DNA from: Planctomycetota bacterium
Lineage (GTDB): Bacteria > Planctomycetota > B15-G4
Direction of reading: 5' to 3'
NCBI GenBank assembly: GCA_038212275.1
Contig: JBBQUR010000014.1
Span: forward strand, 73,533-137,532
DNA length: 64,000 nt
In this document: positions 1-64,000 of the stretch, one piece after another
Layout of the letters: every line of letters begins with the position of its first letter
Numbering within the stretch: the stretch's first letter is position 1
Translations under genes and position numbers: made by a program
Notes under the pieces: generated by a model
Databases searched by the model: none
Told to the model about the DNA's origin: nothing
What the model saw: the letters and a program-made list of their open reading frames with translations, nothing else

Positions 1-1544
1 ACCGAGTTCGGAACGACCTCCTTGTCGAAATCGATCCGGAAGTTGGCGCGTGTGGAGATCAGGTTCGGGCTGGTCGGGTCGTTGTCCCCGTTCGGCGTCT
101 TGTTGTAGTTGGCCGGATCGATCGCATCCTTGCCCGGGTCGAGGATGTCGATCGAGGGGAGCGACGTGGTGGTCCCGATCGGAATCGCCGCACCGCGATT
201 GAAGGTCATGTCTGCGGCGCGCGGATCTGCGCCGACCTTGCTCTGGTTGAGCGGGAAGGTGTGGAAGTACGGGTTGCTGACCGTCTCGCTCTTGCTGCGG
301 AGACGCGTGAGGTTGAAGGACACGAAGCCCATCGGCGCCGCGAGCGTGTTGCCCGTGGCGGCGAAGTCGTTCACGGAACCCGGCACCGTGACGTTCGCGC
401 CGAAAACGCGACCGCCGCCGGGCGACAGCGTCGGACTCGGCAGGATGAGCACGCCCGAACTGTCGATCACGCCGTTGACGAGCACGGAGCCCGTCGTGGT
501 GATCGAAGCCGGGTCCTCGTTCGCGATGTAGGTGAACACGTTCGGCTTGTTGATCAGCGACCGCGCACCGACAGGCACGTTGCTTCCCAGCGGATCGATG
601 GTCGCCAGCGCCGTGCCGGTGAGAGAGATGTACGGCACCGCCGTCACGCCACCGATGACGGCAACACCGCTCACGTGCCGGTGCACGAAGGTCTCGTCGA
701 TGGTGTTGTTCATGTCCCCGCCGGGATGCTGAATCCAGCGCGCCTCGATGAACACGTTGGCGGGCAGACTCGTGTCGCTGTCACCGAGGAACGACGTGCT
801 CGCGTTGAAGGCGTTGAAGAGACTCTCGCGATCAAGATCGTACGGGAACACGATCTGGATGAACTGGTGTTCGTCGGACGAGGAGGGACCGACACCGCTG
901 CCCATGCCGTTGAGCGCGCCCATCGTGTAGGGCAGCGTCGGCAGCTTGGGGACCTGGTTGCCCGGGATGTTCGAGAAGAGGCCCGGGCCGCCATCGCCGA
1001 TGCCGTCGTTGTCGAGGTCACCGGCCGTGTAGCCGTTGAACACGAATCCCATGGGAGGCGCGACGACCAGCGACACGTTGGGCTGGCCCGAGGTGGTCTG
1101 GAAGAGGTCGTAGATGTTGTTGGACGCGAAGATGAGCTCGCCGTTCTTGCCCGGGTCGACTCCGGTGGTGTAACCGTCGAAGCCCGAGGCCTGCAGCGAA
1201 CCGCTCGACGGCAGGTTGCCCCAGTCGTTGGTGATGTCCGTACCGCCCGGCTTGCTGATGGCAGCGAGGAAGTTGCGCTCGGCCACATCGATCGGCGCGA
1301 CGCTGTCCGGGTTGCCGCCGTTCACCACGTCGACGCGGGCCCAGTCCCCGTTGGTCGCGACCGTCGCATACGTGACGACCTCGAGATTGGCCTTCGAGGA
1401 GCCGTTGGCGGGCGGTGGCGGCGGCGGCTTCGGACCGCCGCCTCCTGAGCTCCCTCCCCCACCGCCTCCGCCGCAACTGGTCATGGAGGCCACCGAGATG
1501 GCCAGGGCGAAGCCGATGAGCGCGCGCGGAATGCTTCGGGTCAT
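1..1544 (-). CDS. Secreted lipoprotein, 5' portion (gene continues past window start); signal peptide MTRSIPRALIGFALAISVASMTSC followed by poly-Gly and poly-Pro linker
   Basis: Open minus-strand frame from ATG (complement 1544..1542) to window edge, translated by hand; lipobox-like SMTSC; GGGGGGGSSGGGGPKPPPPPP linker; DxDNDG Ca-binding-like motif; not in ORF track because no stop in window. Confidence 0.6.
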   Translation of the reverse strand, partial: MTRSIPRALIGFALAISVASMTSCGGGGGGGSSGGGGPKPPPPPPANGSSKANLEVVTYATVATNGDWARVDVVNGGNPDSVAPIDVAERNFLAAISKPGGTDITNDWGNLPSSGSLQASGFDGYTTGVDPGKNGELIFASNNIYDLFQTTSGQPNVSLVVAPPMGFVFNGYTAGDLDNDGIGDGGPGLFSNIPGNQVPKLPTLPYTMGALNGMGSGVGPSSSDEHQFIQIVFPYDLDRESLFNAFNASTSFLGDSDTSLPANVFIEARWIQHPGGDMNNTIDETFVHRHVSGVAVIGGVTAVPYISLTGTALATIDPLGSNVPVGARSLINKPNVFTYIANEDPASITTTGSVLVNGVIDSSGVLILPSPTLSPGGGRVFGANVTVPGSVNDFAATGNTLAAPMGFVSFNLTRLRSKSETVSNPYFHTFPLNQSKVGADPRAADMTFNRGAAIPIGTTTSLPSIDILDPGKDAIDPANYNKTPNGDNDPTSPNLISTRANFRIDFDKEVVPNS

Positions 1545-1747
1545 GATTCAGGTCCTTGACGGGTGACGTGGGATCAAGGCTTCGGGACTCTGTCCCACGA
1601 GGGCCGGGGTTGCCCAAGGTGCGCGTGCGGAATGAGGCCTTCCCGCAGCACGGACACTTTAGTCGATTCTCGTGGTCGCCGTCAGACGAGTCAAGCCGCG
1701 ATTGACCCTTGGCGCCGTGATGTAGTCGGCCATCTGCCACCGGTATC

Positions 1748-2773
1748 ATGCGCCCCATGAGCGAGTCTTCCGGCATCTTTCGCACGCTGAGCACGACGGC
1801 GGAGGATGCCGACGGCCCCTTGCGGCCCCGGAGTTTCGAGGAATTCGTGGGACAGGCGCGCGTGGTCGCCAACCTGCGGACCTGGATCGACGCGGCTCGA
1901 CAGAGGGGCAAGAGCCTGGACCACGTCCTGCTCTCGGGGCCGCCCGGCCTCGGCAAGACGACGCTGGCCAACCTCGTGGCCAGCACGCTCGGCTGCCCGC
2001 TCAAGCAGACGTCGGGCCCCGCGCTGGAGCGTCCGGGTGATCTCGTCGGACTGCTCACCGGCCTGGCCGCCGGTGACGTGCTCTTCGTGGACGAGATCCA
2101 CCGCATGCCGCGCAGCGTCGAGGAATACCTTTACGCCGCGATGGAGGACCTCGCGGTGGACGTGGTCATCGACCAGGGCCCCGCGGCGCGCTCCGTCCGC
2201 CTGACCGTCGCGCCGTTCACGCTCATCGGTGCGACGACTCGCGAAGGGCTGCTGACGCACGCCTTCCGCTCGCGCTTCGGAGTCGTCGAGAAACTCGTGC
2301 CGTATCCGGCGCAGGACATCGAGGCCATTCTCAAGCGCTCCGCAGCGCGCCTCGGTTGCCGCCTCGACGACGACGCCGCCGGACTCGTGAGCGAACGCAG
2401 CCGCGGTGTGCCACGTGTCGCCAATCGACTCCTGCGCCGTCTTCGCGACGTCGCCGACCTCGAGAACGAGGGGCACGTCACGCGCGCCGTGGTCGAGCGC
2501 GGTCTCGGCATGCTCGGCATCGACGCCCTGGGTCTGGAGGACATGGATCGCCGCCTGCTGACCGCACTGCTGACGCTCGGCGGCGGCCCCGCCGGCCTCA
2601 AGACGCTGGCCGTCGCGGTCGGAGAGGAAGAGGACACGCTCGAGCAGGTCTACGAGCCGCATCTCATCCGCCTCGGCTTCCTCAAGCGCACGCCCCGAGG
2701 CCGCCAGCTCACGGACGCCGCGCGCCTCCACCTCGGCGCCGCAGGCGCGGCATCCGGACTCTTCCCCGCGTGA
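1748..2773 (+). CDS. ruvB: Holliday junction branch-migration helicase RuvB
   Basis: AAA+ Walker A GPPGLGKTTLA, DEIHR Walker B, RuvB C-terminal winged helix; ATG at 1748, TGA at 2771. Confidence 0.95.
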   Translation: MRPMSESSGIFRTLSTTAEDADGPLRPRSFEEFVGQARVVANLRTWIDAARQRGKSLDHVLLSGPPGLGKTTLANLVASTLGCPLKQTSGPALERPGDLVGLLTGLAAGDVLFVDEIHRMPRSVEEYLYAAMEDLAVDVVIDQGPAARSVRLTVAPFTLIGATTREGLLTHAFRSRFGVVEKLVPYPAQDIEAILKRSAARLGCRLDDDAAGLVSERSRGVPRVANRLLRRLRDVADLENEGHVTRAVVERGLGMLGIDALGLEDMDRRLLTALLTLGGGPAGLKTLAVAVGEEEDTLEQVYEPHLIRLGFLKRTPRGRQLTDAARLHLGAAGAASGLFPA

Positions 2774-2805
2774 GCATCACGGGCTCCGTGCACGGGCCCT
2801 GCGCG

Positions 2806-3984
2806 ATGGCGCTTGCGCTGCTGCTTGCGGCATCGCTGCCCGCATGCGTCGACACATCGGCGGCGCGGGCGGCCTCGACGACGGCCTCGACTTCTGCCGT
2901 CAACGACTCCATCGACGTCGAGTTCGGCCGCGGGACTCCGCTGCCCGCGATCGCGTGCGCCGGTCGCTGGCGCGCGCTCGACGGCAAGGGCGCCGAGATC
3001 GCCCGCGGCGACAGCCTGCCTGACGGCACCGTGCCCGTGGTCAGCCGCACGTCGGTGCGACTCGGCGACGTGGACTGCGGCCCGCCGCCCGTGGACATCG
3101 TGCCGGCGCGCACCGTGCGCGTGCAGATCAATGGCAAGACGTACCGCGGCGCGCTGCGCCTCGATCTGGTCGGCGGCCAGCCGCGCCTGCTCAATCGCGT
3201 CGCGCTCGAAGACTACCTGCTTGGCGTGCTGCCCGGCGAGATGCCCGAGCGCTTCGGACTCGAGGCGCTCAAGGCCCAGGCCGTCGCGGCGCGCAGCTAC
3301 GCGCTGGCCGAATACGCGCAGCTCGGGCGAGTCTATGCCGACACGCGCAGCCAGGTCTACGCGGGTCGCGATGCCGAATCGGCGCTGACCTCGCGGGCCG
3401 TGCGCGAAACGCGCGGCGAGGTCCTTCTCGCGCCGAACAAGCGCGTGGTCAAGGCCTTCTACTGCTCCACGTGCGGCGGTCTCACGGCCGTCGGCCGCAC
3501 GGTCTTCGATGACGTGCCGGCCGGCGTCATGACCGCGCCGGTCACGTGTCCGGACTGCCGCACGTCCCCCAACTACTCCTGGCAGCGACGGATCTCCGCC
3601 GAACGCATCTGCCTCGCTGCGGAACTGCCGGTCGCACCCCTGGAGAGTGTCCGCCTCTCGCCCGGAACGCTGAAGGACAGGACGCAGACGGTGACCGTGC
3701 GCGCGGGGGGCCGCGAGGCCACGCTCAGTGCGACGACCTTCCGCGAGCGGCTCTCCGCGGGCCGTCCCAAGACCGAGCAACTGCTGTCGACGCTCTTCAT
3801 CGAACAGCCGCGCATCGAGGGCGACGAGCTCGTCGTCGCGGGTCGCGGCTGGGGCCACGGCGTCGGCCTGTGCCAGTACGGCGCCGCGGGCTTCGCGGCG
3901 CGCGGTGCGACCTACGCGGCCATCCTCGGCCGGTACTATCCGGGCGCGGAACTCTCCAGGCGGAGTGCGGCGGACAGCCCGTGA
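2806..3984 (+). CDS. SpoIID/LytB-domain protein (lytic transglycosylase/amidase enhancer), lipoprotein
   Basis: Signal peptide MALALLLAASLPAC; hallmark YCSTCGG and GRGWGHGVGLCQYGA motifs; upstream part of track ORF 2356..3984 overlaps ruvB and is artefact. Confidence 0.85.
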   Translation: MALALLLAASLPACVDTSAARAASTTASTSAVNDSIDVEFGRGTPLPAIACAGRWRALDGKGAEIARGDSLPDGTVPVVSRTSVRLGDVDCGPPPVDIVPARTVRVQINGKTYRGALRLDLVGGQPRLLNRVALEDYLLGVLPGEMPERFGLEALKAQAVAARSYALAEYAQLGRVYADTRSQVYAGRDAESALTSRAVRETRGEVLLAPNKRVVKAFYCSTCGGLTAVGRTVFDDVPAGVMTAPVTCPDCRTSPNYSWQRRISAERICLAAELPVAPLESVRLSPGTLKDRTQTVTVRAGGREATLSATTFRERLSAGRPKTEQLLSTLFIEQPRIEGDELVVAGRGWGHGVGLCQYGAAGFAARGATYAAILGRYYPGAELSRRSAADSP

Positions 3985-5144
3985 CGGAACGCTCGCGCGC
4001 CGCGCAGTTCACGCTTCACGGGACGTGCGGCTCCGCGCGCGCCGGCGTGCTCACGGTGCGGGGTCGCACGCTCGACACGCCCGCCTTCCTGCCGGTGGGC
4101 ACCTACGGCGCGGTCAAGGGCGTGCCGCCGTCGATGCTCGCGGAGCAGGGCGCCGGCATGCTGCTCGCCAACGCCTGCCACCTGCACGACCGCCCCGGCG
4201 CGGACGTGGTGGCAGGACTCGGCGGCCTGCACCGCTTCATGAACTGGAACGGACTGCTGCTCACCGACAGCGGCGGCTTCCAGGTCTTCTCGCTGCTCGA
4301 CATCTCCCGCCTCGACGAGGACGGCGTCACCTTCCGCTCGCCCGTGGACGGCCGGCCGCTTCGCCTCGGTCCGCAGGAGGCCGTCGACGTGCAGCTGCTG
4401 CTCGACAGCGACATCGCCATGGTCTTCGACGACTGCCCGCCGCTTCCGTGCGAGCATTCCCGGCTGGTGCAGTCCGTCGAGCGCACCACGCGCTGGGCCA
4501 CCATCGCACAGGCGGCTCACCGGGAACGCAGCGCAGCCGGCCAGGCGCTGTTTGCCATCGTGCAGGGCGGGCTCGACGACGCATTGCGCGCCACCTCGGC
4601 ACGCGAACTCGTCGCGCTCGACTTCGACGGCTACGCACTCGGCGGCCTTTCCGTCGGCGAGGAGAACAGCGACCTGCGCGCCGCGATGACACGCTACGCC
4701 CCGCTGCTGCCGGAGGATCGCGTGCGCTATCTGATGGGCGTCGGCACGCCCGGCGACGTGCTTGCCGCGATCGCCTCGGGCATCGACATGTTCGATTGCG
4801 TGCTGCCCACGCGGAACGCCCGCCACGGCACGCTGTTCACCCGCTCGCGCGAGGGCAGCGGCTCGATCAACCTGCGCAATCAGCGCTGGCGCAACGAACG
4901 CCGGCCGCTTGATCCGGACTGCGACTGCCCGGCGTGCCGCGACTGGTCCGCCGGCACGCTGCGGCACCTGCTGACGAATGGTGATCCGCTCGGCAGTCTG
5001 CTCTGTTCGCTGCACAATCTGCGCTTCATGCACAGGCTCGTCGCTGCGGCGCGGGCCGCGATTCTCGCCGGCACGCTGCCGGAACTGCTCGCCGAGTGGG
5101 CTCCGCCGGACGCAGCGGAGAGTCCGTCAGCGCGGCCGGTATGA
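3981..5144 (+). CDS. tgt: Queuine tRNA-ribosyltransferase (tRNA-guanine transglycosylase)
   Basis: GTG start in GTGA overlap with previous stop; motifs LPVGTYGAVKG, LTDSGGFQVFSL, C-terminal Zn site CDCPAC..H. Confidence 0.9.
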   Translation: MTERSRAAQFTLHGTCGSARAGVLTVRGRTLDTPAFLPVGTYGAVKGVPPSMLAEQGAGMLLANACHLHDRPGADVVAGLGGLHRFMNWNGLLLTDSGGFQVFSLLDISRLDEDGVTFRSPVDGRPLRLGPQEAVDVQLLLDSDIAMVFDDCPPLPCEHSRLVQSVERTTRWATIAQAAHRERSAAGQALFAIVQGGLDDALRATSARELVALDFDGYALGGLSVGEENSDLRAAMTRYAPLLPEDRVRYLMGVGTPGDVLAAIASGIDMFDCVLPTRNARHGTLFTRSREGSGSINLRNQRWRNERRPLDPDCDCPACRDWSAGTLRHLLTNGDPLGSLLCSLHNLRFMHRLVAAARAAILAGTLPELLAEWAPPDAAESPSARPV

Positions 5145-6263
5145 GACGACCTTGTCGATGACCAGCACCGGGCCGTCCACCGTGGTGAGGAAGAGGCGAC
5201 GACCGCCGAGTTCGACCTGCTTGCCGACGAGCGCCTCGAGCGTGGCCACCTCGGCCGGCGCTGTCAGCTTGAGGATCTCGCCGTCCTTGCCGTGGAGCGT
5301 GTAGACCGGCGAGCCCTCGATGCCTTCCTTGTGCACCGAGCCGCTGCGCGTGACGGCATCACCCTTGCCGCGGAAAGTGAAGCCGATGGCCAGCATCCGC
5401 GACTCCTTCTTCAGCGTGGCGACATCGATGCTGCTGGTCGGCGACGGGGCCACCGGCTGCGCGCGAGCGTCCTGGCGCACCTTCTCCGTCGCGGCGCTGC
5501 CCGCAGCAGACAGCTTGTCTGCGGCATCGAGGTCCGAGCGAAGCGTGCCGAGAATGGTGCGCGTGCGCTCCCATTCCGCGGCAGCCCACAGCTCCGCGAG
5601 GCGCGCACGGCGCGAGGCGCGCGCCGCGGCATCCAGCGTCGCGAGGTTCGTGTCGGCAAGCGCCTCGACCTCGTCGAGCAGCGCGGCTTCGCGCTGGAAG
5701 AGCGGATCCGTGGCGCGCCAGCCGGCGACGGCGGCCTGACGCTGCTGCTCGCGCGTCGCGACCTGATCCGCCCACGCGACGGCGGCCGCCGGGTCGGTGA
5801 CCGCGGGCAGCAAATCATCCGGGGCGTAGAGCGGCGTGTTGACGGGCGCGATCACGCGGGCCCAGCCGTCCACGACTCCGAGCGCTACGATCGGCCCGGC
5901 GCCGGCGGCACACTGCGCGATCGGCAGCAGGCCGTCGGCCGTCGGCAACAGGCGCATGTTCACGCGGTCGCCTCGCACCATGAGCGTCGCATCCGACGGC
6001 GACATGTCGAGGAAGTCCGTGTGCAGGTACACGGTGAAGCCCTGCGGCACGAAGACCTCGCGGAAGGCGCCGCGCAACTCGCCGGTGCGGACGACCGTGT
6101 TGCCGTCGAGCGTGACGACACCGGGAAAGTCCGCGCCAGGTCCGGCCCGCAGGACGGCGCCTGCGGTCGGCTTCGCGAAGGCCGCGCCGGGAAGACTGTC
6201 GCCGGCCGCGGGAACGGGGGAAAGTTGAAGCATCAAGGAGACAATCAGGATCATCGCGTTCAT
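5127..6263 (-). CDS. Hypothetical exported protein
   Basis: Signal peptide MNAMILIVSLMLQLSPVPAAG; 379 aa; convergent 18-bp overlap with tgt; rest of track ORF 5127..7391 is antisense of HEAT gene. Confidence 0.55.
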   Translation of the reverse strand: MNAMILIVSLMLQLSPVPAAGDSLPGAAFAKPTAGAVLRAGPGADFPGVVTLDGNTVVRTGELRGAFREVFVPQGFTVYLHTDFLDMSPSDATLMVRGDRVNMRLLPTADGLLPIAQCAAGAGPIVALGVVDGWARVIAPVNTPLYAPDDLLPAVTDPAAAVAWADQVATREQQRQAAVAGWRATDPLFQREAALLDEVEALADTNLATLDAAARASRRARLAELWAAAEWERTRTILGTLRSDLDAADKLSAAGSAATEKVRQDARAQPVAPSPTSSIDVATLKKESRMLAIGFTFRGKGDAVTRSGSVHKEGIEGSPVYTLHGKDGEILKLTAPAEVATLEALVGKQVELGGRRLFLTTVDGPVLVIDKVVSYRPR

Positions 6264-6308
6264 GTCTGGAAATCTTAGCGTAGAGGGGACGAAGTCCATG
6301 CCGATAAG

Positions 6309-8003
6309 GTGGCCAACATGCTCGCACTCTTCGCGCTGATTCCGATGTTCTTCTGCGCGCCCCACGGCGGGCAGTACATTCCTCCGGTGTCCGATGCCGA
6401 GAACCCGACGGTTCTGGACGGCGTGGTGGCGCAGCCCGGCCTCGGGCCGGAACTCGCCTTCTCGCCCAGCCGCTGGGAGTGGTGGTTCGACTTCAACCAG
6501 GAGCCGCTCCTGGACCTTCGGCGGCGGATGCCGGCCCGGGCACGACTGTCGGGATCCGGCTCCTATGAGCCACTGACCGCCGACGACCGGACCAGCGTCG
6601 TGCTCCCCGCCCTCGTGGCCGCCCTCCGCAAGCGGCCGCCCCCCGTCGGGGAGATCCGTCGCGAGATCAACAACCGGGACGTGCGCGGCGCCGCAGTCCT
6701 CGCCATGGGCCGCCTGGCCCTCCCCGAGGCGGTGCCCTACATCCAGGTCATCGTGGAGTCCGATCCGGACCTCTTCGTCCGGACCCAGGGCGTGCTGGCG
6801 CTGGGCTACTCGGCCAGCCCGCAGGCCGTCGAGGGCCTCGTCGCGCTCTACCGCGACACCGCCGAGAGCGAGGAGATCCGGACCTACGCGGCGGTGGGCC
6901 TGGCCCTCGTCGGCAACGGACAGGCTGTGGACACGCTGCTGGCGTCGCTCAGCGAGAAGGCTCTCAAGGGCATGACCAACCAGCTCCGGGCGGCCACGAT
7001 CTACGCGGCGGGGATCTCCGGCCAACCCAGCCTCGCGGTGGCGCTGCGCGCGCTGGGCGACTCGTTCCTGTTCGGCCAGGACCCGACCGTCCGGGCGCTC
7101 ACCGCGGTCGCGCTCGGCCGCCTCGACGACCCGTCCTCCGTCCCGTTCCTGCTGCAGCTCCTCGGTGACCCGGACAACCAGGTGCGGCGTTCGGTGGCGG
7201 TCGCCTTGCAGGCCAGTTCCGCCCGTCTCGACGCGGCCTCGGTCGCCACGATGATCGCGCATTACCGCAAGGACTCCGACCAGCTCACGCGCCTCAACCT
7301 GCTGCGCGCGCTGGGCTCGGCCCGGTTGCCCGAGTCGCGCGCCTTCCTGCACGAGACGCTGCAGACCGCCACGTACGAGTACCGTCCGCACATCGCCATG
7401 GCCCTTGCGCTCGACGGAGACGCTTCCAACGTCGCGCCGCTGCTCGTGGCGCTCGAGGCGGAAAAGGATCTGTCGACGCTCTCGGCCTTCGCGGTGTCAC
7501 TCGGCCTGCTGCAGGCCGGCGAAGCGACTCCTCCGCTGCTCAAGCTCTTCGAGACCCAGAACGATCCGACGACGCTCGGCTACCTGTGCCTCGCGCTCGG
7601 ACTCATCGATCCCTCGCAGCCGGAACTCTCGACACGCATCGCCTCGATCGCGTCGACGAGCCATGACATCGAGGAGGTGCGGTCGGCGATCATCGCGCTC
7701 GGACTGCTCGGCGCGCGCAGTCAGCTCGACACGCTCGCGGCCGGCGTACCTGCCGTGAAGAGCTCGGTGGAGCGCGCCACGCAGTTGCACGGCCTGGGCC
7801 TTGTCGGCGACCGCAAGACGCTCAAGTCCCTGCTCGCGATGCTGAGCGACGAGTTGCAGCCCATCTACGTGCGCACCTACACGCTGCAGGCACTCGGCGA
7901 ACTGTCGGACCCCCGCGAGCTCTCGCCGAACTGGAAGCTCTCGAGCAACGTCGAGATGAGCCACGAGGTGGGCTTCCTCTTCGAGCTCTACCGCGTGCTC
8001 TGA
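6309..8003 (+). CDS. HEAT/PBS-lyase repeat protein, secreted
   Basis: N-terminal hydrophobic leader; repeated LxxALxDpdxxVRxxAAxALG HEAT-like units throughout. Confidence 0.8.
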   Translation: MANMLALFALIPMFFCAPHGGQYIPPVSDAENPTVLDGVVAQPGLGPELAFSPSRWEWWFDFNQEPLLDLRRRMPARARLSGSGSYEPLTADDRTSVVLPALVAALRKRPPPVGEIRREINNRDVRGAAVLAMGRLALPEAVPYIQVIVESDPDLFVRTQGVLALGYSASPQAVEGLVALYRDTAESEEIRTYAAVGLALVGNGQAVDTLLASLSEKALKGMTNQLRAATIYAAGISGQPSLAVALRALGDSFLFGQDPTVRALTAVALGRLDDPSSVPFLLQLLGDPDNQVRRSVAVALQASSARLDAASVATMIAHYRKDSDQLTRLNLLRALGSARLPESRAFLHETLQTATYEYRPHIAMALALDGDASNVAPLLVALEAEKDLSTLSAFAVSLGLLQAGEATPPLLKLFETQNDPTTLGYLCLALGLIDPSQPELSTRIASIASTSHDIEEVRSAIIALGLLGARSQLDTLAAGVPAVKSSVERATQLHGLGLVGDRKTLKSLLAMLSDELQPIYVRTYTLQALGELSDPRELSPNWKLSSNVEMSHEVGFLFELYRVL

Positions 8004-8025
8004 CGGAGAGGCGCGAGCAGCGGGC

Positions 8026-11000
8026 TCAGCTCTGCGTGCGATAGGCCTCGTCCACCGGTCGCAGCGGGCGATTGAACCAGAGCGGGCGGCGCAGCCCGGA
8101 CGGCCCCTTGCCGGGCCGCGTCCACGAGAGCCACTCGCGATAGACGGCCTGGCTCTTGTCCATGTCCACGACCACGTCGCCGTAGGCATCGTCGGGGCCG
8201 GCCTTCACGACGCGCACCTTCTGGTGCCAGCAGTGCATGCCCGACACGGGGTCGGGATGCACGGCGTGCGTGATGTTCTGGTGCACGCCGCCGTCCTTCC
8301 ACCAGATGCGGCGCGTGTCGGGGTCGGTGGTCTCGCCGGGCTGGGGCCCGGTCAGCGTGCGCATGCGCCAGCTCGAACCTTCCTTCGTGAACGCCACGGT
8401 GTTGACCGCCCAGCGATTCGCCTTCGGGTCCTGCTCGCGGCGCCAGCGCCCGATGTGGTGGCTGCAGCACACGACGCCTGGCCGCACCGCCTCCGTCACC
8501 CAGACGCGATCCACGAAGTGACCGATCTCGGTCTCCACGCGCAGCAGATCGTCGGTGATCACGCCGACGCGCGCGGCGTCCGACGTGTGCATCCAGATCG
8601 GGTTGCGGTGGCTGATCTCCGTGAGCCACTTGCTGTTGCTCGAGCGGCTGTGGATCAGATTGGGCAGGCGGAACGTCGGCAGCAGGCACATCTCGCCGCG
8701 TTCGCGGTCCAGGTTCTTCGGGTGCACGTGGCTGCGGATGTACGTCGGCACTGCGTACTCGGGCCAGCCCCACTCGGTCATCGTCGCCGAGAAGACCTCC
8801 TGGCGACCGGACGGCGTCGGGAAGCCCTTGCACGCGACGCCGTCCACCATGATGCCGAGCGTCGCGCCGTCGGCGCCGACGACGCGGCCGTCGTCCTCGG
8901 TGCGCGCCGCAGCCTGCACCGCTGCAGCGAGAGGCGTCTGGTGCTGCAGCAGCGCCGTCGTCTTCACCGCGAAGGCGCCGAAGCGCTTCATGTAGTCCAG
9001 CGGCGAGAGCTGCTCCTTGCGCGCGGCTTCCGGCAGGCCCGGCACGCGGTCGAAAATGTGGCCGTAGTAGTCGTCCACGCTGAGGCGCTGGCCCTTGCGC
9101 GCCGGGTCGGTGCTCTCGAAGTGCTTGCGGATGCCGAGCGAGCCGTCGGGATCGATCGCCCACGAGAGCGCGATCCAGAACTCGTCTTCCTCCCAGACCT
9201 CGCCGGGGTTGGCCTGCCACGTGAACTCGACGGGCCTGCCGAGGCGGCGCATGGCTTCGCGCAGCACGGGTTGGCGGAAGGCGATCCACACGCCATCGTG
9301 CGTCTCGTAGCTGTTGAGGTCATGGCGCTCGGGGCCGTGGCCCATCGGCAGCACGTAATCGGCGAGGAATGCCGTCTCGTTCCAAGTGGGCGTGAGGGCG
9401 ATGTGGCAGCCCACCTTCGCCTCGTCCGACAGCATCTCGATCCACGAGAAGCCGTCGGGATACGTCCACACCGGGTTGAAGACGCGCGTGAAGTAGGTGT
9501 CCAGCTTCCCGCGGCCCTCGCGCAGGAAGTGCGGCAGCAGAAAGGACATCTCGTAGTGGCAGAGCGGCCATTCCTTCGGGAAGTGCAGCTCGTTCCACAG
9601 GCGCTGCGCCGGCGGATTGTTGGGCAGCTCGGGCACGAACTTGTTCCAGCCCGCGGGCGAAGTGCCGCCCTCCGTGCCGACGCTTCCGGTGAGCACGGAC
9701 AGGAAGTGCAACGCGCGCGCGACCGCCCAGCCGCCGAGGTTGCCGCTGCCCGCCGCGCGCCAGGTGTGCGCCGCGAAGTGGCTGCCGGCCGCGCCGATGC
9801 GCCGCGCGACCGATGCGATCATCGCCGCATCGACGCCCGCCTCCGCCGCCGCAAACTCCGGCGTGTACGCCGCGTAGTCCTCGATCAGCAGCGCGATGAA
9901 GTCCTCGAAGCGGGGTGCGTCGCCGCTGCTGCCGGCGGATGCGCCGGTCGTGGCGCCGGTCGTGGCGCCGGTCGAGGCGCCCGTCGCGGCACCGGTCGCG
10001 GCACCGGTCGTGGCGCCGGTCGCGGCGCCGAGCGAGCCGTCGCGAGTTGCACTGCGTGCTGCGGCCGGCGCGGCGCGGGATGCCGCGTGCCCGGTTGCGT
10101 CGGCGGTCGCAGAGTGCACTGCGCCATGGCCGGCGCCGTGCTGCGCCGCGGCGCCGAGCGTGCCGTCAGCCTGCTGCGCGCGGCGGTACCGCAGATAGTC
10201 GCGCCAGTTCACCCAGTTCTCGACGAAATGGCGGTCGTAGAGCCCTTCGGACAGCAGCACGCGCGCCATCGCGAGCAGCACCGCGGCCTCGCTCCCGGGC
10301 ATCGTCGGCAGCCAGTACGTGGCCATGCTCGCGGTGTTGCTGAGGCGCGGATCCATGACGGCCATCTCGGCGCCGGACTGCAGGCCCTCCATGATCCGCT
10401 GCGCGTGCGGATTGAAGTAGTGACCGGACTCCAGGTGCGCGGAGATGAGCAGGATGAAGCGCGCCTTGCTGTAGTCGGGCGAGGGGCGGTCGTACTTCTG
10501 CCAGAGCCCGTAACCGAAGCGCGCTGCGCCCGAGCAGACGTTCGTGTGGCTGTTGTGACCGTCGATGCCCCAGGCCTTGAGCACGCGGTCCATGTAGCCC
10601 TCGTGGCCCGGACGGCCGACGTGATACACGACCTCGTTGCGCCGCTCCTCGCGCAGCGCCTTCGCGATGCGCCCGCCGATGTCGGCCAGCGCATCGGCCC
10701 AGCTCACGCGCTCCCACTGCCCGCTGCCGCGCGGCCCTTTGCGCTTGAGCGGATACAGGATGCGGTCGGGGTCCTTGACCTGGTTGATCGTGGCCGGACC
10801 CTTGGCGCAGGTGCGGCCGCGGCTCGCCGGGTGGCGCGGATTGCCCTCGAAGCGCGCGACGTCGAGCGTGTCCTTGTCCACGTAGGCGAGCAGGCCGCAG
10901 GCGCTCTCGCAGTTGAAGCACGTCGTCGGCACGAGCATGCGGCGACGGCGCACGCGCTCGGGCCAGCGGCCCGCGGCGTTCTCGAGCCAGTCGTCCCATT

Positions 11001-11139
11001 GCGACTCGGGCGGGAACGCGACGAGCCCGTTCGCGCCGGCGATGGACGGCAGGTCGGCCTCGCCACCGCCGAGGCGCGGTATGAGGCCGATGGATTCGGC
11101 CAGGCGTTCGACGAAGCGGCGCCGGTCCTTGAAGCTCAT
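8026..11139 (-). CDS. Molybdopterin (Mo-bisPGD) oxidoreductase catalytic subunit, Tat-exported, PsrA/PhsA/TtrA-like, with ~100-aa low-complexity insertion
   Basis: Tat motif MSFKDRRRFVERL; N-terminal FeS motif CFNCESACGLL..C; RGRTCAKGPA; ATGA overlap with upstream FeS/NrfD gene; track ORF extended to 11595 is artefact. Confidence 0.85.
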   Translation of the reverse strand: MSFKDRRRFVERLAESIGLIPRLGGGEADLPSIAGANGLVAFPPESQWDDWLENAAGRWPERVRRRRMLVPTTCFNCESACGLLAYVDKDTLDVARFEGNPRHPASRGRTCAKGPATINQVKDPDRILYPLKRKGPRGSGQWERVSWADALADIGGRIAKALREERRNEVVYHVGRPGHEGYMDRVLKAWGIDGHNSHTNVCSGAARFGYGLWQKYDRPSPDYSKARFILLISAHLESGHYFNPHAQRIMEGLQSGAEMAVMDPRLSNTASMATYWLPTMPGSEAAVLLAMARVLLSEGLYDRHFVENWVNWRDYLRYRRAQQADGTLGAAAQHGAGHGAVHSATADATGHAASRAAPAAARSATRDGSLGAATGATTGAATGAATGASTGATTGATTGASAGSSGDAPRFEDFIALLIEDYAAYTPEFAAAEAGVDAAMIASVARRIGAAGSHFAAHTWRAAGSGNLGGWAVARALHFLSVLTGSVGTEGGTSPAGWNKFVPELPNNPPAQRLWNELHFPKEWPLCHYEMSFLLPHFLREGRGKLDTYFTRVFNPVWTYPDGFSWIEMLSDEAKVGCHIALTPTWNETAFLADYVLPMGHGPERHDLNSYETHDGVWIAFRQPVLREAMRRLGRPVEFTWQANPGEVWEEDEFWIALSWAIDPDGSLGIRKHFESTDPARKGQRLSVDDYYGHIFDRVPGLPEAARKEQLSPLDYMKRFGAFAVKTTALLQHQTPLAAAVQAAARTEDDGRVVGADGATLGIMVDGVACKGFPTPSGRQEVFSATMTEWGWPEYAVPTYIRSHVHPKNLDRERGEMCLLPTFRLPNLIHSRSSNSKWLTEISHRNPIWMHTSDAARVGVITDDLLRVETEIGHFVDRVWVTEAVRPGVVCCSHHIGRWRREQDPKANRWAVNTVAFTKEGSSWRMRTLTGPQPGETTDPDTRRIWWKDGGVHQNITHAVHPDPVSGMHCWHQKVRVVKAGPDDAYGDVVVDMDKSQAVYREWLSWTRPGKGPSGLRRPLWFNRPLRPVDEAYRTQS
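9941..10024. repeat. In-frame 12-bp tandem repeat (GCGCCGGTCGTG x7) inside Mo-oxidoreductase gene encoding (TGAA/TGAT)n
   Basis: Direct reading of consecutive 12-mers gcgccggtcgtg/gcgccggtcgag/gcgcccgtcgcg/gcaccggtcgcg... Confidence 0.8.
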
Positions 11140-12767
11140 GACATCGGCACCATCTGCGGCGCGCGCACCCAGACGTCGTTGCGCATCACGAGCGACACGA
11201 GCGCGGCCAGCACAGCCACCCACCAGAATCCGAGCGAGCCCGGCAGCGGCCCCATCGGCAGCAACAGCAGCGCCAACAGGAGCACTGCAAGCGCCGCGCA
11301 GCCGACGAAGCCGATCCAGAAGCGCTTCGCGAGCGCGCCGGTGTGCATGAGCTGCGCGGCGCGCCCCGCCGCTGCGGTGCTGTGCGGCAGCGCGATCTCG
11401 GCCCACGCGAGCAGCAGGTCCGCCAGCAGCCCGGCGATGAGCAGGCCCGACGCCGTGAACATCAGGAGAGTGCGCGGATCGAGTTTGTCCGGGCCCGGCG
11501 TCACGAGTGGCAGCATGCACAGCAGGTACGTGGCCGCGCCGCCCGCGACGGCCGCGTGCACGAGCATGTGCAGCGGCGCGAGCGGGCTCTGCCACAGGTC
11601 ACGGCCCTTGGCCTGCGCGAAGAGGAAGGCCGTGTAGATCGCCGTCGGGAAGCACAGCGCCAGCGTGACCCACGCCAGCACGGCCTGCGCGGTTCCCCAG
11701 TTCATCCACACCGACAGCAGCCACGCGGAACTCGTCGCGCCCAGCGCGGAGAGAATCCACGCGCCGCGCACGAGCCAGCTCCGCGGATTGCCGCGCAGCA
11801 GCACGTAGAGGAAACGGTCGGGGCGATCGAGATCCGCGACGAGCAGCGCGCCGGTCGCGGCCTGCATGAGGAGCGAGAGCAGGCCGGCGGCGATCAGGGT
11901 CTCGCGCGGCACCTCCACGCCCAGCACGAGCAGCGCGAGCAGCGGCACGAGCAGCACGCCAGCCGCGACGGCCTTCGTGGAGAGATAGGCGGACACCTCC
12001 CAGCCCCACAGCGTGCCGTTCTTCGGCGCGTCGTAGACCTTGCGCGGAATGCCCTTGCCGGCGCCCGCACCGTCGGCGCCGAGGAAGCCCGCAACGCCGA
12101 GACCCGCGAGCGGGCGTTCTTCGGCCGTGCTCGTCGCGCAGCCGTGCCGGTCCGGCTTGCTCTCCACCGCGATGCTGCGCGGCTGGTTGTCGGTGGCCAG
12201 CGGCTCGAGCGCGGAGCGGTCGCCGTCGATGTAGTAGAGCGACGGCGAGGTGCCTTTCTCCGGGCGCCGCACCTGCACGGGTTGCGTGGCGAGCAGCTGG
12301 CTGATGAAGCTGCCCGCGTCCATCACGTCGCCGGAGACGATGGCCTGCTCGGGGCACGCCACGACGCACGCCGGCTGCAGGCCGCGGTCCACGCGGTGGC
12401 TGCAGAAGTTGCACTTGGCCGCCGTGTGGCTGTTCGGGTCGATGTACAGCGCGTCGTAAGGGCAGGCCTGCATGCAGCCCTTGCAGCCGATGCAGCGCCG
12501 GTTGTCGAAGTCCACGATGCCGTCGTCGCGCGTGTAGAGCGCGGAGGTCGGGCAGATCTCCGTGCACGGCGCATCCGCGCAATGGTTGCAGCGCATGACG
12601 TGAAAGGAGCGGCGCACGTCCGGGAAGTCGCCGGTCTCCACCTGCTTGACCCAGGTGCGGTTCACGCCGATGGGCACGTCGTGCTCGGACTTGCAGGCCA
12701 CGGTGCACGCGTGGCAGCCGATGCACTTGCGATTGTCGATCAGGAAGCCGAAACGAATGGGAGGCAC
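11136..12767 (-). CDS. Fused 4Fe-4S ferredoxin (PsrB/NrfC-like) + NrfD/PsrC-like integral membrane subunit
   Basis: Four CxxCxxCxxxCP clusters in N-terminal 190 aa, then ~8 predicted TM helices typical of NrfD/PsrC quinol-interacting subunits. Confidence 0.85.
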   Translation of the reverse strand: MPPIRFGFLIDNRKCIGCHACTVACKSEHDVPIGVNRTWVKQVETGDFPDVRRSFHVMRCNHCADAPCTEICPTSALYTRDDGIVDFDNRRCIGCKGCMQACPYDALYIDPNSHTAAKCNFCSHRVDRGLQPACVVACPEQAIVSGDVMDAGSFISQLLATQPVQVRRPEKGTSPSLYYIDGDRSALEPLATDNQPRSIAVESKPDRHGCATSTAEERPLAGLGVAGFLGADGAGAGKGIPRKVYDAPKNGTLWGWEVSAYLSTKAVAAGVLLVPLLALLVLGVEVPRETLIAAGLLSLLMQAATGALLVADLDRPDRFLYVLLRGNPRSWLVRGAWILSALGATSSAWLLSVWMNWGTAQAVLAWVTLALCFPTAIYTAFLFAQAKGRDLWQSPLAPLHMLVHAAVAGGAATYLLCMLPLVTPGPDKLDPRTLLMFTASGLLIAGLLADLLLAWAEIALPHSTAAAGRAAQLMHTGALAKRFWIGFVGCAALAVLLLALLLLPMGPLPGSLGFWWVAVLAALVSLVMRNDVWVRAPQMVPMS

Positions 12768-12912
12768 TCCGCGACGCGACGGACTCTGGCCACCGGCTCG
12801 CCCGAGTGGTCGGTGATGGCGAGCCGGAACTCTATCAAGCGGAGGCGCCTGACAGCGCGATCGTGTTTGCGCCCCGCACCGCCTCCGCGGTCAGCTTGGG
12901 CGGGTGCTGCGC

Positions 12913-14088
12913 TCAGGCCTTCGCCTTCGCGGACTCCAGGAAGCCGGCGAAACGCTTGAGCGCCTCGCGGATGTTCTCGACCGAGTTGGCGTACGAGAAA
13001 CGCAGGAAGCCGTCGCCGTGCGCGCCGAAGGCCGTGCCGGAGAGGCACGCGACGCCGGCCTCGTCCAGCAGACGTGACGCGAGCACCTTGCTGGAGAAGC
13101 CCGTGCCGCGGATCTCGGGGAAGGCGTAGAAAGCGCCCTCGGGCTCGACGCAGTGCACGCCGTCCAGCGCGTTGAGCCCCGCGACGATCACGTCGCGCCG
13201 CTTGCGGAATTCGCCGACCATGTGATCCACGCTGCCCTGCGGGCCGTTCAGCGCCTCGACGCCGGCCATCTGCGTCATCGCGGCCGTGCAGCTCGTCGCG
13301 TTGGTCTGCAGGCGCGCCATGACCGGCACGAACTCCGTCGGCATGATGCCGTAACCGAGACGCCAGCCTGTCATGGCGAAGGTCTTGGAGAAGCCGTCGA
13401 GCACGACCGTGCGCTCGGGGTCGGACCACTTGAGCAGCGTGTGGTGTTCGAAGCCGTAGGTGATCCGGCTGTAGATCTCGTCGGAGAGCACCCAGAGGCC
13501 GTGCTTCGCCGCGAGCTTGCCCACGGCCGCCAGGTCGTCGGCCGTCAGCATGCCGCCGGTCGGGTTCGCCGGCGAGTTGACGATGAGCAGCCTGGTGCGC
13601 GGCGTGATGAGCGACTCCAGCTCCGCAATGTCCACGCGGAAGTGGCGGTCGACGCGCAAGGGCAGCGGCACCGCCTTGGCGCCGCAGTAGTTGATCATCG
13701 ATTCGTAGATCGGAAAGCCCGGATTCGGATAGATGGCCTCGTCGCCGGCCTCGAGCAGGGCCAGGCACATGAAGAACATGCACGGCTTGCCGCCGGGGAA
13801 GACGACGACCTGCTCGCCCTTTACGGGGACGCCGCGACGACGCGTGAAGTCCGCCGCGATCGCCTCGCGCAGCGCCGGCAGGCCTGCGGACGGTCCGTAG
13901 TGCGTGAAGCCCTTGCCGAGCGCATCCTGGCCAGCCTTCACGATGTTGGCCGGCGTGTCGAAATCGGGCTCGCCGATCTCGAGGTGCACGACGTTCCTGC
14001 CCTGGGCCTCGAGGGCGCGGGCGCGGGCGAGAACTTCAAAGGCCGTCTCGGTGCCGAGACGGGACATGCGGCTTGCGAGCTTCATCAT
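12913..14088 (-). CDS. PLP-dependent class I/II aminotransferase (aspartate aminotransferase-like)
   Basis: LEIGEPDF, NSPANPTG, SKTFAMTGWRLGY (PLP-lysine motif). Confidence 0.9.
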   Translation of the reverse strand: MMKLASRMSRLGTETAFEVLARARALEAQGRNVVHLEIGEPDFDTPANIVKAGQDALGKGFTHYGPSAGLPALREAIAADFTRRRGVPVKGEQVVVFPGGKPCMFFMCLALLEAGDEAIYPNPGFPIYESMINYCGAKAVPLPLRVDRHFRVDIAELESLITPRTRLLIVNSPANPTGGMLTADDLAAVGKLAAKHGLWVLSDEIYSRITYGFEHHTLLKWSDPERTVVLDGFSKTFAMTGWRLGYGIMPTEFVPVMARLQTNATSCTAAMTQMAGVEALNGPQGSVDHMVGEFRKRRDVIVAGLNALDGVHCVEPEGAFYAFPEIRGTGFSSKVLASRLLDEAGVACLSGTAFGAHGDGFLRFSYANSVENIREALKRFAGFLESAKAKA

Positions 14089-14132
14089 CCCGGCAAGGAT
14101 AGGTGGCCCCTTTGCGGGCGGTCAACACGTCA

Positions 14133-14228
14133 GCTGGCTGGCGCGCTGGCCGACACGCCGGCCTGCACGCCTGCCGACGCGCTTGCCGACACGCTGGTCG
14201 ACTCGCTGGCCTGCACGCTGGCCGACTC
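14133..14228. repeat. Intergenic 12-bp tandem repeat x8 (consensus GCTGGCCGACAC) in divergent promoter region between aminotransferase and MFS transporter
   Basis: gctggctggcgc/gctggccgacac/gccggcctgcac/gcctgccgacgc/gcttgccgacac/gctggtcgactc/gctggcctgcac/gctggccgactc read directly. Confidence 0.8.
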
Positions 14229-14294
14229 CCAGGAATGGCAGTCGGGAGCGGCATGCTGGATCGGCGTCCGGCGGCGCTCCAGAATCGCGGACGC

Positions 14295-15548
14295 ATGCCG
14301 TCGCCCGAGAGTCCCGCCGCGCCGCATGCTGCCGCCGGCGCACACGCGGCGTCGCTGCGCCTGTTCCGCGCCTACGTCGCGCTGACCTTCGCCTTCGCCT
14401 GGGTGCCGGTCATGTACACGGCCTTCACCGTGGACAAGGGCTTCTCGCCGGCGCAGTACCTGCAACTCTGGTCGCTGTACTACGCGACCATGGTGCTGGC
14501 CGAGGTGCCCTTCGGCTGGGCCGCGGACCGCTGGGGCTGCCGGAGGCTGCTGCTCGCGGGGCCGTGCGTGCTGGCCGGCAGCTTCGTGCTGCTGGACGCC
14601 GCGCACAGCTTCACCGCGGCCGCCGTGGCGATGGTCGTCATCGGCGTGGGCCACGCGATGATCTCGGGCGCCGACTCGGCCTGGCTCTACGACCACCTCG
14701 TGGCGACCGGCCGGCGAGACCAGGCGCTGCACGAAGAGACCGTCGCCCACCGCTGGCGCCTGCTGGGCGTCTCGGTGCTGGACGTCGCGGGCGGTTCGAT
14801 CGCTTTCTGGTTCGGAACCTCGGCCGCCTTCCGCCTGAGCGTCGCCGTCATGGTGGGGGCGGCTTTCCTCGCCTGGCGGCTGCCCTCCCCCGGCTCCCTG
14901 CCCGCCACGCATGCAGGGCCCCTCGCACTGCGGACGCTGCCTTCATGGGGCGGCACGCGGCGCGCCCTGAGTCAGCGGGGCGTCGGCTGGATCCTCGGCT
15001 GGTATCTGGCTGTCTTCGTGCTGCTGCGCCTGGGCTTCCAGCTCTACCAGCCCACGCTGCTGGCACTCGGCGAGCGCGACCTGCGGCTGCACGGTCTGCT
15101 GCTCGGCGGGCTCAACCTCGTGGCCGGACTGGCCGCGCTCTTCGTCGTGCGCGTGCACGCCCGGCTCGGCGAACGCGCCACGGCCGTCCTCGTGCTGCTC
15201 ATGCTGGCGGCGTCCTTCAGCGGCCTTTCGTGGAACGTGGCCCTCGCGATGCCCTGGTTGTGCTGCCTGCAGCAGGTGGCCTTCGCGTTTCTCCAGCCTG
15301 TCGGGCGCACCGCTCTCAACCGCCGCATCGCCGGTGGTGAACGCGCCACCCTGCTCTCGGTGCAGAGCATGCTCGCCCGCCTGGCCACCGCGGCGGCGCT
15401 TGCCTTCGGTCCGTGGCATGCCGCGCTCGACCAGAAGCTGCCGACCACGTACCGCACCCTCGCGCTGCTCTCGCTGCTGGGCGCGCTGCTCTTCCACGCA
15501 ACGCACAAGCCGCGCGCCTCCGCACTTGAAACCGCCCCACCCGGCTGA
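14295..15548 (+). CDS. MFS transporter (possibly muropeptide/AmpG-like permease)
   Basis: 12 hydrophobic segments; ATG at 14295 after repeat region; followed 14 bp later by Amidase_2 lipoprotein. Confidence 0.7.
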   Translation: MPSPESPAAPHAAAGAHAASLRLFRAYVALTFAFAWVPVMYTAFTVDKGFSPAQYLQLWSLYYATMVLAEVPFGWAADRWGCRRLLLAGPCVLAGSFVLLDAAHSFTAAAVAMVVIGVGHAMISGADSAWLYDHLVATGRRDQALHEETVAHRWRLLGVSVLDVAGGSIAFWFGTSAAFRLSVAVMVGAAFLAWRLPSPGSLPATHAGPLALRTLPSWGGTRRALSQRGVGWILGWYLAVFVLLRLGFQLYQPTLLALGERDLRLHGLLLGGLNLVAGLAALFVVRVHARLGERATAVLVLLMLAASFSGLSWNVALAMPWLCCLQQVAFAFLQPVGRTALNRRIAGGERATLLSVQSMLARLATAAALAFGPWHAALDQKLPTTYRTLALLSLLGALLFHATHKPRASALETAPPG

Positions 15549-15562
15549 AACCATCAGCCGGA

Positions 15563-16753
15563 ATGAGCACACACCGCTTCCTGCCCGCGCTGATCGCCGC
15601 GCTCCTCATCGTGGCGATGGGTGGATGCTCGGCGCCTTCGAGCTCCAGGAGCAGCGCCTCGACGCCCTCCAGCAAGACGGTTGCCGCGATGGAGAAGCTG
15701 CTCGGCTCCGGCCGGCACGCGGAGGTCATCGACGGCGTCGAAGCCAGGCTGCCCGAGACGCGCGACCCGGTGCAGCGCGCGCAACTGGAAACACTGCGCG
15801 CCCGTGCGTTGCTCGCCGATGGCCGCGCGCGCTCAGCCCTGCTGTCGTTCCAGCGCGCCGAGCGCGAGCTGACGCGCCCCGACGCCGACGTGCTCCGGCA
15901 GATTCTGCAGGGCGAGGGTGATGCGGAGATGGCGTTGTCGCACTGGCGCGTCGCCATTCAGAACTACAGCAAGGCGCTCAAGATCGACGGGTTGTCGACT
16001 CGCCAGCGCGATGACCTCGCCTACTCGGCTTACATCGCGGCCTATCAGGCGGGCGACTCCTCGGTCTCCACGTGGCGCTCGCGCGTCAGGCTCTTCTCGG
16101 CCGATCGCGTCGCGACGCTCGAGAAGCGGCTCCTGCGCCTGCCGGAGCCGCCGCCGCCCGCGCCGCTCCTGGTGGTCGCGCCGGTCGTGGCTCCCGGGCA
16201 GATTCCCTCGGACCCGCAGGTGCTGCTCAAGGAGATTCACCGTCGCGGCGAATGGGGCGCCCGTCCGATCACCGGCTCGTTCGACCCGATGAAGCCGATC
16301 ACGCGCATCACGGTGCACCATTCCGCGGAGGTGACCAACGCCGAGTCGAACGCCGCGGTCGGCAGCGACCTGCGCAACATGCAGGCCAGTCACCAGACCG
16401 GCAACAAGTGGGCCGACCTCGGCTATCACTTCGTGATCGATCCGAGCGGCGGCATCTGGGAAGGCCGCGCGCTCAAGTGGCAGGGCGCGCACGAAGGCGC
16501 TGGACTCAACCAGGGCGCCATCGGCATCTGCCTCATGGGCAACTTCGAGACGCAGCCGCTGCCGAGCGCACAGACCGCGGGCCTCGCGCGCCTGCTCGAC
16601 GTGCTGTGCAAGCACTTCCGTGTCGATGCCGCGCACATCAAGACGCACCGCGAGGTGCGTCAGGAGCCGACCGACTGTCCCGGCGCGCCGCTGCAACGCT
16701 GGGTCGACGACTACCGTCGCGCGCATTCCTCGGCGGCCGTCGCGCGGAAGTAA
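15563..16753 (+). CDS. N-acetylmuramoyl-L-alanine amidase (Amidase_2/PGRP domain) lipoprotein with N-terminal helical/TPR-like domain
   Basis: Lipobox LIVAMGGCS; C-terminal half has GYHFVID, H..H..C zinc-amidase signature (TVHHSA...GNFE...CPG). Confidence 0.85.
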   Translation: MSTHRFLPALIAALLIVAMGGCSAPSSSRSSASTPSSKTVAAMEKLLGSGRHAEVIDGVEARLPETRDPVQRAQLETLRARALLADGRARSALLSFQRAERELTRPDADVLRQILQGEGDAEMALSHWRVAIQNYSKALKIDGLSTRQRDDLAYSAYIAAYQAGDSSVSTWRSRVRLFSADRVATLEKRLLRLPEPPPPAPLLVVAPVVAPGQIPSDPQVLLKEIHRRGEWGARPITGSFDPMKPITRITVHHSAEVTNAESNAAVGSDLRNMQASHQTGNKWADLGYHFVIDPSGGIWEGRALKWQGAHEGAGLNQGAIGICLMGNFETQPLPSAQTAGLARLLDVLCKHFRVDAAHIKTHREVRQEPTDCPGAPLQRWVDDYRRAHSSAAVARK

Positions 16754-17664
16754 TCCAGCACGTCGCGCAGCGTGTCGCGCAGCACGCGCTGCGGAACGAA
16801 GCCGGTGTCGCGACGCAGCGTCTCCCCGCTTCCCAGGAAGACGGGCATGTCGAGCGCGCGCATCCGCGAGGGATCCTGCTCCACGCGCACATCCACCGTG
16901 CTGAGAGAGAGCAGCGTGTCCAGGATGTCCCTCATCACGACCGCGCGCCCGCTGCACACGTTGTAGGTCGCGTCGGGGCGCCCTGCCTGCGCAGCCAGCA
17001 CGTAGCCGACGACCGTGTCGCGCACGTCGAGCAGGTCGCGCCGCGCCTCCAGATTGCCGACGCGCAGCACCGGCTCCTGCAGCCCTTGCTCGATGCGTGC
17101 GACCTGCTGCGCAAAGGCGCTGGCCACGAAGTCAGGCGACTGCCCCGGCCCCACGTGATTGAAGGGCCGCAGGATCACGACGGACACGCCGCGGGCGCGG
17201 GCGTGGTGACCGGCCATCTCCGCGGCGGCCTTGCTCACGGCGTAGACCGTGGTCGGCGCAAGCGGCGCGTCTTCGGTGACGGGCAGCGCGGCCTCCGTCA
17301 CGCGTCCGTAGACCTCGGCGCTGGAGACGAGCAGCACGCGCGTGGCCGGCGAAGCCGAGACGCAGGCCTCGAGCACGGCGCGCGTGCCGCCGAAGTTGAC
17401 CGCGAGGCACGCGTCCGGCGCCTGCTCGGCCTTGCCCACGTGCGCGAAACCCGCAAGGTGGAACAACCAGTCGGGTCGCAGCTGCCCGATGAGCGCGCGA
17501 CACGCGGCCGCGTCGGTCACGTCGAGGAGATGATGCCGCGCCGCGTCGGTCGGCTTCTCCACGGAGTGCAGGTCCGCGGCGTGCGCCTCGTGGCCCGCCG
17601 CACGCAGCGCGTCGAGCAGGTGGCGGCCGGCGAATCCGGCGCCCCCGGTGACGAGCGCGCGCAC
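16711..17664 (-). CDS. rmd: GDP-4-dehydro-6-deoxy-D-mannose reductase (GDP-D-rhamnose synthase)
   Basis: VTGGAGFAGRHL Rossmann; YAVSK catalytic; strong similarity by eye to P. aeruginosa Rmd (RPFNHVGPGQ, YNVCSG, QDPSRMR); overlaps gmd stop. Confidence 0.8.
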   Translation of the reverse strand: MRALVTGGAGFAGRHLLDALRAAGHEAHAADLHSVEKPTDAARHHLLDVTDAAACRALIGQLRPDWLFHLAGFAHVGKAEQAPDACLAVNFGGTRAVLEACVSASPATRVLLVSSAEVYGRVTEAALPVTEDAPLAPTTVYAVSKAAAEMAGHHARARGVSVVILRPFNHVGPGQSPDFVASAFAQQVARIEQGLQEPVLRVGNLEARRDLLDVRDTVVGYVLAAQAGRPDATYNVCSGRAVVMRDILDTLLSLSTVDVRVEQDPSRMRALDMPVFLGSGETLRRDTGFVPQRVLRDTLRDVLDYFRATAAEECARR

Positions 17665-17665
17665 G

Positions 17666-19576
<1,911 letters not shown>

Positions 19577-19588
19577 TCACGCTTCGGT

Positions 19589-20227
19589 TCAGGGCGGCCA
19601 GGGCAGGCAGGTCCGGCATGGCGAGCAACCGGCCGCAAGCAGTCCCGCCACGTCCCAGGTGCATTCGTGCCGCGCTGCATCCCGCGCCACCCACGGACAA
19701 TCGGCTCGATGGAAGCGTCCGGTGCTCCGCAGAAACGGGAGCGGACCGGCGGCCGAAAGCCGCGCGTGCACGCCACGTCGCGCGGCCACGGCCTGCGCCT
19801 GGAGTGCACGGAGCGCCGCGCTCTCGTCGATGTACGTCCACGCGAGTCCGGCCTGCACGAGTCCTGCCGAGAGGCTCTCGCCGTCCACTTCGAGATCCGC
19901 CAGCAGCCGCCCGTAGTGATCGCGAGGCGCTCGTGCGGGCCGCAGCACGAACGCGCGAGCTTCCAGAAAAGCCGCCGTGAATCGAGCGGCTTCCTTCGCA
20001 AGCGGTCGGCCGGTCTCGGGGCAGTCCACTCCCGGCAGGCGGACGCGCGTGCCGTCGGCGAGGCGCACGGTGTCGCCGTCGAGCACGGACACCGGGCCCG
20101 ACAACGTGGCGAGCGCCGCCGCTGCGGAAGTCCGCGGCGGCGGCGCCCGCAGGCCGGCGAGAACCACGCCGACCAGCACCAGCAGTGCCAGCCAGCGGCG
20201 CCGGGCCGCGAGGAAACGCGGGATCAG
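19589..20227 (-). CDS. Secreted thermonuclease (SNase) family protein; probable non-canonical CTG start overlapping ald stop (CTGA)
   Basis: VLDGDTVRLADGTRVRLPGVDCPE SNase motif; signal peptide LIPRFLAARRRWLALLVLVGVVLAG only reachable from CTG at complement 20227..20225; no ATG/GTG/TTG in frame between ald stop and hydrophobic core. Confidence 0.6.
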   Translation of the reverse strand: MIPRFLAARRRWLALLVLVGVVLAGLRAPPPRTSAAAALATLSGPVSVLDGDTVRLADGTRVRLPGVDCPETGRPLAKEAARFTAAFLEARAFVLRPARAPRDHYGRLLADLEVDGESLSAGLVQAGLAWTYIDESAALRALQAQAVAARRGVHARLSAAGPLPFLRSTGRFHRADCPWVARDAARHECTWDVAGLLAAGCSPCRTCLPWPP

Positions 20228-21336
20228 CCCAGCGCGGCGGCGAGCGGCACGAGCTGCCGGTCGAAGGCCTTCGCCACGCCTTCGTGCGTGATGGCGCCGC
20301 CCATGACGTTGGCGCCGTGCGCCAGCGACGCATCCGAGTTGAGCGCCTTGCGCACGCCGTCGCGCGCGAGGATGCGGGCGTAGGGCAGCGTCACGTTCGT
20401 CAGCGCGAAGGTGGACGTCCGCGGCACGGCACCCGGCATGTTGGCCACCGCGTAGTGCAGGATGCCATCCACCATGTAGGTCGGGTCCAGGTGCGTGGTC
20501 GGGTGGATGGTCTCCACGCAACCGCCCTGGTCCACGGCCACGTCCACGATGACGGCGCCCGGCGGAAGCAGCGAGAGGTCCGCGCGCGTGATGAGCTTGG
20601 GGGCCTTGTAGCCCGTGATCAGCACGGCGCCGATGACCAGATCCGCAGACGGCAGTTCCTCCAGGATGGCCAGACGGCTGCTGTGCCGCGTGATCACATT
20701 GGCAGGCATGACGTCATCGAGGTAGCGCAGGCGATCCATGGACGTGTCCATGATGGTGACGCGCGCGCCGAGTCCCGCAGCCATCTTCGCCGCATTGATG
20801 CCGACGATGCCGCCGCCCAGGATGAGCACATTGCCCGGCTTGACGCCCGGCACGCCGCCGAGCAGCACGCCGCGACCACCCATCGGCTTCTCGAGGTACT
20901 TCGCGCCCTCCTGCACGGCCATGCGGCCCGCGACCTCGGACATGGGCGTGAGCAGCGGCAGCGTGCCGCCGACCTGCACGGTCTCGTACGCGATGCAGTG
21001 CGAACCCGACTTCAGCATGGCGTCGGTGAGCGTCTCGCTCGCGGCAAAATGGAAGTAGGTGAAGAGCACCTGGCCCTTCTTGATGCGCTTGTACTCGACC
21101 TCGATCGGCTCCTTGACCTTCACGATCATGTCCGCCTCGCCGTAAACGGCGTCGGCATCGGGCAGCAGCTTCGCGCCGGCCCGGACGTACTCGGCGTCGG
21201 GGATGCCGCTGCCGAGACCGGCGCCCATCTGGACGCAGACCTGATGCCCGTCGCGCACCAGGACATCGGCGCCTGCGGGGGTCATGCCCACGCGGTTCTC
21301 ACTGGGCTTGATCTCGGACGGGACCCCGATCTTCAT
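20224..21336 (-). CDS. ald: Alanine dehydrogenase
   Basis: MKIGVPSEIK, GGGIVGINAA NAD-binding, full-length 370 aa. Confidence 0.9.
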   Translation of the reverse strand: MKIGVPSEIKPSENRVGMTPAGADVLVRDGHQVCVQMGAGLGSGIPDAEYVRAGAKLLPDADAVYGEADMIVKVKEPIEVEYKRIKKGQVLFTYFHFAASETLTDAMLKSGSHCIAYETVQVGGTLPLLTPMSEVAGRMAVQEGAKYLEKPMGGRGVLLGGVPGVKPGNVLILGGGIVGINAAKMAAGLGARVTIMDTSMDRLRYLDDVMPANVITRHSSRLAILEELPSADLVIGAVLITGYKAPKLITRADLSLLPPGAVIVDVAVDQGGCVETIHPTTHLDPTYMVDGILHYAVANMPGAVPRTSTFALTNVTLPYARILARDGVRKALNSDASLAHGANVMGGAITHEGVAKAFDRQLVPLAAALG

Positions 21337-21559
21337 GGCGGCTTCCTTGGCGTGGCGGGCAGGGAGTGGACGGCCACGCTGCGCCGGGAGGGCGCCACGG
21401 GACCGGTGGACAAACGCCCGCAGAGTTTATGGAAGCGCCGGCACCGGCGACAAGCCGCCCGCGCGGAGCGCGGGCCGGCGCGACGAGCCTCCGCACCCTG
21501 AACGTCCTCCCCGCCGGCTCGTCGGGAGAGGGCTGCGCAGATCTCCCGCAGGCCACTCG

Positions 21560-21588
21560 TTGATCGCGCACGCCGATCCGCGTATGAC
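21560..21588 (+). promoter_or_regulatory. Sigma70-like promoter for tRNA-Val (TTGATC -17 bp- TATGAC)
   Basis: -35 TTGATC 21560..21565, 17-bp spacer, -10 TATGAC 21583..21588, about 30 nt upstream of tRNA 5' end. Confidence 0.4.
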
Positions 21589-21623
21589 ATGCGCCCTCGC
21601 GCCACGCGCGAACCCCATCCCGG

Positions 21624-21700
21624 GGGCGCATAGCTCAGTTGGTTAGAGCACCAGCTCGACAAGCTGGGGGTCGCAGGTTCGAATCCTGCTGCGCCCACCA
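21624..21700 (+). tRNA. tRNA-Val (anticodon GAC), CCA encoded, unusual C33
   Basis: GGGCGCA acceptor / TGCGCCC-A-CCA; D-arm GCTC AGTTGGTTA GAGC; anticodon stem CCAGC/GCTGG, loop TCGACAA; T-arm GCAGG TTCGAAT CCTGC. Confidence 0.85.
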
Positions 21701-21732
21701 TGCTGGGTGGCCCGCAGACCCGCGAGGATCGC

Positions 21733-22980
21733 ATGCCCGTAGACCTCTCGGTCGCCGTGCCGCTGGCGTGGGTCATCCCCTTCGTGCTTCTCCTGCTGGC
21801 GATCGCGGTCTTCCCGCTGTTCGCGCCGCATTTCTGGGAGCACAACAGGAACAAGGGCATCGTCGCGGCAGTCCTCGGACTGCCGGTGGCCCTCTGGGCC
21901 TGGCAGACCCAGCCGCACGCGCTGATGGAGACGGCGCACGACTACGGGGCGTTCATGCTCCTGCTCGGCTCGCTCTTCGTGGTCGCCGGCGGCCTGTATC
22001 TGGACGGCGACCTGCGTGCCACGCCCAAGGTGAACTGCGTGTTCATGCTGATCGGCGCCGTGCTGGCCAATTTCGTGGGCACCACCGGCGCCGCGATGCT
22101 GCTCATCCGGCCGCTGCTGCGCACCAACAGCGAGCGCAAACACGTACGGCACACGGTGATCTTCTTCATCTTCATCGTGTGCAACGTCGGCGGCTGCCTC
22201 ACGCCGCTGGGCGATCCCCCGCTCTTCGTCGGCTACCTGCGCGGCGTGCCCTTCCTGTGGACGTTGAGGCTGTGGCCCGAGTGGCTCGCGATGAATCTCG
22301 CGCTGCTGGCGATCTACTACGTCTGGGACTCGCGGGCCATCCGCAAGGAAACGGCCAAGGCGCTGAAGGCCGACATCACGAACTTCGTGCCGCTGAGCCT
22401 TCAGGGCAAGGTGAACCTGCTGCTCCTGGCCGGAATCGTCCCGGCCGTCGCGCTTGCTCCCATGGGCACGCGCGAAGCCATCATGGCCGGCATCGCGCTG
22501 CTGTCCCTGGCGCTCACGCCCAGGGGCGTGCGCGCGCGCAACAGCTTCGCCTGGGGCCCGATCATCGAGGTCGCGGTGCTCTTCGCGGGAATCTTCGTGA
22601 CGATGCTGCCGGCGCTCGAGTACCTGCGCGAGCACGGGCCGGAACTCGGCGTGAAGACTCCGCTGCATTTCTTCTGGATCACAGGCTCGTTGTCGAGCTT
22701 CCTCGACAACACGCCCACGTACCTCACGCTGCTCGCGCTGGCGCAGAGTCTCGACATGCCGCGCCAGGTGGCCGGCGTCAGTCACGAGATCCTCACCGCC
22801 ATTTCGCTCGGCGCCGTCTTCATGGGTGCGATGACGTACATCGGCAACGGCCCGAACTTCATGGTGAAGGCCATCGCCGACAGCAGCGGCGTGAAGATGC
22901 CTACCTTCTTCGGATTCCTGCTCTACAGCGTGGCGATCCTGCTGCCGCTCCTGGCCGTGCTGAGCCTGGTGACCTTCTAG
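21733..22980 (+). CDS. ArsB/NhaD-superfamily ion transporter (NhaD-type Na+/H+ antiporter-like)
   Basis: ~12 TM segments, duplicated permease halves; ATG at 21733, 33 nt after tRNA. Confidence 0.7.
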   Translation: MPVDLSVAVPLAWVIPFVLLLLAIAVFPLFAPHFWEHNRNKGIVAAVLGLPVALWAWQTQPHALMETAHDYGAFMLLLGSLFVVAGGLYLDGDLRATPKVNCVFMLIGAVLANFVGTTGAAMLLIRPLLRTNSERKHVRHTVIFFIFIVCNVGGCLTPLGDPPLFVGYLRGVPFLWTLRLWPEWLAMNLALLAIYYVWDSRAIRKETAKALKADITNFVPLSLQGKVNLLLLAGIVPAVALAPMGTREAIMAGIALLSLALTPRGVRARNSFAWGPIIEVAVLFAGIFVTMLPALEYLREHGPELGVKTPLHFFWITGSLSSFLDNTPTYLTLLALAQSLDMPRQVAGVSHEILTAISLGAVFMGAMTYIGNGPNFMVKAIADSSGVKMPTFFGFLLYSVAILLPLLAVLSLVTF

Positions 22981-23274
22981 CGGGCGGCCCGCGCCGGACA
23001 TGTCCGGCTCCGGTCAGGCCCGCTCCGGGCCGGTCCCGGGCGGCCCCGCGCGGCCGGTCGATCCAGCGAGAGGGCCATGTACGCGGCCGCAGACCCCTCC
23101 CCGCGCCTCCCGCCGGCCGGAAGCCGCCGCCATGCACCCCGCTGGTTTCGTGCCGCCACGGCTTCCCCCGCAGATCGCTTTCGTGCGGCGCCTCAAGCCA
23201 CGCGGAGCATGCAACCGATGAACACCTCCGATTCGAGCCTGGCCGCGGGTGGCCGGGGGGCAGCGAGGTAGTGC

Positions 23275-23790
23275 GTGGGCAACACGACAAGAAGCGAGAC
23301 CGGGCTGGCGGCTCTCGAGTTCGTCATCGTGGTGAGCGTGCTCGTGCTGCTCACGGGTGTGCTCGTGCCGTCCATCGACCGAGCCGTGCTCGAGAGTCAG
23401 CGCAAGGACGCAGCCGCCGCCATGTCGGGCCTCGCGGAAGGCATCCGGCAGTACCACCGAGACACCGGTGCCTGGCCGAGCGCGGGCACGCCCGAGACCG
23501 TCAAGGCGTCGTTTGAAGTGGCCGAAGCCTTCACCTGCCTGCGCGAGAACATCCACGGCCTCTCCGGCTGGAGCGGGCCGTACGTGGGCCCCACCGTCGC
23601 GGCCCTGCGCGACCCATGGGGTCAGCCCTTCGTGATCTACACGTTTGCTGCGGACTATCTGCACTCCGGCGGCGGCATCTGCATCGTCAGCGGCGGTCCC
23701 GACGGCAGCGTGCTGACGCATCGCGCCGCCATCCTCGTCGGCACCGCGACGCAGGACGACCTCGTCGCGGTCGTCACTCCCGGCCTCTGA
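23275..23790 (+). CDS. Prepilin-type (type IV pilin / T2SS pseudopilin-like) protein
   Basis: GTG start; leader ...SETG|LAALEFVIVVSVLVLL with Gly-1 and Glu+5, N-terminal hydrophobic helix. Confidence 0.65.
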   Translation: MGNTTRSETGLAALEFVIVVSVLVLLTGVLVPSIDRAVLESQRKDAAAAMSGLAEGIRQYHRDTGAWPSAGTPETVKASFEVAEAFTCLRENIHGLSGWSGPYVGPTVAALRDPWGQPFVIYTFAADYLHSGGGICIVSGGPDGSVLTHRAAILVGTATQDDLVAVVTPGL

Positions 23791-23900
23791 GGTCCCGGAT
23801 CCGCGGGCGCGATCCAGCCACTCGCCCAACGGCCCCCGGCCCGGCACAGTAGTGAGCCCGGACGTCCGTTCCGCTGCTCCTGTCGACCTCGAGGTGGCCC

Positions 23901-25247
23901 ATGCCTTTCGCGCTGCTCGCGTTGCTGCTCCTGATCTGCTGCCCCTCGGTCGTCGCGCAGGCGAGCGGCGGCCCGACGCCTGAACGACTGATCTCCGAGC
24001 GCACCACGCCGGTCGTGGTCGTGGTGCGCGACGTCGGCCCCTCGGTGGTCAACGTCTATCAGGAACTCGTGCAGGAAGTCGAGCGCCCCTATCCCTACAA
24101 CCTGCTGTACGGACCGCAGCGCTCCACGTACTCCAGTCTCGGGTCCGGCTTCGTCATCGATCGCGACGGCTACATCCTGACCAACGCGCACGTCATCCAG
24201 GGCGGCGACAAGGGCATCAAGATCAGCCTCTCCGACGGCACCACGTATCCGGCCGAACGCGTGGCCGTGGATCCCGACAGCGACGTGGCGCTGCTGCACA
24301 TCGTGCCCGATGCCGACCACCCGCTGCAGCCCGCGCCGATCGGCACGTCGTCGGATCTCATGGTCGGCGAGACCGTCATCGCGATCGGCAACCCGCTGGG
24401 CAAGGAGAACAGCGTCGCGACCGGCATCGTCAGCTCGCTCTTTCGCGACGTGCGCGTGCCGCTGTCGGCCCGTGGCGCGCGAGGCCAGCTCTCGCCGGCC
24501 TTCAAGGACTTCATCCAGATCGACGCACCCATCAATCCGGGCAACAGCGGCGGACCGCTGCTCAATATCCACGGCGAGGTCATCGGCATCAACTTCGCCA
24601 TCGCGAGCGACGCGCAGGGCATCGGCTTCGCGATCCCGATCGATCGCGTGCGCAGGAGCCTCATCGGCAATCTGCTCAACCCGCGCCTCAATCGCACCGT
24701 GGTGACGGGACTCGAGGTCGCCGGCGATCGCACCGGCAAGCACGTCACGCTCACGCAGGTCACGCCCGACGGCCCCGCCGCGAAGGCCGGCCTGCAGGTC
24801 GGCGATGAGCTGGTCGACGTGCTCGCGCAACCGATCACCTGGGAATTCGATTTCAGCAAGGCGCTGCTCGAGACGCGACCGGGCGACCGCATTCCCGTGA
24901 CCGTCCAGCGCGGCGAGCACACGATCCGCGCCAGCATCGAGCTGGCGCGCGACAACTCGCCGCTGCTCACCATCTGGCGCATGCTCGGGCTCGCGGTCGT
25001 CGACCACCCGAAGTTCAAGGGCGTGCTCGTGGAGCGCGTGGACCCCGCGGGCCCCGGCGCGCAGATCGGCATCCAGGCCGGCGACCTCATCGACGGACTC
25101 GGCGATCAGCTCGCGGACTCGGCCCTCGACCTCTACTCGGCCATCGCCGAGCAGGCGCCCGGCACCCTCGTCACCATTCATGTCTGGCGCGCCAACGTGG
25201 CCTCCGCAGGCCAGCTCCGGCTGGCGCCCGCCACGGACACGCGCTGA
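23901..25247 (+). CDS. htrA: Periplasmic serine endoprotease HtrA/DegP family with two PDZ domains
   Basis: Signal peptide; catalytic triad context TNAHV, D..ALL, GNSGGPL; two PDZ-like segments. Confidence 0.9.
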   Translation: MPFALLALLLLICCPSVVAQASGGPTPERLISERTTPVVVVVRDVGPSVVNVYQELVQEVERPYPYNLLYGPQRSTYSSLGSGFVIDRDGYILTNAHVIQGGDKGIKISLSDGTTYPAERVAVDPDSDVALLHIVPDADHPLQPAPIGTSSDLMVGETVIAIGNPLGKENSVATGIVSSLFRDVRVPLSARGARGQLSPAFKDFIQIDAPINPGNSGGPLLNIHGEVIGINFAIASDAQGIGFAIPIDRVRRSLIGNLLNPRLNRTVVTGLEVAGDRTGKHVTLTQVTPDGPAAKAGLQVGDELVDVLAQPITWEFDFSKALLETRPGDRIPVTVQRGEHTIRASIELARDNSPLLTIWRMLGLAVVDHPKFKGVLVERVDPAGPGAQIGIQAGDLIDGLGDQLADSALDLYSAIAEQAPGTLVTIHVWRANVASAGQLRLAPATDTR

Positions 25248-25407
25248 ACGGCGCCCTGCGCCATTCGTCGTCGCCTGTCCGGGAACGTGCGGCACGCGAA
25301 CTCGCCCGGGCGGAGGCCTGCCCGGGAGCGCGTGGCGCACGTTGGCCATCGTCGGGTCGCGGGGTATTCTGCGTCCGACCCAGTCACTTCCCGCGGGCGC
25401 CCCGTCG

Positions 25408-25560
25408 ATGAGTTCCTTCAAGCAGTTCCTGGCCGAGAACAAGCTCTGGTGGATCATCCCCATCGTGATCGTGCTGGGGCTCGTGGCGTGGATGCTGTTC
25501 GCCGACACGGACGCGGACAAGGCCGAAGCCGCCTCGCCCTTCATCTACGACTCGTACTGA
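25408..25560 (+). CDS. Small membrane protein (DUF5989-like, 50 aa)
   Basis: MSSFKQFLAENKLWWIIPIVIVLGLVAWMLF...SPFIYDSY matches the KKWWLLPIIIVLLLLG...APFIYTLF pattern of this family. Confidence 0.55.
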   Translation: MSSFKQFLAENKLWWIIPIVIVLGLVAWMLFADTDADKAEAASPFIYDSY

Positions 25561-25576
25561 GCGGCGGACGCCGCTG

Positions 25577-26278
25577 GTGTCGCCGCTGACCCCGGAGGAC
25601 GCGGCCACCCGGGCTTCCGTCGCACAGCGCATCGGGTGGCTCGGCGGCAGCTTCGACCCGGTGCACACCGGGCACCTTCACATCGCGCGACTCGCGGCCG
25701 ACGCCTTCGCCCTGCAGAGCGTGCTCTTCGTGCCGGCCAGCCGGCCGCCGCACAAGCAGGAGCTCCGGCTGGCCCCGGCCGCAGATCGTCTCGCGCTGCT
25801 GGCCATCGCCTGCAGGGTCGACAGCCGGTTCAGGCCGCTCGATCTCGAGTTGCGCCGCGACGGACTCTCGTACAGCTACGACACGGCGCGCGAGTTGCTC
25901 GGGCTGCTGCCTCCGGGGAGCCGGCTGTACGCCATCATCGGCGCGGACACGCTGGCGGACCTGGCCTCCTGGCATCGCATCCGGGAGCTGGCGGCTCTCG
26001 TCCAGTTCTGCCCCGTCACGCGGGCCGGCCAGTCGCTGCAGCAGCCGGCGCTCGCGCAGGTGCTTGGCCCCGATGCTGCGGCGGATGTGGCGCGCCACGC
26101 CCTGCCTGCACCGCCGCACCCGGCTTCCTCCACGACCATCCGCGAGGCCCTGGCGCGCGGCGAGCATCCCGCCTGGCTGCCGCCCGGTGTCGAGGAGGAG
26201 ATCCGGAGGCGTGGCCTTTACGGAGCCGGCGGCGCCTCGTCCAGCGACAGTTCGGGCGCGCTGCGCTCGAGGCCGTAG
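25577..26278 (+). CDS. nadD: Nicotinate-nucleotide adenylyltransferase
   Basis: GTG start; GGSFDPVHTGH (H/T-x-G-H) motif; C-terminal ~18-aa extension overlapping convergent OMP gene. Confidence 0.85.
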   Translation: MSPLTPEDAATRASVAQRIGWLGGSFDPVHTGHLHIARLAADAFALQSVLFVPASRPPHKQELRLAPAADRLALLAIACRVDSRFRPLDLELRRDGLSYSYDTARELLGLLPPGSRLYAIIGADTLADLASWHRIRELAALVQFCPVTRAGQSLQQPALAQVLGPDAAADVARHALPAPPHPASSTTIREALARGEHPAWLPPGVEEEIRRRGLYGAGGASSSDSSGALRSRP

Positions 26279-27735
26279 GCGTAGATCAGCCGGCCCTGCG
26301 CCGCCAGCAATCCGGCGCGCGCGACCTCGAGGTCGAGCTTGGCGCGCGTCTCGTTGTCGATGGCGGTCAGCAGATCGCGCTGCGTCTGGCGCACCTGGAA
26401 GGGCGTCGAGAGGTCGTTTTCCAGGCGCCGCTTCTCGCCCTCGTAGACCTCGCGATTCAGGCGCGTGGTCTCGGATGTGGCCGCGACGCGCTCGATCTGC
26501 AGCTGCACCTCGCGGCTTGCGTTGCGGACCTCGAAGACCGTCGTGAGCTCCGACTCGGCGAGGTCCACGCCGGCGCGCGCGCGCGCGATCTGCGCCTGAC
26601 GCAGCGCGTAACCTGCGGTGCGATTGCCGAGCGGCATCTCGAAGCCGACGGTGATGCGCTGCTCGTTGAAGGTCGTGTCGTCAAGCGCGGAGAAGGTGTC
26701 GCCGTAGCTCGCCTGGTTGGCGTTCAGGCCGTAGCTGCCCGTGAGGTCGAGGCGCGGGCGCGTCTGGTTCAGCGCACGGCGTTCCTCCACCTCCGAGCGC
26801 TGCAGGCGCTGCTGCGCCGAGGCCACGTCGGCGCGGTACTGCAGGGCGACGTCGAGCGCCGCGTCCTCGTCGATCTCCACCGCCTGCGCCGGCGCGGGCG
26901 CCGTGACGGGGCGCAGTTCGGCATGCCAGCTGTCGCGGTCCGCCGGCGCGAAGATCAGTCTGCGCAACTCGTCTTCCGCGGTCTGCGACTGGTTGCGCGC
27001 GGTCAGCAGCTCTTCCTGTCGCTGGGCGAGCTCGGCATCCACCTCGGTCACGTTGATGCGGTTCTGGAGACCCTGCTCGAACTTGCGCTTGGTGATGTCG
27101 CGCAGCTCGGTGGCCAGACTCACTGACTCGATGCGCGTCTTGAGGTTCTGCCGCGCGAAGACCAGGTTCCAGTAGGACACCGTGACCGTCTGGAGCGTGC
27201 TGGTCGCGATGGTCTCCGCGTTCAGCGCGGCGATCGTGGCGTCGGCCCTGGCCAGCTCGAGACCGCTGATCGGGTAGTCGTCCGCGCCGTTGCGCAACAG
27301 TGGTTGCGTGAGCGCAAGGCTCCACGCGCCGGTGAAGACCTCCGATTCGAAGTCAGTCGACGTGGTCTTGCTCGCGCGCGGTCCGCCGCTCAGTTCCCAC
27401 TGCGTGCCGGTGAGCCACTGCCCGCGAAACCCGGTCAGAAAGTTGAGCGAGTCCGTCTTGGTCGCGGCGCTGCCGCCGACGTCGACACCACCCACGAAGT
27501 TGGAAGGCGAAGGTGCGGTCGTGCGCCGGTCCACGGTGCCGTCCAAGAAGAAGGTCGTGTCGAAAGCTCCCCACGCGGAGTTGAAGTTGGCGATGGCGCC
27601 CTCGGCATCCAGGCGCGTGGCCTTCAGCGGCAGGTTGTTCACGAGCGCCAGGTGGATGCAGTCATCCAGCGTGAGGTCGATGGGCTGCGGATCGGTGCCG
27701 GCAACGAGCATCAGGAGCAACGGAGCGATGATCAT
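26218..27735 (-). CDS. TolC-family outer membrane efflux protein
   Basis: Signal peptide MIIAPLLLMLVAG; two OEP repeats with coiled-coil segments; ATGA overlap with upstream lipoprotein gene. Confidence 0.8.
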   Translation of the reverse strand: MIIAPLLLMLVAGTDPQPIDLTLDDCIHLALVNNLPLKATRLDAEGAIANFNSAWGAFDTTFFLDGTVDRRTTAPSPSNFVGGVDVGGSAATKTDSLNFLTGFRGQWLTGTQWELSGGPRASKTTSTDFESEVFTGAWSLALTQPLLRNGADDYPISGLELARADATIAALNAETIATSTLQTVTVSYWNLVFARQNLKTRIESVSLATELRDITKRKFEQGLQNRINVTEVDAELAQRQEELLTARNQSQTAEDELRRLIFAPADRDSWHAELRPVTAPAPAQAVEIDEDAALDVALQYRADVASAQQRLQRSEVEERRALNQTRPRLDLTGSYGLNANQASYGDTFSALDDTTFNEQRITVGFEMPLGNRTAGYALRQAQIARARAGVDLAESELTTVFEVRNASREVQLQIERVAATSETTRLNREVYEGEKRRLENDLSTPFQVRQTQRDLLTAIDNETRAKLDLEVARAGLLAAQGRLIYAYGLERSAPELSLDEAPPAP

Positions 27736-28439
27736 GGCCGGGATTGTCCCTTGTCGCGGCTGCTGGCCGCACGATCGGCCCGGGACGTTAGCAAAGTTGC
27801 CACGTTCTCGACACCTGCAGCGATCTCCTTGCGCAGGCAGATGCGACCCGCGGCGCGCAGCCTCTGCGTCCGGCCCGGCGTGAAGCAATCGGGGACCTCG
27901 TTCGCCATCCAGCGCAACTCGTCCAGCGCCTGCGTCGAGGTCCACTCGTCGGCCGATTGCAGCAGCGAGAGCAGCATGGTCAGCGTGGCGTCGATGCGCT
28001 CTTCGGTGTCGCGGATCTCCATCAGCCAGACATTGCGACGCGCGTAGGAAAGCTTGGCGGCGTAGTGCGGGTCGCGCGACGAGACGCGCTCCACGACCTC
28101 GTAGCGGCCGGCGCTGCGATAGGGCCTCAGGAAGAGGAGATCCTCATCGCCGAACTGGAATTCCTGACTCACGCTGAAGACGGACACGTCGTCGTCCGCG
28201 TGCACCGTGCTGCCGACCATGCGTTCCAGCACGCGGACGTGCAGCAGGGACGAGCCGAGGCCGGCGTCGCGCACCGAGATCGTCCGCCCGACTACCACCA
28301 GCGGGCAGCGCGCGAGCATCTCGATGCCGAGCCGCGTGGGCGGCACGGCGGTCTGCCGTGCCGATTGCAGTGGCGCGGCGGCCGCGCTTCCCGCCATGCA
28401 GGCGACGAGCAGCAGCAGCAAGCAGGGCAGGCGTCGCAT
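27732..28439 (-). CDS. Hypothetical exported protein/lipoprotein
   Basis: Signal peptide MRRLPCLLLLLVACMAGSAAAAP; TGATG overlap with tsaE stop and ATGA with OMP start. Confidence 0.5.
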   Translation of the reverse strand: MRRLPCLLLLLVACMAGSAAAAPLQSARQTAVPPTRLGIEMLARCPLVVVGRTISVRDAGLGSSLLHVRVLERMVGSTVHADDDVSVFSVSQEFQFGDEDLLFLRPYRSAGRYEVVERVSSRDPHYAAKLSYARRNVWLMEIRDTEERIDATLTMLLSLLQSADEWTSTQALDELRWMANEVPDCFTPGRTQRLRAAGRICLRKEIAAGVENVATLLTSRADRAASSRDKGQSRP

Positions 28440-28948
28440 CAGAGGGCTTCCCCGTCGGGTGGCGCGCCGCGGCGCCAGTGCGCCCGCCGCGCGGTCTCGT
28501 GAGGCCCGGCGCCCTCGGGCAGCGTGAGCTCCAGCCACAGCGTGTCGGCGGGCAGTGCTCCGCTGACGCGGTCGGCCCACTCCACCACCGCGATGGCGCC
28601 CTGCCGGCGCACGTCGGGCAGCCCGGCGCGCTGCAGGTCGTCCGCATCGCCCAGGAAGTAGGCGTCGAAGTGTGCGAGCGTCACCCGGCCGCCGAGATAG
28701 ACGTTCAGCCCGAGATAGCTGGGCGAGCACACGCCGGCTTCGGCCGGAACGCCGAGCGCCGCAGCCAGCCCGCGCGTGAACTCGGTCTTCCCGGCGCCGA
28801 GGTCGCCGACGAGTGCGAGCACGTCGCCGGCGACGAGTCGCCGCGCGAGGTCGGCGGCCAGCGCATGCGTCGCCGCCGTGTCGGGCAGGAGGCGTGTGCC
28901 GGAGAGTCCGGCAGGCGCAGCCGTCGTCGCGTCGAGCTCAGAACTCAT
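28439..28948 (-). CDS. tsaE: tRNA threonylcarbamoyladenosine biosynthesis ATPase TsaE
   Basis: GDLGAGKTEFTRG P-loop, HFDAYRL-like motif; start MSSELDA at complement 28948. Confidence 0.8.
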   Translation of the reverse strand: MSSELDATTAAPAGLSGTRLLPDTAATHALAADLARRLVAGDVLALVGDLGAGKTEFTRGLAAALGVPAEAGVCSPSYLGLNVYLGGRVTLAHFDAYFLGDADDLQRAGLPDVRRQGAIAVVEWADRVSGALPADTLWLELTLPEGAGPHETARRAHWRRGAPPDGEAL

Positions 28949-29813
28949 GTTCGAATCCGCCGGCTGGCCAGGGACTCTGCACGCCGTCGCGCAGCAGCCA
29001 CAGGGACAGAGCTTGCGTGAGCGTGCCGATCTCGCAAAGTCCCGCGGGGGATGAAATTCCGGAGGGCAGCGCGAGCAGCAATTCGAAGTCCTCGCCATCG
29101 CCCAGCGCCGCCTTCAGGCGGTCCCCGTCGGCGGGCACGTCGGCATGGATGGGGATGGCTGCGGCCTCCACCACGGCGCCGCAGCCGCTTGCAGCGCAGA
29201 GCTGGCGCAGATTGCGGGACAGCCCGTCCGAGAGATCGAGGCAGGCATGCACCGGCACGCCGGACGCGCGCAACTCCGCGACGACGTCGGTGCGCGGCTG
29301 CACCGCGAGATGCCGCCCGAGCCCCGCGCCGCCCAGCGGCCCGCTGACCCAGAGCCTGTCGCCGGGCCGACCGCCCGAGCGCAGCCAGGGCGGCCCGCCG
29401 TGACAGCGCCCCCGGGCGGCGACGGCAAAGGCCAGGCAGCCTGGCGGGCTGCGCTTGGTGTCGCCGCCGGCGATCACGACGCCGAAACGCTCGGCCCAGC
29501 GGACGAGTGCGGCGGCCAGAGCGCGGCCGTCGCTGCCCGGCGGCAGCAGCGCGCCGACGTGCACCGTCTCCGGCAACGCCCCCATCGCGCAGAGGTCCGA
29601 CAGGGGCCGCCCGAGCGCCTTGCGCACGACAAGGTCGGGGTCGGTGCCCGCAAGGAAGTGGCTGCCTTCGACGGTCGCGTCGAGACACAGCACGGTGCCG
29701 TCCGCGAACACGGCCGCGTCGTCGCCGGGGCCGACGCGCACGTCGCCCGTCGGCCCGCCCCTGCCTGCGGTGAGCCATGCGATGAACTCGCTCTCGCGGA
29801 AGGGCCGGCTCAT
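28938..29813 (-). CDS. thiL: Thiamine-monophosphate kinase
   Basis: AIR-synthase-related fold, GDDAAVF, start MSRPFRESEFIAWL; ATGA overlap with thiE stop; upstream in-frame Arg-rich stretch of track ORF 28938..30461 is wrong-frame thiE. Confidence 0.8.
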   Translation of the reverse strand: MSRPFRESEFIAWLTAGRGGPTGDVRVGPGDDAAVFADGTVLCLDATVEGSHFLAGTDPDLVVRKALGRPLSDLCAMGALPETVHVGALLPPGSDGRALAAALVRWAERFGVVIAGGDTKRSPPGCLAFAVAARGRCHGGPPWLRSGGRPGDRLWVSGPLGGAGLGRHLAVQPRTDVVAELRASGVPVHACLDLSDGLSRNLRQLCAASGCGAVVEAAAIPIHADVPADGDRLKAALGDGEDFELLLALPSGISSPAGLCEIGTLTQALSLWLLRDGVQSPWPAGGFEHEF

Positions 29814-30445
29814 CGCAGGCGCCCGCTGGCAGGGTCGGTGCGGGCGTCGAGCGCCGCGCGCAGGTCGGCCGCGGCCGTGCGCGGATCGTGCGCGTCGGCG
29901 ATCGCGCGGATGACGGCGACGCCGGCGAGGCCCGCAGGCAGCGCCGGCACGTCGGCCGCGCTCAGGCCGCCGAGCGCGAACACCGGCGTGGAGGCGCAGC
30001 GAGCGAGCACCGAGCGCACTTGATCGTCGCGCAGCAGCGGCCGGGGCCGGCTGAGATGCGTCCCGCGGAAGGGCGAGAGCAGCAGCAGGTCGGCGGCCAG
30101 GTCCTGCTCCTGCAACGGCCAGTGCGCCGAGCGGCCGATGACAAGCCGCGGCGCGCGTTCCCGCACCTCGGTGACGGGCGCGCCGTCGAAGCCGAGATGC
30201 ACGCCGTCGGCGCGGCAGGCGAGCGCCAGGGCCGTGTCGGTGTGGATGAACAGCCGGGCGCCGCTGCGGCGCACCGCGGCCGCCAGTGCATGAGCGAGTC
30301 CGGCGCGTGCTGCCTTGTCGAGCTGCCGCTCGCGCAGCAGCAGCAGCTTCGCGCCGCCATCGAGGGCAGCCCCGGCCAGCCGCAGCGTCTCCGTGGGCGC
30401 CCGCGTGCCGGGCGTGATGAACAGCAGCCCGGCCGGCGCCGTCAG
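29810..30445 (-). CDS. thiE: Thiamine-phosphate synthase; conserved N-terminus only reachable from CTG in CTGA overlap with upstream stop
   Basis: LLFITPGT...ALDGGAKLLLLRERQ matches ThiE N-terminal LYFIMGS...ALKGGATLYQFREK; first canonical start (GTG 30274) would delete ~57 conserved residues; SD-like GAAGG 9 nt upstream of CTG. Confidence 0.65.
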   Translation of the reverse strand: MTAPAGLLFITPGTRAPTETLRLAGAALDGGAKLLLLRERQLDKAARAGLAHALAAAVRRSGARLFIHTDTALALACRADGVHLGFDGAPVTEVRERAPRLVIGRSAHWPLQEQDLAADLLLLSPFRGTHLSRPRPLLRDDQVRSVLARCASTPVFALGGLSAADVPALPAGLAGVAVIRAIADAHDPRTAAADLRAALDARTDPASGRLR

Positions 30446-32613
30446 GACGGTTCGCCTTCAAGGAACACGCCGAGCGGTTCGAGCAGAGCGGCGAGCCGCG
30501 CGCGCGGCAGTTCGGGGGACATGAGCAGCGCCGTCGGCGACAGGCGCTCGATCACGAAGGGCCGCAGGGCGGGGTCGTGCAGCACGCGGTCGAGGACTTC
30601 CTTGTTGCGGCCGCGCACGAGCGACACTGTGGCCTGCGTGACGAACTTGACCTTTCCGGCCCACTGGCCGATGGAGTAGATCACGTTCTGCGGCACTTCC
30701 ACGCGGCTGTGCTCGGACAGCGTGCGCAGGATGGAGGCGGGATCGAGTCCCTCCGCGACGGCCTTCTCGACCGACGCGACGGTGATGCGGTAGCGATAGA
30801 CGGAGTCGCTGGCCGTGCGCTCCGCGAACCGGTCAAGTTCCGTGACGAGGTCGTAGGTGCTGCCGTCCGGGAACAGCATGATCTCGAAGTCGGGGTTGAC
30901 GATCAGCGGCGAGCTGCGGTCGAACTCCGACTCCGGAACGACCATGCCCAGCGCCTTGGCGCCGAGAGCCGTGAGCCGCAGCAGGCCCGGATTGCCGTCC
31001 ACGTCGGCGATGTCGATCAGCCCGAAGAGGAAAAGGCGCTCCCGCGCCCACGTCGTGAGCGCCTGAGCAAGCTGATGCGGGTCGCGCATGCCGGTCTGCT
31101 GCGCGAACTGGTAGCGGCTCTGGAAGCGGTCGCGCACGCCGAAGAGGTCGAGGTTGGCGAGATAGCGATTGCGCGCGGCGAAGGCCGGTGCGTGGATGTC
31201 CACCCAGGTGTTGATCTTCAGCTCGCGCAGCCGGTCCAGATACAGCGCGAGCAGGCGTTCGCCGTGGAAGGGCTCGACCTCCAACACCCAGTGCCGGTCC
31301 GCGAATTTCAGCAGCCGCGAAAGCTTCTTCTCGAGCGGCGTGCGGTCCCAGCTGCGGCCCTTCACCGTGAGCACCACGCTGCGGTCCGGGCCGCGCTCGA
31401 GCATCGACTGCGCCTGGCTGAACTCGAACAGGTATTCGAAGAGCCACGCGCCGGTGAAGCCCGAGCTGTGACCCAGGATGAAGGACTCCTCCAGCTTGCG
31501 AACCGCCGTGCGGTAGACCTTGCCGGACAGCGTGAGCCGGATCGGGTTGTGCTCGACGTAGGAGAGGAAGGCCGACACGTCGGAGATGAGGTCCACGCCG
31601 AGGCTGTGCGCCGCGGAGATGCGCGGCTGTTCCGGCGCAAGGCAGGCGCGCATGGCGCCGACCAGCTCTTCGAAGACCACGACGACCTCATCGAACTGGT
31701 GCACGCCGTATTCGCCGAGCGAGACGTGGCGCACGGTGCCGAGCAGGTTGCTCTCGAGCGCATCCTGGAGCAGCTTGCGATTCCAGCGCCCGAGACTCTT
31801 GTGATTCTTCTCGAGCATCGTGCGACCGGCGACGCCGCCATAGGAGCACACCACCAGCTTGAGCAGCTCGAGGTGCCGCGGGTTGTCGATGCGCGCGAGG
31901 CGCTGCGCCACCGAGGCAGGCTCGGCCAGCCGCAGCGCCGCCTGCGCGTGCTCATCGAGATGCGATGAGGTGGCGGAACGCGGCACGTCGTCGCCGGCGC
32001 TGCCGAGGTGCAGCGTCAGCAGGGCCGACAATTCCTTGCGGTCCACCAGTCGCGTGAGCTGTCCGAGCAGAGTGAAGGTTTCCTCCACCGTGCGATCGTC
32101 GTCCCAGATGAACGCCTGCAGCAGGTCGCCCAGCTCGCACGGAACGAGGTAGCTGTCGCCGCCCGGGCCGCCGGAGGGGTCGGTGTGGGCTGGCGGGCGC
32201 GGCCCGGGCTGGCCGTTGGCGTCACCGTTCGAGGTCGTCGAGACGAAGAGGAAGCCGCGCTTGAGCAGCGCGTTGATCGCGGCCTTCAGCTCGAAGGGCG
32301 ACAGGTAGCCGAAGGAGCGGCTGCCTGTCACGTTGACGAGGTCCGCGCGGTAGCCCTCGCCACGCAGGAAGAACTTCAGCAGGTCCACCAGCTTCTTGGA
32401 CAGGAACTTGACGCGCTTGCGGACCGACTTCTCGGACGACATGCGCCTCTGGAGTTCGCCGATGAGGCGCTCCGTGGTGTCGGGCTCCGGGCCGTGCCCG
32501 TCCCAGAACGAGAGCAGCTCGCGCAGCTCCTGCGGCGCCCGGTTCTGGAGCGCTGCCTGCAAGGCGACGCCCCTCACGGCCGCATGCACTGTCGTGATGT
32601 CCCGCTCGACCAC
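30442..32613 (-). CDS. Helicase-associated domain protein (XPB/ERCC3 partner-like, Helicase_C_3-type), 723 aa
   Basis: Adjacent to XPB helicase as in actinobacterial XPB loci; GTG start; assignment by context and size, not by motif. Confidence 0.5.
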   Translation of the reverse strand: MVERDITTVHAAVRGVALQAALQNRAPQELRELLSFWDGHGPEPDTTERLIGELQRRMSSEKSVRKRVKFLSKKLVDLLKFFLRGEGYRADLVNVTGSRSFGYLSPFELKAAINALLKRGFLFVSTTSNGDANGQPGPRPPAHTDPSGGPGGDSYLVPCELGDLLQAFIWDDDRTVEETFTLLGQLTRLVDRKELSALLTLHLGSAGDDVPRSATSSHLDEHAQAALRLAEPASVAQRLARIDNPRHLELLKLVVCSYGGVAGRTMLEKNHKSLGRWNRKLLQDALESNLLGTVRHVSLGEYGVHQFDEVVVVFEELVGAMRACLAPEQPRISAAHSLGVDLISDVSAFLSYVEHNPIRLTLSGKVYRTAVRKLEESFILGHSSGFTGAWLFEYLFEFSQAQSMLERGPDRSVVLTVKGRSWDRTPLEKKLSRLLKFADRHWVLEVEPFHGERLLALYLDRLRELKINTWVDIHAPAFAARNRYLANLDLFGVRDRFQSRYQFAQQTGMRDPHQLAQALTTWARERLFLFGLIDIADVDGNPGLLRLTALGAKALGMVVPESEFDRSSPLIVNPDFEIMLFPDGSTYDLVTELDRFAERTASDSVYRYRITVASVEKAVAEGLDPASILRTLSEHSRVEVPQNVIYSIGQWAGKVKFVTQATVSLVRGRNKEVLDRVLHDPALRPFVIERLSPTALLMSPELPRARLAALLEPLGVFLEGEPS

Positions 32614-32973
32614 ATATTGATCCCGGGGTGCAGAATCTGAGGAGTCTAAGAGATCCTCGGGCCCAGCGGGAGGGGTTACCGGCCGGATCGCGGAGCCTGT
32701 TCCGCAGCGAGCCCTGCCCTCGCGTCCCGATCATCGCTGAGCGACCCGGGCTGTCCGCGGCCGGAATCCCGGCCCGCACCCGAGGTCGGCCTCAGCAGCG
32801 AGCAGCGCCCGAGATCTCCTCGAACCGTGGCCCCGGGGCCCACTCCCGGCCCCGCCGGCCCGGCCGCACCGGGCCCTCTCATGCGGGCGCAGCCTGCCAG
32901 CCCTCGCAACAGCCCCCACGCCGCGCGCCCCGTGCGCTGACGACGCCGAACTCCCGCAGAGCCCGCCCACCTC

Positions 32974-33008
32974 GCAGCCTTCGGCGGCGCCCCGCCGCCG
33001 AAGGCTGC
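32974..33008 (-). terminator. Perfect 15-bp-stem hairpin (gcagccttcggcggc / gccgccgaaggctgc, loop GCCCC) just downstream of XPB stop
   Basis: Arms are exact reverse complements; no U-tract. Confidence 0.45.
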
Positions 33009-33016
33009 GGGCTCTC

Positions 33017-33050
33017 GCGACATCGCCCGGCTACAGCCGGGCGATGTCGC
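33017..33050 (-). terminator. Perfect 16-bp-stem hairpin (gcgacatcgcccggct AC agccgggcgatgtcgc) overlapping XPB stop codon
   Basis: Arms exact reverse complements with 2-nt loop; includes the stop codon cta (33031..33033) in the loop-proximal arm. Confidence 0.45.
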
Positions 33051-34710
33051 GAATCTCGTACGTATATCCCTGCTCGGTGAGGAAGAGCTGGCGGTTGTTC
33101 GCGAAGTGTTCCTCGCGGCTGTCGCGGGTCACGATGGAATAGAAGATCGCCGGGCGCTTGTCGGACTTGGGGCGCAGGATGCGGCCGAGGCGCTGAGCTT
33201 CCTCCTGCCGGCTGCCGAAGGTGCCCGAGACCTGGATGGCCACGTTGGCATCGGGCAGGTCCACCGCGAAGTTGCCGACCTTGCTCACCGCGAGCAGCTT
33301 CAGGTCCCCGTCGCGAAAGCGTTTGTAGAGGTCCTCGCGCTCTTTCGTCGGCGTGCGTCCCGAGATGAGCGGGCAGCCCAGTTCGCGCGCCAGCTCGTCG
33401 AGCTGGTCGAGGTACTGGCCGATGATGAGCACGCGGTCGTCCTTGTGGCGTTCGACGAGCTGGCGCACGGTCGTGAGCTTGTCGGGGTTCTCGCTCGCGA
33501 TGCGGAACTTGTCGCGGCTGCCGGCCTGCTGGTAGGTGAAGCTCGCCTCGGTCACCAGCGGCAGGCGCACCTCCACGCAATGCGCCGTGGCGATCCAGCC
33601 CTGCCGCTCCAGGATCTTCCACGGCACGTCGTACTTCTTGGGGCCGATGAGCGAGAAGACCTCGTCCTCGTGGCCGTCCTCGCGCACGAGCGTGGCCGTG
33701 AGCCCGAGCCGTCGCCGCGCCTGGATTTCCGCCGTCACGCGGAACACCGGTGCGGGCAGCAGGTGCACTTCGTCGTAGATGACCAGGCCCCAGTCGCGCG
33801 CGGAGAAAAGCGCGAAGTGACCGAACTCGCCGGTCTGGCGGCGGCGATACGTGAGCATCTGGTAGGTGGAGATGGTCACGGGGCAGACGGCCTTGCTGTC
33901 GCCTGTGTACTCGCCGATCTGATCCTCGCCGAGCGTGGTCTTGTCGAGCAGCTCCGTGCGCCACTGCCGGACGGCGATCGTGTTCGTCGTGAGGATGAGG
34001 CACTGCGTCTGCAGCCGGTGCAGGCAGCCGATGCCGACGACGGTCTTGCCCGCGCCGCACGGCAGCACCACGACGCCGCTGCCGCCCTTCTCGGTGCCGC
34101 CCGCGTGGAAGACGTCCGCGGCCTCCGCCTGGTACGGGCGCAGGCCGAAGGGGCCGCCCGAGCCGAGGCAGGTCTCGCGCAGCGCGAAGGGCAGCGCGGC
34201 GCCCGAGGTGTAGCCGGCGAGATCCTCGACCGGATAGCCGATGCGGATGAGCGCCTGCTTGACCTCGCCGCGCAACGCCTCGTGCACCGTCAGGCCGCCC
34301 GGCACCGGTCGCCCGCGATCGAAGAAGCGCTTGAGCTGCGTGTCGCCGCCGATGCGCGCGAGCAGCGCGCTGTCCGGCGACACGAGCACGAGCGCCTCGT
34401 CCTGCCGCTGCAGGCGCAGGAGGCCGAAGCGCCGGATGTTGTCCTCGATGTCGCGCTCGACGTTGGGCGGCACCGGATAGCGCGATTGCTCGGTGAGGAA
34501 GCGGATGATGCGCTCGGCCGACAGTCCCGCCGCGGCGGCATTCCAGATGGAGAGCGGCGTGATGCGGTAGGTGTGCACGTGCTCGGGACTCTTCTCGAGC
34601 TCCGCGAACAGCGCGAGCATGTCGCGCGCCTCGACGTAGCCGTCGGCGTGCACCTCGGCGAGGATGGTGCGGTCCCCCTGGACCGTGAGCGGACGTCCGC
34701 TGCCGTTCAC
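33031..34710 (-). CDS. XPB/ERCC3-type SF2 DNA helicase
   Basis: Walker A VLPCGAGKT, DEVH box YDEVHLLPA, motif VI QRLGRILR; N-terminal damage-recognition-like domain; GTG start in GTGA overlap with uvrA-like stop. Confidence 0.85.
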   Translation of the reverse strand: MNGSGRPLTVQGDRTILAEVHADGYVEARDMLALFAELEKSPEHVHTYRITPLSIWNAAAAGLSAERIIRFLTEQSRYPVPPNVERDIEDNIRRFGLLRLQRQDEALVLVSPDSALLARIGGDTQLKRFFDRGRPVPGGLTVHEALRGEVKQALIRIGYPVEDLAGYTSGAALPFALRETCLGSGGPFGLRPYQAEAADVFHAGGTEKGGSGVVVLPCGAGKTVVGIGCLHRLQTQCLILTTNTIAVRQWRTELLDKTTLGEDQIGEYTGDSKAVCPVTISTYQMLTYRRRQTGEFGHFALFSARDWGLVIYDEVHLLPAPVFRVTAEIQARRRLGLTATLVREDGHEDEVFSLIGPKKYDVPWKILERQGWIATAHCVEVRLPLVTEASFTYQQAGSRDKFRIASENPDKLTTVRQLVERHKDDRVLIIGQYLDQLDELARELGCPLISGRTPTKEREDLYKRFRDGDLKLLAVSKVGNFAVDLPDANVAIQVSGTFGSRQEEAQRLGRILRPKSDKRPAIFYSIVTRDSREEHFANNRQLFLTEQGYTYEIRDIARL

Positions 34711-37700
34711 GTGCGTGCTCCGCGCCGGCCGCGCGGCCTGCCTTTGCCGAGGCCCGCTGCCGCGTCGACTCCGCCCGGGAGCACCGGCGCCGCGCGAAGG
34801 AAGCGGCCGGTGTGGCTCTGCGCGCAGGCCGCCACGGTCTCGGGTGAACCCGCGACGACGAGCTGTCCGCCTCCGGCCCCGCCCTCGGGACCGAGGTCGA
34901 TGACCCAGTCGGCCGACTTGATGACGTCGATGTTGTGCTCGATGACGACCACCGTGTTGCCCTGCTCCACCATGCGCTGAAGCACGACCAGCAGGCGCGC
35001 GACGTCAGACATGTGCAGGCCCGTCGTGGGCTCGTCAAGCACGATCAGGGCACGCCCCGTGCCGGGGCGACCGAGCTCGGCCGCGAGCTTGACCCGCTGG
35101 GCCTCGCCGCCCGACAGCGTCGTCGCCGGCTGCCCGAGCTTCAAGTACCCGAGCCCCACTTCGTCGAAGAGCGCGAGCTTGCGATGGATGCCCGTGTGGC
35201 CCTCGAAGACTCCCAGCGCCTGGTCCACCTCGAGGTCCAGCACGTCGGCGATCGAGAGCCCCTTCCAGCGCACCTCGAGCGTCTGGCGGTTGAAGCGCCG
35301 CCCGTTGCAGCTCTCGCACGGCAGCTGCACGTCCGAGAGGAAGTGCATCTCGATGATCTCGACGCCGCGGCCCTGGCAGGTTTCGCAGCGGCCGCCCGCG
35401 ACGTTGGAGGAGAAACGCCCGGCGAGGAAGCCGCGCATGCGCGCCTCGGGCGTCGACGCGAAGAGCGCGCGGATGTCGTCGAAGGCCCCGCAGTACGTGG
35501 CGGCATTGCTCGTCGGCGAGCGCCCGAGCGGCGACTGGTCGATCTCGAGCAGCCGGTCGAAGCAGCTCGCCCCGTCGATGCCGTCGAGCTTGATCGCGCC
35601 CTCGCCAAGGCCCTCGAGCTGCGCGCGCACCGCCGGCACGAGCAGCCCGGACACGAGGCTGGACTTGCCCGAGCCGGACACGCCGGTCACCACCGTGAAG
35701 AGCCCGGCGGGGAAGCGCACGTCGAGCCCTGCGAGGTTGTGCAGGCGCGCGCCACGCAGCTCGATCCCCTGCGCTCCCGGCTCGCGGCGGGCGCGCGGCT
35801 CCACGCGCAATGCCCCGGACAGCCAGCCGCCCGTCACCGAGTCGGGGTTGGAGAGCAGCGCGGACGGCGTGCCCTGCGCCACGATGCGTCCGCCCCGCGT
35901 GCCCGCGCCGGGCCCCACGTCGATGACGTGGTCCGCGGCTTCGATCGTCTGCTGGTCGTGCTCGACGACGAGGATGGTGTTGCCCAGGTCGCGCAGCTCG
36001 CGCAGCGTGTCGAGCAGGCGCCCCTGGTCGCGCGGATGCAGGCCGATGGACGGCTCGTCCAGCACGTAGAGCACGCCGACGAGGCGGTTGCCGAGCTGAC
36101 TGGCGAGGCGGATGCGCTGCGCCTCGCCACCCGAGAGAGTGGACGCGGGCCGGTCGAGCGACAGGTAGTTCAGACCCACGTTCACGAGGAAGCCGAGGCG
36201 ATTGCCGATCTCGCGCAGCACATCCACGGCGATGTGGCGCTCGTGGGCGGGCAGGTCCAGCGCATCGAACCATGCGCGCGCGTCTCCTACCGTGAGCTCG
36301 GCGACCTGCCGGATGTTGAGGCCGCCGACGGTGGTCGCGAGCGCCGCGGGCCGCAGGCGTCCGCCCTTGCAGCTCGGGCATGGCCCGACGTGCAGCAGCT
36401 CCGTGAGCGCGGCCTGCCACCAGCCGTCATTGCCCGCGCTGCGCCACCAGCCCTCCACCGTGGTGAGCAGGCCATCCCACTCCACGCGGTACTCGTAGCT
36501 GCGCGACTGGCCGGCGCTCTTGCGCGCATAACTGACCTCCACCGGGGCGCGCACGCCCGTGCCGCGCAGCGCGGCGGCGCGGAACTTGGCCGGCAGCGAT
36601 TTCCACGGATCACGCAGTTCGACGTCCATGGACTCCGCGAGGCGCACCAGCACCTGGCGCTGCAGGCTGTCGGGCCGCGCCAGGAATTTCCCGACGCGCG
36701 AATTCATCGCGCCGCCGAACAGAGGCCGGCCCGGGCTGTCGATGAGCCGCTTCTCGTCCGCGACCTGCTTGCTTCCCAGTCCCTCGCAGGTCTCGCACGC
36801 GCCGGCGTGGCTGTTGAACGAGAACATGCGCGGCGAGAGCTCGCCTTCCAGCGCCGTGCCGCAGCGCGCACAGGCGGCGCGCGCCTCGTAATCGATCGTG
36901 CTGCCGTCGGCGAGGTGGGCGCGCGCGAGGCCAAGTCCGCGCTGCTGCGCCGAGGCCAGCGCCTCGGCGAGGCGCGCGCGGTGTGCGGCATCCGCACTCG
37001 TGCGATCGATGATCAGTTCGACGCTGCGCTGCGCCGACACCTCGGGCAAGGCGTCGAGCCGCACCTCGACGCCGTCCAGTCGCGCGCGCACGAAACCGTC
37101 CTTGCGCAGCTCGGCGGACAGCGCCGCGATCTCGTCGGGGCGCGTGAGCGCCGTGCGGTGGTTGTGCTCGGCGCTCCACAGCGGCGCGGCGATGACCACC
37201 TTGGCGCCGCCCGCACGCGCGACGAGGTCCGCGGCCGCCGCCGAGGCACTCCAGGCCTTCAGCTCGCGTCCGCAGGTCCAGCAGTGCGGATGACCGACGC
37301 GCCCGAAGAGCAGGCGCAGATAGTCGTGCACCTCCGTGGTGGTCGCGACCGTCGAGCGGGGATTGCGCGTGGAGGTCTTCTGGTCGATGGCGATGGCTGG
37401 CGCCAGTCCGTCGATGGAGTCCACCGGCGGGCGGTCCATGCGCTCGAGGAAACGCCGCGCATACGTGGAGAGGCTCTCGACGAAGCGCCGCTGCCCCTCG
37501 GCGAAGATCGTGTCGAAGGCGAGGCTGGTCTTGCCCGAACCCGACGGCCCGGTGACCACCGTGAGCTTGCCGTGCGGCACGGTGACGTCCACGGACTGCA
37601 GGTTGTGCAGCGAGGCCCCGCGCACGACGAGGTCATGGCCGACCACCGCCGCCTCGGGCGACTTGCGCTTCGGGCGGATGGACGCCTTGCGCGGCAGCAG

Positions 37701-40526
37701 CACGGAAGCCAGCGCGCGCCCGGTGTGCGAGGCCTCCACCGCGAGCACCTGCTCCGGCGTGCCCACGGCCACGATGTGGCCGCCATCGCGGCCGCCCTCG
37801 GGGCCGAGATCCACGATCCAGTCCGCCACCTTCATCACGTCGAGGTTGTGCTCGACGACGATCATCGAGTTGCCGGCGTCGATGAGCCTCTGCAGCGCGG
37901 ACAGCAGCACGGCGACATCCTCGAAGTGCAGGCCCGTCGTCGGCTCGTCGAGGATGTAGAGCGTGCGCCCGGTGCTCGGCCGCGCGAGTTCGCTGGCCAG
38001 CTTCATGCGCTGCGCCTCGCCGCCGGACAGCGTCGTGGACGGCTGCCCGAGCTGCACGTAGCCGAGGCCGACGTCGAGCAGGGCGTCGAGGACGCGCCGG
38101 ATGCGCTTGTGATGCTCGAAGAAGGCGGCCGCCTCGGTGACGGTCATCGCCAGCACGTGGTCGATCGCCCGGCCGCGGTACAGGACCTCCAGCGTCTCGG
38201 TGTTGTAGCGGCGCCCCAGGCACTGCTCGCACGGCACCTCGACGTCCGCGAGGAACTGCATCTCGATGGTGTTCACGCCCGCGCCCTGGCAGGCCTCGCA
38301 GCGTCCGCCGGACACGTTGAACGAGAAGCGCCCCTTCGGATAGCCGCGCACCTGCGCTTCGGGCGTGCCGGCGAACACGTCGCGGATCAGGTCCATGAGG
38401 CCGGTGTAGGTGGCCGGGTTGCTGCGCGGCGTGCGGCCGATCGGCAGCTGGTCGATCTCCACGACCTTGTCGATGGCTTCGATGCCGGTCAGCGAGGAGA
38501 AGCTGCCCGGTGCGTCTTCCGCGTGGTGAAGCTTGCGCGCCAGCTCGCGCTTGAGCACGTGGTCCACCAGCGTGGACTTGCCCGAGCCCGACACCCCCGT
38601 GACCACCACGAGGCAGCCCAGCGGGAACTCGACGCTGATGTTCTTGAGGTTGAACTGATCCACGCCCGCGAGCGTCAGGAATTTGCCGTTGCCCGGGCGC
38701 CGCTGCGTCGGCACTTCGATGCGCCGGCGGCCGAGCAGGTAGTCGGTGGTCGGCGTGGGCGGACCGGCGAGCACATCGTCGATCGGGCCGCAGGCGAGCA
38801 CGTGGCCGCCGAGGCTGCCGGCGCCCGGCCCGAGATCCACGATGGAGTCGCTCGCGCGGATCGTCTCCTCGTCGTGTTCGACGACGAGCACCGTGTTGCC
38901 GCGATCGCGCAGCGCGTGCAGCGTGTCGATGAGCCGGCCATTGTCGCGCGGATGCAGGCCGATGGACGGTTCGTCGAGCACGTAGAGCACGCCCTGCAGG
39001 CCCGAGCCCACCTGGCTGGCCAGGCGCACGCGCTGGCTCTCGCCGCCCGAGAGCGAGCGTGCCTCGCGGTCGAGGCGCAGATACGGCAGCCCCACCGCCT
39101 GCAGAAAGCCGAGCCGGCTCCCGATCTCCTTGACGAGCTGGCGTCCGATGGCGGTCTCGCGCGGATTGAGTTCCAGCGCTGCGAACCACGCGACGGCATC
39201 CTCGACGGAAAGCGCGGCGAGCTCCGTGATGGGCACGTCGCGGAAAGTCACCGCGCGCGCCGCGGCATTCATGCGGCTGCCCTTGCACTCCGGACAGACG
39301 GCCGCGGAAAGAAAACGCTCCGCGGCCGCATGGCCGGGCGTGCTCGCTGCGCGTGCGATCGCGGGCAGGATGCCTTCGAAGGGCTTCGTGTCCTTGCCGC
39401 GCACCTCCTTGCCGCCGTCCTGCGACTTCCAGCTCCACTCGAGCGTGACCTCGCGCGTGCCCGATCCGTGCAGCAGCACGTGGCGCGCGCGCGCCGGCAG
39501 GTCCTTCCACGCCTTGTCCAGGTCGATGTCGAAGGCGGCGGCCACGGCCGCGAGGCTCTTCGGTCCCAGTCGCACGTAGCCGAGGTAGCCGCTGCGATCC
39601 ATGATCTTCAGCGCGCCGTTGCGGATGGACAGCCGGTCGTCGGCGATGAGCTTGTGCGCGTCGGGCTGCTGCGTGCTGCCGAGGCCGTCGCAGTCGGGAC
39701 ACGCGCCGTGAGGCGAGTTGAACGAGAACAGCCGGGGTTCCAGCTCCGGGAAGTCGCCGTGGCCGTCGGGGCAGGTGTTGGCGGTGGAGAAAGTCTCCGC
39801 GCTGCCGTCGTCGCCGCGCACGACCAGGAAGCCGTCGCCCAGCACGGCGGCGGATTCGATGGCCTCGGCGAGGCGCGCGCGGCGCTCGAGGTCGGGCTTG
39901 AGGCGGTCCACGACGAGCTCGATCGTGTGGCGGCTGTTGCGGGCCAGTTCGATCGGTTCGTCGAGGCGGCGCTCGGTGCCGTCGATCCACGCGCGCGTGA
40001 AGCCCTTGAGCAGCCAGCCCTGAAGATCCTTGCGGTACTCGCCCTTGCGATCGCGCACCACCGGCGCCAGCACGGCGATGCGCCGGCCGGCGTGCTTATG
40101 GAGGACGGTGTCCACGATCTGGTCGAGCGTCTGGCCCGAGACGCGCGCACCGCACTCGGGACAGTGCGGCGTGCCGAGTCGCGCATAGAGCAGGCGCAGG
40201 TGATCCCACACCTCGGTGATGGTGCCCACGGTCGAGCGCGGGTTCCTGTTCACCGTCTTCTGGTCGATGAGCAGCGTCGGCGAGAGGCCGTCGATGCGGT
40301 CGACCTTGGGCTTCTCCATGCGCCCGAGGAACTGCCGCGCGTAGGACGAGAGGCTCTCGACGTAGCGGCGCTGGCCCTCCTGGTAGATCGTGTCGAAGGC
40401 GAGACTGCTCTTGCCCGACCCGGACACGCCGGTGATGGTCGTGAGCGCGAGGCGCGGGATGGTCACGTCCACGTGCTGCAGGTTGTGCTCGCTCGCGCCG
40501 CGCACGACGATGTCGTTGAGCGTCAT
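34707..40526 (-). CDS. Tandem-duplicated UvrA (two complete UvrA-like modules, four ABC ATPase domains), 1939 aa
   Basis: Two repeats of GVSGSGKSSLAFDT...LSGGESQRVRLA...LYVLDEPSIGLH...GVSGSGKSTL...LSGGEAQR...LYILDEPTTGLH with Zn-finger CxxC pairs in each half; true start MTLNDIVV at complement 40526 (ATGA with suhB-like stop). Confidence 0.85.
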   Translation of the reverse strand: MTLNDIVVRGASEHNLQHVDVTIPRLALTTITGVSGSGKSSLAFDTIYQEGQRRYVESLSSYARQFLGRMEKPKVDRIDGLSPTLLIDQKTVNRNPRSTVGTITEVWDHLRLLYARLGTPHCPECGARVSGQTLDQIVDTVLHKHAGRRIAVLAPVVRDRKGEYRKDLQGWLLKGFTRAWIDGTERRLDEPIELARNSRHTIELVVDRLKPDLERRARLAEAIESAAVLGDGFLVVRGDDGSAETFSTANTCPDGHGDFPELEPRLFSFNSPHGACPDCDGLGSTQQPDAHKLIADDRLSIRNGALKIMDRSGYLGYVRLGPKSLAAVAAAFDIDLDKAWKDLPARARHVLLHGSGTREVTLEWSWKSQDGGKEVRGKDTKPFEGILPAIARAASTPGHAAAERFLSAAVCPECKGSRMNAAARAVTFRDVPITELAALSVEDAVAWFAALELNPRETAIGRQLVKEIGSRLGFLQAVGLPYLRLDREARSLSGGESQRVRLASQVGSGLQGVLYVLDEPSIGLHPRDNGRLIDTLHALRDRGNTVLVVEHDEETIRASDSIVDLGPGAGSLGGHVLACGPIDDVLAGPPTPTTDYLLGRRRIEVPTQRRPGNGKFLTLAGVDQFNLKNISVEFPLGCLVVVTGVSGSGKSTLVDHVLKRELARKLHHAEDAPGSFSSLTGIEAIDKVVEIDQLPIGRTPRSNPATYTGLMDLIRDVFAGTPEAQVRGYPKGRFSFNVSGGRCEACQGAGVNTIEMQFLADVEVPCEQCLGRRYNTETLEVLYRGRAIDHVLAMTVTEAAAFFEHHKRIRRVLDALLDVGLGYVQLGQPSTTLSGGEAQRMKLASELARPSTGRTLYILDEPTTGLHFEDVAVLLSALQRLIDAGNSMIVVEHNLDVMKVADWIVDLGPEGGRDGGHIVAVGTPEQVLAVEASHTGRALASVLLPRKASIRPKRKSPEAAVVGHDLVVRGASLHNLQSVDVTVPHGKLTVVTGPSGSGKTSLAFDTIFAEGQRRFVESLSTYARRFLERMDRPPVDSIDGLAPAIAIDQKTSTRNPRSTVATTTEVHDYLRLLFGRVGHPHCWTCGRELKAWSASAAAADLVARAGGAKVVIAAPLWSAEHNHRTALTRPDEIAALSAELRKDGFVRARLDGVEVRLDALPEVSAQRSVELIIDRTSADAAHRARLAEALASAQQRGLGLARAHLADGSTIDYEARAACARCGTALEGELSPRMFSFNSHAGACETCEGLGSKQVADEKRLIDSPGRPLFGGAMNSRVGKFLARPDSLQRQVLVRLAESMDVELRDPWKSLPAKFRAAALRGTGVRAPVEVSYARKSAGQSRSYEYRVEWDGLLTTVEGWWRSAGNDGWWQAALTELLHVGPCPSCKGGRLRPAALATTVGGLNIRQVAELTVGDARAWFDALDLPAHERHIAVDVLREIGNRLGFLVNVGLNYLSLDRPASTLSGGEAQRIRLASQLGNRLVGVLYVLDEPSIGLHPRDQGRLLDTLRELRDLGNTILVVEHDQQTIEAADHVIDVGPGAGTRGGRIVAQGTPSALLSNPDSVTGGWLSGALRVEPRARREPGAQGIELRGARLHNLAGLDVRFPAGLFTVVTGVSGSGKSSLVSGLLVPAVRAQLEGLGEGAIKLDGIDGASCFDRLLEIDQSPLGRSPTSNAATYCGAFDDIRALFASTPEARMRGFLAGRFSSNVAGGRCETCQGRGVEIIEMHFLSDVQLPCESCNGRRFNRQTLEVRWKGLSIADVLDLEVDQALGVFEGHTGIHRKLALFDEVGLGYLKLGQPATTLSGGEAQRVKLAAELGRPGTGRALIVLDEPTTGLHMSDVARLLVVLQRMVEQGNTVVVIEHNIDVIKSADWVIDLGPEGGAGGGQLVVAGSPETVAACAQSHTGRFLRAAPVLPGGVDAAAGLGKGRPRGRRGART

Positions 40527-41347
40527 GACGGCGTCCCCTGCGCGGGGGATCCGGCGGGCTGCCGGCCCGCGAGCACCGCGAGGATGTCCGCGTGCAGGCC
40601 GGGTCCGCAGGCCACGGCCGAGCGACCGTGCAACCAGTCGTCGCCACCGGTCATGTCGGTCACGAGGCCGCCGGCCTCGCGCACGAGCAGCGCTCCCGCC
40701 GCGACGTCCCAGGGCGAAAGGTGCGGCTCCCACAGGCCATCGAGCCGACCCGCGGCCACGTAGGCCAGGTCCAGCGCCGCGCTGCCGCAACGGCGCATGC
40801 CGCGCACGCGCAGCACCATGTCGGCGAAGTGCCCCACGTTGTTGTCGGCCAGTTCGCGGCGCTTGTAGGCGAAGCCCGTCGCGAGCACGCTCTCGATGAG
40901 CGTGCTCTTGCGCGAGACCGCGAGGCGACGGCCGTCCAGAGTCGCGCCAAGGCCTGCTGCCGCCGCGAAGGTCTCACGCAGGCGCGGCGCGTGGACGACC
41001 GCGGCCAACGGACGCGGCCCGTCGTAGCAGGCGATGGAGACCGCGAAGAAGGGGTGCGCCTGGCTGAAGTTCACCGTGCCGTCGAGCGGGTCGATGTACC
41101 AGGTCGGGCCGGCGAGCGCCGTGTCGTGCACTTCCTCCTCGGCGCAGATCGCGTGACCGGGCCAGCGGGCCCGCACGCGCTCCACGATGAGCCGCTCGGA
41201 CGCGACGTCCGCGTCGGTCACGGGATCGATCGCGCCCTTCATCCGCGGCGGCCGCGGAAAGGGAGCGTCGTGCGCCAGGAGCACCTCGCCCGCGGCGTGC
41301 GCCGTGTCGACGGCAAAGGCGAGAAGGGCTGCAGGATCGAGGCTCAC
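40523..41347 (-). CDS. Inositol monophosphatase family protein (SuhB-like)
   Basis: DPLDGT, WDVAAG motifs. Confidence 0.8.
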   Translation of the reverse strand: MSLDPAALLAFAVDTAHAAGEVLLAHDAPFPRPPRMKGAIDPVTDADVASERLIVERVRARWPGHAICAEEEVHDTALAGPTWYIDPLDGTVNFSQAHPFFAVSIACYDGPRPLAAVVHAPRLRETFAAAAGLGATLDGRRLAVSRKSTLIESVLATGFAYKRRELADNNVGHFADMVLRVRGMRRCGSAALDLAYVAAGRLDGLWEPHLSPWDVAAGALLVREAGGLVTDMTGGDDWLHGRSAVACGPGLHADILAVLAGRQPAGSPAQGTPS

Positions 41348-41354
41348 GGCGGTC

Positions 41355-42776
41355 TCAGGATCGATCGAAGAGGGCGCGACAGATCGAATCCTGGATCGCC
41401 TTCATCTGTCCGTTGTCGTACTTCGACTGGTAGTCGTTGATGAGGATGGAGAACGCATAGGTGCGTCCCGAGCGCGAACGCACATAGCCCGAAAGCGTCG
41501 ACACGCCATGGATGAAGCCGGTCTTTGCGCGGACCGCACCTCGGTAGGGTTCGTCGGTGAGGCGATTTTCGAGCGATCCGTCGCTGCCCGAGACGGGCAG
41601 CGCGCGCAGGTAGGTGTCGCGCACCGCCGCCGGCGCGTGCTCCATCGCCACCAGCGTGTCGGTGAGCAGCCGGGCCGTGACGCGATTGCCCGGCGAGAGT
41701 CCCGAGCCATCGCGCAGCACGACGCCCCCGAGCGGCGTGCCCACCTGCCGCGCCAGGAAGTCAGCCACCGCCGCCGTGCCGCTGGCGAACGAACCGACCT
41801 GACCGCCGCGCGCCCCGAGCAACTTCACCAGATGATCGCTGATCGAGTTGTCGCTTTCCTTGAGCGCGACCACGACCGCGTTGCCCAGCGGCGTCTCGAG
41901 CGACTGCAGCTGCACCGGATCCCGCAGCGCGGCCGCCGCGCCAGGACCGAAGGCCAGCCCGCCATCGATGACCAGGCCGCGTGCAGCCGCCTGCGCCAGC
42001 AGGCAACGCCCGGCGAAGTCCGACGGGTCATGCACCGGCACGCCGAAGTTGCGCAGACCCACGGAGCGCCCGATCTCGCCTTGCACGCGCACGACGCCCT
42101 GCTCGTCGGGAATCACCGCTCCGACCTTGCACAAGGTCGACTTGTCGGCGAGACGCAGCTCGTTGCGGATGCGGTACCCGCTCGCCTCCGTGATGAAGCG
42201 CACCGTCGGCGAGGCGCCGCCGTCCACCTGATATTCGAGCACGTTGCCGTGCAGCGACAGTGCCCCGATGGGAGCGCCGTACGTGGACTGCACGTCACCC
42301 GCCGGCCAGTCGGGGTGCACCCATTCGTGATCCATGAGACCGTCGTCGATGACCAGCCTGCCGGTGATGCGGCGCACGCCCGACAATTGCGCGAGATCGA
42401 TGAGCAGCGCGGCCGGATCCTTGACGCGTTCATGCGCCAGCAGGTCGGCGCGCAGGCACGGGTCACCGCCGCCGACGACGATGAGGTCGCCGTGCAGCAC
42501 CCCGTCCGCATCGGGGCGACTGGCGGCCACGAGGCGCGTCGTGAAGTGGTAGTCGGGTCCGAGCAGCGTGAGCGCGGCCGCCGTGGTGAGCAGCTTCATG
42601 TTGCTCGCCGGTGCCAGCGGCTCGTCGATGTGCCGCGCGAAGACGCGCTCTCCGGTGCTCGTGTCCACCACGGCGATCGCGACGTGGGCGCCCTTGAGCT
42701 CGGGCCGTCCGAGTGCCGCCTCGATGCTGTCTCCGGGAGCCGTCAGCGTGAGGCAGGTGAAGAGCAGCGCGAGCAT
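41355..42776 (-). CDS. dacB: D-alanyl-D-alanine carboxypeptidase/endopeptidase (PBP4, peptidase S13)
   Basis: Signal peptide; SNMK active-site motif (PASNMKLLT), SDN (ESDNSIS), KTG (AKTGFIHG). Confidence 0.85.
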   Translation of the reverse strand: MLALLFTCLTLTAPGDSIEAALGRPELKGAHVAIAVVDTSTGERVFARHIDEPLAPASNMKLLTTAAALTLLGPDYHFTTRLVAASRPDADGVLHGDLIVVGGGDPCLRADLLAHERVKDPAALLIDLAQLSGVRRITGRLVIDDGLMDHEWVHPDWPAGDVQSTYGAPIGALSLHGNVLEYQVDGGASPTVRFITEASGYRIRNELRLADKSTLCKVGAVIPDEQGVVRVQGEIGRSVGLRNFGVPVHDPSDFAGRCLLAQAAARGLVIDGGLAFGPGAAAALRDPVQLQSLETPLGNAVVVALKESDNSISDHLVKLLGARGGQVGSFASGTAAVADFLARQVGTPLGGVVLRDGSGLSPGNRVTARLLTDTLVAMEHAPAAVRDTYLRALPVSGSDGSLENRLTDEPYRGAVRAKTGFIHGVSTLSGYVRSRSGRTYAFSILINDYQSKYDNGQMKAIQDSICRALFDRS

Positions 42777-42832
42777 CGAACGTGTCCCCTGGCCGGAGGC
42801 GGGTCAATCGGCGAGCAGTGCCGGACGGCCCT

Positions 42833-43624
42833 TCAGCGGACCAGCGGCACGATCAGGCCATCTTCTGCCAGTGTCAGCCGTCCTTCAAATGCTGTCCGTG
42901 CCTGAAGCTCGATCGGTTCGGACAGAACCGGAGGGTAGAAGTGCGTGAGCAGCAGGTGCCGAGCGCCGCAGGCCCGCGCCACCCGCCCCGCCCGGGTGGG
43001 CGTCAGGTGCCCGTCGATCGGGCGATCGTCGGGCGCGGCGGCCTCAAGCACGAACAGGTCCGCCTCCCGTCCCAGAGCCTCCAGCGCCGCGCCCTCCGTG
43101 GCGTCCCCCGAGAAAGCGACGACAAGGCCGTCCGGCAGCGTGATCCGGTAGCCAAGCGAGCCGGCCGTGTGGGCGACCGCGAAGGCCTCCACGCGCGTGG
43201 CCGATGGCGAAGGCAGCGGCAGCGCCAGCGGCCCGGGGCCGACCGACCTGACGAGCAACTGGCGCTCGTCGAGTCCCAGCCGGCCGGGCCAGGCATTCCG
43301 CAGGCGCGACACGAGCAGTGCCACCGACGCATCACCCGCCACCACGAACGGATGCGGTCGCGACGCCAGCATCGGGTTGCGCAGCGCGAACTGCAGCGCG
43401 ACGAGGTCCGAGCAATGGTCCGGGTGCGTGTGCGTGATGAGGGCGGCATCCATGCTGTCCAGCGGATAACCGGCCTGCGCCGCGCGGTGCAGCGCGCCGG
43501 GCCCGAGGTCCACGAGCAGCACGAGGCCTGCGCCGTCGTCCACGAGGTAGCAACTCGTCGCGCGGTCGGCGCGTGGCAGCGCCGTGCCCGAGCCGAGGAC
43601 GATCAGCCGCGCCGTGCTGCCCAT
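42833..43624 (-). CDS. MBL-fold metallo-hydrolase
   Basis: ITHTHPDHCSDL (HxHxDH) motif; overlaps galE 3' end by ~22 bp. Confidence 0.7.
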   Translation of the reverse strand: MGSTARLIVLGSGTALPRADRATSCYLVDDGAGLVLLVDLGPGALHRAAQAGYPLDSMDAALITHTHPDHCSDLVALQFALRNPMLASRPHPFVVAGDASVALLVSRLRNAWPGRLGLDERQLLVRSVGPGPLALPLPSPSATRVEAFAVAHTAGSLGYRITLPDGLVVAFSGDATEGAALEALGREADLFVLEAAAPDDRPIDGHLTPTRAGRVARACGARHLLLTHFYPPVLSEPIELQARTAFEGRLTLAEDGLIVPLVR

Positions 43625-44559
43625 GCGTGCGCCACCATGGTGTCGATGTCGGTGAAGCGCGGCTGCCAGCGCAGTTCGCTGCGGGCACGCTCGGCGCGCG
43701 CGTAAAGCTCCGGCGGGTCGCCGGGCCGGCGCGGGCCGGTGCGCGTGGCCAGAGGCAGGCCCGTCACACGCCGCACGGCATCCAGCACCTCCTTCACCGA
43801 GAAGCCGCGGCCGTAGCCGAGGTTGGCCGTGAGCGACGGGCCGCCCGCGAGCAGCCGGTCCACGGCGAGCGCATGCGCCGCCGAGAGGTCCTCGACATGC
43901 ACGTAGTCGCGCACGCAGGTGCCGTCGGGCGTCGGATAGTCGTCGCCGTTGATGACGAGTTCGCTTCCGTCGCGCGCGGCAGCCAGCGCCAGCGGGATGA
44001 GATGGGTCTCGGGATCGTGCCGCTCCGCAAGCACGCCGTCGGCCGAGGCGCCTGCCGCATTGAAGTAGCGGAAGGTGACGTGCCGAAGCCCGGGCGCCGC
44101 CGCGATCTCGCGCTCCATGACGGACTTGGTCTCGCCGTAGACGTTGATCGGACGATGCGGCAGGTCCTCGTCCATGGGCAGCCGTTCGGGCATGCCGAAC
44201 ACGGCGCAGGTGGAGGAGAAGACGAGCTGTGAGCAGCCCGCCTCCGCCATGGCCGAGAGCAGCGAGCGCGTGCCGTCGCGATTGACGCGCCAGTAGAGCG
44301 CCGGATCCTCCATGGATTCGCCGACGTAGCAGCGCGCGGCGAAATGCAGCACACACTCGGCGTCATGTCGGCGCAGGCTGTCGGCCAGCAGGCGCGTGTC
44401 GAGGATGTCGCCCTGCACAAGCGGCACGTCGAGCAGTGCGTCCGCGTGTCCCTCGGAAAGGTCGTCGTAGGCGAGCACCGAGTGCCCCGCGCGCCGCAGT
44501 GCACGCACGACGTGACTGCCGATGTATCCCGCGCCGCCGGTCGCCAGCAATCTGCCCAC
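43603..44559 (-). CDS. galE: UDP-glucose 4-epimerase
   Basis: TGGAGYIGSH, YGETK catalytic motif, 318 aa. Confidence 0.85.
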   Translation of the reverse strand: MGRLLATGGAGYIGSHVVRALRRAGHSVLAYDDLSEGHADALLDVPLVQGDILDTRLLADSLRRHDAECVLHFAARCYVGESMEDPALYWRVNRDGTRSLLSAMAEAGCSQLVFSSTCAVFGMPERLPMDEDLPHRPINVYGETKSVMEREIAAAPGLRHVTFRYFNAAGASADGVLAERHDPETHLIPLALAAARDGSELVINGDDYPTPDGTCVRDYVHVEDLSAAHALAVDRLLAGGPSLTANLGYGRGFSVKEVLDAVRRVTGLPLATRTGPRRPGDPPELYARAERARSELRWQPRFTDIDTMVAHAWAARRG

Positions 44560-44754
44560 GAGCCGAGTCTAGCGGGCGCATCGCTCGCGGAAAACATTTC
44601 TCGCGGAGGTCCGAAGATCGGCCGCCGGCGACACGCCGATGCGTGCCGACAGCAGGCTCTTCCGCGCACGCTCATCGTGTACCATTGCCCCGCTTCCGGG
44701 CGCCTTTCACCGTGTGGCCCCGGCTCGTGACACGTCGCACCAGCGGAGACAACC

Positions 44755-45663
44755 ATGACCTCTTCCACCAGCGAAATACCCACGCTCGAAGGCCACCTCG
44801 ATGGCCTGCACCGGCTGCACAGCGGCAAGGTGCGGGACATCTTTGCCGTCGACGACCACCGCATGCTGCTCGTGGCCACGGACCGCGTGTCGGCCTACGA
44901 CGTTGTGCTCCCGCAGCGCATCGCCGACAAGGGCAAGGTGCTCACGAGCCTCAGCGCCTTCTGGTTCCGCGAGATCGGCACGCAGGTGCGCAATCACGTC
45001 ATCGAGACCGACGTGCACAAGATGCCGCCCGCCATCGCCCGCCACGCCGACCTGTTCGCCGGCCGCGCCATGCTGGTGCACAAGGCCGTGCCGATGAAGG
45101 CCGAATTCATCGTGCGCGGCTACCTCGTCGGGTCCGGCTGGACCGAGTACCAGAAGACGGGCTCGGTGTGCGGCCACGTGCTTCCCAAGGGTCTTGTCGA
45201 GGCCTCGCGCCTGCCCGAGCCGATTCTCACGCCCAGCACCAAGGCGCCGGCCGGTCATCACGACGAGAACATCACCATCCAGCAGCTGGCGCACATCGTC
45301 GGCGTGAAGGAGGCCAGCAAGGCCGGCGCGCTCGCGCTCGCGCTCTACAACCATGCGTCGGCCTACGCGGCCGAACGCGGCATCATCCTGGCCGACACCA
45401 AGCTCGAATTCGGCACCTTCAACGGCGAGGTCATGCTCATCGACGAAGTCTTCACGCCGGATTCCTCGCGCTACTGGGCGGCAAAGGACTGGAAGCCGGG
45501 CAAGACGCCTGCGAGCTACGACAAGCAGATCGTGCGCGACGCCCTGGTGGCCACCGGCTGGAACAAGCAGCCGCCCGCGCCCCTGCTCGCGCCCACCGTG
45601 CTGGAGCACGCCCGCAACCGCTACCTCGAAATTCACCGCCTGCTCACGGGACACGAACTCTGA
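44755..45663 (+). CDS. purC: Phosphoribosylaminoimidazole-succinocarboxamide synthase
   Basis: SGKVRDIF, long-form PurC (302 aa), ADTKLEFG. Confidence 0.95.
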   Translation: MTSSTSEIPTLEGHLDGLHRLHSGKVRDIFAVDDHRMLLVATDRVSAYDVVLPQRIADKGKVLTSLSAFWFREIGTQVRNHVIETDVHKMPPAIARHADLFAGRAMLVHKAVPMKAEFIVRGYLVGSGWTEYQKTGSVCGHVLPKGLVEASRLPEPILTPSTKAPAGHHDENITIQQLAHIVGVKEASKAGALALALYNHASAYAAERGIILADTKLEFGTFNGEVMLIDEVFTPDSSRYWAAKDWKPGKTPASYDKQIVRDALVATGWNKQPPAPLLAPTVLEHARNRYLEIHRLLTGHEL

Positions 45664-46172
45664 TGGCCATCCCCGATATCGTCTGGGTCCTCGGCAGCGA
45701 CAGCGACCTGCCCCACATCAGCGATGGGCTTGCCGCGCTCGCCGAACTCAACATCCTCACCGAAGTGCGCATCCTCTCGGCGCACCGCTCGCCCGATGCC
45801 GTGGATGAGCTGTCCCGCGGCGCACGCGCGCGCGGCGTCAAGGTGCTCATCGGCGTGGCGGGCGGCGCGGCGCACCTGCCGGGCGTGCTCGCGGCACGCA
45901 CCACGCTGCCGGTGATCGGCGTGCCCATCCCGACCGACATGGCGGGCGGCCTCGATTCGCTGCTGTCCATCGTGCAGATGCCTGCCGGCATCCCCGTGGC
46001 CACCGTGGCGGCGGGCAAGTCGGGCGGCCGCAATGCCGCACTGCTGGCGGCGCAGATCATCGGAGTCGCCGACGCACGCGTGGCGAAGGCGCTGGACTCG
46101 GCGCGCGCCGCGATGACGCAGAAAGTGCTTGCCCGCGACAAGGAAAAGGGTCTGCGCCTCGGCGCGGTCTGA
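45663..46172 (+). CDS. purE: N5-carboxyaminoimidazole ribonucleotide mutase
   Basis: LGSDSDL, AHRSPD, GVAGGAAHLPG motifs; TGATG overlap with purC. Confidence 0.9.
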   Translation: MAIPDIVWVLGSDSDLPHISDGLAALAELNILTEVRILSAHRSPDAVDELSRGARARGVKVLIGVAGGAAHLPGVLAARTTLPVIGVPIPTDMAGGLDSLLSIVQMPAGIPVATVAAGKSGGRNAALLAAQIIGVADARVAKALDSARAAMTQKVLARDKEKGLRLGAV

Positions 46173-46180
46173 ACGCTTCG

Positions 46181-47296
<1,116 letters not shown>

Positions 47297-47328
47297 GGGC
47301 AGCTTCTTGCCCGAAGGAGTTTTTCGTC

Positions 47329-47631
47329 ATGGCCACTTCGCCTCGAAAGAGCAAGCGCGTTCCCGGAACGCCCCCCAGCGCACGCGCTGATTCCGAGACG
47401 GCATCCACGCGCACCTCGTCGCGCTCGGCCAAACGCCGCAGCCCGAAGGAGCCGCCCGCGGACCCCGAGGTCCTCGAAGTGGAGCGCGTCGAGTTCCTGC
47501 GCGCGATGGACCGCTACAAGCGCAAGACCGGCAAGACCTTCCCCAGCTGGACGGAAGTGCTCGACGTGCTGCGCTCCATCGGCTGGAGTTCGCCGGCGCG
47601 CTTCGACGGCACGAGACACACGACGGGTTGA
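47329..47631 (+). CDS. Small basic hypothetical protein (100 aa)
   Basis: Good SD AAGGAG 7 nt upstream of ATG; Lys/Arg/Ser-rich N-terminus, conserved-looking C-terminal helix region EVLEVERVEFLRAMDRYKRKTGKTFPSW. Confidence 0.5.
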   Translation: MATSPRKSKRVPGTPPSARADSETASTRTSSRSAKRRSPKEPPADPEVLEVERVEFLRAMDRYKRKTGKTFPSWTEVLDVLRSIGWSSPARFDGTRHTTG

Positions 47632-47705
47632 GCGGCGGTGCGACGGCTTTGTTTCGCGGTCTCACCGGGGGTGCTGACCGCGCTGGGGCCGAGGAAGATG
47701 TGAGT

Positions 47706-47829
47706 CGCTTGGGGCGGGGGGTGCGCGGGGCGGGAGGATTGTCCGGCGCTGCGCCCCTGGGGCAACAGGACGCGTCATGGTTCCGGGAGCGGCGCCCTTC
47801 GCGCCGGACAAACCTCCCGTCCCGCGCAC
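47706..47829. repeat. Near-palindromic 109-125-bp element, copy A (29-bp imperfect terminal inverted repeats GTGCGCGGGGCGGGAGGATTGTCCGGCGC ... GCGCCGGACAAACCTCCCGTCCCGCGCAC)
   Basis: Read directly; reverse complement of copy A matches copy B with 2 mismatches over 109 bp; G-rich flank ggggcggggg extends the match. Confidence 0.8.
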
Positions 47830-48444
47830 GCCGACACACGTTTTTCCGTGCCGGGCGAGGCGGTCAGCACCCTCGGCGCTTGCGCTTCTCGACGCCGTCG
47901 CACGCCCGCTGAGGTTGAACGTCCGGACGGCGAGCGCGCCTGGCCGGTGTCTCGGGCGGAGCGGTGGCCCGGACGAATGATGAGGCTCTTCCGGAACGCG
48001 AGCGCTGCGCATTCGTGAGCCAGCGAACTGCGGGCCGCTTCGGCGGGTGCCTGACGTCTCCGCCGCTGCGTGACGCGTTCTCTGTGCCTGCCGCGCGCCG
48101 TGTTTATCCCGCGCAGAGCAGGACTCGCTGAGACCTGCGCGCCGAGAGGCACGCGCTCACCCTCTCGAACCGAGTGTCTCGCGCCGAGAATCCAGCGCTG
48201 CGCCGTGCACGCCAAGCATTGCCCGCTCGAGCATGGCGTGCTGAACATTCCGCACCTGAGCATCACGCGCCAAGCACCGCAATCTCCCCATCCCCGCTCA
48301 AGCGATGCCTGACCGCATCACGAGTTCACCACCACCTCATTGCGGAGAATGCGTTCCCCAAAAGCCCATGCGTGAGGCTCAGCGAAGCGCCCGCCGGGAC
48401 CCGCCCCACCCCCGCATGGCGCGGAACCCCGTGCCTCGGCGTGC

Positions 48445-48568
48445 GTGCGCGGGACGGGAGGTTTGTCCGGCGCGAAGGGCGCCGCTCCCGGAACCGTGAC
48501 GTGTCCTGTTGCCCCAGGGGCGCAGCGCCGGACAATCCTCCCGCCCCGCGCACTCCCCGCCCCATGCG
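48445..48568. repeat. Near-palindromic 109-125-bp element, copy B (inverted relative to copy A), 615 bp downstream
   Basis: gtgcgcgggacgggaggtttgtccggcgcgaagggcgccgctcccggaaccgtgacgtgtcctgttgccccaggggcgcagcgccggacaatcctcccgccccgcgcac + tccccgcccc flank. Confidence 0.8.
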
Positions 48569-48704
48569 ACTCCCGCGCATCTCGCCACCAGGGGCAGCCC
48601 CCGGCCAAGCAAAGCCGCGCCCCAGGCTAGCTCTCCCCAGCTGGAGTAGGCTTTCCAGCAACCGTCTCTCCCGACCCGATCCGCGACACAGTGAGGCTCC
48701 CTCC

Positions 48705-50264
48705 ATGTTCTTTCCGACGCCCATTCGTCCTGGTTCGCTCCTGCGCCCGACCGGCGCCGTGCTTCTGGTCGCCGCCGCCCTCTCGTCCGTGCCGCTCGTG
48801 GCGCAGGCCACGAGCACGAGCCTGGAGAAGTTCAAGCACAGTCCGGCCGTGACCTTCGACAGCTTCGGCAAGGCGGTCGCCGTGGAGGGCGACAGGGCGC
48901 TGATCACCGCCATTGGTGTCGACGGCAAGGGGGCCGCGTTCAGCTACCGGCGCCATGGCGACGCGTGGGACTTCTCGCAGAAATTCCGCGGCGCCGACAC
49001 GCTCGCGGGCGACGCTTTCGGGTTCAAGGCGCAGATCGCCGGCGACTACGCCGTGCTCAGCGGGCATCAGAAGGACAAGGGCGCCCTGTTCGATGCCGGC
49101 GCGGCCTATGTCTTCCACGACGACGGCACGACCTGGACGCAGGTGCAGAAGCTGGAGGCCCCCGACCCCGCGGCCTCGGATTTCTTCGGCTGGTCCGTCT
49201 CGATGGGCGGCGACCTCATCGTCGTCGGCGCCATCGACGACGACGACGGCGGCAACCTCACGGGCTCCGCCTACGTCTTCAGGCGCTCGGGACCGACGTG
49301 GGTGTTCGAGCAGAAGCTGCACGCTTCCGACGCCGGTACCGAGGACGAGTTCGGCTTCGACGTCGACACCGATGGCCAGACCATCGTCATTTCCACGCCG
49401 ATGGGCGGTCTCGGCGCGGTGCCGACCGGTTCGGTCTACGTCTTCAAGCACGACGGCACGAGCTGGGTCGAAGTGCAGCACATCGGGCCGGCGGACGGAG
49501 CCGCGACCGACTACTTCGGCTGGGACATCCAGCTCGACGGCAACCGCCTCGCGATCGGCGCGCCCAAGCGCGACCTCACGAAGCTCGACGGCGGCGCCGT
49601 CTACCTCTACCGCGACAACGGCACGCGCTTCGTGCTGGAAGACGAGTTCGCGCCGAGCAAGGTCTCGGCCTCGGATGTCTTCGGCTGGTCGGTCGCCCTC
49701 CAAGGCGATCGTCTCGTGTCGGGAGCTCCGAGCACGACGATCGAAGGCGGATCACCCGACCTGTTCGATGGCGCGCTGTACCAGTTCCACTTCAACGGGT
49801 CGCGCTGGGTGGAAGCGCACCAGTGGCTCAGCGCCGATGTGGCGGTGGCCGCCTGGCCCGGGCCCAACCTCGGTCAGTCCTGTGCGCTCGACGGAACGAC
49901 GGTCTTCGCCGGCGCGCCGTTCCACGACGGCGGCGCGATCAACTCAGGCGCAGCCTATCGCTTCGAACTCACGGACCTCGGCCTCGACGCGCTGCCGGAC
50001 TCCGTGCCCGCCGGCGGACAGCTGACCCTGACGACGGACGGCGGCCTCGCCGGAGCCAAGGCAGGACTCCTGGTGACGGCCTTCGGCGGAACGCCGATCA
50101 GCTACGTGATCTGGATCAGCGCCTTCGACGCGCAGGGAAAGTCGACGCTGGAGGTCACGGTGCCGGCCGTCGTGTCGGGCTTCGACGCCGTCATCGTCGC
50201 CGCAGGCTTCTGGCACGCCGGCCCCTTCACGCTCTCCAACCCGGTGACGGTGAGCTTCCAGTAG
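48705..50264 (+). CDS. Secreted FG-GAP repeat (integrin-alpha-like beta-propeller) protein
   Basis: Signal peptide MFFPTPIRPGSLLRPTGAVLLVAAALSSVPLVAQA; repeated D-x-FG-x-S/D-V...GAP units (DAFGFKAQIAGD, DFFGWSVSMGGD, DEFGFDVDTDGQ, DYFGWDIQLDGN, DVFGWSVALQGD). Confidence 0.8.
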   Translation: MFFPTPIRPGSLLRPTGAVLLVAAALSSVPLVAQATSTSLEKFKHSPAVTFDSFGKAVAVEGDRALITAIGVDGKGAAFSYRRHGDAWDFSQKFRGADTLAGDAFGFKAQIAGDYAVLSGHQKDKGALFDAGAAYVFHDDGTTWTQVQKLEAPDPAASDFFGWSVSMGGDLIVVGAIDDDDGGNLTGSAYVFRRSGPTWVFEQKLHASDAGTEDEFGFDVDTDGQTIVISTPMGGLGAVPTGSVYVFKHDGTSWVEVQHIGPADGAATDYFGWDIQLDGNRLAIGAPKRDLTKLDGGAVYLYRDNGTRFVLEDEFAPSKVSASDVFGWSVALQGDRLVSGAPSTTIEGGSPDLFDGALYQFHFNGSRWVEAHQWLSADVAVAAWPGPNLGQSCALDGTTVFAGAPFHDGGAINSGAAYRFELTDLGLDALPDSVPAGGQLTLTTDGGLAGAKAGLLVTAFGGTPISYVIWISAFDAQGKSTLEVTVPAVVSGFDAVIVAAGFWHAGPFTLSNPVTVSFQ

Positions 50265-50266
50265 GC

Positions 50267-50350
50267 GTCACCGGGCACCGCGTCACCGGGCGCCGCGTCA
50301 CCGGGCGCTGCGTCACGGGGCGCTGCGTCACGGGGCGCCGAGTCACCGAG
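50267..50350. repeat. 15-bp tandem repeat x5.6 (GTCACCGGGCGCCGC) filling the convergent intergenic gap; followed by 9-bp GCCGGGTGC x3
   Basis: gtcaccgggcaccgc/gtcaccgggcgccgc/gtcaccgggcgctgc/gtcacggggcgctgc/gtcacggggcgccga/gtcaccgag. Confidence 0.8.
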
Positions 50351-50395
50351 TCACGGCAGCCACGCCGGGCGCGCCGGGTGCGCCGGGTGCGCCCG

Positions 50396-51865
50396 TCACT
50401 CCGCCGTCGTCACCGCGGGAGGATGCGGGTCGTACCAGCCGCCGACGTTCGCCGTGAGTTCGTCGGCCTGCTGCGGCCCCCACGTTCCGGGATCGTATTC
50501 GATGACCGGCGTGCTGGTGTGCAGGATCGGATCCACGATCTCCCACGCGCGCACGACGGCGTCGGCGCGCGCAAAGAGCATCGCGTCGCCGTTCATCGCA
50601 TCGCCGAGCAGCCGTTCGTAGGCATCCATCTCGTCGGCGCTCGGCTGGCGCACGACGGACAGTTCCGTGGACTGCGCGGCCAGCACCTCGCCTGGTTTCT
50701 TGACGCGCGCGCCGAGAGCGATGACCACGTCGGGCGAGAGCCTGAAGCGCACGTGATTCGTGTTGCCGGTCGCGATGCGCTGCAGCGGCGGCCGCTTGAA
50801 GCGCACGAGGATCTCGGTGCACGAGACGGGCAGGCACTTGCCGGCGCGGATCGTGAAGGGCACGCCTTCCCAGCGCCAGCTGTCCACCGCGAGGCGCACC
50901 GCCGCGTAGGTCTCGACGCGGCTGTCCTTCGCGACGCCGGCCTCGTCGCGGTAGCCGCGGAACTGGCCGCGCACGAGTTGTTCCGGCTGCAGCGGCCTGA
51001 TCGCGCGGAACACCTTGACCTGCTCGTCGCGCAGGCGCTCCGCCGACGTGCTGCCCGGCGGCTCCATCGCGAGAAAGCCCACCACCTGCAGCAGGTGATT
51101 CTGGATGACGTCGCGGATCGCGCCGGCCTCCTCGTAGAACTTGCCGCGGCCGCTCACGCCGAAGCTCTCGGCCATGGTGATCTGCACGTTCTCGACGTAG
51201 TTGCGGTTCCACACCGGCTCGAGGAAGGTGTTCGCGAAGCGGAAGAACAGGATGTTCTGCACCGCCTCCTTGCCGAGGTAGTGGTCGATGCGGAAGACCG
51301 ACTCCTCCGCGAAGACGCCGTGCAGCGTCTCATTGAGCGAGAGCGCCGACGCGAGATCGCGGCCGAAGGGCTTCTCCACGATGACGCGCGCGTTCTTCGC
51401 GCAGCCCGAGCGCCCCAGCCCCTCGACCACCACCGGGAACATGCTCGGCGGGATGGCGAGGTAGTGCGCCGGCCGCTGCGCGCCGTCCAGCTCGCGGCGC
51501 AGCGCCTCGAAGGTGGCGGGCGCGTTGTAGTCGCCGTCGACGTAGCGGAGCTGGGCGACGAGCCTGGCGAAGAGCGCCTCGTCGAAGGGCTTGCGCCCGT
51601 GCAGCTCCAGGCTCTCGCGGGCGCGCGCGCAGAAGCGCGGAAGATCCCAGCCCGCCTTCGCGACGCCGATCACCTTCATGTCGAGGTGGCCACGCCGCAG
51701 CATCGACGCGAGCGCCGGGAAGATCTTCTTGAACGCGAGATCGCCGGTCGCGCCGAAGAAGACGAGCGCGTCGCTCTGCGGCCGCGAGCCGACAGCGCCG
51801 TTGCCGGCGCGCACGGCGTGGACGGCGTTCACGTCGAACGCCTCGGAGGCGTCGGACGCGCTCAC
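50396..51865 (-). CDS. zwf: Glucose-6-phosphate 1-dehydrogenase
   Basis: GATGDLA NADP motif, RIDHYLGKE active-site motif; GTG start in GTGA overlap with gnd stop. Confidence 0.9.
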
Positions 51866-52890
51866 TTTGCGCCCTTCTCGAGATGCCCCCCGAACGCGAA
51901 GCGCATGGCGGACAGCAGCTTGTGCGCGTACTCGCCCTCGCCGCGCGACGAGAATCGATCGAACAGCGCGGCCGTGAGCACCGGCGCAGGCACGCCCTCG
52001 TCCACCGCCGCCGCGATGGTCCAGCGTCCTTCGCCGGAGTCCGACACTCGGCCCGAATACTCGGAAAGGTCCGGACTCTTCGCGAGCGCCGCCGCCGTGA
52101 GGTCCAGCAGCCACGACGAGATCACGCTGCCGCGGCGCCACACTTCCGTGACGGCGCCGATGTCAAGGTCGTAGCGATACTGTTCCGGGTGGGAGAGAGG
52201 CGTGGTCTCCGCGTCATGCGCGCCGCCCGCCGTGCTGCCGACGTTCGCGTGGCGCAGGATGTTGAGCCCCTCCGCATAGGCGGCCATGAGTCCGTACTCG
52301 ATGCCGTTGTGCACCATCTTGACGAAGTGCCCGGCGCCCACGGGCCCGCAATGCAGCCAGCCGCGCTCGGCGGTGGCCGCCGCACCCGTGCTGCCCTCGC
52401 GGCCCGGCGTGCGGGCGATATCGCCCGCGCCCGGCGCGAGCGTCTCGAAGATCGGCGCGAGGCGCTCCACGACGGCGCGCTCGCCGCCGACCATCAGGCA
52501 GTAACCGCGCTCGCGGCCCCACACGCCGCCGCTCGTTCCGGCGTCCACCCAGTGCAGCTCGCGCTTTCCGAGCCGCGCGGCGCGCGCGATGTCGTCGTGG
52601 TAGCGGGAATTGCCGCCATCGATGATCGTGTCGCCCGGCGACAGCAGCGGGACGAGCTGCTCGAGCAGGCCGTCCACGGCGCCCGCGGGAATCATGAGCC
52701 ACACCGCGCGCGGCGCGGCCAGCTTCTGCACGAAGTCCGCCAGCGAGCTGCTGGCGGTTGCGCCCTGCCTGCCGAGCTCGGCCATGGGTGCCGGCGTCTT
52801 GTTGAACACCACGCACGCGTGCCCGCCCGCCATGAGCCGCTGCACCATGTTGGAGCCCATCCGTCCGAGGCCGATCATCCCGAGTTGCAT
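51862..52890 (-). CDS. gnd: 6-phosphogluconate dehydrogenase, decarboxylating, short-form (GntZ/YqeC-like)
   Basis: [15 protein letters not shown] Rossmann, [16 protein letters not shown]. Confidence 0.85.
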
Positions 52891-53149
52891 CGCCGTCTCC
52901 TTGTGTCGCGGACGCGGGCAGGCCGGCTCCCGCGGAGTCTTTCGCGGCCGAGGCGGAAGTGTCCGCCGTGCCGACGCCGAGTATGCCTGTCACGGGCGCG
53001 ACGCGACATGCCCGCGTGTCTCTCGAGGCCGCCCCCGAAAGGAATGGCCCGGCTCCTCACCCTGCATGTCCGACTGGCAGGCCCGGTGCTACTGTCTGAG
53101 CACGCTGGATCGGCAGGCGCTCATCACCCGTCGCGCACGGAGCAGGAGA

Positions 53150-54475
53150 ATGGCGGTCGCCGTGACATCACGCGGGAAGTCGGGTGCCGAGTCGCTGCTG
53201 CTCGCCGTCAACGGCGGGTCCTCCAGCCTGAGGTGCTCGCTCTTCCGCAGCGAGGCCGACGGCGCCGCAGGCGAGGCGCTCGTGCGCATGCTCGGCGTCC
53301 ACGTCGAGCGCGTCGGCGCTGACGATCCGGTCCTGACCGGGCGGACCGCGCAAGGTGCGGGCAGTGCCACCCGACCCGTGTCGCAGGAAGCGCCGCTGAA
53401 GGCTGCGCAGGCCGCCGATCACGTTCGCGCGCTGCAGGCCGCGCTCGACTGGATGGCTGGACATGTCGCGCTGGACGCCGTGGCCGCCGTGGGGCTTCGC
53501 ATCGTGCACGGCGGCCCGCGCTGCCTGTCCACGCAGGAGGCCACGCCCGCGCTGCGAGAGGAACTGGAGCGCATCGCGCCCTTCGCACCCGAGCACGTGC
53601 CGGCGCAGATCGCGTTGCTCGACGCCTGCACGCGCCGCTTCCCGGAGGCCGCCCGGGTGCTCTGCTTCGACACGGCCTTTCACCGGGACCTGCCGCGCGA
53701 GGCGCACATCCTGGCCTTGCCGCGCCGCCTGCTGCGCGAAGGCGTGCGGCGTTACGGCTTTCACGGACTCTCGTGCGCGTTCCTCATGCACGAGCTGCAG
53801 CGCGTCGGCAGCGTGCAGGAGGCCGGCGGCCGGGTGATCCTCGCGCACCTGGGCCACGGCGCCAGCCTGACCGCCGTGCGCAACGGCGCGAGCCTCGACA
53901 CCAGCATGGGTTTCACGCCCGCGGCGGGTATCCCGATGAGCACGCGCTCCGGCGACCTCGATCCGGGCCTCGTGAACTACCTCGCGCGCACCGAAGGACA
54001 GACGGCCGACCGATTCGACGACATGGTGAACAGGCGCTCGGGGTTGCTGGGCGTGTCGGAGACCAGCGGCGACATGCGCGCACTCCTCGCCCTCGAGCCC
54101 CGCGATCCGCGCGCGGCCGACGCCGTGGCGCTGTTCTGCTACCAGGCGCGCAAGACCGTCGGTGCGTTCACGGCCGCGCTCGGCGGGCTGGACACGCTCG
54201 TGTTCGCCGGAGGCATCGGCGAAAACGCGCCGACCATCCGCGCGCGGATCTGCGAGGGACTGCAGTGCCTCGGTCTGGTCCTCGACGAGCAGCGCAACGC
54301 CGCCGGTGCCGACATCCTCTCCCGCGACGACAGCCGCGTGCGCGTGCGCCTCATCCGCACCGACGAGGAGTTGCAGATCGCGCGCGAGGTCGCGCTGCTG
54401 CTCGCCCGAACTTCATCAAAGACACATGATCACGTCGTGACATGCGTGCACCCCAAGGAAGCAAAGCGCCCATGA
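53150..54475 (+). CDS. ackA: Acetate kinase
   Basis: [10 protein letters not shown] (N-terminal ASKHA), [14 protein letters not shown] motifs; SD AGGAG before ATG 53150. Confidence 0.85.
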
Positions 54476-56928
54476 GCACCACCGACAATCCCTCGCGGCC
54501 CGCGAAGCCCGGCCGCGGCCGTCAGCCGGCCACGTCCGCTGCAGGCGCAACCGCCGCGCCGCTGGACCCCGTGCTGCTGCGCCGCATGCACGCGTGGTGG
54601 CGCGCGGCCAACTACCTGTCTGTCGGGCAGATCTACCTGCTCGACAACCCGCTGCTGCGAAAGCCGCTGCGCCGCCGGCATGTCAAGCCGCGCCTGCTCG
54701 GGCACTGGGGCACGACGCCCGGCCTGAACTTCGTGTACGTGCACCTGAACCGCGTGATCCGCGAGCACGGACTGAACGTCCTCAACATCACGGGCCCGGG
54801 TCACGGCGGGCCGGGGCTGGTGGCCAACGCCTACCTCGAGGGCACCTACTCCGAGGTCTATCCCGAGATCTCGCGCGACGAAGAAGGCATGCGCCGCCTC
54901 TTCAAGCAGTTCTCGTTCCCCGGCGGCATCCCGAGTCACGTCGCGCCGGAGACACCGGGCTCCATGCACGAGGGCGGCGAACTGGGCTACGCGCTCGTGC
55001 ACGCCTACGGCGCGGCCTTCGACAACCCCGACCTCCTCGTGGCCTGCGTCATCGGCGACGGCGAGGCCGAGACCGGTCCGCTCGCCGCGAGCTGGCACTC
55101 CAACAAATTCGTCAACCCCGCGCGTGATGGCGCCGTGCTGCCCATCCTGCACCTCAACGGCTGGAAGATCGCGAACCCGACGGTGCTCGCGCGCATTCCT
55201 CACGCGGAGCTCGATGCGCTGCTGCGCGGCTACGGCCACGCACCGCTTTACGTGGAGGGCGACGACCCGGCCGTGCTGCACCAGACGATGGCCGCGGCGC
55301 TCGACGGCGCGCTCGCCGACATCCGCGCGATCCAGAGCGACGCGCGCACCCACGGCTTCAAGGCGCGCGTGCCGTGGCCGATGATCGTGCTGCGCACGCC
55401 CAAGGGCTGGACGGGACCCAGGGAAGTGGACGGCAAGCCGGTCGAGGGCACGTGGCGCAGTCACCAGGTCCCGATGGGCGACATGGATCGCCCGGAACAC
55501 CTCGCGATCCTCGACACCTGGATGCGCAGCTACAAGCCCGAAGAGCTCTTCGACGAGCAGGGCCGCCTGCTCGCGGAGTTCGCGGAGCTGGCGCCGGCAG
55601 GCACCCGCCGCATGAGCGCCAACCCGCACTCGAACGGCGGCCTGCTGCTGCGCGACCTGCGCATGCCGGACTACCGCACGCTTGCGGTTGCCGTGCCGTC
55701 GCCCGGCGCGACGACCGCGGAAGCCACCCGCACCCAGGGCGCCTTCCTGCGCGACGTCATGAAGCTGAACGCCGAGCACGCCAACTTCCGCGTCTTCGGC
55801 CCGGATGAGACGGCGAGCAATCGCTGGAGCGCGCTGTTCGAGGTCACCGAGCGTTGCTGGACGGCGCCGCCCGTGCGCGGCGACGACCACCTCGCGCCAG
55901 ACGGCCGCGTGATGGAGGTGCTCTCCGAGCACATGTGCCAGGGCTGGCTCGAGGGATACCTGCTCTCGGGGCGCCACGGCTTCCTGAATTGCTACGAGGC
56001 CTTCATCCACATCATCGACTCGATGTTCAACCAGCACGCCAAGTGGCTGAAGACGTGCTCGCACATTCCGTGGCGGCGGCCGATCGCGTCGCTGAACTAC
56101 CTGCTCTCGTCGCACGTGTGGCGCCAGGATCACAACGGCTTCTCGCACCAGGACCCGGGCTTCCTCGATCACGTGGTGAACAAGAAGGCCGAGATCATCC
56201 GCGTGTACCTGCCGCCGGACGCCAACACGCTGCTGCACGTGACCGACCGCTGCCTGCGCAGCCGCAACCTCGTCAACGTGATCGTGGCGGGCAAGCAGCC
56301 GGCGCCGCAGTGGCTGGACATGGACGCGGCCGTGCGGCACTGCACCGCCGGCATCGGCATCTGGGAGTGGGCCAGCAACGACAAGGGCGACGACCCCGAC
56401 GTCGTCATGGCCTGCTGCGGCGACGTGCCCACGCTGGAGACGCTGGCCGCCGTGAAGCTGCTGCGCGAGCACGCGCCGGAGCTGAAGGTGCGCGTGATCA
56501 ACGTCGTCGACCTGATGAAGCAGCAGCCGCGGAGCGAGCATCCGGAAGGCCTGACCGACGCGCAGTTCGACGTGCTGTTCACGCAGGACAAACCCGTCGT
56601 CTTCGCGTTCCACGGCTACCCGTGGCTCATCCACCGGCTCACGTACCGCCGCACCAATCACGGCAACATCCACGTGCGCGGCTACAAGGAGGAGGGCACG
56701 ACGACGACGCCCTTCGACATGGTCGTGCTCAACGACCTCGACCGCTTCCACCTCGTAGCGGACGTGATCGAGCGCGTGCCGAAGCTGGGACCGCGCGCGG
56801 CCTACGCTCAGCAGGCCATCCGCGACAAGCTCATCGAACACAAGCAGTACATCGCCGAACACGGCGAGGACCTGCCCGAGATCCGCGAGTGGACCTGGGC
56901 CGGGCGCAGCTCCGGAGATCGGCCATGA
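54472..56928 (+). CDS. xfp: Xylulose-5-phosphate/fructose-6-phosphate phosphoketolase
   Basis: [29 protein letters not shown] ThDP-binding signatures; ATGA overlaps on both sides. Confidence 0.95.
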
Positions 56929-59624
56929 CGCCGTCGTCGCGGATTCCCGAGCGCGAACCCGGGCAGCCGGCATCCGCTCGCGGCCGGGCGGAACAGCCCT
57001 CCGAGGAAGAGGTCACCTGCGGTCTCGTGAGGCCCGGCGAGGACATCCGCGCCGGCAGCACGGCGGAAGCCTTGCGCCAGGCGCTGCTGGACAACCTGCT
57101 CTCGGTGCAGGGCCGCACGCCCGACCTCGCCACGCCCAACGACTGGTACATGGCGCTGGCCCACACGGTGCGCGACCGCATGCTGCAGCGCTGGATCGGA
57201 ACGAACGTCGCGCTGCGCGGGCAGTCCGTCCGCGTGGTGGGCTACCTGTCCGCGGAGTTCCTCGTCGGTCCGCAGCTCGGCAACAACATGCTGAGTCTCG
57301 GGATCACGGAGGCGGTGCGCGAGGCGTGCGCCTGCCTCGGGCTCGACCTGCATGCGCTGCTCGACCTGGAGGAGGAGCCGGGCCTCGGCAACGGCGGGCT
57401 CGGCCGGCTGGCGGCCTGCTACATGGACTCGCTCGCCACGCTGCAGGTGCTCGCCATCGGCTACGGCATCCGCTACGAATTCGGCATCTTCGACCAGGTC
57501 ATCCGCGACGGCGCGCAGGTCGAGGTCGGCGACACGTGGCTGAAGCCCGGCCATCCGTGGGAGATCCACCGCCCGGAGATCTGTCACCGGGTGGGCTTCG
57601 GCGGGAGCACGGAGTGGTTCACCGACACGCACGGCATGGCGCGCAAGCGCTGGCTTCCGGACCGCGTTGTGCTCGGCGTCGCGTACGACGTGCCGGTGCC
57701 GGGCTACCGCGTGAACACCACGAACTTCCTGCGCCTGTGGAAGGCCGAGGCCGTCGAGAGCTTCGACTTCGCGGCCTTCAACACCGGCGACTACGAACGC
57801 GCCGTGGAGCAGAAGCTGAAGTCCGAGACGCTCACCAAGGTGCTCTACCCCAACGACGAACAGCTCCGGGGCAAGCAGCTCCGGCTCGAACAGCAGGCAT
57901 TCTTCACGTCGTGCTCGCTGCAGGACATGATCACCATCCACCTGAGCGGCAGGCAGCGGCTGGAGGGAGCGGAGGTCCGCTTCGCCGTGCAGCTCAATGA
58001 CACGCACCCCTCCATCGCGGTCGCGGAGCTCATGCGGCTGCTGCTCGACGAGCACGGCTGGAGCTGGGACGAGGCGTGGAAGGTCACGCACCGCACGCTG
58101 GCGTACACCAACCACACGCTGCTGCCCGAAGCGCTCGAGACCTGGTCGCTGCCACTCTTCCGGAGCGTGCTGCCGCGGCACCTGGAAATCATCTACGAGA
58201 TCAACCGCCGCTTTCTCGACGAGGTCCGGGCGCGCTGGCCCGGTGACGAGGCGCGAGTGGAGCGCATGTCGATCATCGACGAGCGCGGCGACAAGGCCGT
58301 GCGCATGGCGCACCTCGCCGTCGTCGGCTCCCATGCGGTGAACGGCGTGGCCGCGCTGCACACGGAACTGCTGAAGCGCCACCTGCTGCACGACTTCTTC
58401 GAATTGTGGCCCGAGCGCTTTCACAACGTGACCAACGGCGTGACGCTGCGCCGCTGGATGGCGCTCGCCAATCCCGGGCTCACGGAGTTGATCTCGTCCC
58501 GCCTCGGCGACGCGTGGCTCACGCATCCCGAAGAGGAACTCCCGCGACTGGAGTCCTTCGTCGCCGACACGGGCTTCCGCGAGGCGTGGCGCGCCGTGAA
58601 GCTGGCCAACAAGCGCGTGCTCGCCGAGGAGGTCCGCGCGCGACTCGGCATCGAACTGGACCCCGCGTCGCTGTTCGACATCCAGGTGAAGCGACTGCAC
58701 GAGTACAAGCGCCAGCACCTCAACCTGCTGCACGTGATCGCGCTCTGGTGCGAGCTGCGCCGCGGCGGGGCGGCTTCGACGCGATCCAGCGGGGCGGCGG
58801 CCGGTGCGGCCGGTGCGGCCGGTGCGGCGGCTGCGGCGGGCAGGGCGGGCAGGGCGGGCGCGACGGCGCGCGGCGCGCGGCCGGCACGCACCGTGATCTT
58901 CGGCGGCAAGGCAGCGCCCGGCTACTTCATGGCCAAGCTGATCATCCGGCTGATCCACGGCGTCGCGGAGGTGCTGGCCGCCGATCCGGCCACGCGCGAC
59001 CTGCTGCGCGTGGTCTTCATCCCGGACTTCAACGTGAAGCGCGCGCACCACATCTACCCGGCGGCGGACCTGTCCGAGCAGATCTCGACCGCGGGCATGG
59101 AGGCGTCGGGCACGGGCAACATGAAGTTCGCGCTCAACGGCGCGCTGACCATCGGCACGCTCGACGGCGCGAACGTCGAGATCCGCGAGGCCGTGGGCGC
59201 GGAGAACTTTTTCCTCTTCGGGCTCACGGCGGACGAGGTGGCCCGGCGCAAGGCCGACGGCTACCAGCCGCGCCGCCACGTGGACGAGTGCCCGGCGCTG
59301 CGCGAGGCGCTGGACCGGATCTCGGACGGGACCTTCAGCCGCGGAGACCGCAGCCTGTTCCAGCCGCTCGTCGACAACCTGCTGCACCACGACCCCTTCC
59401 TCGTGCTCGCCGACTTCGAGGCCTACGTCGCGTGCCAGCGCGCGGTCGAGGCCGCGTTCGCCGACACCGAGCGCTGGACCACCATGTCGATCCTCAACAC
59501 GGCGCGCATGGGGCACTTCTCCTCCGACCGCTCCGTGCGCGAGTACTGCGAGCAGATCTGGAAGACCGGCCCGGTGCAGGTCGAGCTGCCGTCGCTGGAT
59601 CAGCCGGGGCTGCCTCACGCCTGA
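56925..59624 (+). CDS. glgP: Glycogen/alpha-glucan phosphorylase with ~35-aa Ala/Gly-rich insertion
   Basis: [18 protein letters not shown]-lysine region [22 protein letters not shown]; insertion [34 protein letters not shown] before [13 protein letters not shown]. Confidence 0.9.
58795..58862. repeat. In-frame 9-bp repeats (GCGGCCGGT x3, GGGCAGGGC x3) inside glgP
   Basis: gcggccggtgcggccggtgcggccggtgcggcggctgcggcgggcagggcgggcagggcgggcg read directly. Confidence 0.75.
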
Positions 59625-59675
59625 GGGAACGGGGCATGCGGTGACGACACGGGCAGTTGCTAGGATCGGCCGCGC

Positions 59676-60374
59676 ATGACCGCTGCCGATTCCGGACACG
59701 AGCTGGTCGCCTGTCACGATTGCGACCTGTTGCATCACGTCAAGCCGCTGCCTGTGGGCACGACGGCGCGCTGCACGCGCTGCGGCAGCCTTCTCGCGCA
59801 GAATCGCCGCGACAGCCTGGACCACACGCTCGCGTGGACGATGGCCAGCCTGCTGCTGTTCATCGTCGCCAACAGCTTCCCGATTCTCTCCTTCGAGATG
59901 GGCGGGCGGGTCCAGGAGAACGAGCTCTTTTCCGGCTGCATCGAGCTGTACAGCCAGGGCTGGTGGCCGCTCGCGGCGCTGGTCTTCCTGGCCAGCGTGC
60001 TGGCCCCGGCGCTGCGCATCGCGGGCCTGCTCTACGTGCTCGTGCCGCTCAAGCTGGGACGGCCGCCGCTCAAGCTGGTGCCGGTCTTCCGCCTCGTCGA
60101 AGTGCTCGAGCCGTGGAGCATGCTCGAGGTCTTCATGCTCGGCGTGATCGTGGCCATCATCAAGCTCTCCGCTCTCGCGGAGGTCGTGATGAGCACCGGG
60201 CTCTACGCGTTCATGGGACTCATCATCACGTCCACTGCGGCGGTCGTCGTGCTGGATCCGGAACTCATCTGGCGGCGGGTGCCGCAGCAGGCGCGGACCG
60301 ATGCGTCCGGCGCGGGCGGATCGCGCCCGCCACGGGGGCGACAACCGGCGGCGCTCGCGGAGCCGAACGCATGA
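59676..60374 (+). CDS. pqiA: Paraquat-inducible protein A family, single-domain (first half)
   Basis: CHDCDLL...CTRCGS zinc-ribbon then 4 TM segments. Confidence 0.8.
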   Translation: MTAADSGHELVACHDCDLLHHVKPLPVGTTARCTRCGSLLAQNRRDSLDHTLAWTMASLLLFIVANSFPILSFEMGGRVQENELFSGCIELYSQGWWPLAALVFLASVLAPALRIAGLLYVLVPLKLGRPPLKLVPVFRLVEVLEPWSMLEVFMLGVIVAIIKLSALAEVVMSTGLYAFMGLIITSTAAVVVLDPELIWRRVPQQARTDASGAGGSRPPRGRQPAALAEPNA

Positions 60375-61057
60375 GCGCCGCGGCGGGAGGTCCCGGCGCC
60401 GCCGGAGGCGCGAAAGCCGCCCACGCCGTGCCGCTCACGACCGCGCGCGCCGCGGGCTTCGTCCGCTGCCACGCCTGCGGCCAGCTGGCGCGCCACCGCC
60501 GGCTCCCGCCCGGCAGCGAGGCAAGCTGCCCGCGCTGCGAGGCGCCGCTGCACCTGCGCAAGCCGAACAGCATCGCCCGCACCTGGTGCTTCCTCATCGC
60601 GGCCCTGATCATGTATCTGCCGGCGAACCTGCTGCCCGTGATGGCGGTCACGTACTTCGGGGCGAGCGAGCCCGACACGATCATGAGCGGCGTGAAGGTG
60701 TTCTTCTCGTCGGGCGACTATGCCATCGCCATCCTGGTGCTCATCGCGAGCGTCACCGTGCCGATGATCAAGCTGCTCGGCCTCGCCTACCTGCTGCTGT
60801 CGGTGCATTACCGCTGGGCATGGCGCCCGAAGGACCGCACGCGCCTGTACCGGGTCATCGAGATCATCGGGCGCTGGTCGATGCTCGACATCTTCATGAT
60901 TTCCATCCTCGTTGCGCTGGTCCGGCTCGACGCGATCGCGACCATCCAGGCCGGCGCAGGCGCGACAGCCTTCGCGGCGGTGGTCATCCTCACCATGTTC
61001 GCAGCGAGCAGTTTCGACCCGCGCCTGATCTGGGACTCTCTGGAGGACGTGCCATGA
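60371..61057 (+). CDS. pqiA: Paraquat-inducible protein A family, single-domain (second half)
   Basis: CHACGQL...CPRCEA zinc-ribbon then 4 TM; ATGA overlap with previous. Confidence 0.8.
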   Translation: MSAAAGGPGAAGGAKAAHAVPLTTARAAGFVRCHACGQLARHRRLPPGSEASCPRCEAPLHLRKPNSIARTWCFLIAALIMYLPANLLPVMAVTYFGASEPDTIMSGVKVFFSSGDYAIAILVLIASVTVPMIKLLGLAYLLLSVHYRWAWRPKDRTRLYRVIEIIGRWSMLDIFMISILVALVRLDAIATIQAGAGATAFAAVVILTMFAASSFDPRLIWDSLEDVP

Positions 61058-62649
61058 GCAAAGCCAAACCCGACGCACCCGCTCCGGGGGACATTCCCGG
61101 CGCGGAGGACGTGCCCGACGTGACGGTGAAGGTGCGCAGCGGCCCGTCCATCGTGTGGATCGTCCCCATCGTCGCGGCCCTCATCGGCGCGTGGCTCTGG
61201 TATGCGGCCGAGCAGGAGAAGGGCCCCACGATCACCATCACGCTGAGCACCGCCGAGGACATCGAGTCCGGCAAGACCACCGTGAAGTTCAAGAACGTGA
61301 ACCTCGGCGAGGTCGAGCACATCGAGATCAAGAAGGATCTCTCGGGCGTCCTGGTCACGGTGCAGACCAATCACCTCGCAAAACCTTACCTCCGCGAAGG
61401 CACCCGCTTCTGGGTCGTGCGGCCGCGCATCGGCGCGCGCGGCATTTCGGGCCTGGGCACGCTCGTGTCCGGCGCGTTCATCGAGATGGAGCCGGCAGCC
61501 ACGGGCGAGCCGTGTGTGGTGTTCACGGGCCTCGAGGACCCGCCCGTCGCGCCCATCGATGCGCCCGGCCTCACGCTGAAGCTCGACGCGCAGAATCTCG
61601 GGTCGCTGGATGTCGGCTCGGGCGTCTTCTTCAAAGGGGTTCAGGTCGGCCAGGTCGAGAGTCACAACCTCGCGGTGGACCGGCAGGGCGTGGACGTGAC
61701 CATTTACATCGATGCCCAATTCGCGCCGCTCGTGCACAAGACCACGCTCTTCTGGAACGCGAGCGGCTTCGATGCGTCTCTCGGTGCCGACGGACTTCAG
61801 GTGAGCATGCCGTCGCTGGACGCGCTCGTCAGCGGCGGCATCGACTTCGAGACGCCTGCGGAATCCGCAACCAGCCCGCAGGCCCGCAGCGGCGACGGGT
61901 ACGTGCTCTTCGGAACCAAGGCCATCGCATTGCTGCAAAGACCGCAGGAAGGCGTGACTGTGGTGATGTACTTCACCGGCACCGTGCGAGGGCTCGCCAT
62001 CGGTGCCCCGGTGGAGTTCCGAGGCATGCGGCTGGGAAGCGTCAAGGATTTCTGGCTCGAGTTCGACGCCGATACCCACGTGGCGCGCATTCCGGTGGTC
62101 TGCGGCATGGTGCGCAGCGTCAAACACCGCGTCGACACGGGCGAGAAGTCCACGCCGGAACAGGACCTGCAGGGTCTCATCGACCGCGGCCTGCGTGCGC
62201 GCCTCTCCACGGCAAGCCTCATCGCGGGCTCGCTCTTCGTGGATCTGGACCTGTTCCCGGAGCCTCCCATCGTGCTGGTCGGGGGCCAGAAGTATTTCGA
62301 GGTGCCGACCATTCCCTCCACGAGCGAGACGCTGAGCAACTCGCTGACGGAGGCTTCGGCCATCGTCGGGGACCTGCGCACCATGATCCAGCAGGTGGGC
62401 AGCAGCACGCCGCGCCTCATTGCCAACGTGGAGCAGACGACCGTCGCGATCCAGGACACGCTCGCGCAGGCCACCAATGCGCTGAAGAAGATCGAGGCGC
62501 TGGCTGTCGAGGGCGCGCAGATGCGGGGCCCGGCGCAGGATGCGCTGGCCGAACTCGGCAAGACGCTCCGCTCCGTACGCGTGCTCGCGAGCATGCTCGA
62601 ACAACATCCCGAAGCACTCATCCAGGGCAAGCCCGCAGGAGACCGCTGA
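61054..62649 (+). CDS. pqiB: Intermembrane transport protein PqiB (multi-MCE domain)
   Basis: N-terminal TM anchor IVWIVPIVAALIGAWLW, three MCE-like repeats, C-terminal helical region. Confidence 0.85.
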   Translation: MSKAKPDAPAPGDIPGAEDVPDVTVKVRSGPSIVWIVPIVAALIGAWLWYAAEQEKGPTITITLSTAEDIESGKTTVKFKNVNLGEVEHIEIKKDLSGVLVTVQTNHLAKPYLREGTRFWVVRPRIGARGISGLGTLVSGAFIEMEPAATGEPCVVFTGLEDPPVAPIDAPGLTLKLDAQNLGSLDVGSGVFFKGVQVGQVESHNLAVDRQGVDVTIYIDAQFAPLVHKTTLFWNASGFDASLGADGLQVSMPSLDALVSGGIDFETPAESATSPQARSGDGYVLFGTKAIALLQRPQEGVTVVMYFTGTVRGLAIGAPVEFRGMRLGSVKDFWLEFDADTHVARIPVVCGMVRSVKHRVDTGEKSTPEQDLQGLIDRGLRARLSTASLIAGSLFVDLDLFPEPPIVLVGGQKYFEVPTIPSTSETLSNSLTEASAIVGDLRTMIQQVGSSTPRLIANVEQTTVAIQDTLAQATNALKKIEALAVEGAQMRGPAQDALAELGKTLRSVRVLASMLEQHPEALIQGKPAGDR

Positions 62650-63317
62650 TGAATCGCCTCACGACACCTCGCCGTGCTCCACGCACCGATGCCCCCTTCG
62701 CCCGGAGCGCGATCCGGCACTCCGTCTCGCGGGCCGCAGCGTGCCTCGCTCTCTGTCTGGGGGCTGCGGCCTGCAGCTCGCCGCCAGCGCGCTTCTACTC
62801 GCTCGTGCCGCTGGCGGAGAAACCGTCGCTCCCTGCCCGCGCCGACACCGCCGGCTCGCTCGTCGGCCTCTCGACCGTGCACATTCCCGACATCGTGGAC
62901 CGGCCGCAGTTCGTGACCTCCGTCTCGGAGTACGAGCGGCGCATCGATGAGTACGCGCGCTGGGCCGAGCCGCTCGCGTCTCACATCACCGGGGTGCTCG
63001 CGGAGAACCTGGCCACGCTGCTCGCCCCCCGGCCCGTCCTGGTCGAGCCGGGCCGCGACGGTCGCGATGCGGCGATGATGCTCCGGATCGAGATCCTCCA
63101 CTTCGACGCGCGGGTCGGGGGCGACGCGGTGCTGACCGCGCAATGGAGCCTCACCGGTCCCACCGACACGACGACGGTCTTTGCGGAGGCTGCCGGGACT
63201 TGGAGTTCCCCCATGCGCGGGGACGATCCATCCCTGCTGGCCGAGGCCATGAGCAACAATCTCCTGCAGATGAGCCACGCGCTCGCGGAAGCCATCACTC
63301 ACCAGCCGACACCCTGA
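62649..63317 (+). CDS. PqiC/YmbA-like ABC-type transport auxiliary lipoprotein
   Basis: Lipobox LALCLGAAACSS; size and position after pqiB. Confidence 0.7.
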   Translation: MNRLTTPRRAPRTDAPFARSAIRHSVSRAAACLALCLGAAACSSPPARFYSLVPLAEKPSLPARADTAGSLVGLSTVHIPDIVDRPQFVTSVSEYERRIDEYARWAEPLASHITGVLAENLATLLAPRPVLVEPGRDGRDAAMMLRIEILHFDARVGGDAVLTAQWSLTGPTDTTTVFAEAAGTWSSPMRGDDPSLLAEAMSNNLLQMSHALAEAITHQPTP

Positions 63318-63429
63318 TCGTTTTCACTCGGGAGGGGCGGGCCGCATCGGCCGTCGCAAGCCCGATCCCCCTTTCGGCCCTCGGATGATCGCCCCCCCGG
63401 GCGGCGGCGCTGCCTGCCGCGCATCTTGC

Positions 63430-63520
63430 CAGCACGCCGGCTTCCAAGCCCGCAGGCTTCCCTGCACACAGGCTTCCCAGCACGCAGGCTCGCCCGTCGC
63501 AGGCTCGCCAATTGGCCGAT
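63430..63520. repeat. Degenerate ~15-bp tandem repeat (CAGGCTYSCC-N5) x5 plus CCAATTGGCCGATTGGCCAA palindromic motif, intergenic
   Basis: cgcaggcttccctgcaca/caggcttcccagcacg/caggctcgcccgtcg/caggctcgccaattgg. Confidence 0.6.
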
Positions 63521-63778
63521 TGGCCAACGGTCCAAGCTGGCGACAGACAGCAAGCCGGCTGCCGATTCGCCGGCAGTGCCTGCGGATTCCGTCCCGCAAG
63601 TTCTGCATGTACTCCGGCGTTTGCGCGTCCCGTTCGCCTCGCGCGGACGGCCCGGGGTGCCGATACGTGGTATTGTTTCGGGCTTGCATCAGGTCGACGA
63701 GTGGGCAGCGGTCTCGACTCCTGCCGGCTCGTTCCCCGTGATTCCGCACGGGCACCACACCACGGAAGCGAGATTGCC

Positions 63779-64000
63779 ATGAAAGTGCTCTTCCTCAGTC
63801 CGTACCTCGCCCAGGAGCCTCTGGGCGTCATGATGCTGTCCACCGCGCTCAAGCGCGCGGGCCACGAGACCAAGCTGATCTTCCTGCCCGACGCGCACTT
63901 CGAAAAGAAGCTCCGCGACTTCGACCCGGGCGTGCTGTGCTACTCGTTCACGACGGGCATGCAAGCCAACATCGCCGGCGTCAATCAGCGCGCGCGCAAA
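63779..64000 (+). CDS. B12-binding-domain/radical-SAM-type protein, 5' fragment (runs off window)
   Basis: MKVLFLSPYLAQEPLGVMMLSTALKRAGHE resembles N-terminal B12-binding domain of class B radical SAM enzymes. Confidence 0.4.
   Translation, partial: MKVLFLSPYLAQEPLGVMMLSTALKRAGHETKLIFLPDAHFEKKLRDFDPGVLCYSFTTGMQANIAGVNQRARK

What the first reader, a model, noticed from the sequence alone, without database searches (positions are those of the whole stretch)
30442..41347. Operon coupling a tandem-duplicated UvrA (1939 aa) to a eukaryote/archaea-type XPB helicase and its helicase-associated partner
On the minus strand, suhB-like, then a UvrA-UvrA fusion (two complete UvrA modules, 4 ABC domains), then an XPB/ERCC3 helicase are chained by ATGA and GTGA stop/start overlaps. 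Two perfect GC hairpins follow, then the 723-aa helicase-associated partner. XPB normally acts in TFIIH-type nucleotide excision repair (NER), and bacterial XPB homologues are poorly understood. A physical and translational link to a UvrA paralog suggests a composite damage-recognition/unwinding module, or a nucleic-acid surveillance system, that I do not recognise as a described system. I cannot tell from sequence alone whether each UvrA half retains a UvrB-binding domain.
Basis: partly seen in the sequence, partly recalled or inferred. Interest (0 to 1): 0.7.

Follow-up and report, generated by a model that had tools for sequence, protein, structure and literature searches.

The report
Planctomycete uvrA–XPB–p52-like repair operon
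A group of Planctomycetota bacteria keeps its (already known) double-length UvrA damage sensor next to a eukaryote-type XPB helicase and a partner protein built like the TFIIH subunit p52, hinting at an untested hybrid of bacterial and eukaryotic-style DNA excision repair.

Summary
On the minus strand lie suhB-like (40523-41347), a 1939-aa UvrA-UvrA (34707-40526), XPB (33031-34710), two very stable hairpins and a 723-aa Helicase_C_3 protein (30442-32613). The ATGA and GTGA overlaps are as described.

The double UvrA is neither an artefact nor a special paralog. It is the published, phylum-wide UvrA of Planctomycetes (PMC8567305). Both halves are complete class I UvrA modules, each with a UvrB-binding domain.

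What appears new is the linkage. uvrA2-XPB-partner recurs in 16 related loci from Planctomycetota/Phycisphaerales-type MAGs. UvrA identity falls to 52% and there are at least four different flanking contexts. suhB is only a local neighbour. XPB in other phyla has no adjacent UvrA.

The partner's confident AF2 model matches TFIIH p52/Tfb2 best in the PDB. Its C-terminal domain has the XPB-NTD/p52-clutch fold, and this XPB carries the eukaryote-type NTD.

Best reading: an XPB plus p52-like translocase module co-expressed with UvrA for excision repair. Physical cooperation with UvrA is inferred, not shown.

Caveats: 4-nt overlaps are generic in this gene cluster, fusions are rare, and the cassette is absent from some double-UvrA genomes.

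The parts
34707..40526 (-). uvrA2: single ORF encoding two complete class I UvrA modules (1939 aa), i.e. a covalent UvrA pseudo-dimer with four ABC ATPase sites
   Evidence: NF001503 scores 2463 bits in 2 stretches; PF17760 and PF17755 each match twice. All 4 Walker A, LSGGE and Walker B motifs are present. More than 100 homologues exist. Described for Planctomycetes in PMC8567305.
37647..40526 (-). N-terminal UvrA module (aa 1-960)
   Evidence: Aligns end to end (aa 5-943) with solved UvrA 9gxk at 1074 bits. It is 56-73% identical to the N-modules of related loci but only about 47% identical to C-modules.
34710..37646 (-). C-terminal UvrA module (aa 961-1939), somewhat more diverged, with a small insertion in the UvrB-binding domain region
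   Evidence: Aligns over aa 6-952 with 9gxk at 957 bits. It is 51-73% identical to the C-modules of related loci.
34707..34710 (-). GTGA stop/start overlap between uvrA2 and XPB
   Evidence: An equivalent ATGA or GTGA overlap occurs in all 11 unfused related loci examined, and L001 has an in-frame fusion.
33031..34710 (-). XPB/ERCC3-type SF2 helicase (559 aa) with a eukaryote-type N-terminal domain (aa 8-127, PF13625), RED motif and ERCC3_RAD25_C
   Evidence: NF045503 scores 842 bits against a cut-off of 610; Pfam. Best PDB matches are yeast Ssl2 and human XPB, including the NTD (287 and 282 bits). Archaeal XPB reaches only 151 bits.
33017..33050 (-). Hairpin 1: 15-bp stem (11 nt perfect arms) with the XPB stop codon in its loop
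32973..33009 (-). Hairpin 2: 17-bp perfect GC-rich stem with a 3-nt loop and no T-run. Possible terminator, attenuator or mRNA-stabilising element. Lineage-specific.
   Evidence: -82 kcal/mol for both hairpins, z -8.45. Not conserved in relatives. Not a repeat family in the window. Not called by the terminator scan.
32614..33030 (-). 417-nt GC-rich spacer between XPB and the partner gene. Length is variable among relatives, from a 4-nt overlap to 4.2 kb.
30442..32613 (-). XPB partner (723 aa): an array of winged-helix domains plus a C-terminal XPB-NTD/p52-clutch-like domain, giving a p52/Tfb2-like architecture. No catalytic domain detected.
30541..30906 (-). Clutch-like / XPB-NTD-like domain of the partner (aa 570-691)
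40523..41347 (-). suhB-like inositol monophosphatase, a flanking gene overlapping uvrA2 by ATGA. It is a neighbour in one sub-lineage only and not part of the conserved unit.
   Evidence: PF00459 and the junction. Present upstream in L002, L006, L007 and L011. Separated from uvrA2 by an opposite-strand gene in L085. Absent in L001, L086 and L087.

Best explanation
This is a conserved three-gene DNA-repair unit of a Phycisphaerae-like lineage of Planctomycetota. It sits here inside a long same-strand run of housekeeping genes.

- Gene 1 is the phylum's normal UvrA. It is naturally a tandem fusion of two complete class I UvrA modules, so it is a single-chain version of the usual UvrA dimer. It has four intact ATPase sites and two UvrB-binding domains. 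It presumably senses lesions and loads UvrB as in ordinary bacterial NER (inferred from family knowledge).
- Gene 2 is a eukaryote-type XPB, an ATP-driven 3'-5' helicase / dsDNA translocase that carries the N-terminal domain which binds p52 in TFIIH.
- Gene 3 is a non-catalytic winged-helix scaffold ending in a domain with the XPB-NTD/p52-clutch fold.

Proposed mechanism, all inferred. The partner's clutch-like domain pairs with the XPB NTD as p52 does in TFIIH. This anchors XPB and stimulates its ATPase, giving a minimal XPB-p52-like translocase. Because it is made from the same transcript as UvrA, and in nearly all loci examined by termination-reinitiation at an ATGA/GTGA overlap, it is produced together with the damage sensor. 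It would then act at UvrA-marked sites. It could open or remodel DNA, or clear obstacles, to assist lesion hand-over or post-incision steps.

Shown: gene identities, domain completeness, conservation of the trio, and the fold of the partner.
Inferred: XPB-partner binding, any contact with UvrA, and the repair role.
For: 1. Identities and completeness.
2. The double UvrA is the standard planctomycete UvrA and was detected with UvrB, C and D in a proteome (PMC8567305).
3. The trio is conserved.
   - XPB-centred scan: 10 of 80 species-representative XPB loci have uvrA2 immediately upstream. All 10 come from Planctomycetota/Phycisphaerales-type MAGs. The partner lies downstream in the nine loci that extend far enough.
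   - UvrA-centred sampling: 5 of 7 related double-UvrA loci carry XPB plus partner directly downstream (L001, L002, L085-L087; L003 and L004 do not), as does the window. UvrA identity falls to 52%.
   - The flanks differ completely in L001, L086 and L087, so the three genes travel as a unit.
   - At least 24 contig lengths are shared between the UvrA2 and XPB hit lists.
4. The three proteins co-diverge: UvrA 73->52%, XPB 84->61%, partner 73->30%. This fits vertical co-inheritance.
5. The uvrA2/XPB 4-nt overlap is conserved in all 11 unfused relatives examined. One in-frame UvrA2-XPB fusion (P0033/L001) and one XPB-partner fusion (P0187) exist.
6. The partner is the commonest XPB neighbour across phyla, in 28 of 80 loci. 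It is p52-like by structure.
7. The XPB NTD and p52 clutch form the recruiting and stimulating pseudo-dimer in TFIIH (10.1101/507723).
8. In other phyla XPB is coupled instead to AddB/AddA-like repair genes. This supports a general DNA-repair role for bacterial XPB.
Against: - No direct evidence of any protein-protein contact.
- The XPB-partner cassette is missing precisely between uvrA2 and thiE in L003, and is not next to the Pirellulaceae uvrA2 in L004. UvrA2 therefore does not need it.
- Outside this lineage XPB-partner occurs without UvrA.
- Four-nt overlaps also join functionally unrelated neighbours here.
- Fusions are rare. None appears among the 120 best XPB homologues. A 1-nt indel or sequencing error could create one.
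- In the window and its closest relatives the partner is separated from XPB by a 200-417-nt spacer with strong hairpins. In L005 two unrelated FG-GAP genes lie between them.
Confidence: 0.5

Rival explanations
1. Co-regulation only. XPB plus partner is an independent repair or recombination helicase module, for example for fork or gap processing or strand annealing, as suggested for M. tuberculosis XPB. It sits in the uvrA transcript simply to share damage- or growth-linked expression. It has no physical or mechanistic link to UvrA.
For: - The XPB-partner pair occurs without UvrA in many phyla, and XPB is coupled to AddAB-like genes in Hydrogenedentota and Nitrospirota.
- The cassette is absent next to uvrA2 in L003 and L004.
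- Mtb XPB has helicase and annealing activities on its own (PMC3353954).
- Fusions are rare.
Against: - The adjacency and the 4-nt uvrA2/XPB overlap survive from 73% down to 52% UvrA identity and across at least four flanking contexts.
- One in-frame UvrA2-XPB fusion exists.
Confidence: 0.3
2. Historical accident. The two-gene XPB-partner cassette was inserted once at the 3' end of uvrA2 in an ancestor. It persists by descent in a compact, overlap-rich gene cluster, and the position carries no functional meaning.
For: - Presence or absence of the cassette falls exactly between uvrA2 and thiE (L002 versus L003).
- Overlapping starts and stops are generic in the cluster.
- Only one bacterial lineage shows the linkage.
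Against: - The housekeeping flanks (suhB, PBP4, thiE/thiL/tsaE) have been lost or replaced in L001, L086 and L087, yet the trio stays contiguous and in the same order.
- The neighbouring genes were shuffled but these three were not.
Confidence: 0.12
3. An anti-phage or nucleic-acid surveillance system built from a UvrA-like ABC ATPase, a helicase and an accessory protein.
For: PADLOC models give hits: mad3 (MADS) to the UvrA modules at 552 bits, and PbeA to the XPB C-terminal helicase lobe at E 4e-23.
Against: - The hits are generic family resemblance. Both UvrA modules pass the housekeeping UvrA equivalog far above cut-off, and XPB passes its own equivalog.
- No other MADS or Pbe components are present, and the partner hits no defence model.
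- The locus lies among housekeeping genes and is syntenic across genomes. It co-diverges with them and is not in a variable island.
- The double UvrA is found with UvrBCD in a proteome.
Confidence: 0.04

Closest known systems
Planctomycetes tandem (double-length) UvrA, reported by Mahajan et al. 2021 (PMC8567305). A similar double UvrA model exists in NCBIfam (NF001885/PRK00635, 1809 aa), which I recall as chlamydial.
   Same: One ORF encodes two fused uvrA genes. Both modules are complete class I UvrA. It appears to be the organism's housekeeping UvrA.
   Different: Nothing essential differs for the UvrA itself. The paper does not mention a linked XPB or partner. The window protein scores 1279 bits on NF001885, below its 3054 cut-off, so it is not that equivalog.
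Eukaryotic TFIIH XPB-p52(-p8) submodule
   Same: - XPB has the N-terminal domain, RED motif and helicase core closest to Ssl2 and human XPB.
- The partner has a C-terminal domain of the XPB-NTD/p52-clutch fold preceded by winged-helix domains.
- p52/Tfb2 is its best full-length structural match.
   Different: - No sequence-level match to Pfam Tfb2.
- The partner is 723 aa against about 460 aa for p52. It lacks a p8-binding C-terminal domain, since only about 30 residues follow the clutch.
- No p8, p44, p34, p62 or XPD is encoded nearby.
- The damage sensor next door is bacterial UvrA, not XPC.
Mycobacterium tuberculosis XPB (Rv0861c), the characterised bacterial XPB
   Same: Same NCBIfam equivalog family (bacterial repair helicase XPB) and a stand-alone protein of about 550 aa. 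Its role in vivo is unknown (PMC3353954; PMC13024598).
   Different: The Mtb literature states that no partner complex and no other TFIIH-subunit homologue is known in bacteria. From my own knowledge, Mtb XPB is not adjacent to uvrA. Here the gene is embedded in a uvrA operon with a p52-like partner.
Archaeal XPB-Bax1 helicase-nuclease
   Same: XPB is encoded next to a dedicated partner protein and is proposed to act in excision repair.
   Different: Archaeal XPB lacks the eukaryote-type NTD; only the helicase core aligns, at 151 bits. Bax1 is a nuclease, whereas the partner here shows no nuclease domain or Bax1 similarity.

Membership tests
Class I (canonical) UvrA, each half tested separately | Full-length match to the UvrA equivalog above cut-off | tested here: met
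   NF001503 scores 2463 bits (cut-off 1147) in 2 full-length stretches. TIGR00630 scores 2373 bits. Each half aligns end to end with solved UvrA 9gxk, at 1074 and 957 bits.
Class I (canonical) UvrA, each half tested separately | UvrB-binding domain present (absent in class II UvrA such as DrrC/UvrA2) | tested here: met
   PF17760 UvrA_inter gives 2 stretches at E 5e-45. The class II structure 2vf7 matches less well than class I structures. Individual UvrB-contact residues were not checked.
Class I (canonical) UvrA, each half tested separately | Two ABC nucleotide-binding sites per module (Walker A, LSGGE signature, Walker B), an insertion DNA-binding domain and zinc modules | tested here: met
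   4 Walker A, 4 LSGGE and 4 Walker B motifs. PF17755 matches twice. CxxC pairs are visible in both halves (by eye).
Planctomycete tandem UvrA (PMC8567305) | Two uvrA genes fused in one ORF of about twice E. coli length, in Planctomycetota | tested here: met
   1939 aa. Homologues that carry a name are from Planctomycetota. Paper statement.
XPB/ERCC3/Rad25 helicase | Equivalog score, ERCC3_RAD25_C, ResIII/helicase core, RED motif and N-terminal Helicase_C_3 domain | tested here: met
   NF045503 scores 842 bits against 610. TIGR00603 scores 348 against 329. PF16203, PF13625 and PF04851 match. The motif 'TATLVREDG' aligns with the RED motif of Ssl2 and XPB. The thumb motif was not examined.
TFIIH p52/Tfb2 | Sequence membership (Pfam Tfb2 PF03849) | tested here: not met
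   None of 27 partner homologues hits PF03849 even at E<=5. The profile search against PDB finds only XPB NTDs, not p52.
TFIIH p52/Tfb2 | Clutch domain with the XPB-NTD fold | tested here: met
TFIIH p52/Tfb2 | N-terminal winged-helix domains collinear with p52 | tested here: inconclusive
TFIIH p52/Tfb2 | C-terminal p8-binding domain, and physical binding and stimulation of XPB | not testable with these tools
   Only about 30 residues (one helix) follow the clutch-like domain, so a p8-binding module is unlikely. Binding needs multimer modelling or biochemistry.
Archaeal XPB-Bax1 | Partner is a Bax1 nuclease | tested here: not met
   No nuclease or Bax1 family hit in Pfam or NCBIfam. XPB-Bax1 structures are not among the partner's fold matches.
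Anti-phage systems (MADS mad3; Pbe PbeA) | Specific match plus the other genes of the system nearby | tested here: not met
   The hits are generic: a UvrA-like ABC match to mad3, and the helicase C-lobe match to PbeA. The neighbours are PBP4, suhB, thiE, thiL and tsaE.

The most novel reading that the evidence does not exclude
The XPB plus partner pair is a genuine bacterial counterpart, and possibly a homologue, of the TFIIH XPB-p52 submodule. In these Planctomycetota it is physically recruited by the single-chain UvrA dimer. Lesion sensing would then be bacterial (UvrA) while DNA opening or remodelling is TFIIH-like, giving a hybrid excision-repair pathway. A corollary is that the NTD-clutch pairing that anchors XPB in TFIIH predates eukaryotes, or was exchanged between bacteria and eukaryotes. 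That contradicts the statement that no TFIIH subunits other than XPB and XPD have bacterial counterparts.
Probability: 0.2. Interest if true: 0.85.

Novelty: new variant of a known kind. Interest (0 to 1): 0.58.

Why it matters
The in-vivo role of bacterial XPB has been an open question since 2009-2012, and a 2026 review still calls it 'elusive' (PMC13024598). The literature states that no XPB partner complex and no further TFIIH-like subunit is known in bacteria (PMC3353954).

A conserved operon places XPB and a p52-like partner directly behind the NER damage sensor. This gives concrete, testable hypotheses:
- XPB binds the partner through the NTD-clutch pairing.
- The pair works with UvrA.
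- Mutants should be UV- or cross-link-sensitive and epistatic with uvrA.

It also offers a small two-protein model for the XPB-p52 regulatory interface that is mutated in human XP, TTD and CS. Finally, it bears on the evolutionary origin of that TFIIH submodule.

Tried and rejected
- **Assembly artefact or collapsed duplication of uvrA.** Rejected. The halves are about 47% identical, more than 100 independent homologues exist, and the feature is published.
- **Class II or degenerate UvrA half.** Rejected. Both halves have PF17760 and all ATPase motifs.
- **suhB as part of the system.** Rejected. It is not conserved with the trio.
- **Defence system.** Rejected.
- **Hairpins as a REP-like repeat family or a conserved regulatory element.** Rejected. 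They are unique in the window and absent from relatives. The T-run terminator scan does not call them.
- **Sigma-70 promoter scan of the region.** Nothing found.
- **Shared operator or SOS-box upstream of uvrA2 in loci where the trio stands alone.** No common palindrome; only TATAAT-like -10 elements.
- **Sequence-level homology of the partner to p52.** Not found.
- **More UvrA2-XPB or XPB-partner fusions among the 120 best XPB homologues.** None found.
- **Exact look-up of the window's XPB and UvrA2 in the contig index.** Not on record, so the source contig could not be retrieved.
- **Literature searches for a described uvrA-XPB operon or a bacterial p52.** Nothing found in the held library. 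That library omits most subscription-journal papers.
- **Modelling the XPB-partner complex.** Not possible. There is no multimer option, and the natural fusion P0187 (1216 aa) exceeds the 1200-aa limit.

Full report
**1. Observation**

The window has about 70% G+C. It carries a long run of minus-strand genes.

- 40523-41347 is an inositol-monophosphatase/SuhB-like protein.
- 34707-40526 encodes 1939 aa that match the UvrA equivalog NF001503 twice, full length (2463 bits).
- 33031-34710 is XPB (NF045503, 842 bits against a cut-off of 610). It has an N-terminal Helicase_C_3 domain, ResIII and ERCC3_RAD25_C.
- 30442-32613 encodes 723 aa whose only significant Pfam domain is Helicase_C_3, at residues 570-691.

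The suhB/uvrA junction is ATGA and the uvrA/XPB junction is GTGA. Two perfect hairpins follow XPB. Together they fold at -82 kcal/mol, z = -8.45.

**2. The double UvrA is real, complete and already known**

Each half aligns end to end with solved class I UvrA (9gxk), at 1074 and 957 bits. PF17760 (UvrB-interaction domain) and PF17755 (insertion domain) each match twice.

All four Walker A, LSGGE and Walker B motifs are present. With strict patterns the full set is found in 84 of 120 homologues, and 119 of 120 have four Walker A motifs.

More than 100 homologues of 1900-2000 aa at 52-74% identity exist, and those that carry a name are from Planctomycetota. N-modules are 56-73% identical to N-modules of other genomes but only about 47% identical to C-modules. 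The duplication is therefore old and not an assembly artefact.

The feature is published. Mahajan et al. [quoted passage not shown] They detected it in a proteome together with UvrB, C and D (PMC8567305). It is thus the phylum's ordinary UvrA, best viewed as a covalent version of the UvrA dimer. It is not a special paralog.

**3. Genomic setting**

The window's gene order is: SAICAR synthase / epimerase - MBL hydrolase - PBP4 (S13) - suhB - uvrA2 - XPB - partner - thiE - thiL - tsaE - x - OEP.

The same order occurs in L002, where UvrA is 67% identical on a 5.3-Mb contig.

In L003, on an 8-Mb contig with 54% UvrA identity, uvrA2 is followed directly by thiE-x-thiL-tsaE. XPB plus partner is therefore a two-gene cassette that is present or absent exactly at the 3' end of uvrA2.

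A caveat applies to the overlaps. In these clusters almost every same-strand junction overlaps by a few bases, including unrelated pairs such as partner/thiE and thiL/tsaE. In the window, thiE appears to start at a CTG overlapping the partner's TGA. The ATGA and GTGA overlaps alone say little about function.

**4. Is the linkage conserved?**

Yes, within one lineage.

- *XPB-centred view.* A scan of one genome per species found at least 504 XPB loci, and the best 80 were kept. In 10 of them (L005-L013, L071) a double uvrA lies immediately upstream. Most of these ten are labelled Planctomycetota or Phycisphaerales (L006 is labelled only 'bacterium' and L071 'Pseudohongiellaceae'). The partner lies downstream in the nine of them whose contig extends far enough.
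- *Other phyla.* None of the XPB loci from Hydrogenedentota, Chloroflexota, Nitrospirota, Leptospira, Clostridia, Poribacteria and others has a UvrA within 10 kb.
- *UvrA-centred view.* Five of seven related double-UvrA loci sampled carry XPB plus partner directly downstream (L001, L002, L085, L086, L087; L003 and L004 do not), as does the window. UvrA identity falls to 52%.
- *Different flanks.* In L001, L086 and L087 the flanking genes are entirely different (protease/VTT; ECF sigma/kinase ... transposase; kinase/FHA ... GreA-like). suhB is absent from these loci. The three genes therefore move as a unit and suhB is only a local neighbour.
- *Junction.* The 4-nt uvrA2/XPB overlap is ATGA or GTGA in all 11 unfused relatives examined. 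In L001 the two genes are fused in frame as P0033, 2512 aa.
- *Shared contigs.* At least 24 contig lengths are shared between the UvrA2 and XPB hit lists.
- *Co-divergence.* Identities fall together: UvrA 73->52%, XPB 84->61%, partner 73->30%. This is what vertical co-inheritance predicts.

Against over-reading these results:
- No fusion occurs among the 120 best XPB homologues. Only one XPB-partner fusion (P0187) was seen.
- The XPB-partner spacing varies from a 4-nt overlap (L085, L087) to 417 nt (window, L007). In L005 two FG-GAP genes are inserted, giving 4.2 kb.
- The window's hairpins are not conserved in relatives and are not a repeat family.

**5. The partner**

The partner family is real. 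A profile search found 156 representative clusters at E<=1e-30, mostly full length at 650-750 aa. More distant relatives share only the last ~200 residues. It is the commonest XPB neighbour across phyla, in 28 of 80 loci.

An AlphaFold2 model built on 27 homologues is confident (pLDDT 83.7, pTM 0.68). It shows serial helix-helix-helix-strand-strand units followed by an alpha/beta C-terminal domain.

- *Foldseek against the PDB.* The top 16 hits are all the TFIIH subunit p52/Tfb2 from human, yeast and Chaetomium structures (8ebu_D at E 1.4e-9, 7zs9_2, 6trs, 6nmi_D, 6ro4_C). Alignments span 338-573 columns. XPB N-terminal domains follow.
- *Sequence.* The partner profile finds only XPB NTDs (E 1.7e-5). 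No member hits Pfam Tfb2.

Conclusion: the C-terminal domain has the XPB-NTD/p52-clutch fold with good support. The overall architecture, winged-helix array then clutch, is p52-like. Homology of the N-terminal part to p52 is not proven. The p8-binding tail of p52 is missing.

XPB itself is closer to Ssl2 and human XPB (287 and 282 bits, including the NTD) than to archaeal XPB (151 bits, core only). It has the RED motif.

In TFIIH the p52 clutch and the XPB NTD form a pseudo-symmetric dimer that recruits and regulates XPB (10.1101/507723). Both halves of that pairing are encoded here side by side.

**6. Mechanism**

Shown:
- A complete single-chain UvrA dimer, a eukaryote-type XPB and a p52-like scaffold are encoded as a conserved contiguous unit.

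Inferred:
- (a) The partner binds the XPB NTD through its clutch-like domain and tunes XPB's ATPase, forming a minimal XPB-p52-like translocase.
- (b) This module is produced with UvrA and acts at UvrA-detected lesions. It would open or remodel DNA, or clear obstacles, during excision repair.

I rate (a) at about 0.65 and (b) at about 0.4. The composite statement is at 0.5.

Rivals:
- Co-regulation without mechanistic coupling (0.3).
- Adjacency by descent only (0.12).
- A defence system (0.04). PADLOC hits to mad3 and PbeA are generic family resemblance.

XPB is instead followed by AddB-like and AddA-like genes in Hydrogenedentota and Nitrospirota. This supports a DNA-repair role for bacterial XPB generally. 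It also shows that UvrA is not its universal companion.

**7. Comparison with what is known, and novelty**

- The tandem UvrA is already known.
- Bacterial XPB is known but its function is unresolved (PMC3353954; PMC13024598).
- The 2012 Mtb study states that no other TFIIH-subunit homologue and no XPB partner complex had been found in bacteria.
- I found no paper describing a uvrA-XPB operon or a p52-like bacterial partner. The searchable library is incomplete, so this is absence of evidence only.
- Public annotation calls the partner 'helicase-associated domain-containing protein' or 'hypothetical'.

I classify the finding as a new variant of a known kind. It is an NER gene cluster of unusual, apparently undescribed composition. 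It is interesting mainly because it makes the role of bacterial XPB directly testable.

**8. Verdict**

- Observation: confirmed.
- Interpretation: partly supported. The linkage is real and conserved. The UvrA is not a special paralog, suhB and the overlaps are incidental, and the defence idea is unsupported.
- Interest: 0.58.
- Most novel reading not excluded: a hybrid UvrA/TFIIH-like repair pathway with a bacterial XPB-p52 module (probability about 0.2, interest 0.85 if true).

Noticed in passing
L015:9475-14279; L042:113-8339 (and 18 other XPB loci of Hydrogenedentota/Nitrospirota): In 20 of 80 XPB loci, XPB is followed on the same strand by an AddB-like protein (about 1056 aa, PF21445 + PF12705). 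In L015 the two genes overlap. In 12 loci an AddA-like UvrD-helicase/PD-(D/E)XK protein follows as well. This is a second, different repair coupling of bacterial XPB.
   Followed up: partly
window 30427-30460: thiE (TMP-TENI domain) has no ATG, GTG or TTG upstream of its conserved domain. The only plausible start is a CTG that overlaps the partner's TGA stop (CTGA at 30442-30445). This suggests a non-canonical start used by termination-reinitiation.
   Followed up: partly
L005:2755-6658: In the closest species-representative relative (XPB 84% identical), two FG-GAP repeat protein genes are inserted between XPB and the partner gene.
   Followed up: yes
L004:150-7334 (P0052, 2394 aa); also P0027, P0029, P0040, P0045, P0055, P0064: Some double UvrAs are 2290-2400 aa; the one that carries a name (P0052) is from Pirellulaceae. 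The second UvrA module ends near residue 1950, leaving an uncharacterised C-terminal extension of about 350-450 aa with no XPB domains.
   Followed up: no
L086:11828-13626: In this 4-Mb contig XPB is split into two ORFs (473 + 124 aa) between uvrA2 and the partner, with an IS-type transposase just downstream. It may be a frameshift, a pseudogene or a sequencing error.
   Followed up: no
P0187 (1216 aa, ENA contig of 16 kb): A single predicted protein combines XPB and the partner. It was the only such fusion seen. It is 16 residues too long for single-chain structure prediction here.
   Followed up: no
window 34707-40526: The PADLOC model mad3 (MADS defence system) scores 552 bits on this housekeeping UvrA. 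Genuine UvrA proteins could therefore be mis-flagged as MADS components by domain-only screens.
   Followed up: no
L086:5853-6005; L087:5745-6005; L013:1-325; L009, L010, L012 upstream of uvrA2: Where the trio is not embedded behind suhB, the region upstream of uvrA2 holds TATAAT-like -10 elements (for example CTTATAATTC and CCTATAATCC). No shared palindromic operator was seen.
   Followed up: partly
window 33031-34710: The window's UvrA2 and partner have 100% identical entries in the protein collection (P0001 and P0121, on a 140,355-bp NCBI contig). The exact XPB sequence is not on record and the best hit is 96% identical. The public annotation probably uses a different start codon.
   Followed up: no
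window 21624-21700: tRNA-Val(GAC) is the only RNA gene detected in the window by ARAGORN and Rfam.
   Followed up: yes

Follow-up and report, generated by a model that had tools for sequence, protein, structure and literature searches.

The stretch of DNA considered here, referred to throughout as the window, comprises 64,000 nucleotides from a Planctomycetota bacterium, and all of the best-named homologues of its MtnA carry this phylum in their annotation. Within it, a run of genes in the order PBP4, MBL-fold protein, epimerase, purC, purE, mtnA and a conserved 100-aa ORF leads up to an intergenic island (47632-48704), beyond which lie an FG-GAP gene on the forward strand, zwf on the reverse strand and then ackA, phosphoketolase, glgP and pqiAB-like genes. 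No Pfam family is matched by the 100-aa ORF, and its orthologues come after mtnA in two contigs from relatives (L113 and L114). The FG-GAP gene is the downstream neighbour of the element described below and lies outside it. The length of the island is not exceptional in itself, since several other intergenic gaps of 0.7-1.2 kb occur in the window. The GC content of the three codon positions is even across the island (approximately 0.7/0.7/0.7), as opposed to approximately 0.66/0.50/0.90 in the flanking genes, and this absence of periodicity indicates that the island is non-coding and that the ORFs inside it are spurious. Two earlier remarks, that the segment holds no convincing ORF and that its GC content is locally lower at 48200-48400 (0.64 compared with 0.70 overall), are thus both upheld.

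Two copies of a palindromic sequence, A and B, dominate the island. An inverted-repeat search has detected arms of 149 nt (47683-47831 and 48443-48591) that are 91% complementary and spaced by 611 nt, while BLASTN has delimited a common core of 130 nt with 97% identity. The only repeated 31-mers in the 64-kb window occur at 47721-47771 and 47779-47831, with their partners in 48443-48553, and a comparison based on these shows 2 mismatches in about 111 nt between copy A and the reverse complement of copy B, as the original prediction had described them. That each copy is in turn an imperfect palindrome has also proved correct, with arms of 32 nt (91%) in copy A and 29 nt (93%) in copy B, and a loop of 51 nt in both; the arms read GGAGGATTGTCCGGCGC and GCGCCGGACAAACCTCC. 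RNA folding of each copy, which had been proposed as a check, yielded z-scores of -4.9 to -5.6, with none of 200 shuffles being as stable, and the sense strand of the core hairpin folds better than the antisense strand (-95 vs. -84 kcal/mol). A covariance model of the core hairpin scores hairpin A at 138 bits and hairpin B, on the minus strand, at 133 bits, and finds no further copies in 133 kb comprising the window and related loci. The inverted repeat is therefore confirmed as a real feature, with chance excluded as its cause.

Copy A is also enclosed by a further stem. The 13-nt inverted pair that had been noted on either side of it is present and belongs to a larger inverted repeat with arms of 51 nt (73%), so that the left end as a whole forms one hairpin with a predicted folding energy of -194.7 kcal/mol and a z-score of -7.5. 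The corresponding hairpin at the right end folds more weakly (z-score of -3.7). Since the homology between the two ends continues, with indels, as far as approximately 47640 and 48620, the unit is one module of about 980 nt and not two elements of 110-125 bp. Its terminal inverted repeats measure approximately 220 nt, indels included. The coordinates of these features are presented in Table 1.

Table 1. Parts of the repeat module and the genes adjoining it, in coordinates of the window
Feature	Position	Strand	Description
Conserved 100-aa ORF	47329..47631	+	Last gene of the purC-purE-mtnA cluster; stop codon 8 nt before the module; GC3 0.84
Left end, one 280-nt near-continuous hairpin	47631..47910	+	Outer stem 47631-47681 / 47860-47910 encloses copy A
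Whole repeat module, ~980 nt	47640..48620	.	Left long hairpin, variable middle and inverted right long hairpin
Core hairpin A	47718..47832	+	Arms 47718-47749 and 47801-47832, apex 47750-47800
Variable non-coding middle	47911..48384	.	Conserved only beside the hairpins; length differs between copies
Right end, inverted and more degenerate long hairpin	48385..48627	-	Encloses copy B; aligns with the left end, with indels
Core hairpin B	48445..48553	-	Reverse complement of core hairpin A
FG-GAP repeat protein	48705..50264	+	Pfam FG-GAP_2, 7 repeats; N-terminal signal-peptide-like segment

The left boundary of the module is sharp. Its terminus reads GCGACGGCTTTGTTT (47640-47654), and four copies whose flanks are unrelated place this edge no more than about 6 nt apart, namely those of the window, of the Logan contig L126, of the JGI contig L125 and of the locus that encodes the protein entry P0242. 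At the three loci with a readable flank, the A end starts 0-8 nt past a stop codon. The right terminus, CAAAGCCGCGC, has been placed at about 48610-48620 by symmetry with the left terminus and by comparison with a further protein entry, P0241; read as the reverse complement, it is GCGCGGCTTTGCTT. Between the two ends, the middle varies in length from about 390 to 610 nt across loci, being shorter at the P0241 and P0242 loci. A search for a target-site duplication revealed no direct repeat of 3 nt or more for any boundary within 47640-47646 and 48617-48621, both flanks being visible for one copy only. Target-site duplications are known to decay with age (PMC10969869).

Searches for known functions within the island have been negative. 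At the gathering score, the only feature of the window that passes in Rfam 15 is a tRNA at 21624-21697, with nothing in the island, where a permissive threshold returns generic miRNA-hairpin models only (38 bits vs. a gathering score of 168). A sigma-70 consensus has no match in 47300-48900, although planctomycete promoters may differ from that consensus. The earlier suggestion that the 615-bp segment between the two copies carries a promoter or an ncRNA is weakened by these results, as well as by the low identity of its centre to that of a related module (46-56%) and by its variable length. Readings of the island as an ncRNA gene or as a small ORF were set aside for want of an Rfam match and of a coding signal, respectively, and a replication origin was set aside as there is no inflection of the GC skew. 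An integron has likewise been considered and rejected: the arms given above show neither an R'' (RYYYAAC) nor an R' (GTTRRRY) core site of attC, and a cassette array is at odds with inverted copies, housekeeping genes on the flanks and the lack of a detected integrase.

No recombinase, integrase or transposase domain was detected in the 42 window ORFs submitted to Pfam, a set consisting of most genes found by a crude GC3-based caller together with four gap ORFs. Five genes fall outside this set (62649-63317, 63701-64000, purC, purE and mtnA), four of which have unrelated precomputed Pfam domains; the fifth, truncated at 63701-64000, is without domain evidence. The statement that no recombinase is nearby thus holds for the ORFs scanned across the 64 kb, among which no Y1-transposase (RAYT) gene was found either.

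The search that succeeded in recovering further copies made use of five open-frame translations of the element, which were concatenated and compared with 5.8 billion proteins. It returned only three entries, all spurious ORFs (P0241, P0242 and P0243), and when P0242 was used as the query against 1.84 billion representative proteins, P0243 was the only match beyond itself. P0241 and P0242, encoded on NCBI contigs of 297 kb and 45 kb, respectively, each contain two copies of the element that are inverted relative to each other, being read from opposite strands and frames and lying about 170-190 aa apart. Their loci are known here from the spurious translations alone, and the presence of two opposed copies in each indicates that the layout of two inverted hairpins is repeated there. 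P0242 tracks the minus strand of the window module through the whole middle, including a stretch of 25 identical residues, and its abrupt divergence at the left terminus indicates that it comes from a different locus.

P0243, in turn, is encoded on contig L125, which belongs to a related genome of metagenomic origin and positions 1-856 of which are colinear with the reverse complement of window positions 47642-48543. This contig starts within a hairpin, at the contig end, and its module follows an SBP gene, lying past the stop codon; a B12-radical-SAM gene and genes matching window positions 61619-63997 are found upstream of the SBP gene. The same genes have been recovered from the sample of the window itself. 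Contig L126, assembled from the run that also gave the window's own Logan contigs (SRR19962010), corresponds to window positions 59148-64000 plus an extra 2.5 kb with the same radical-SAM and SBP genes as L125. It ends 38 nt past the SBP stop codon with GCGACGGCTTGTTTCGCGGTCGCGCCGGGGGTGCTGAC, which is 92% identical to window positions 47640-47678; this partial copy spans 7373-7410 of the contig and starts 0 nt from the stop codon. The end of L126 thus indicates a second module in this genome, about 18.9 kb downstream of the first, orthologous to that of L125 and oriented as the first. At all four loci where both ends are visible (the window, L125, P0241 and P0242), two inverted hairpins are separated by 400-600 nt, and in 4 of 4 assembled loci the middle has one orientation relative to the asymmetric ends. 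The family accordingly numbers two or more copies in this sample and occupies at least four or five loci in total. The original prediction had proposed a search of the rest of the genome for more copies of the 109-bp element; copies are present at other loci of the same sample and in relatives, and what recurs is the whole module.

Other searches for the element have yielded no copies. The 17-mer GGAGGWTTGTCCGGCGC gave at least 109 chance matches in a genome contig collection, none with the element among the matches listed, and the pattern TTGTCCGGCGC-N40-62-GCGCCGGACAA gave eight unrelated palindromes and no element in metagenome contigs. L125 fits this pattern and is nevertheless absent from the metagenome contig matches; the relevant sample is therefore missing from that collection, which makes the negative result a weak one. 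Scans of viral contigs with the conserved apex and distant BLAST searches of plasmid and phage collections produced no match.

The effect of the module on short-read assemblies provides a further line of evidence. The Logan contig to its left, L111, stops at 47694, and the one to its right, L110, starts at 48557. If copies A and B were the only repeats involved, a k=31 graph would be expected to break at about 47750 and 48524, so that the breaks fall 56 and 33 nt short of this expectation. The last difference between the window and the copy on L126 is at 47663, and an end of L111 at this point would be expected if the sample contains another copy, identical to the window from 47664 on. The positions of the contig breaks would in this way imply further identical copies in the sample. 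Short-read assemblies thus break at these elements, and synteny with relatives ends there as well. In the window, this happens at approximately 47613: in L113 (81% nucleotide identity) and L114, unrelated convergent genes lie 9-22 nt past the 100-aa ORF without a module, and the FG-GAP orthologues of contigs L123 and L124 have other neighbours on both sides, again without a module. The island is absent from all the orthologous loci that were retrieved via MtnA and the FG-GAP protein. A clean empty site is not available for comparison, because the downstream flank differs in the relatives too, and the module therefore occupies a synteny breakpoint. Given that the module is repeated, a mis-join in the source assembly is possible; this would alter the flanking genes but not the existence of the module.

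Comparison of the window and L125 modules has revealed a marked gradient of identity. The apices are 94% (hairpin A) and 86% (hairpin B) identical, followed by the arms, with 84-88% in hairpin A and 84-90% for the core arms overall, and by the outer stems, with approximately 72%. In the middle, identity is 66% beside the B-side hairpin (48261-48384) and falls to 46-56% in the centre, where there is also a gap of 48 nt. For reference, neighbouring protein-coding DNA is 81-90% identical between the genomes.

When the four long hairpins are aligned, 88% of the cells are paired, and pair changes affecting both sides number 12, compared with 5.8 ± 1.6 in shuffles and 1-5 in slid controls, in an alignment of four sequences that include two pairs of near-duplicates. 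Examples include, in the core stem, AT in place of GG on both arms, a C-G pair in L125 where the window has an A.A mismatch and, in the outer stem, the replacement of GCGAC/GTCGC by GGGAC/GTCCC. Judged from these alignments, the palindromic structure appears to be maintained by compensatory change, for which the evidence is supportive, not conclusive. Such covariation is compatible with selection on an RNA or DNA hairpin as well as with homogenisation of the palindrome, and it cannot tell the two apart. The presence of the same variants in both copies within one genome indicates that the copies evolve in concert, while in the left hairpin the outer arms covary with the inner ones between genomes, which argues that these arms stay in cis.

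Taking these observations together, the island is probably one copy of a lineage-specific, dispersed and non-coding family of MITE/foldback-like non-autonomous repeats in this Planctomycetota lineage. Each copy measures about 0.8-1 kb and possesses terminal inverted repeats of about 150-220 nt, each of them able to form a hairpin of 110-280 nt, on either side of a fast-evolving middle of 400-600 nt. At different loci, the A end directly follows a stop codon, and the genes ending there, which are unrelated to one another, are read towards the module. The existence of the family, its boundaries, its structure and its effect on assemblies are established by these data, and we infer from them mobility and any function of the module: it may spread, or may once have spread, with the help of a transposase or recombinase that is encoded at another place in the genome and acts in trans. 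After insertion it would be passive, providing the upstream transcript with a very stable 3' hairpin that could act as a terminator or 3' stabiliser, and homologous recombination might also use it as a substrate and thereby rearrange the chromosome. That it lies upstream of the FG-GAP gene would be incidental. As to the two copies having been likened to a MITE pair, their repeat nature is borne out by recurrence, sharp boundaries and assembly breaks, but the unit is the whole module and not an independent MITE of 110 bp.

The module shares a number of properties with MITEs that give rise to hairpin transcripts, such as Correia, ERIC, QMITE and RUP/SPRITE (PMC10969869): it is non-coding with terminal inverted repeats, its copies are dispersed, intergenic and near gene ends, it forms very stable stem-loops, and assembly breaks and rearrangement points coincide with it. 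Nonetheless, prokaryotic MITEs are usually shorter than 500 bp and AT-rich, with repeats of 4-30 bp (PMC10969869), a range outside which the module falls with its length of about 980 nt, its repeats of 150-220 nt and its GC content of 70%. The core hairpin alone (113 nt, with arms of 29-32 nt) would be of MITE size, but it is not the recurring unit. It also counts against the MITE/foldback reading that no target-site duplication flanks the module at any definable boundary, that it has no known parent IS, with neither a cognate transposase nor an autonomous element among the window ORFs scanned, and that the family is rare in protein databases (three spurious ORFs in 5.8 billion proteins). Moreover, the apex and not the extreme termini is the best conserved part, which is not the usual pattern for ends bound by a transposase and hints at selection on the hairpin.

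A second resemblance is to REPINs and BIMEs (PMC3116915; PMC3337134; PMC2817692), which are also inverted palindromic doublets with a spacer, extragenic and located past the 3' ends of genes, and whose stems are kept by paired changes. The dimensions are very different, with hairpins of 110-280 nt in the module as opposed to REPs of 20-40 nt, and a spacer of 400-600 nt as opposed to tens of nucleotides; units of this size led to an interpretation as REPs being set aside. In addition, the scanned ORFs contain no RAYT, no GTAG/CGTC tag has been established, and the copy number appears to be low compared with the hundreds of copies of REPINs and BIMEs. Foldback (FB-type) transposons are eukaryotic elements with long, internally repetitive terminal inverted repeats composed of tandem subrepeats. 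As in these, about half of the module consists of inverted repeats, its middle is variable and non-coding, and it could fold back on itself as a whole; its ends consist of one long hairpin instead of tandem subrepeats, so that the likeness should be taken as an analogy only. The most economical reading is that the element belongs among the dispersed palindromic non-autonomous repeats of the MITE, foldback and REPIN kind, with an unusually large foldback build.

The conservation of the hairpins has also to be considered from another angle, namely that they are selected functional structures of RNA or single-stranded DNA and that mobility is secondary or absent. This is fairly unlikely in our estimation, and the same holds for the forms that it could take, which are 3'-UTR terminators or stabilisers, bidirectional insulators after convergent units, or sites for structure-specific proteins. 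The compensatory changes, which keep about 110 base pairs, argue for such selection, as do the apex (94%) and core arms (84-90%), which are conserved as well as or better than the coding neighbours (81-90%); it is because the apex rather than the terminus is best conserved that this reading stays alive. The placement of the A end 0-8 nt past a stop codon at three loci, with the G.U-bearing, better-folding sense strand co-directional with the upstream gene, also speaks in its favour. A terminator, however, would hardly need 280 nt, and there is no conserved T-run, the TTTTT at 47842-47846 having no counterpart in the three other copies. Even without selection, palindromes can be homogenised by template switching or gene conversion, the covariation comes from four sequences with two near-duplicate pairs, no Rfam family is matched, and the constant pairing of two inverted hairpins with a middle of 400-600 nt is left unexplained. 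A more specific and distinctly unlikely proposal is that the paired giant hairpins are not inert transposon ends but are under selection, and that an enzyme dedicated to them, acting in trans, recognises them in the form of single-stranded DNA or RNA. On roughly ten times the usual scale, this would amount to a partnership similar to that of REPINs and RAYTs, or to a recombinase system specific for hairpins, which might act on the DNA between modules by moving, inverting or insulating it; the 18.9-kb segment between the directly oriented copies would be an example. The footprint of recognition would then decrease from apex to stems to termini, with a core at least as conserved as the neighbouring genes.

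The geometry of the locus had suggested an invertible promoter switch. Invertible promoter switches are known from fim, hin and the Mpi-type invertons of Bacteroides, with repeats of 10-40 bp, and Mpi of Bacteroides fragilis is a master invertase which serves a multi-locus regulon. By analogy, a middle that bears a promoter could be flipped at several loci by a trans-acting invertase encoded elsewhere, leading to phase variation of neighbours such as the FG-GAP protein. A segment of 400-600 nt bracketed by inverted repeats does lie just upstream of a gene for a secreted protein, the same repeats recur at several loci as in the regulons of master invertases, and the two arms show concerted evolution within one genome. 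We nonetheless consider an inverton very unlikely. The repeats of the module are 5-10 times longer than those of known invertons, measuring 150-220 nt, and are themselves self-complementary hairpins; the window ORFs that were scanned yielded no recombinase domain; and the second copy and its orthologue adjoin a housekeeping cluster with SBP and radical-SAM genes. The single orientation of the middle in 4 of 4 assembled loci, the covariation between outer and inner arms in the left hairpin, arms that hence remain neighbours, the poorly conserved centre of the middle and the lack of a sigma-70-like promoter in the island (with the reservation that the planctomycete consensus may differ) all weigh in the same direction, so that the invertible switch has found no support beyond its geometry. 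The least probable account is that the island is of no wider significance and arose by a local inverted duplication alone or through an error of assembly, for instance a chimeric join or a foldback read. Only two copies lie inside the 64-kb window, and synteny is broken on both sides of the island, which a mis-join across a repeat could bring about, but the same two-hairpin modules occur in independent assemblies (L125 from JGI and two NCBI contigs), while in Logan contigs of the same run both outer junctions recur exactly and the beginning of the second copy can be seen. These findings largely refute it.

If the island is indeed a MITE/foldback-like repeat, it adds to the Planctomycetota a repeat family with an unusual foldback-type build and very long self-complementary ends; the literature searched includes reviews of MITEs, REPs, REPINs and BIMEs but no account of an element of this kind from the phylum. 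The family fragments short-read assemblies of the lineage and marks its synteny breakpoints. The case also calls for caution, in that long inverted repeats upstream of a surface protein gene do not amount to phase variation without read-level evidence. The pattern of hairpin conservation is the one feature that could reward more work. The element also represents a hazard for annotation, with spurious ORFs of 200-300 aa across it having entered the protein collection from both NCBI (P0241 and P0242) and JGI (P0243) contigs.

The module at 47640-48620, the approximately 980-nt non-coding repeat in which two inverted long hairpins surround a variable middle, marks the exact endpoint of synteny with relatives. 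A second module lies in the same orientation at 7373-7410 of L126, a Logan contig from the same run as those covering the window, which corresponds to about 66.5 kb in window terms. The two modules enclose about 18 kb that carries genes of core metabolism, namely FG-GAP, zwf, ackA, phosphoketolase, glgP, pqiAB, radical SAM and SBP genes. The loss of synteny at the first copy suggests that a rearrangement may have been mediated by the module repeats.

A repeat search of the window detected the 13-mer GGGGTGCTGACCG at 47273-47285, 47668-47680 and 47860-47872. This sequence belongs to the outer stem of the module, with the one further occurrence lying 395 nt upstream, in the 3'-terminal part of mtnA; the chance of it recurring anywhere in the window was estimated at roughly 1%. 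The same search detected a 12-nt palindrome, TCCCCAGCTGGA, at 47540-47551, inside a 100-aa ORF, and at 48634-48645, in the 85-nt spacer from the right end of the module to the FG-GAP start codon. This ORF has counterparts of 102 aa and 94 aa after mtnA in two relatives (L113 and L114, respectively). Its N-terminal half is basic and of low complexity, while the C-terminal half is conserved, and no Pfam family was found for it.

The protein collection contains artefacts derived from the module. P0241 and P0242, on NCBI contigs, and P0243, at 262-903 of the JGI contig L125, are "proteins" of 213-313 aa that gene callers produced from reading frames running across this non-coding DNA; they are R-, G-, P- and A-rich, contain no Pfam domains and are annotation artefacts. 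A hairpin pattern scan of the metagenome contig collection missed L125, although its positions 664-786 match the pattern, which indicates that sample 3300050184 is absent from this collection. Negative scans there therefore constitute weak evidence.

Genes of the repair-like cluster and the ORF following mtnA
Feature	Position	Strand	Remarks
Helicase_C_3 protein	30442-32613	-	Same cluster as the 1939-aa UvrA-like gene
XPB/ERCC3-like helicase	33031-34710	-	Adjoins the 1939-aa UvrA-like gene
UvrA-like protein, 1939 aa	34707-40526	-	Pfam: UvrA_inter x2, UvrA_DNA-bind x2, ABC
100-aa ORF	47329-47631	+	Follows mtnA, also in relatives

Elsewhere in the window, 1.16 kb separate tgt from a HEAT-repeat gene (5145-6308); a GC3-based caller placed no gene in this gap, and the ORFs within it gave no Pfam match. 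A repair-like gene cluster of uncommon make-up occupies 30442-40526 on the minus strand. Its largest product carries two complete UvrA domain sets and thus looks, from its domain content, like a UvrA in duplicated or fused form.
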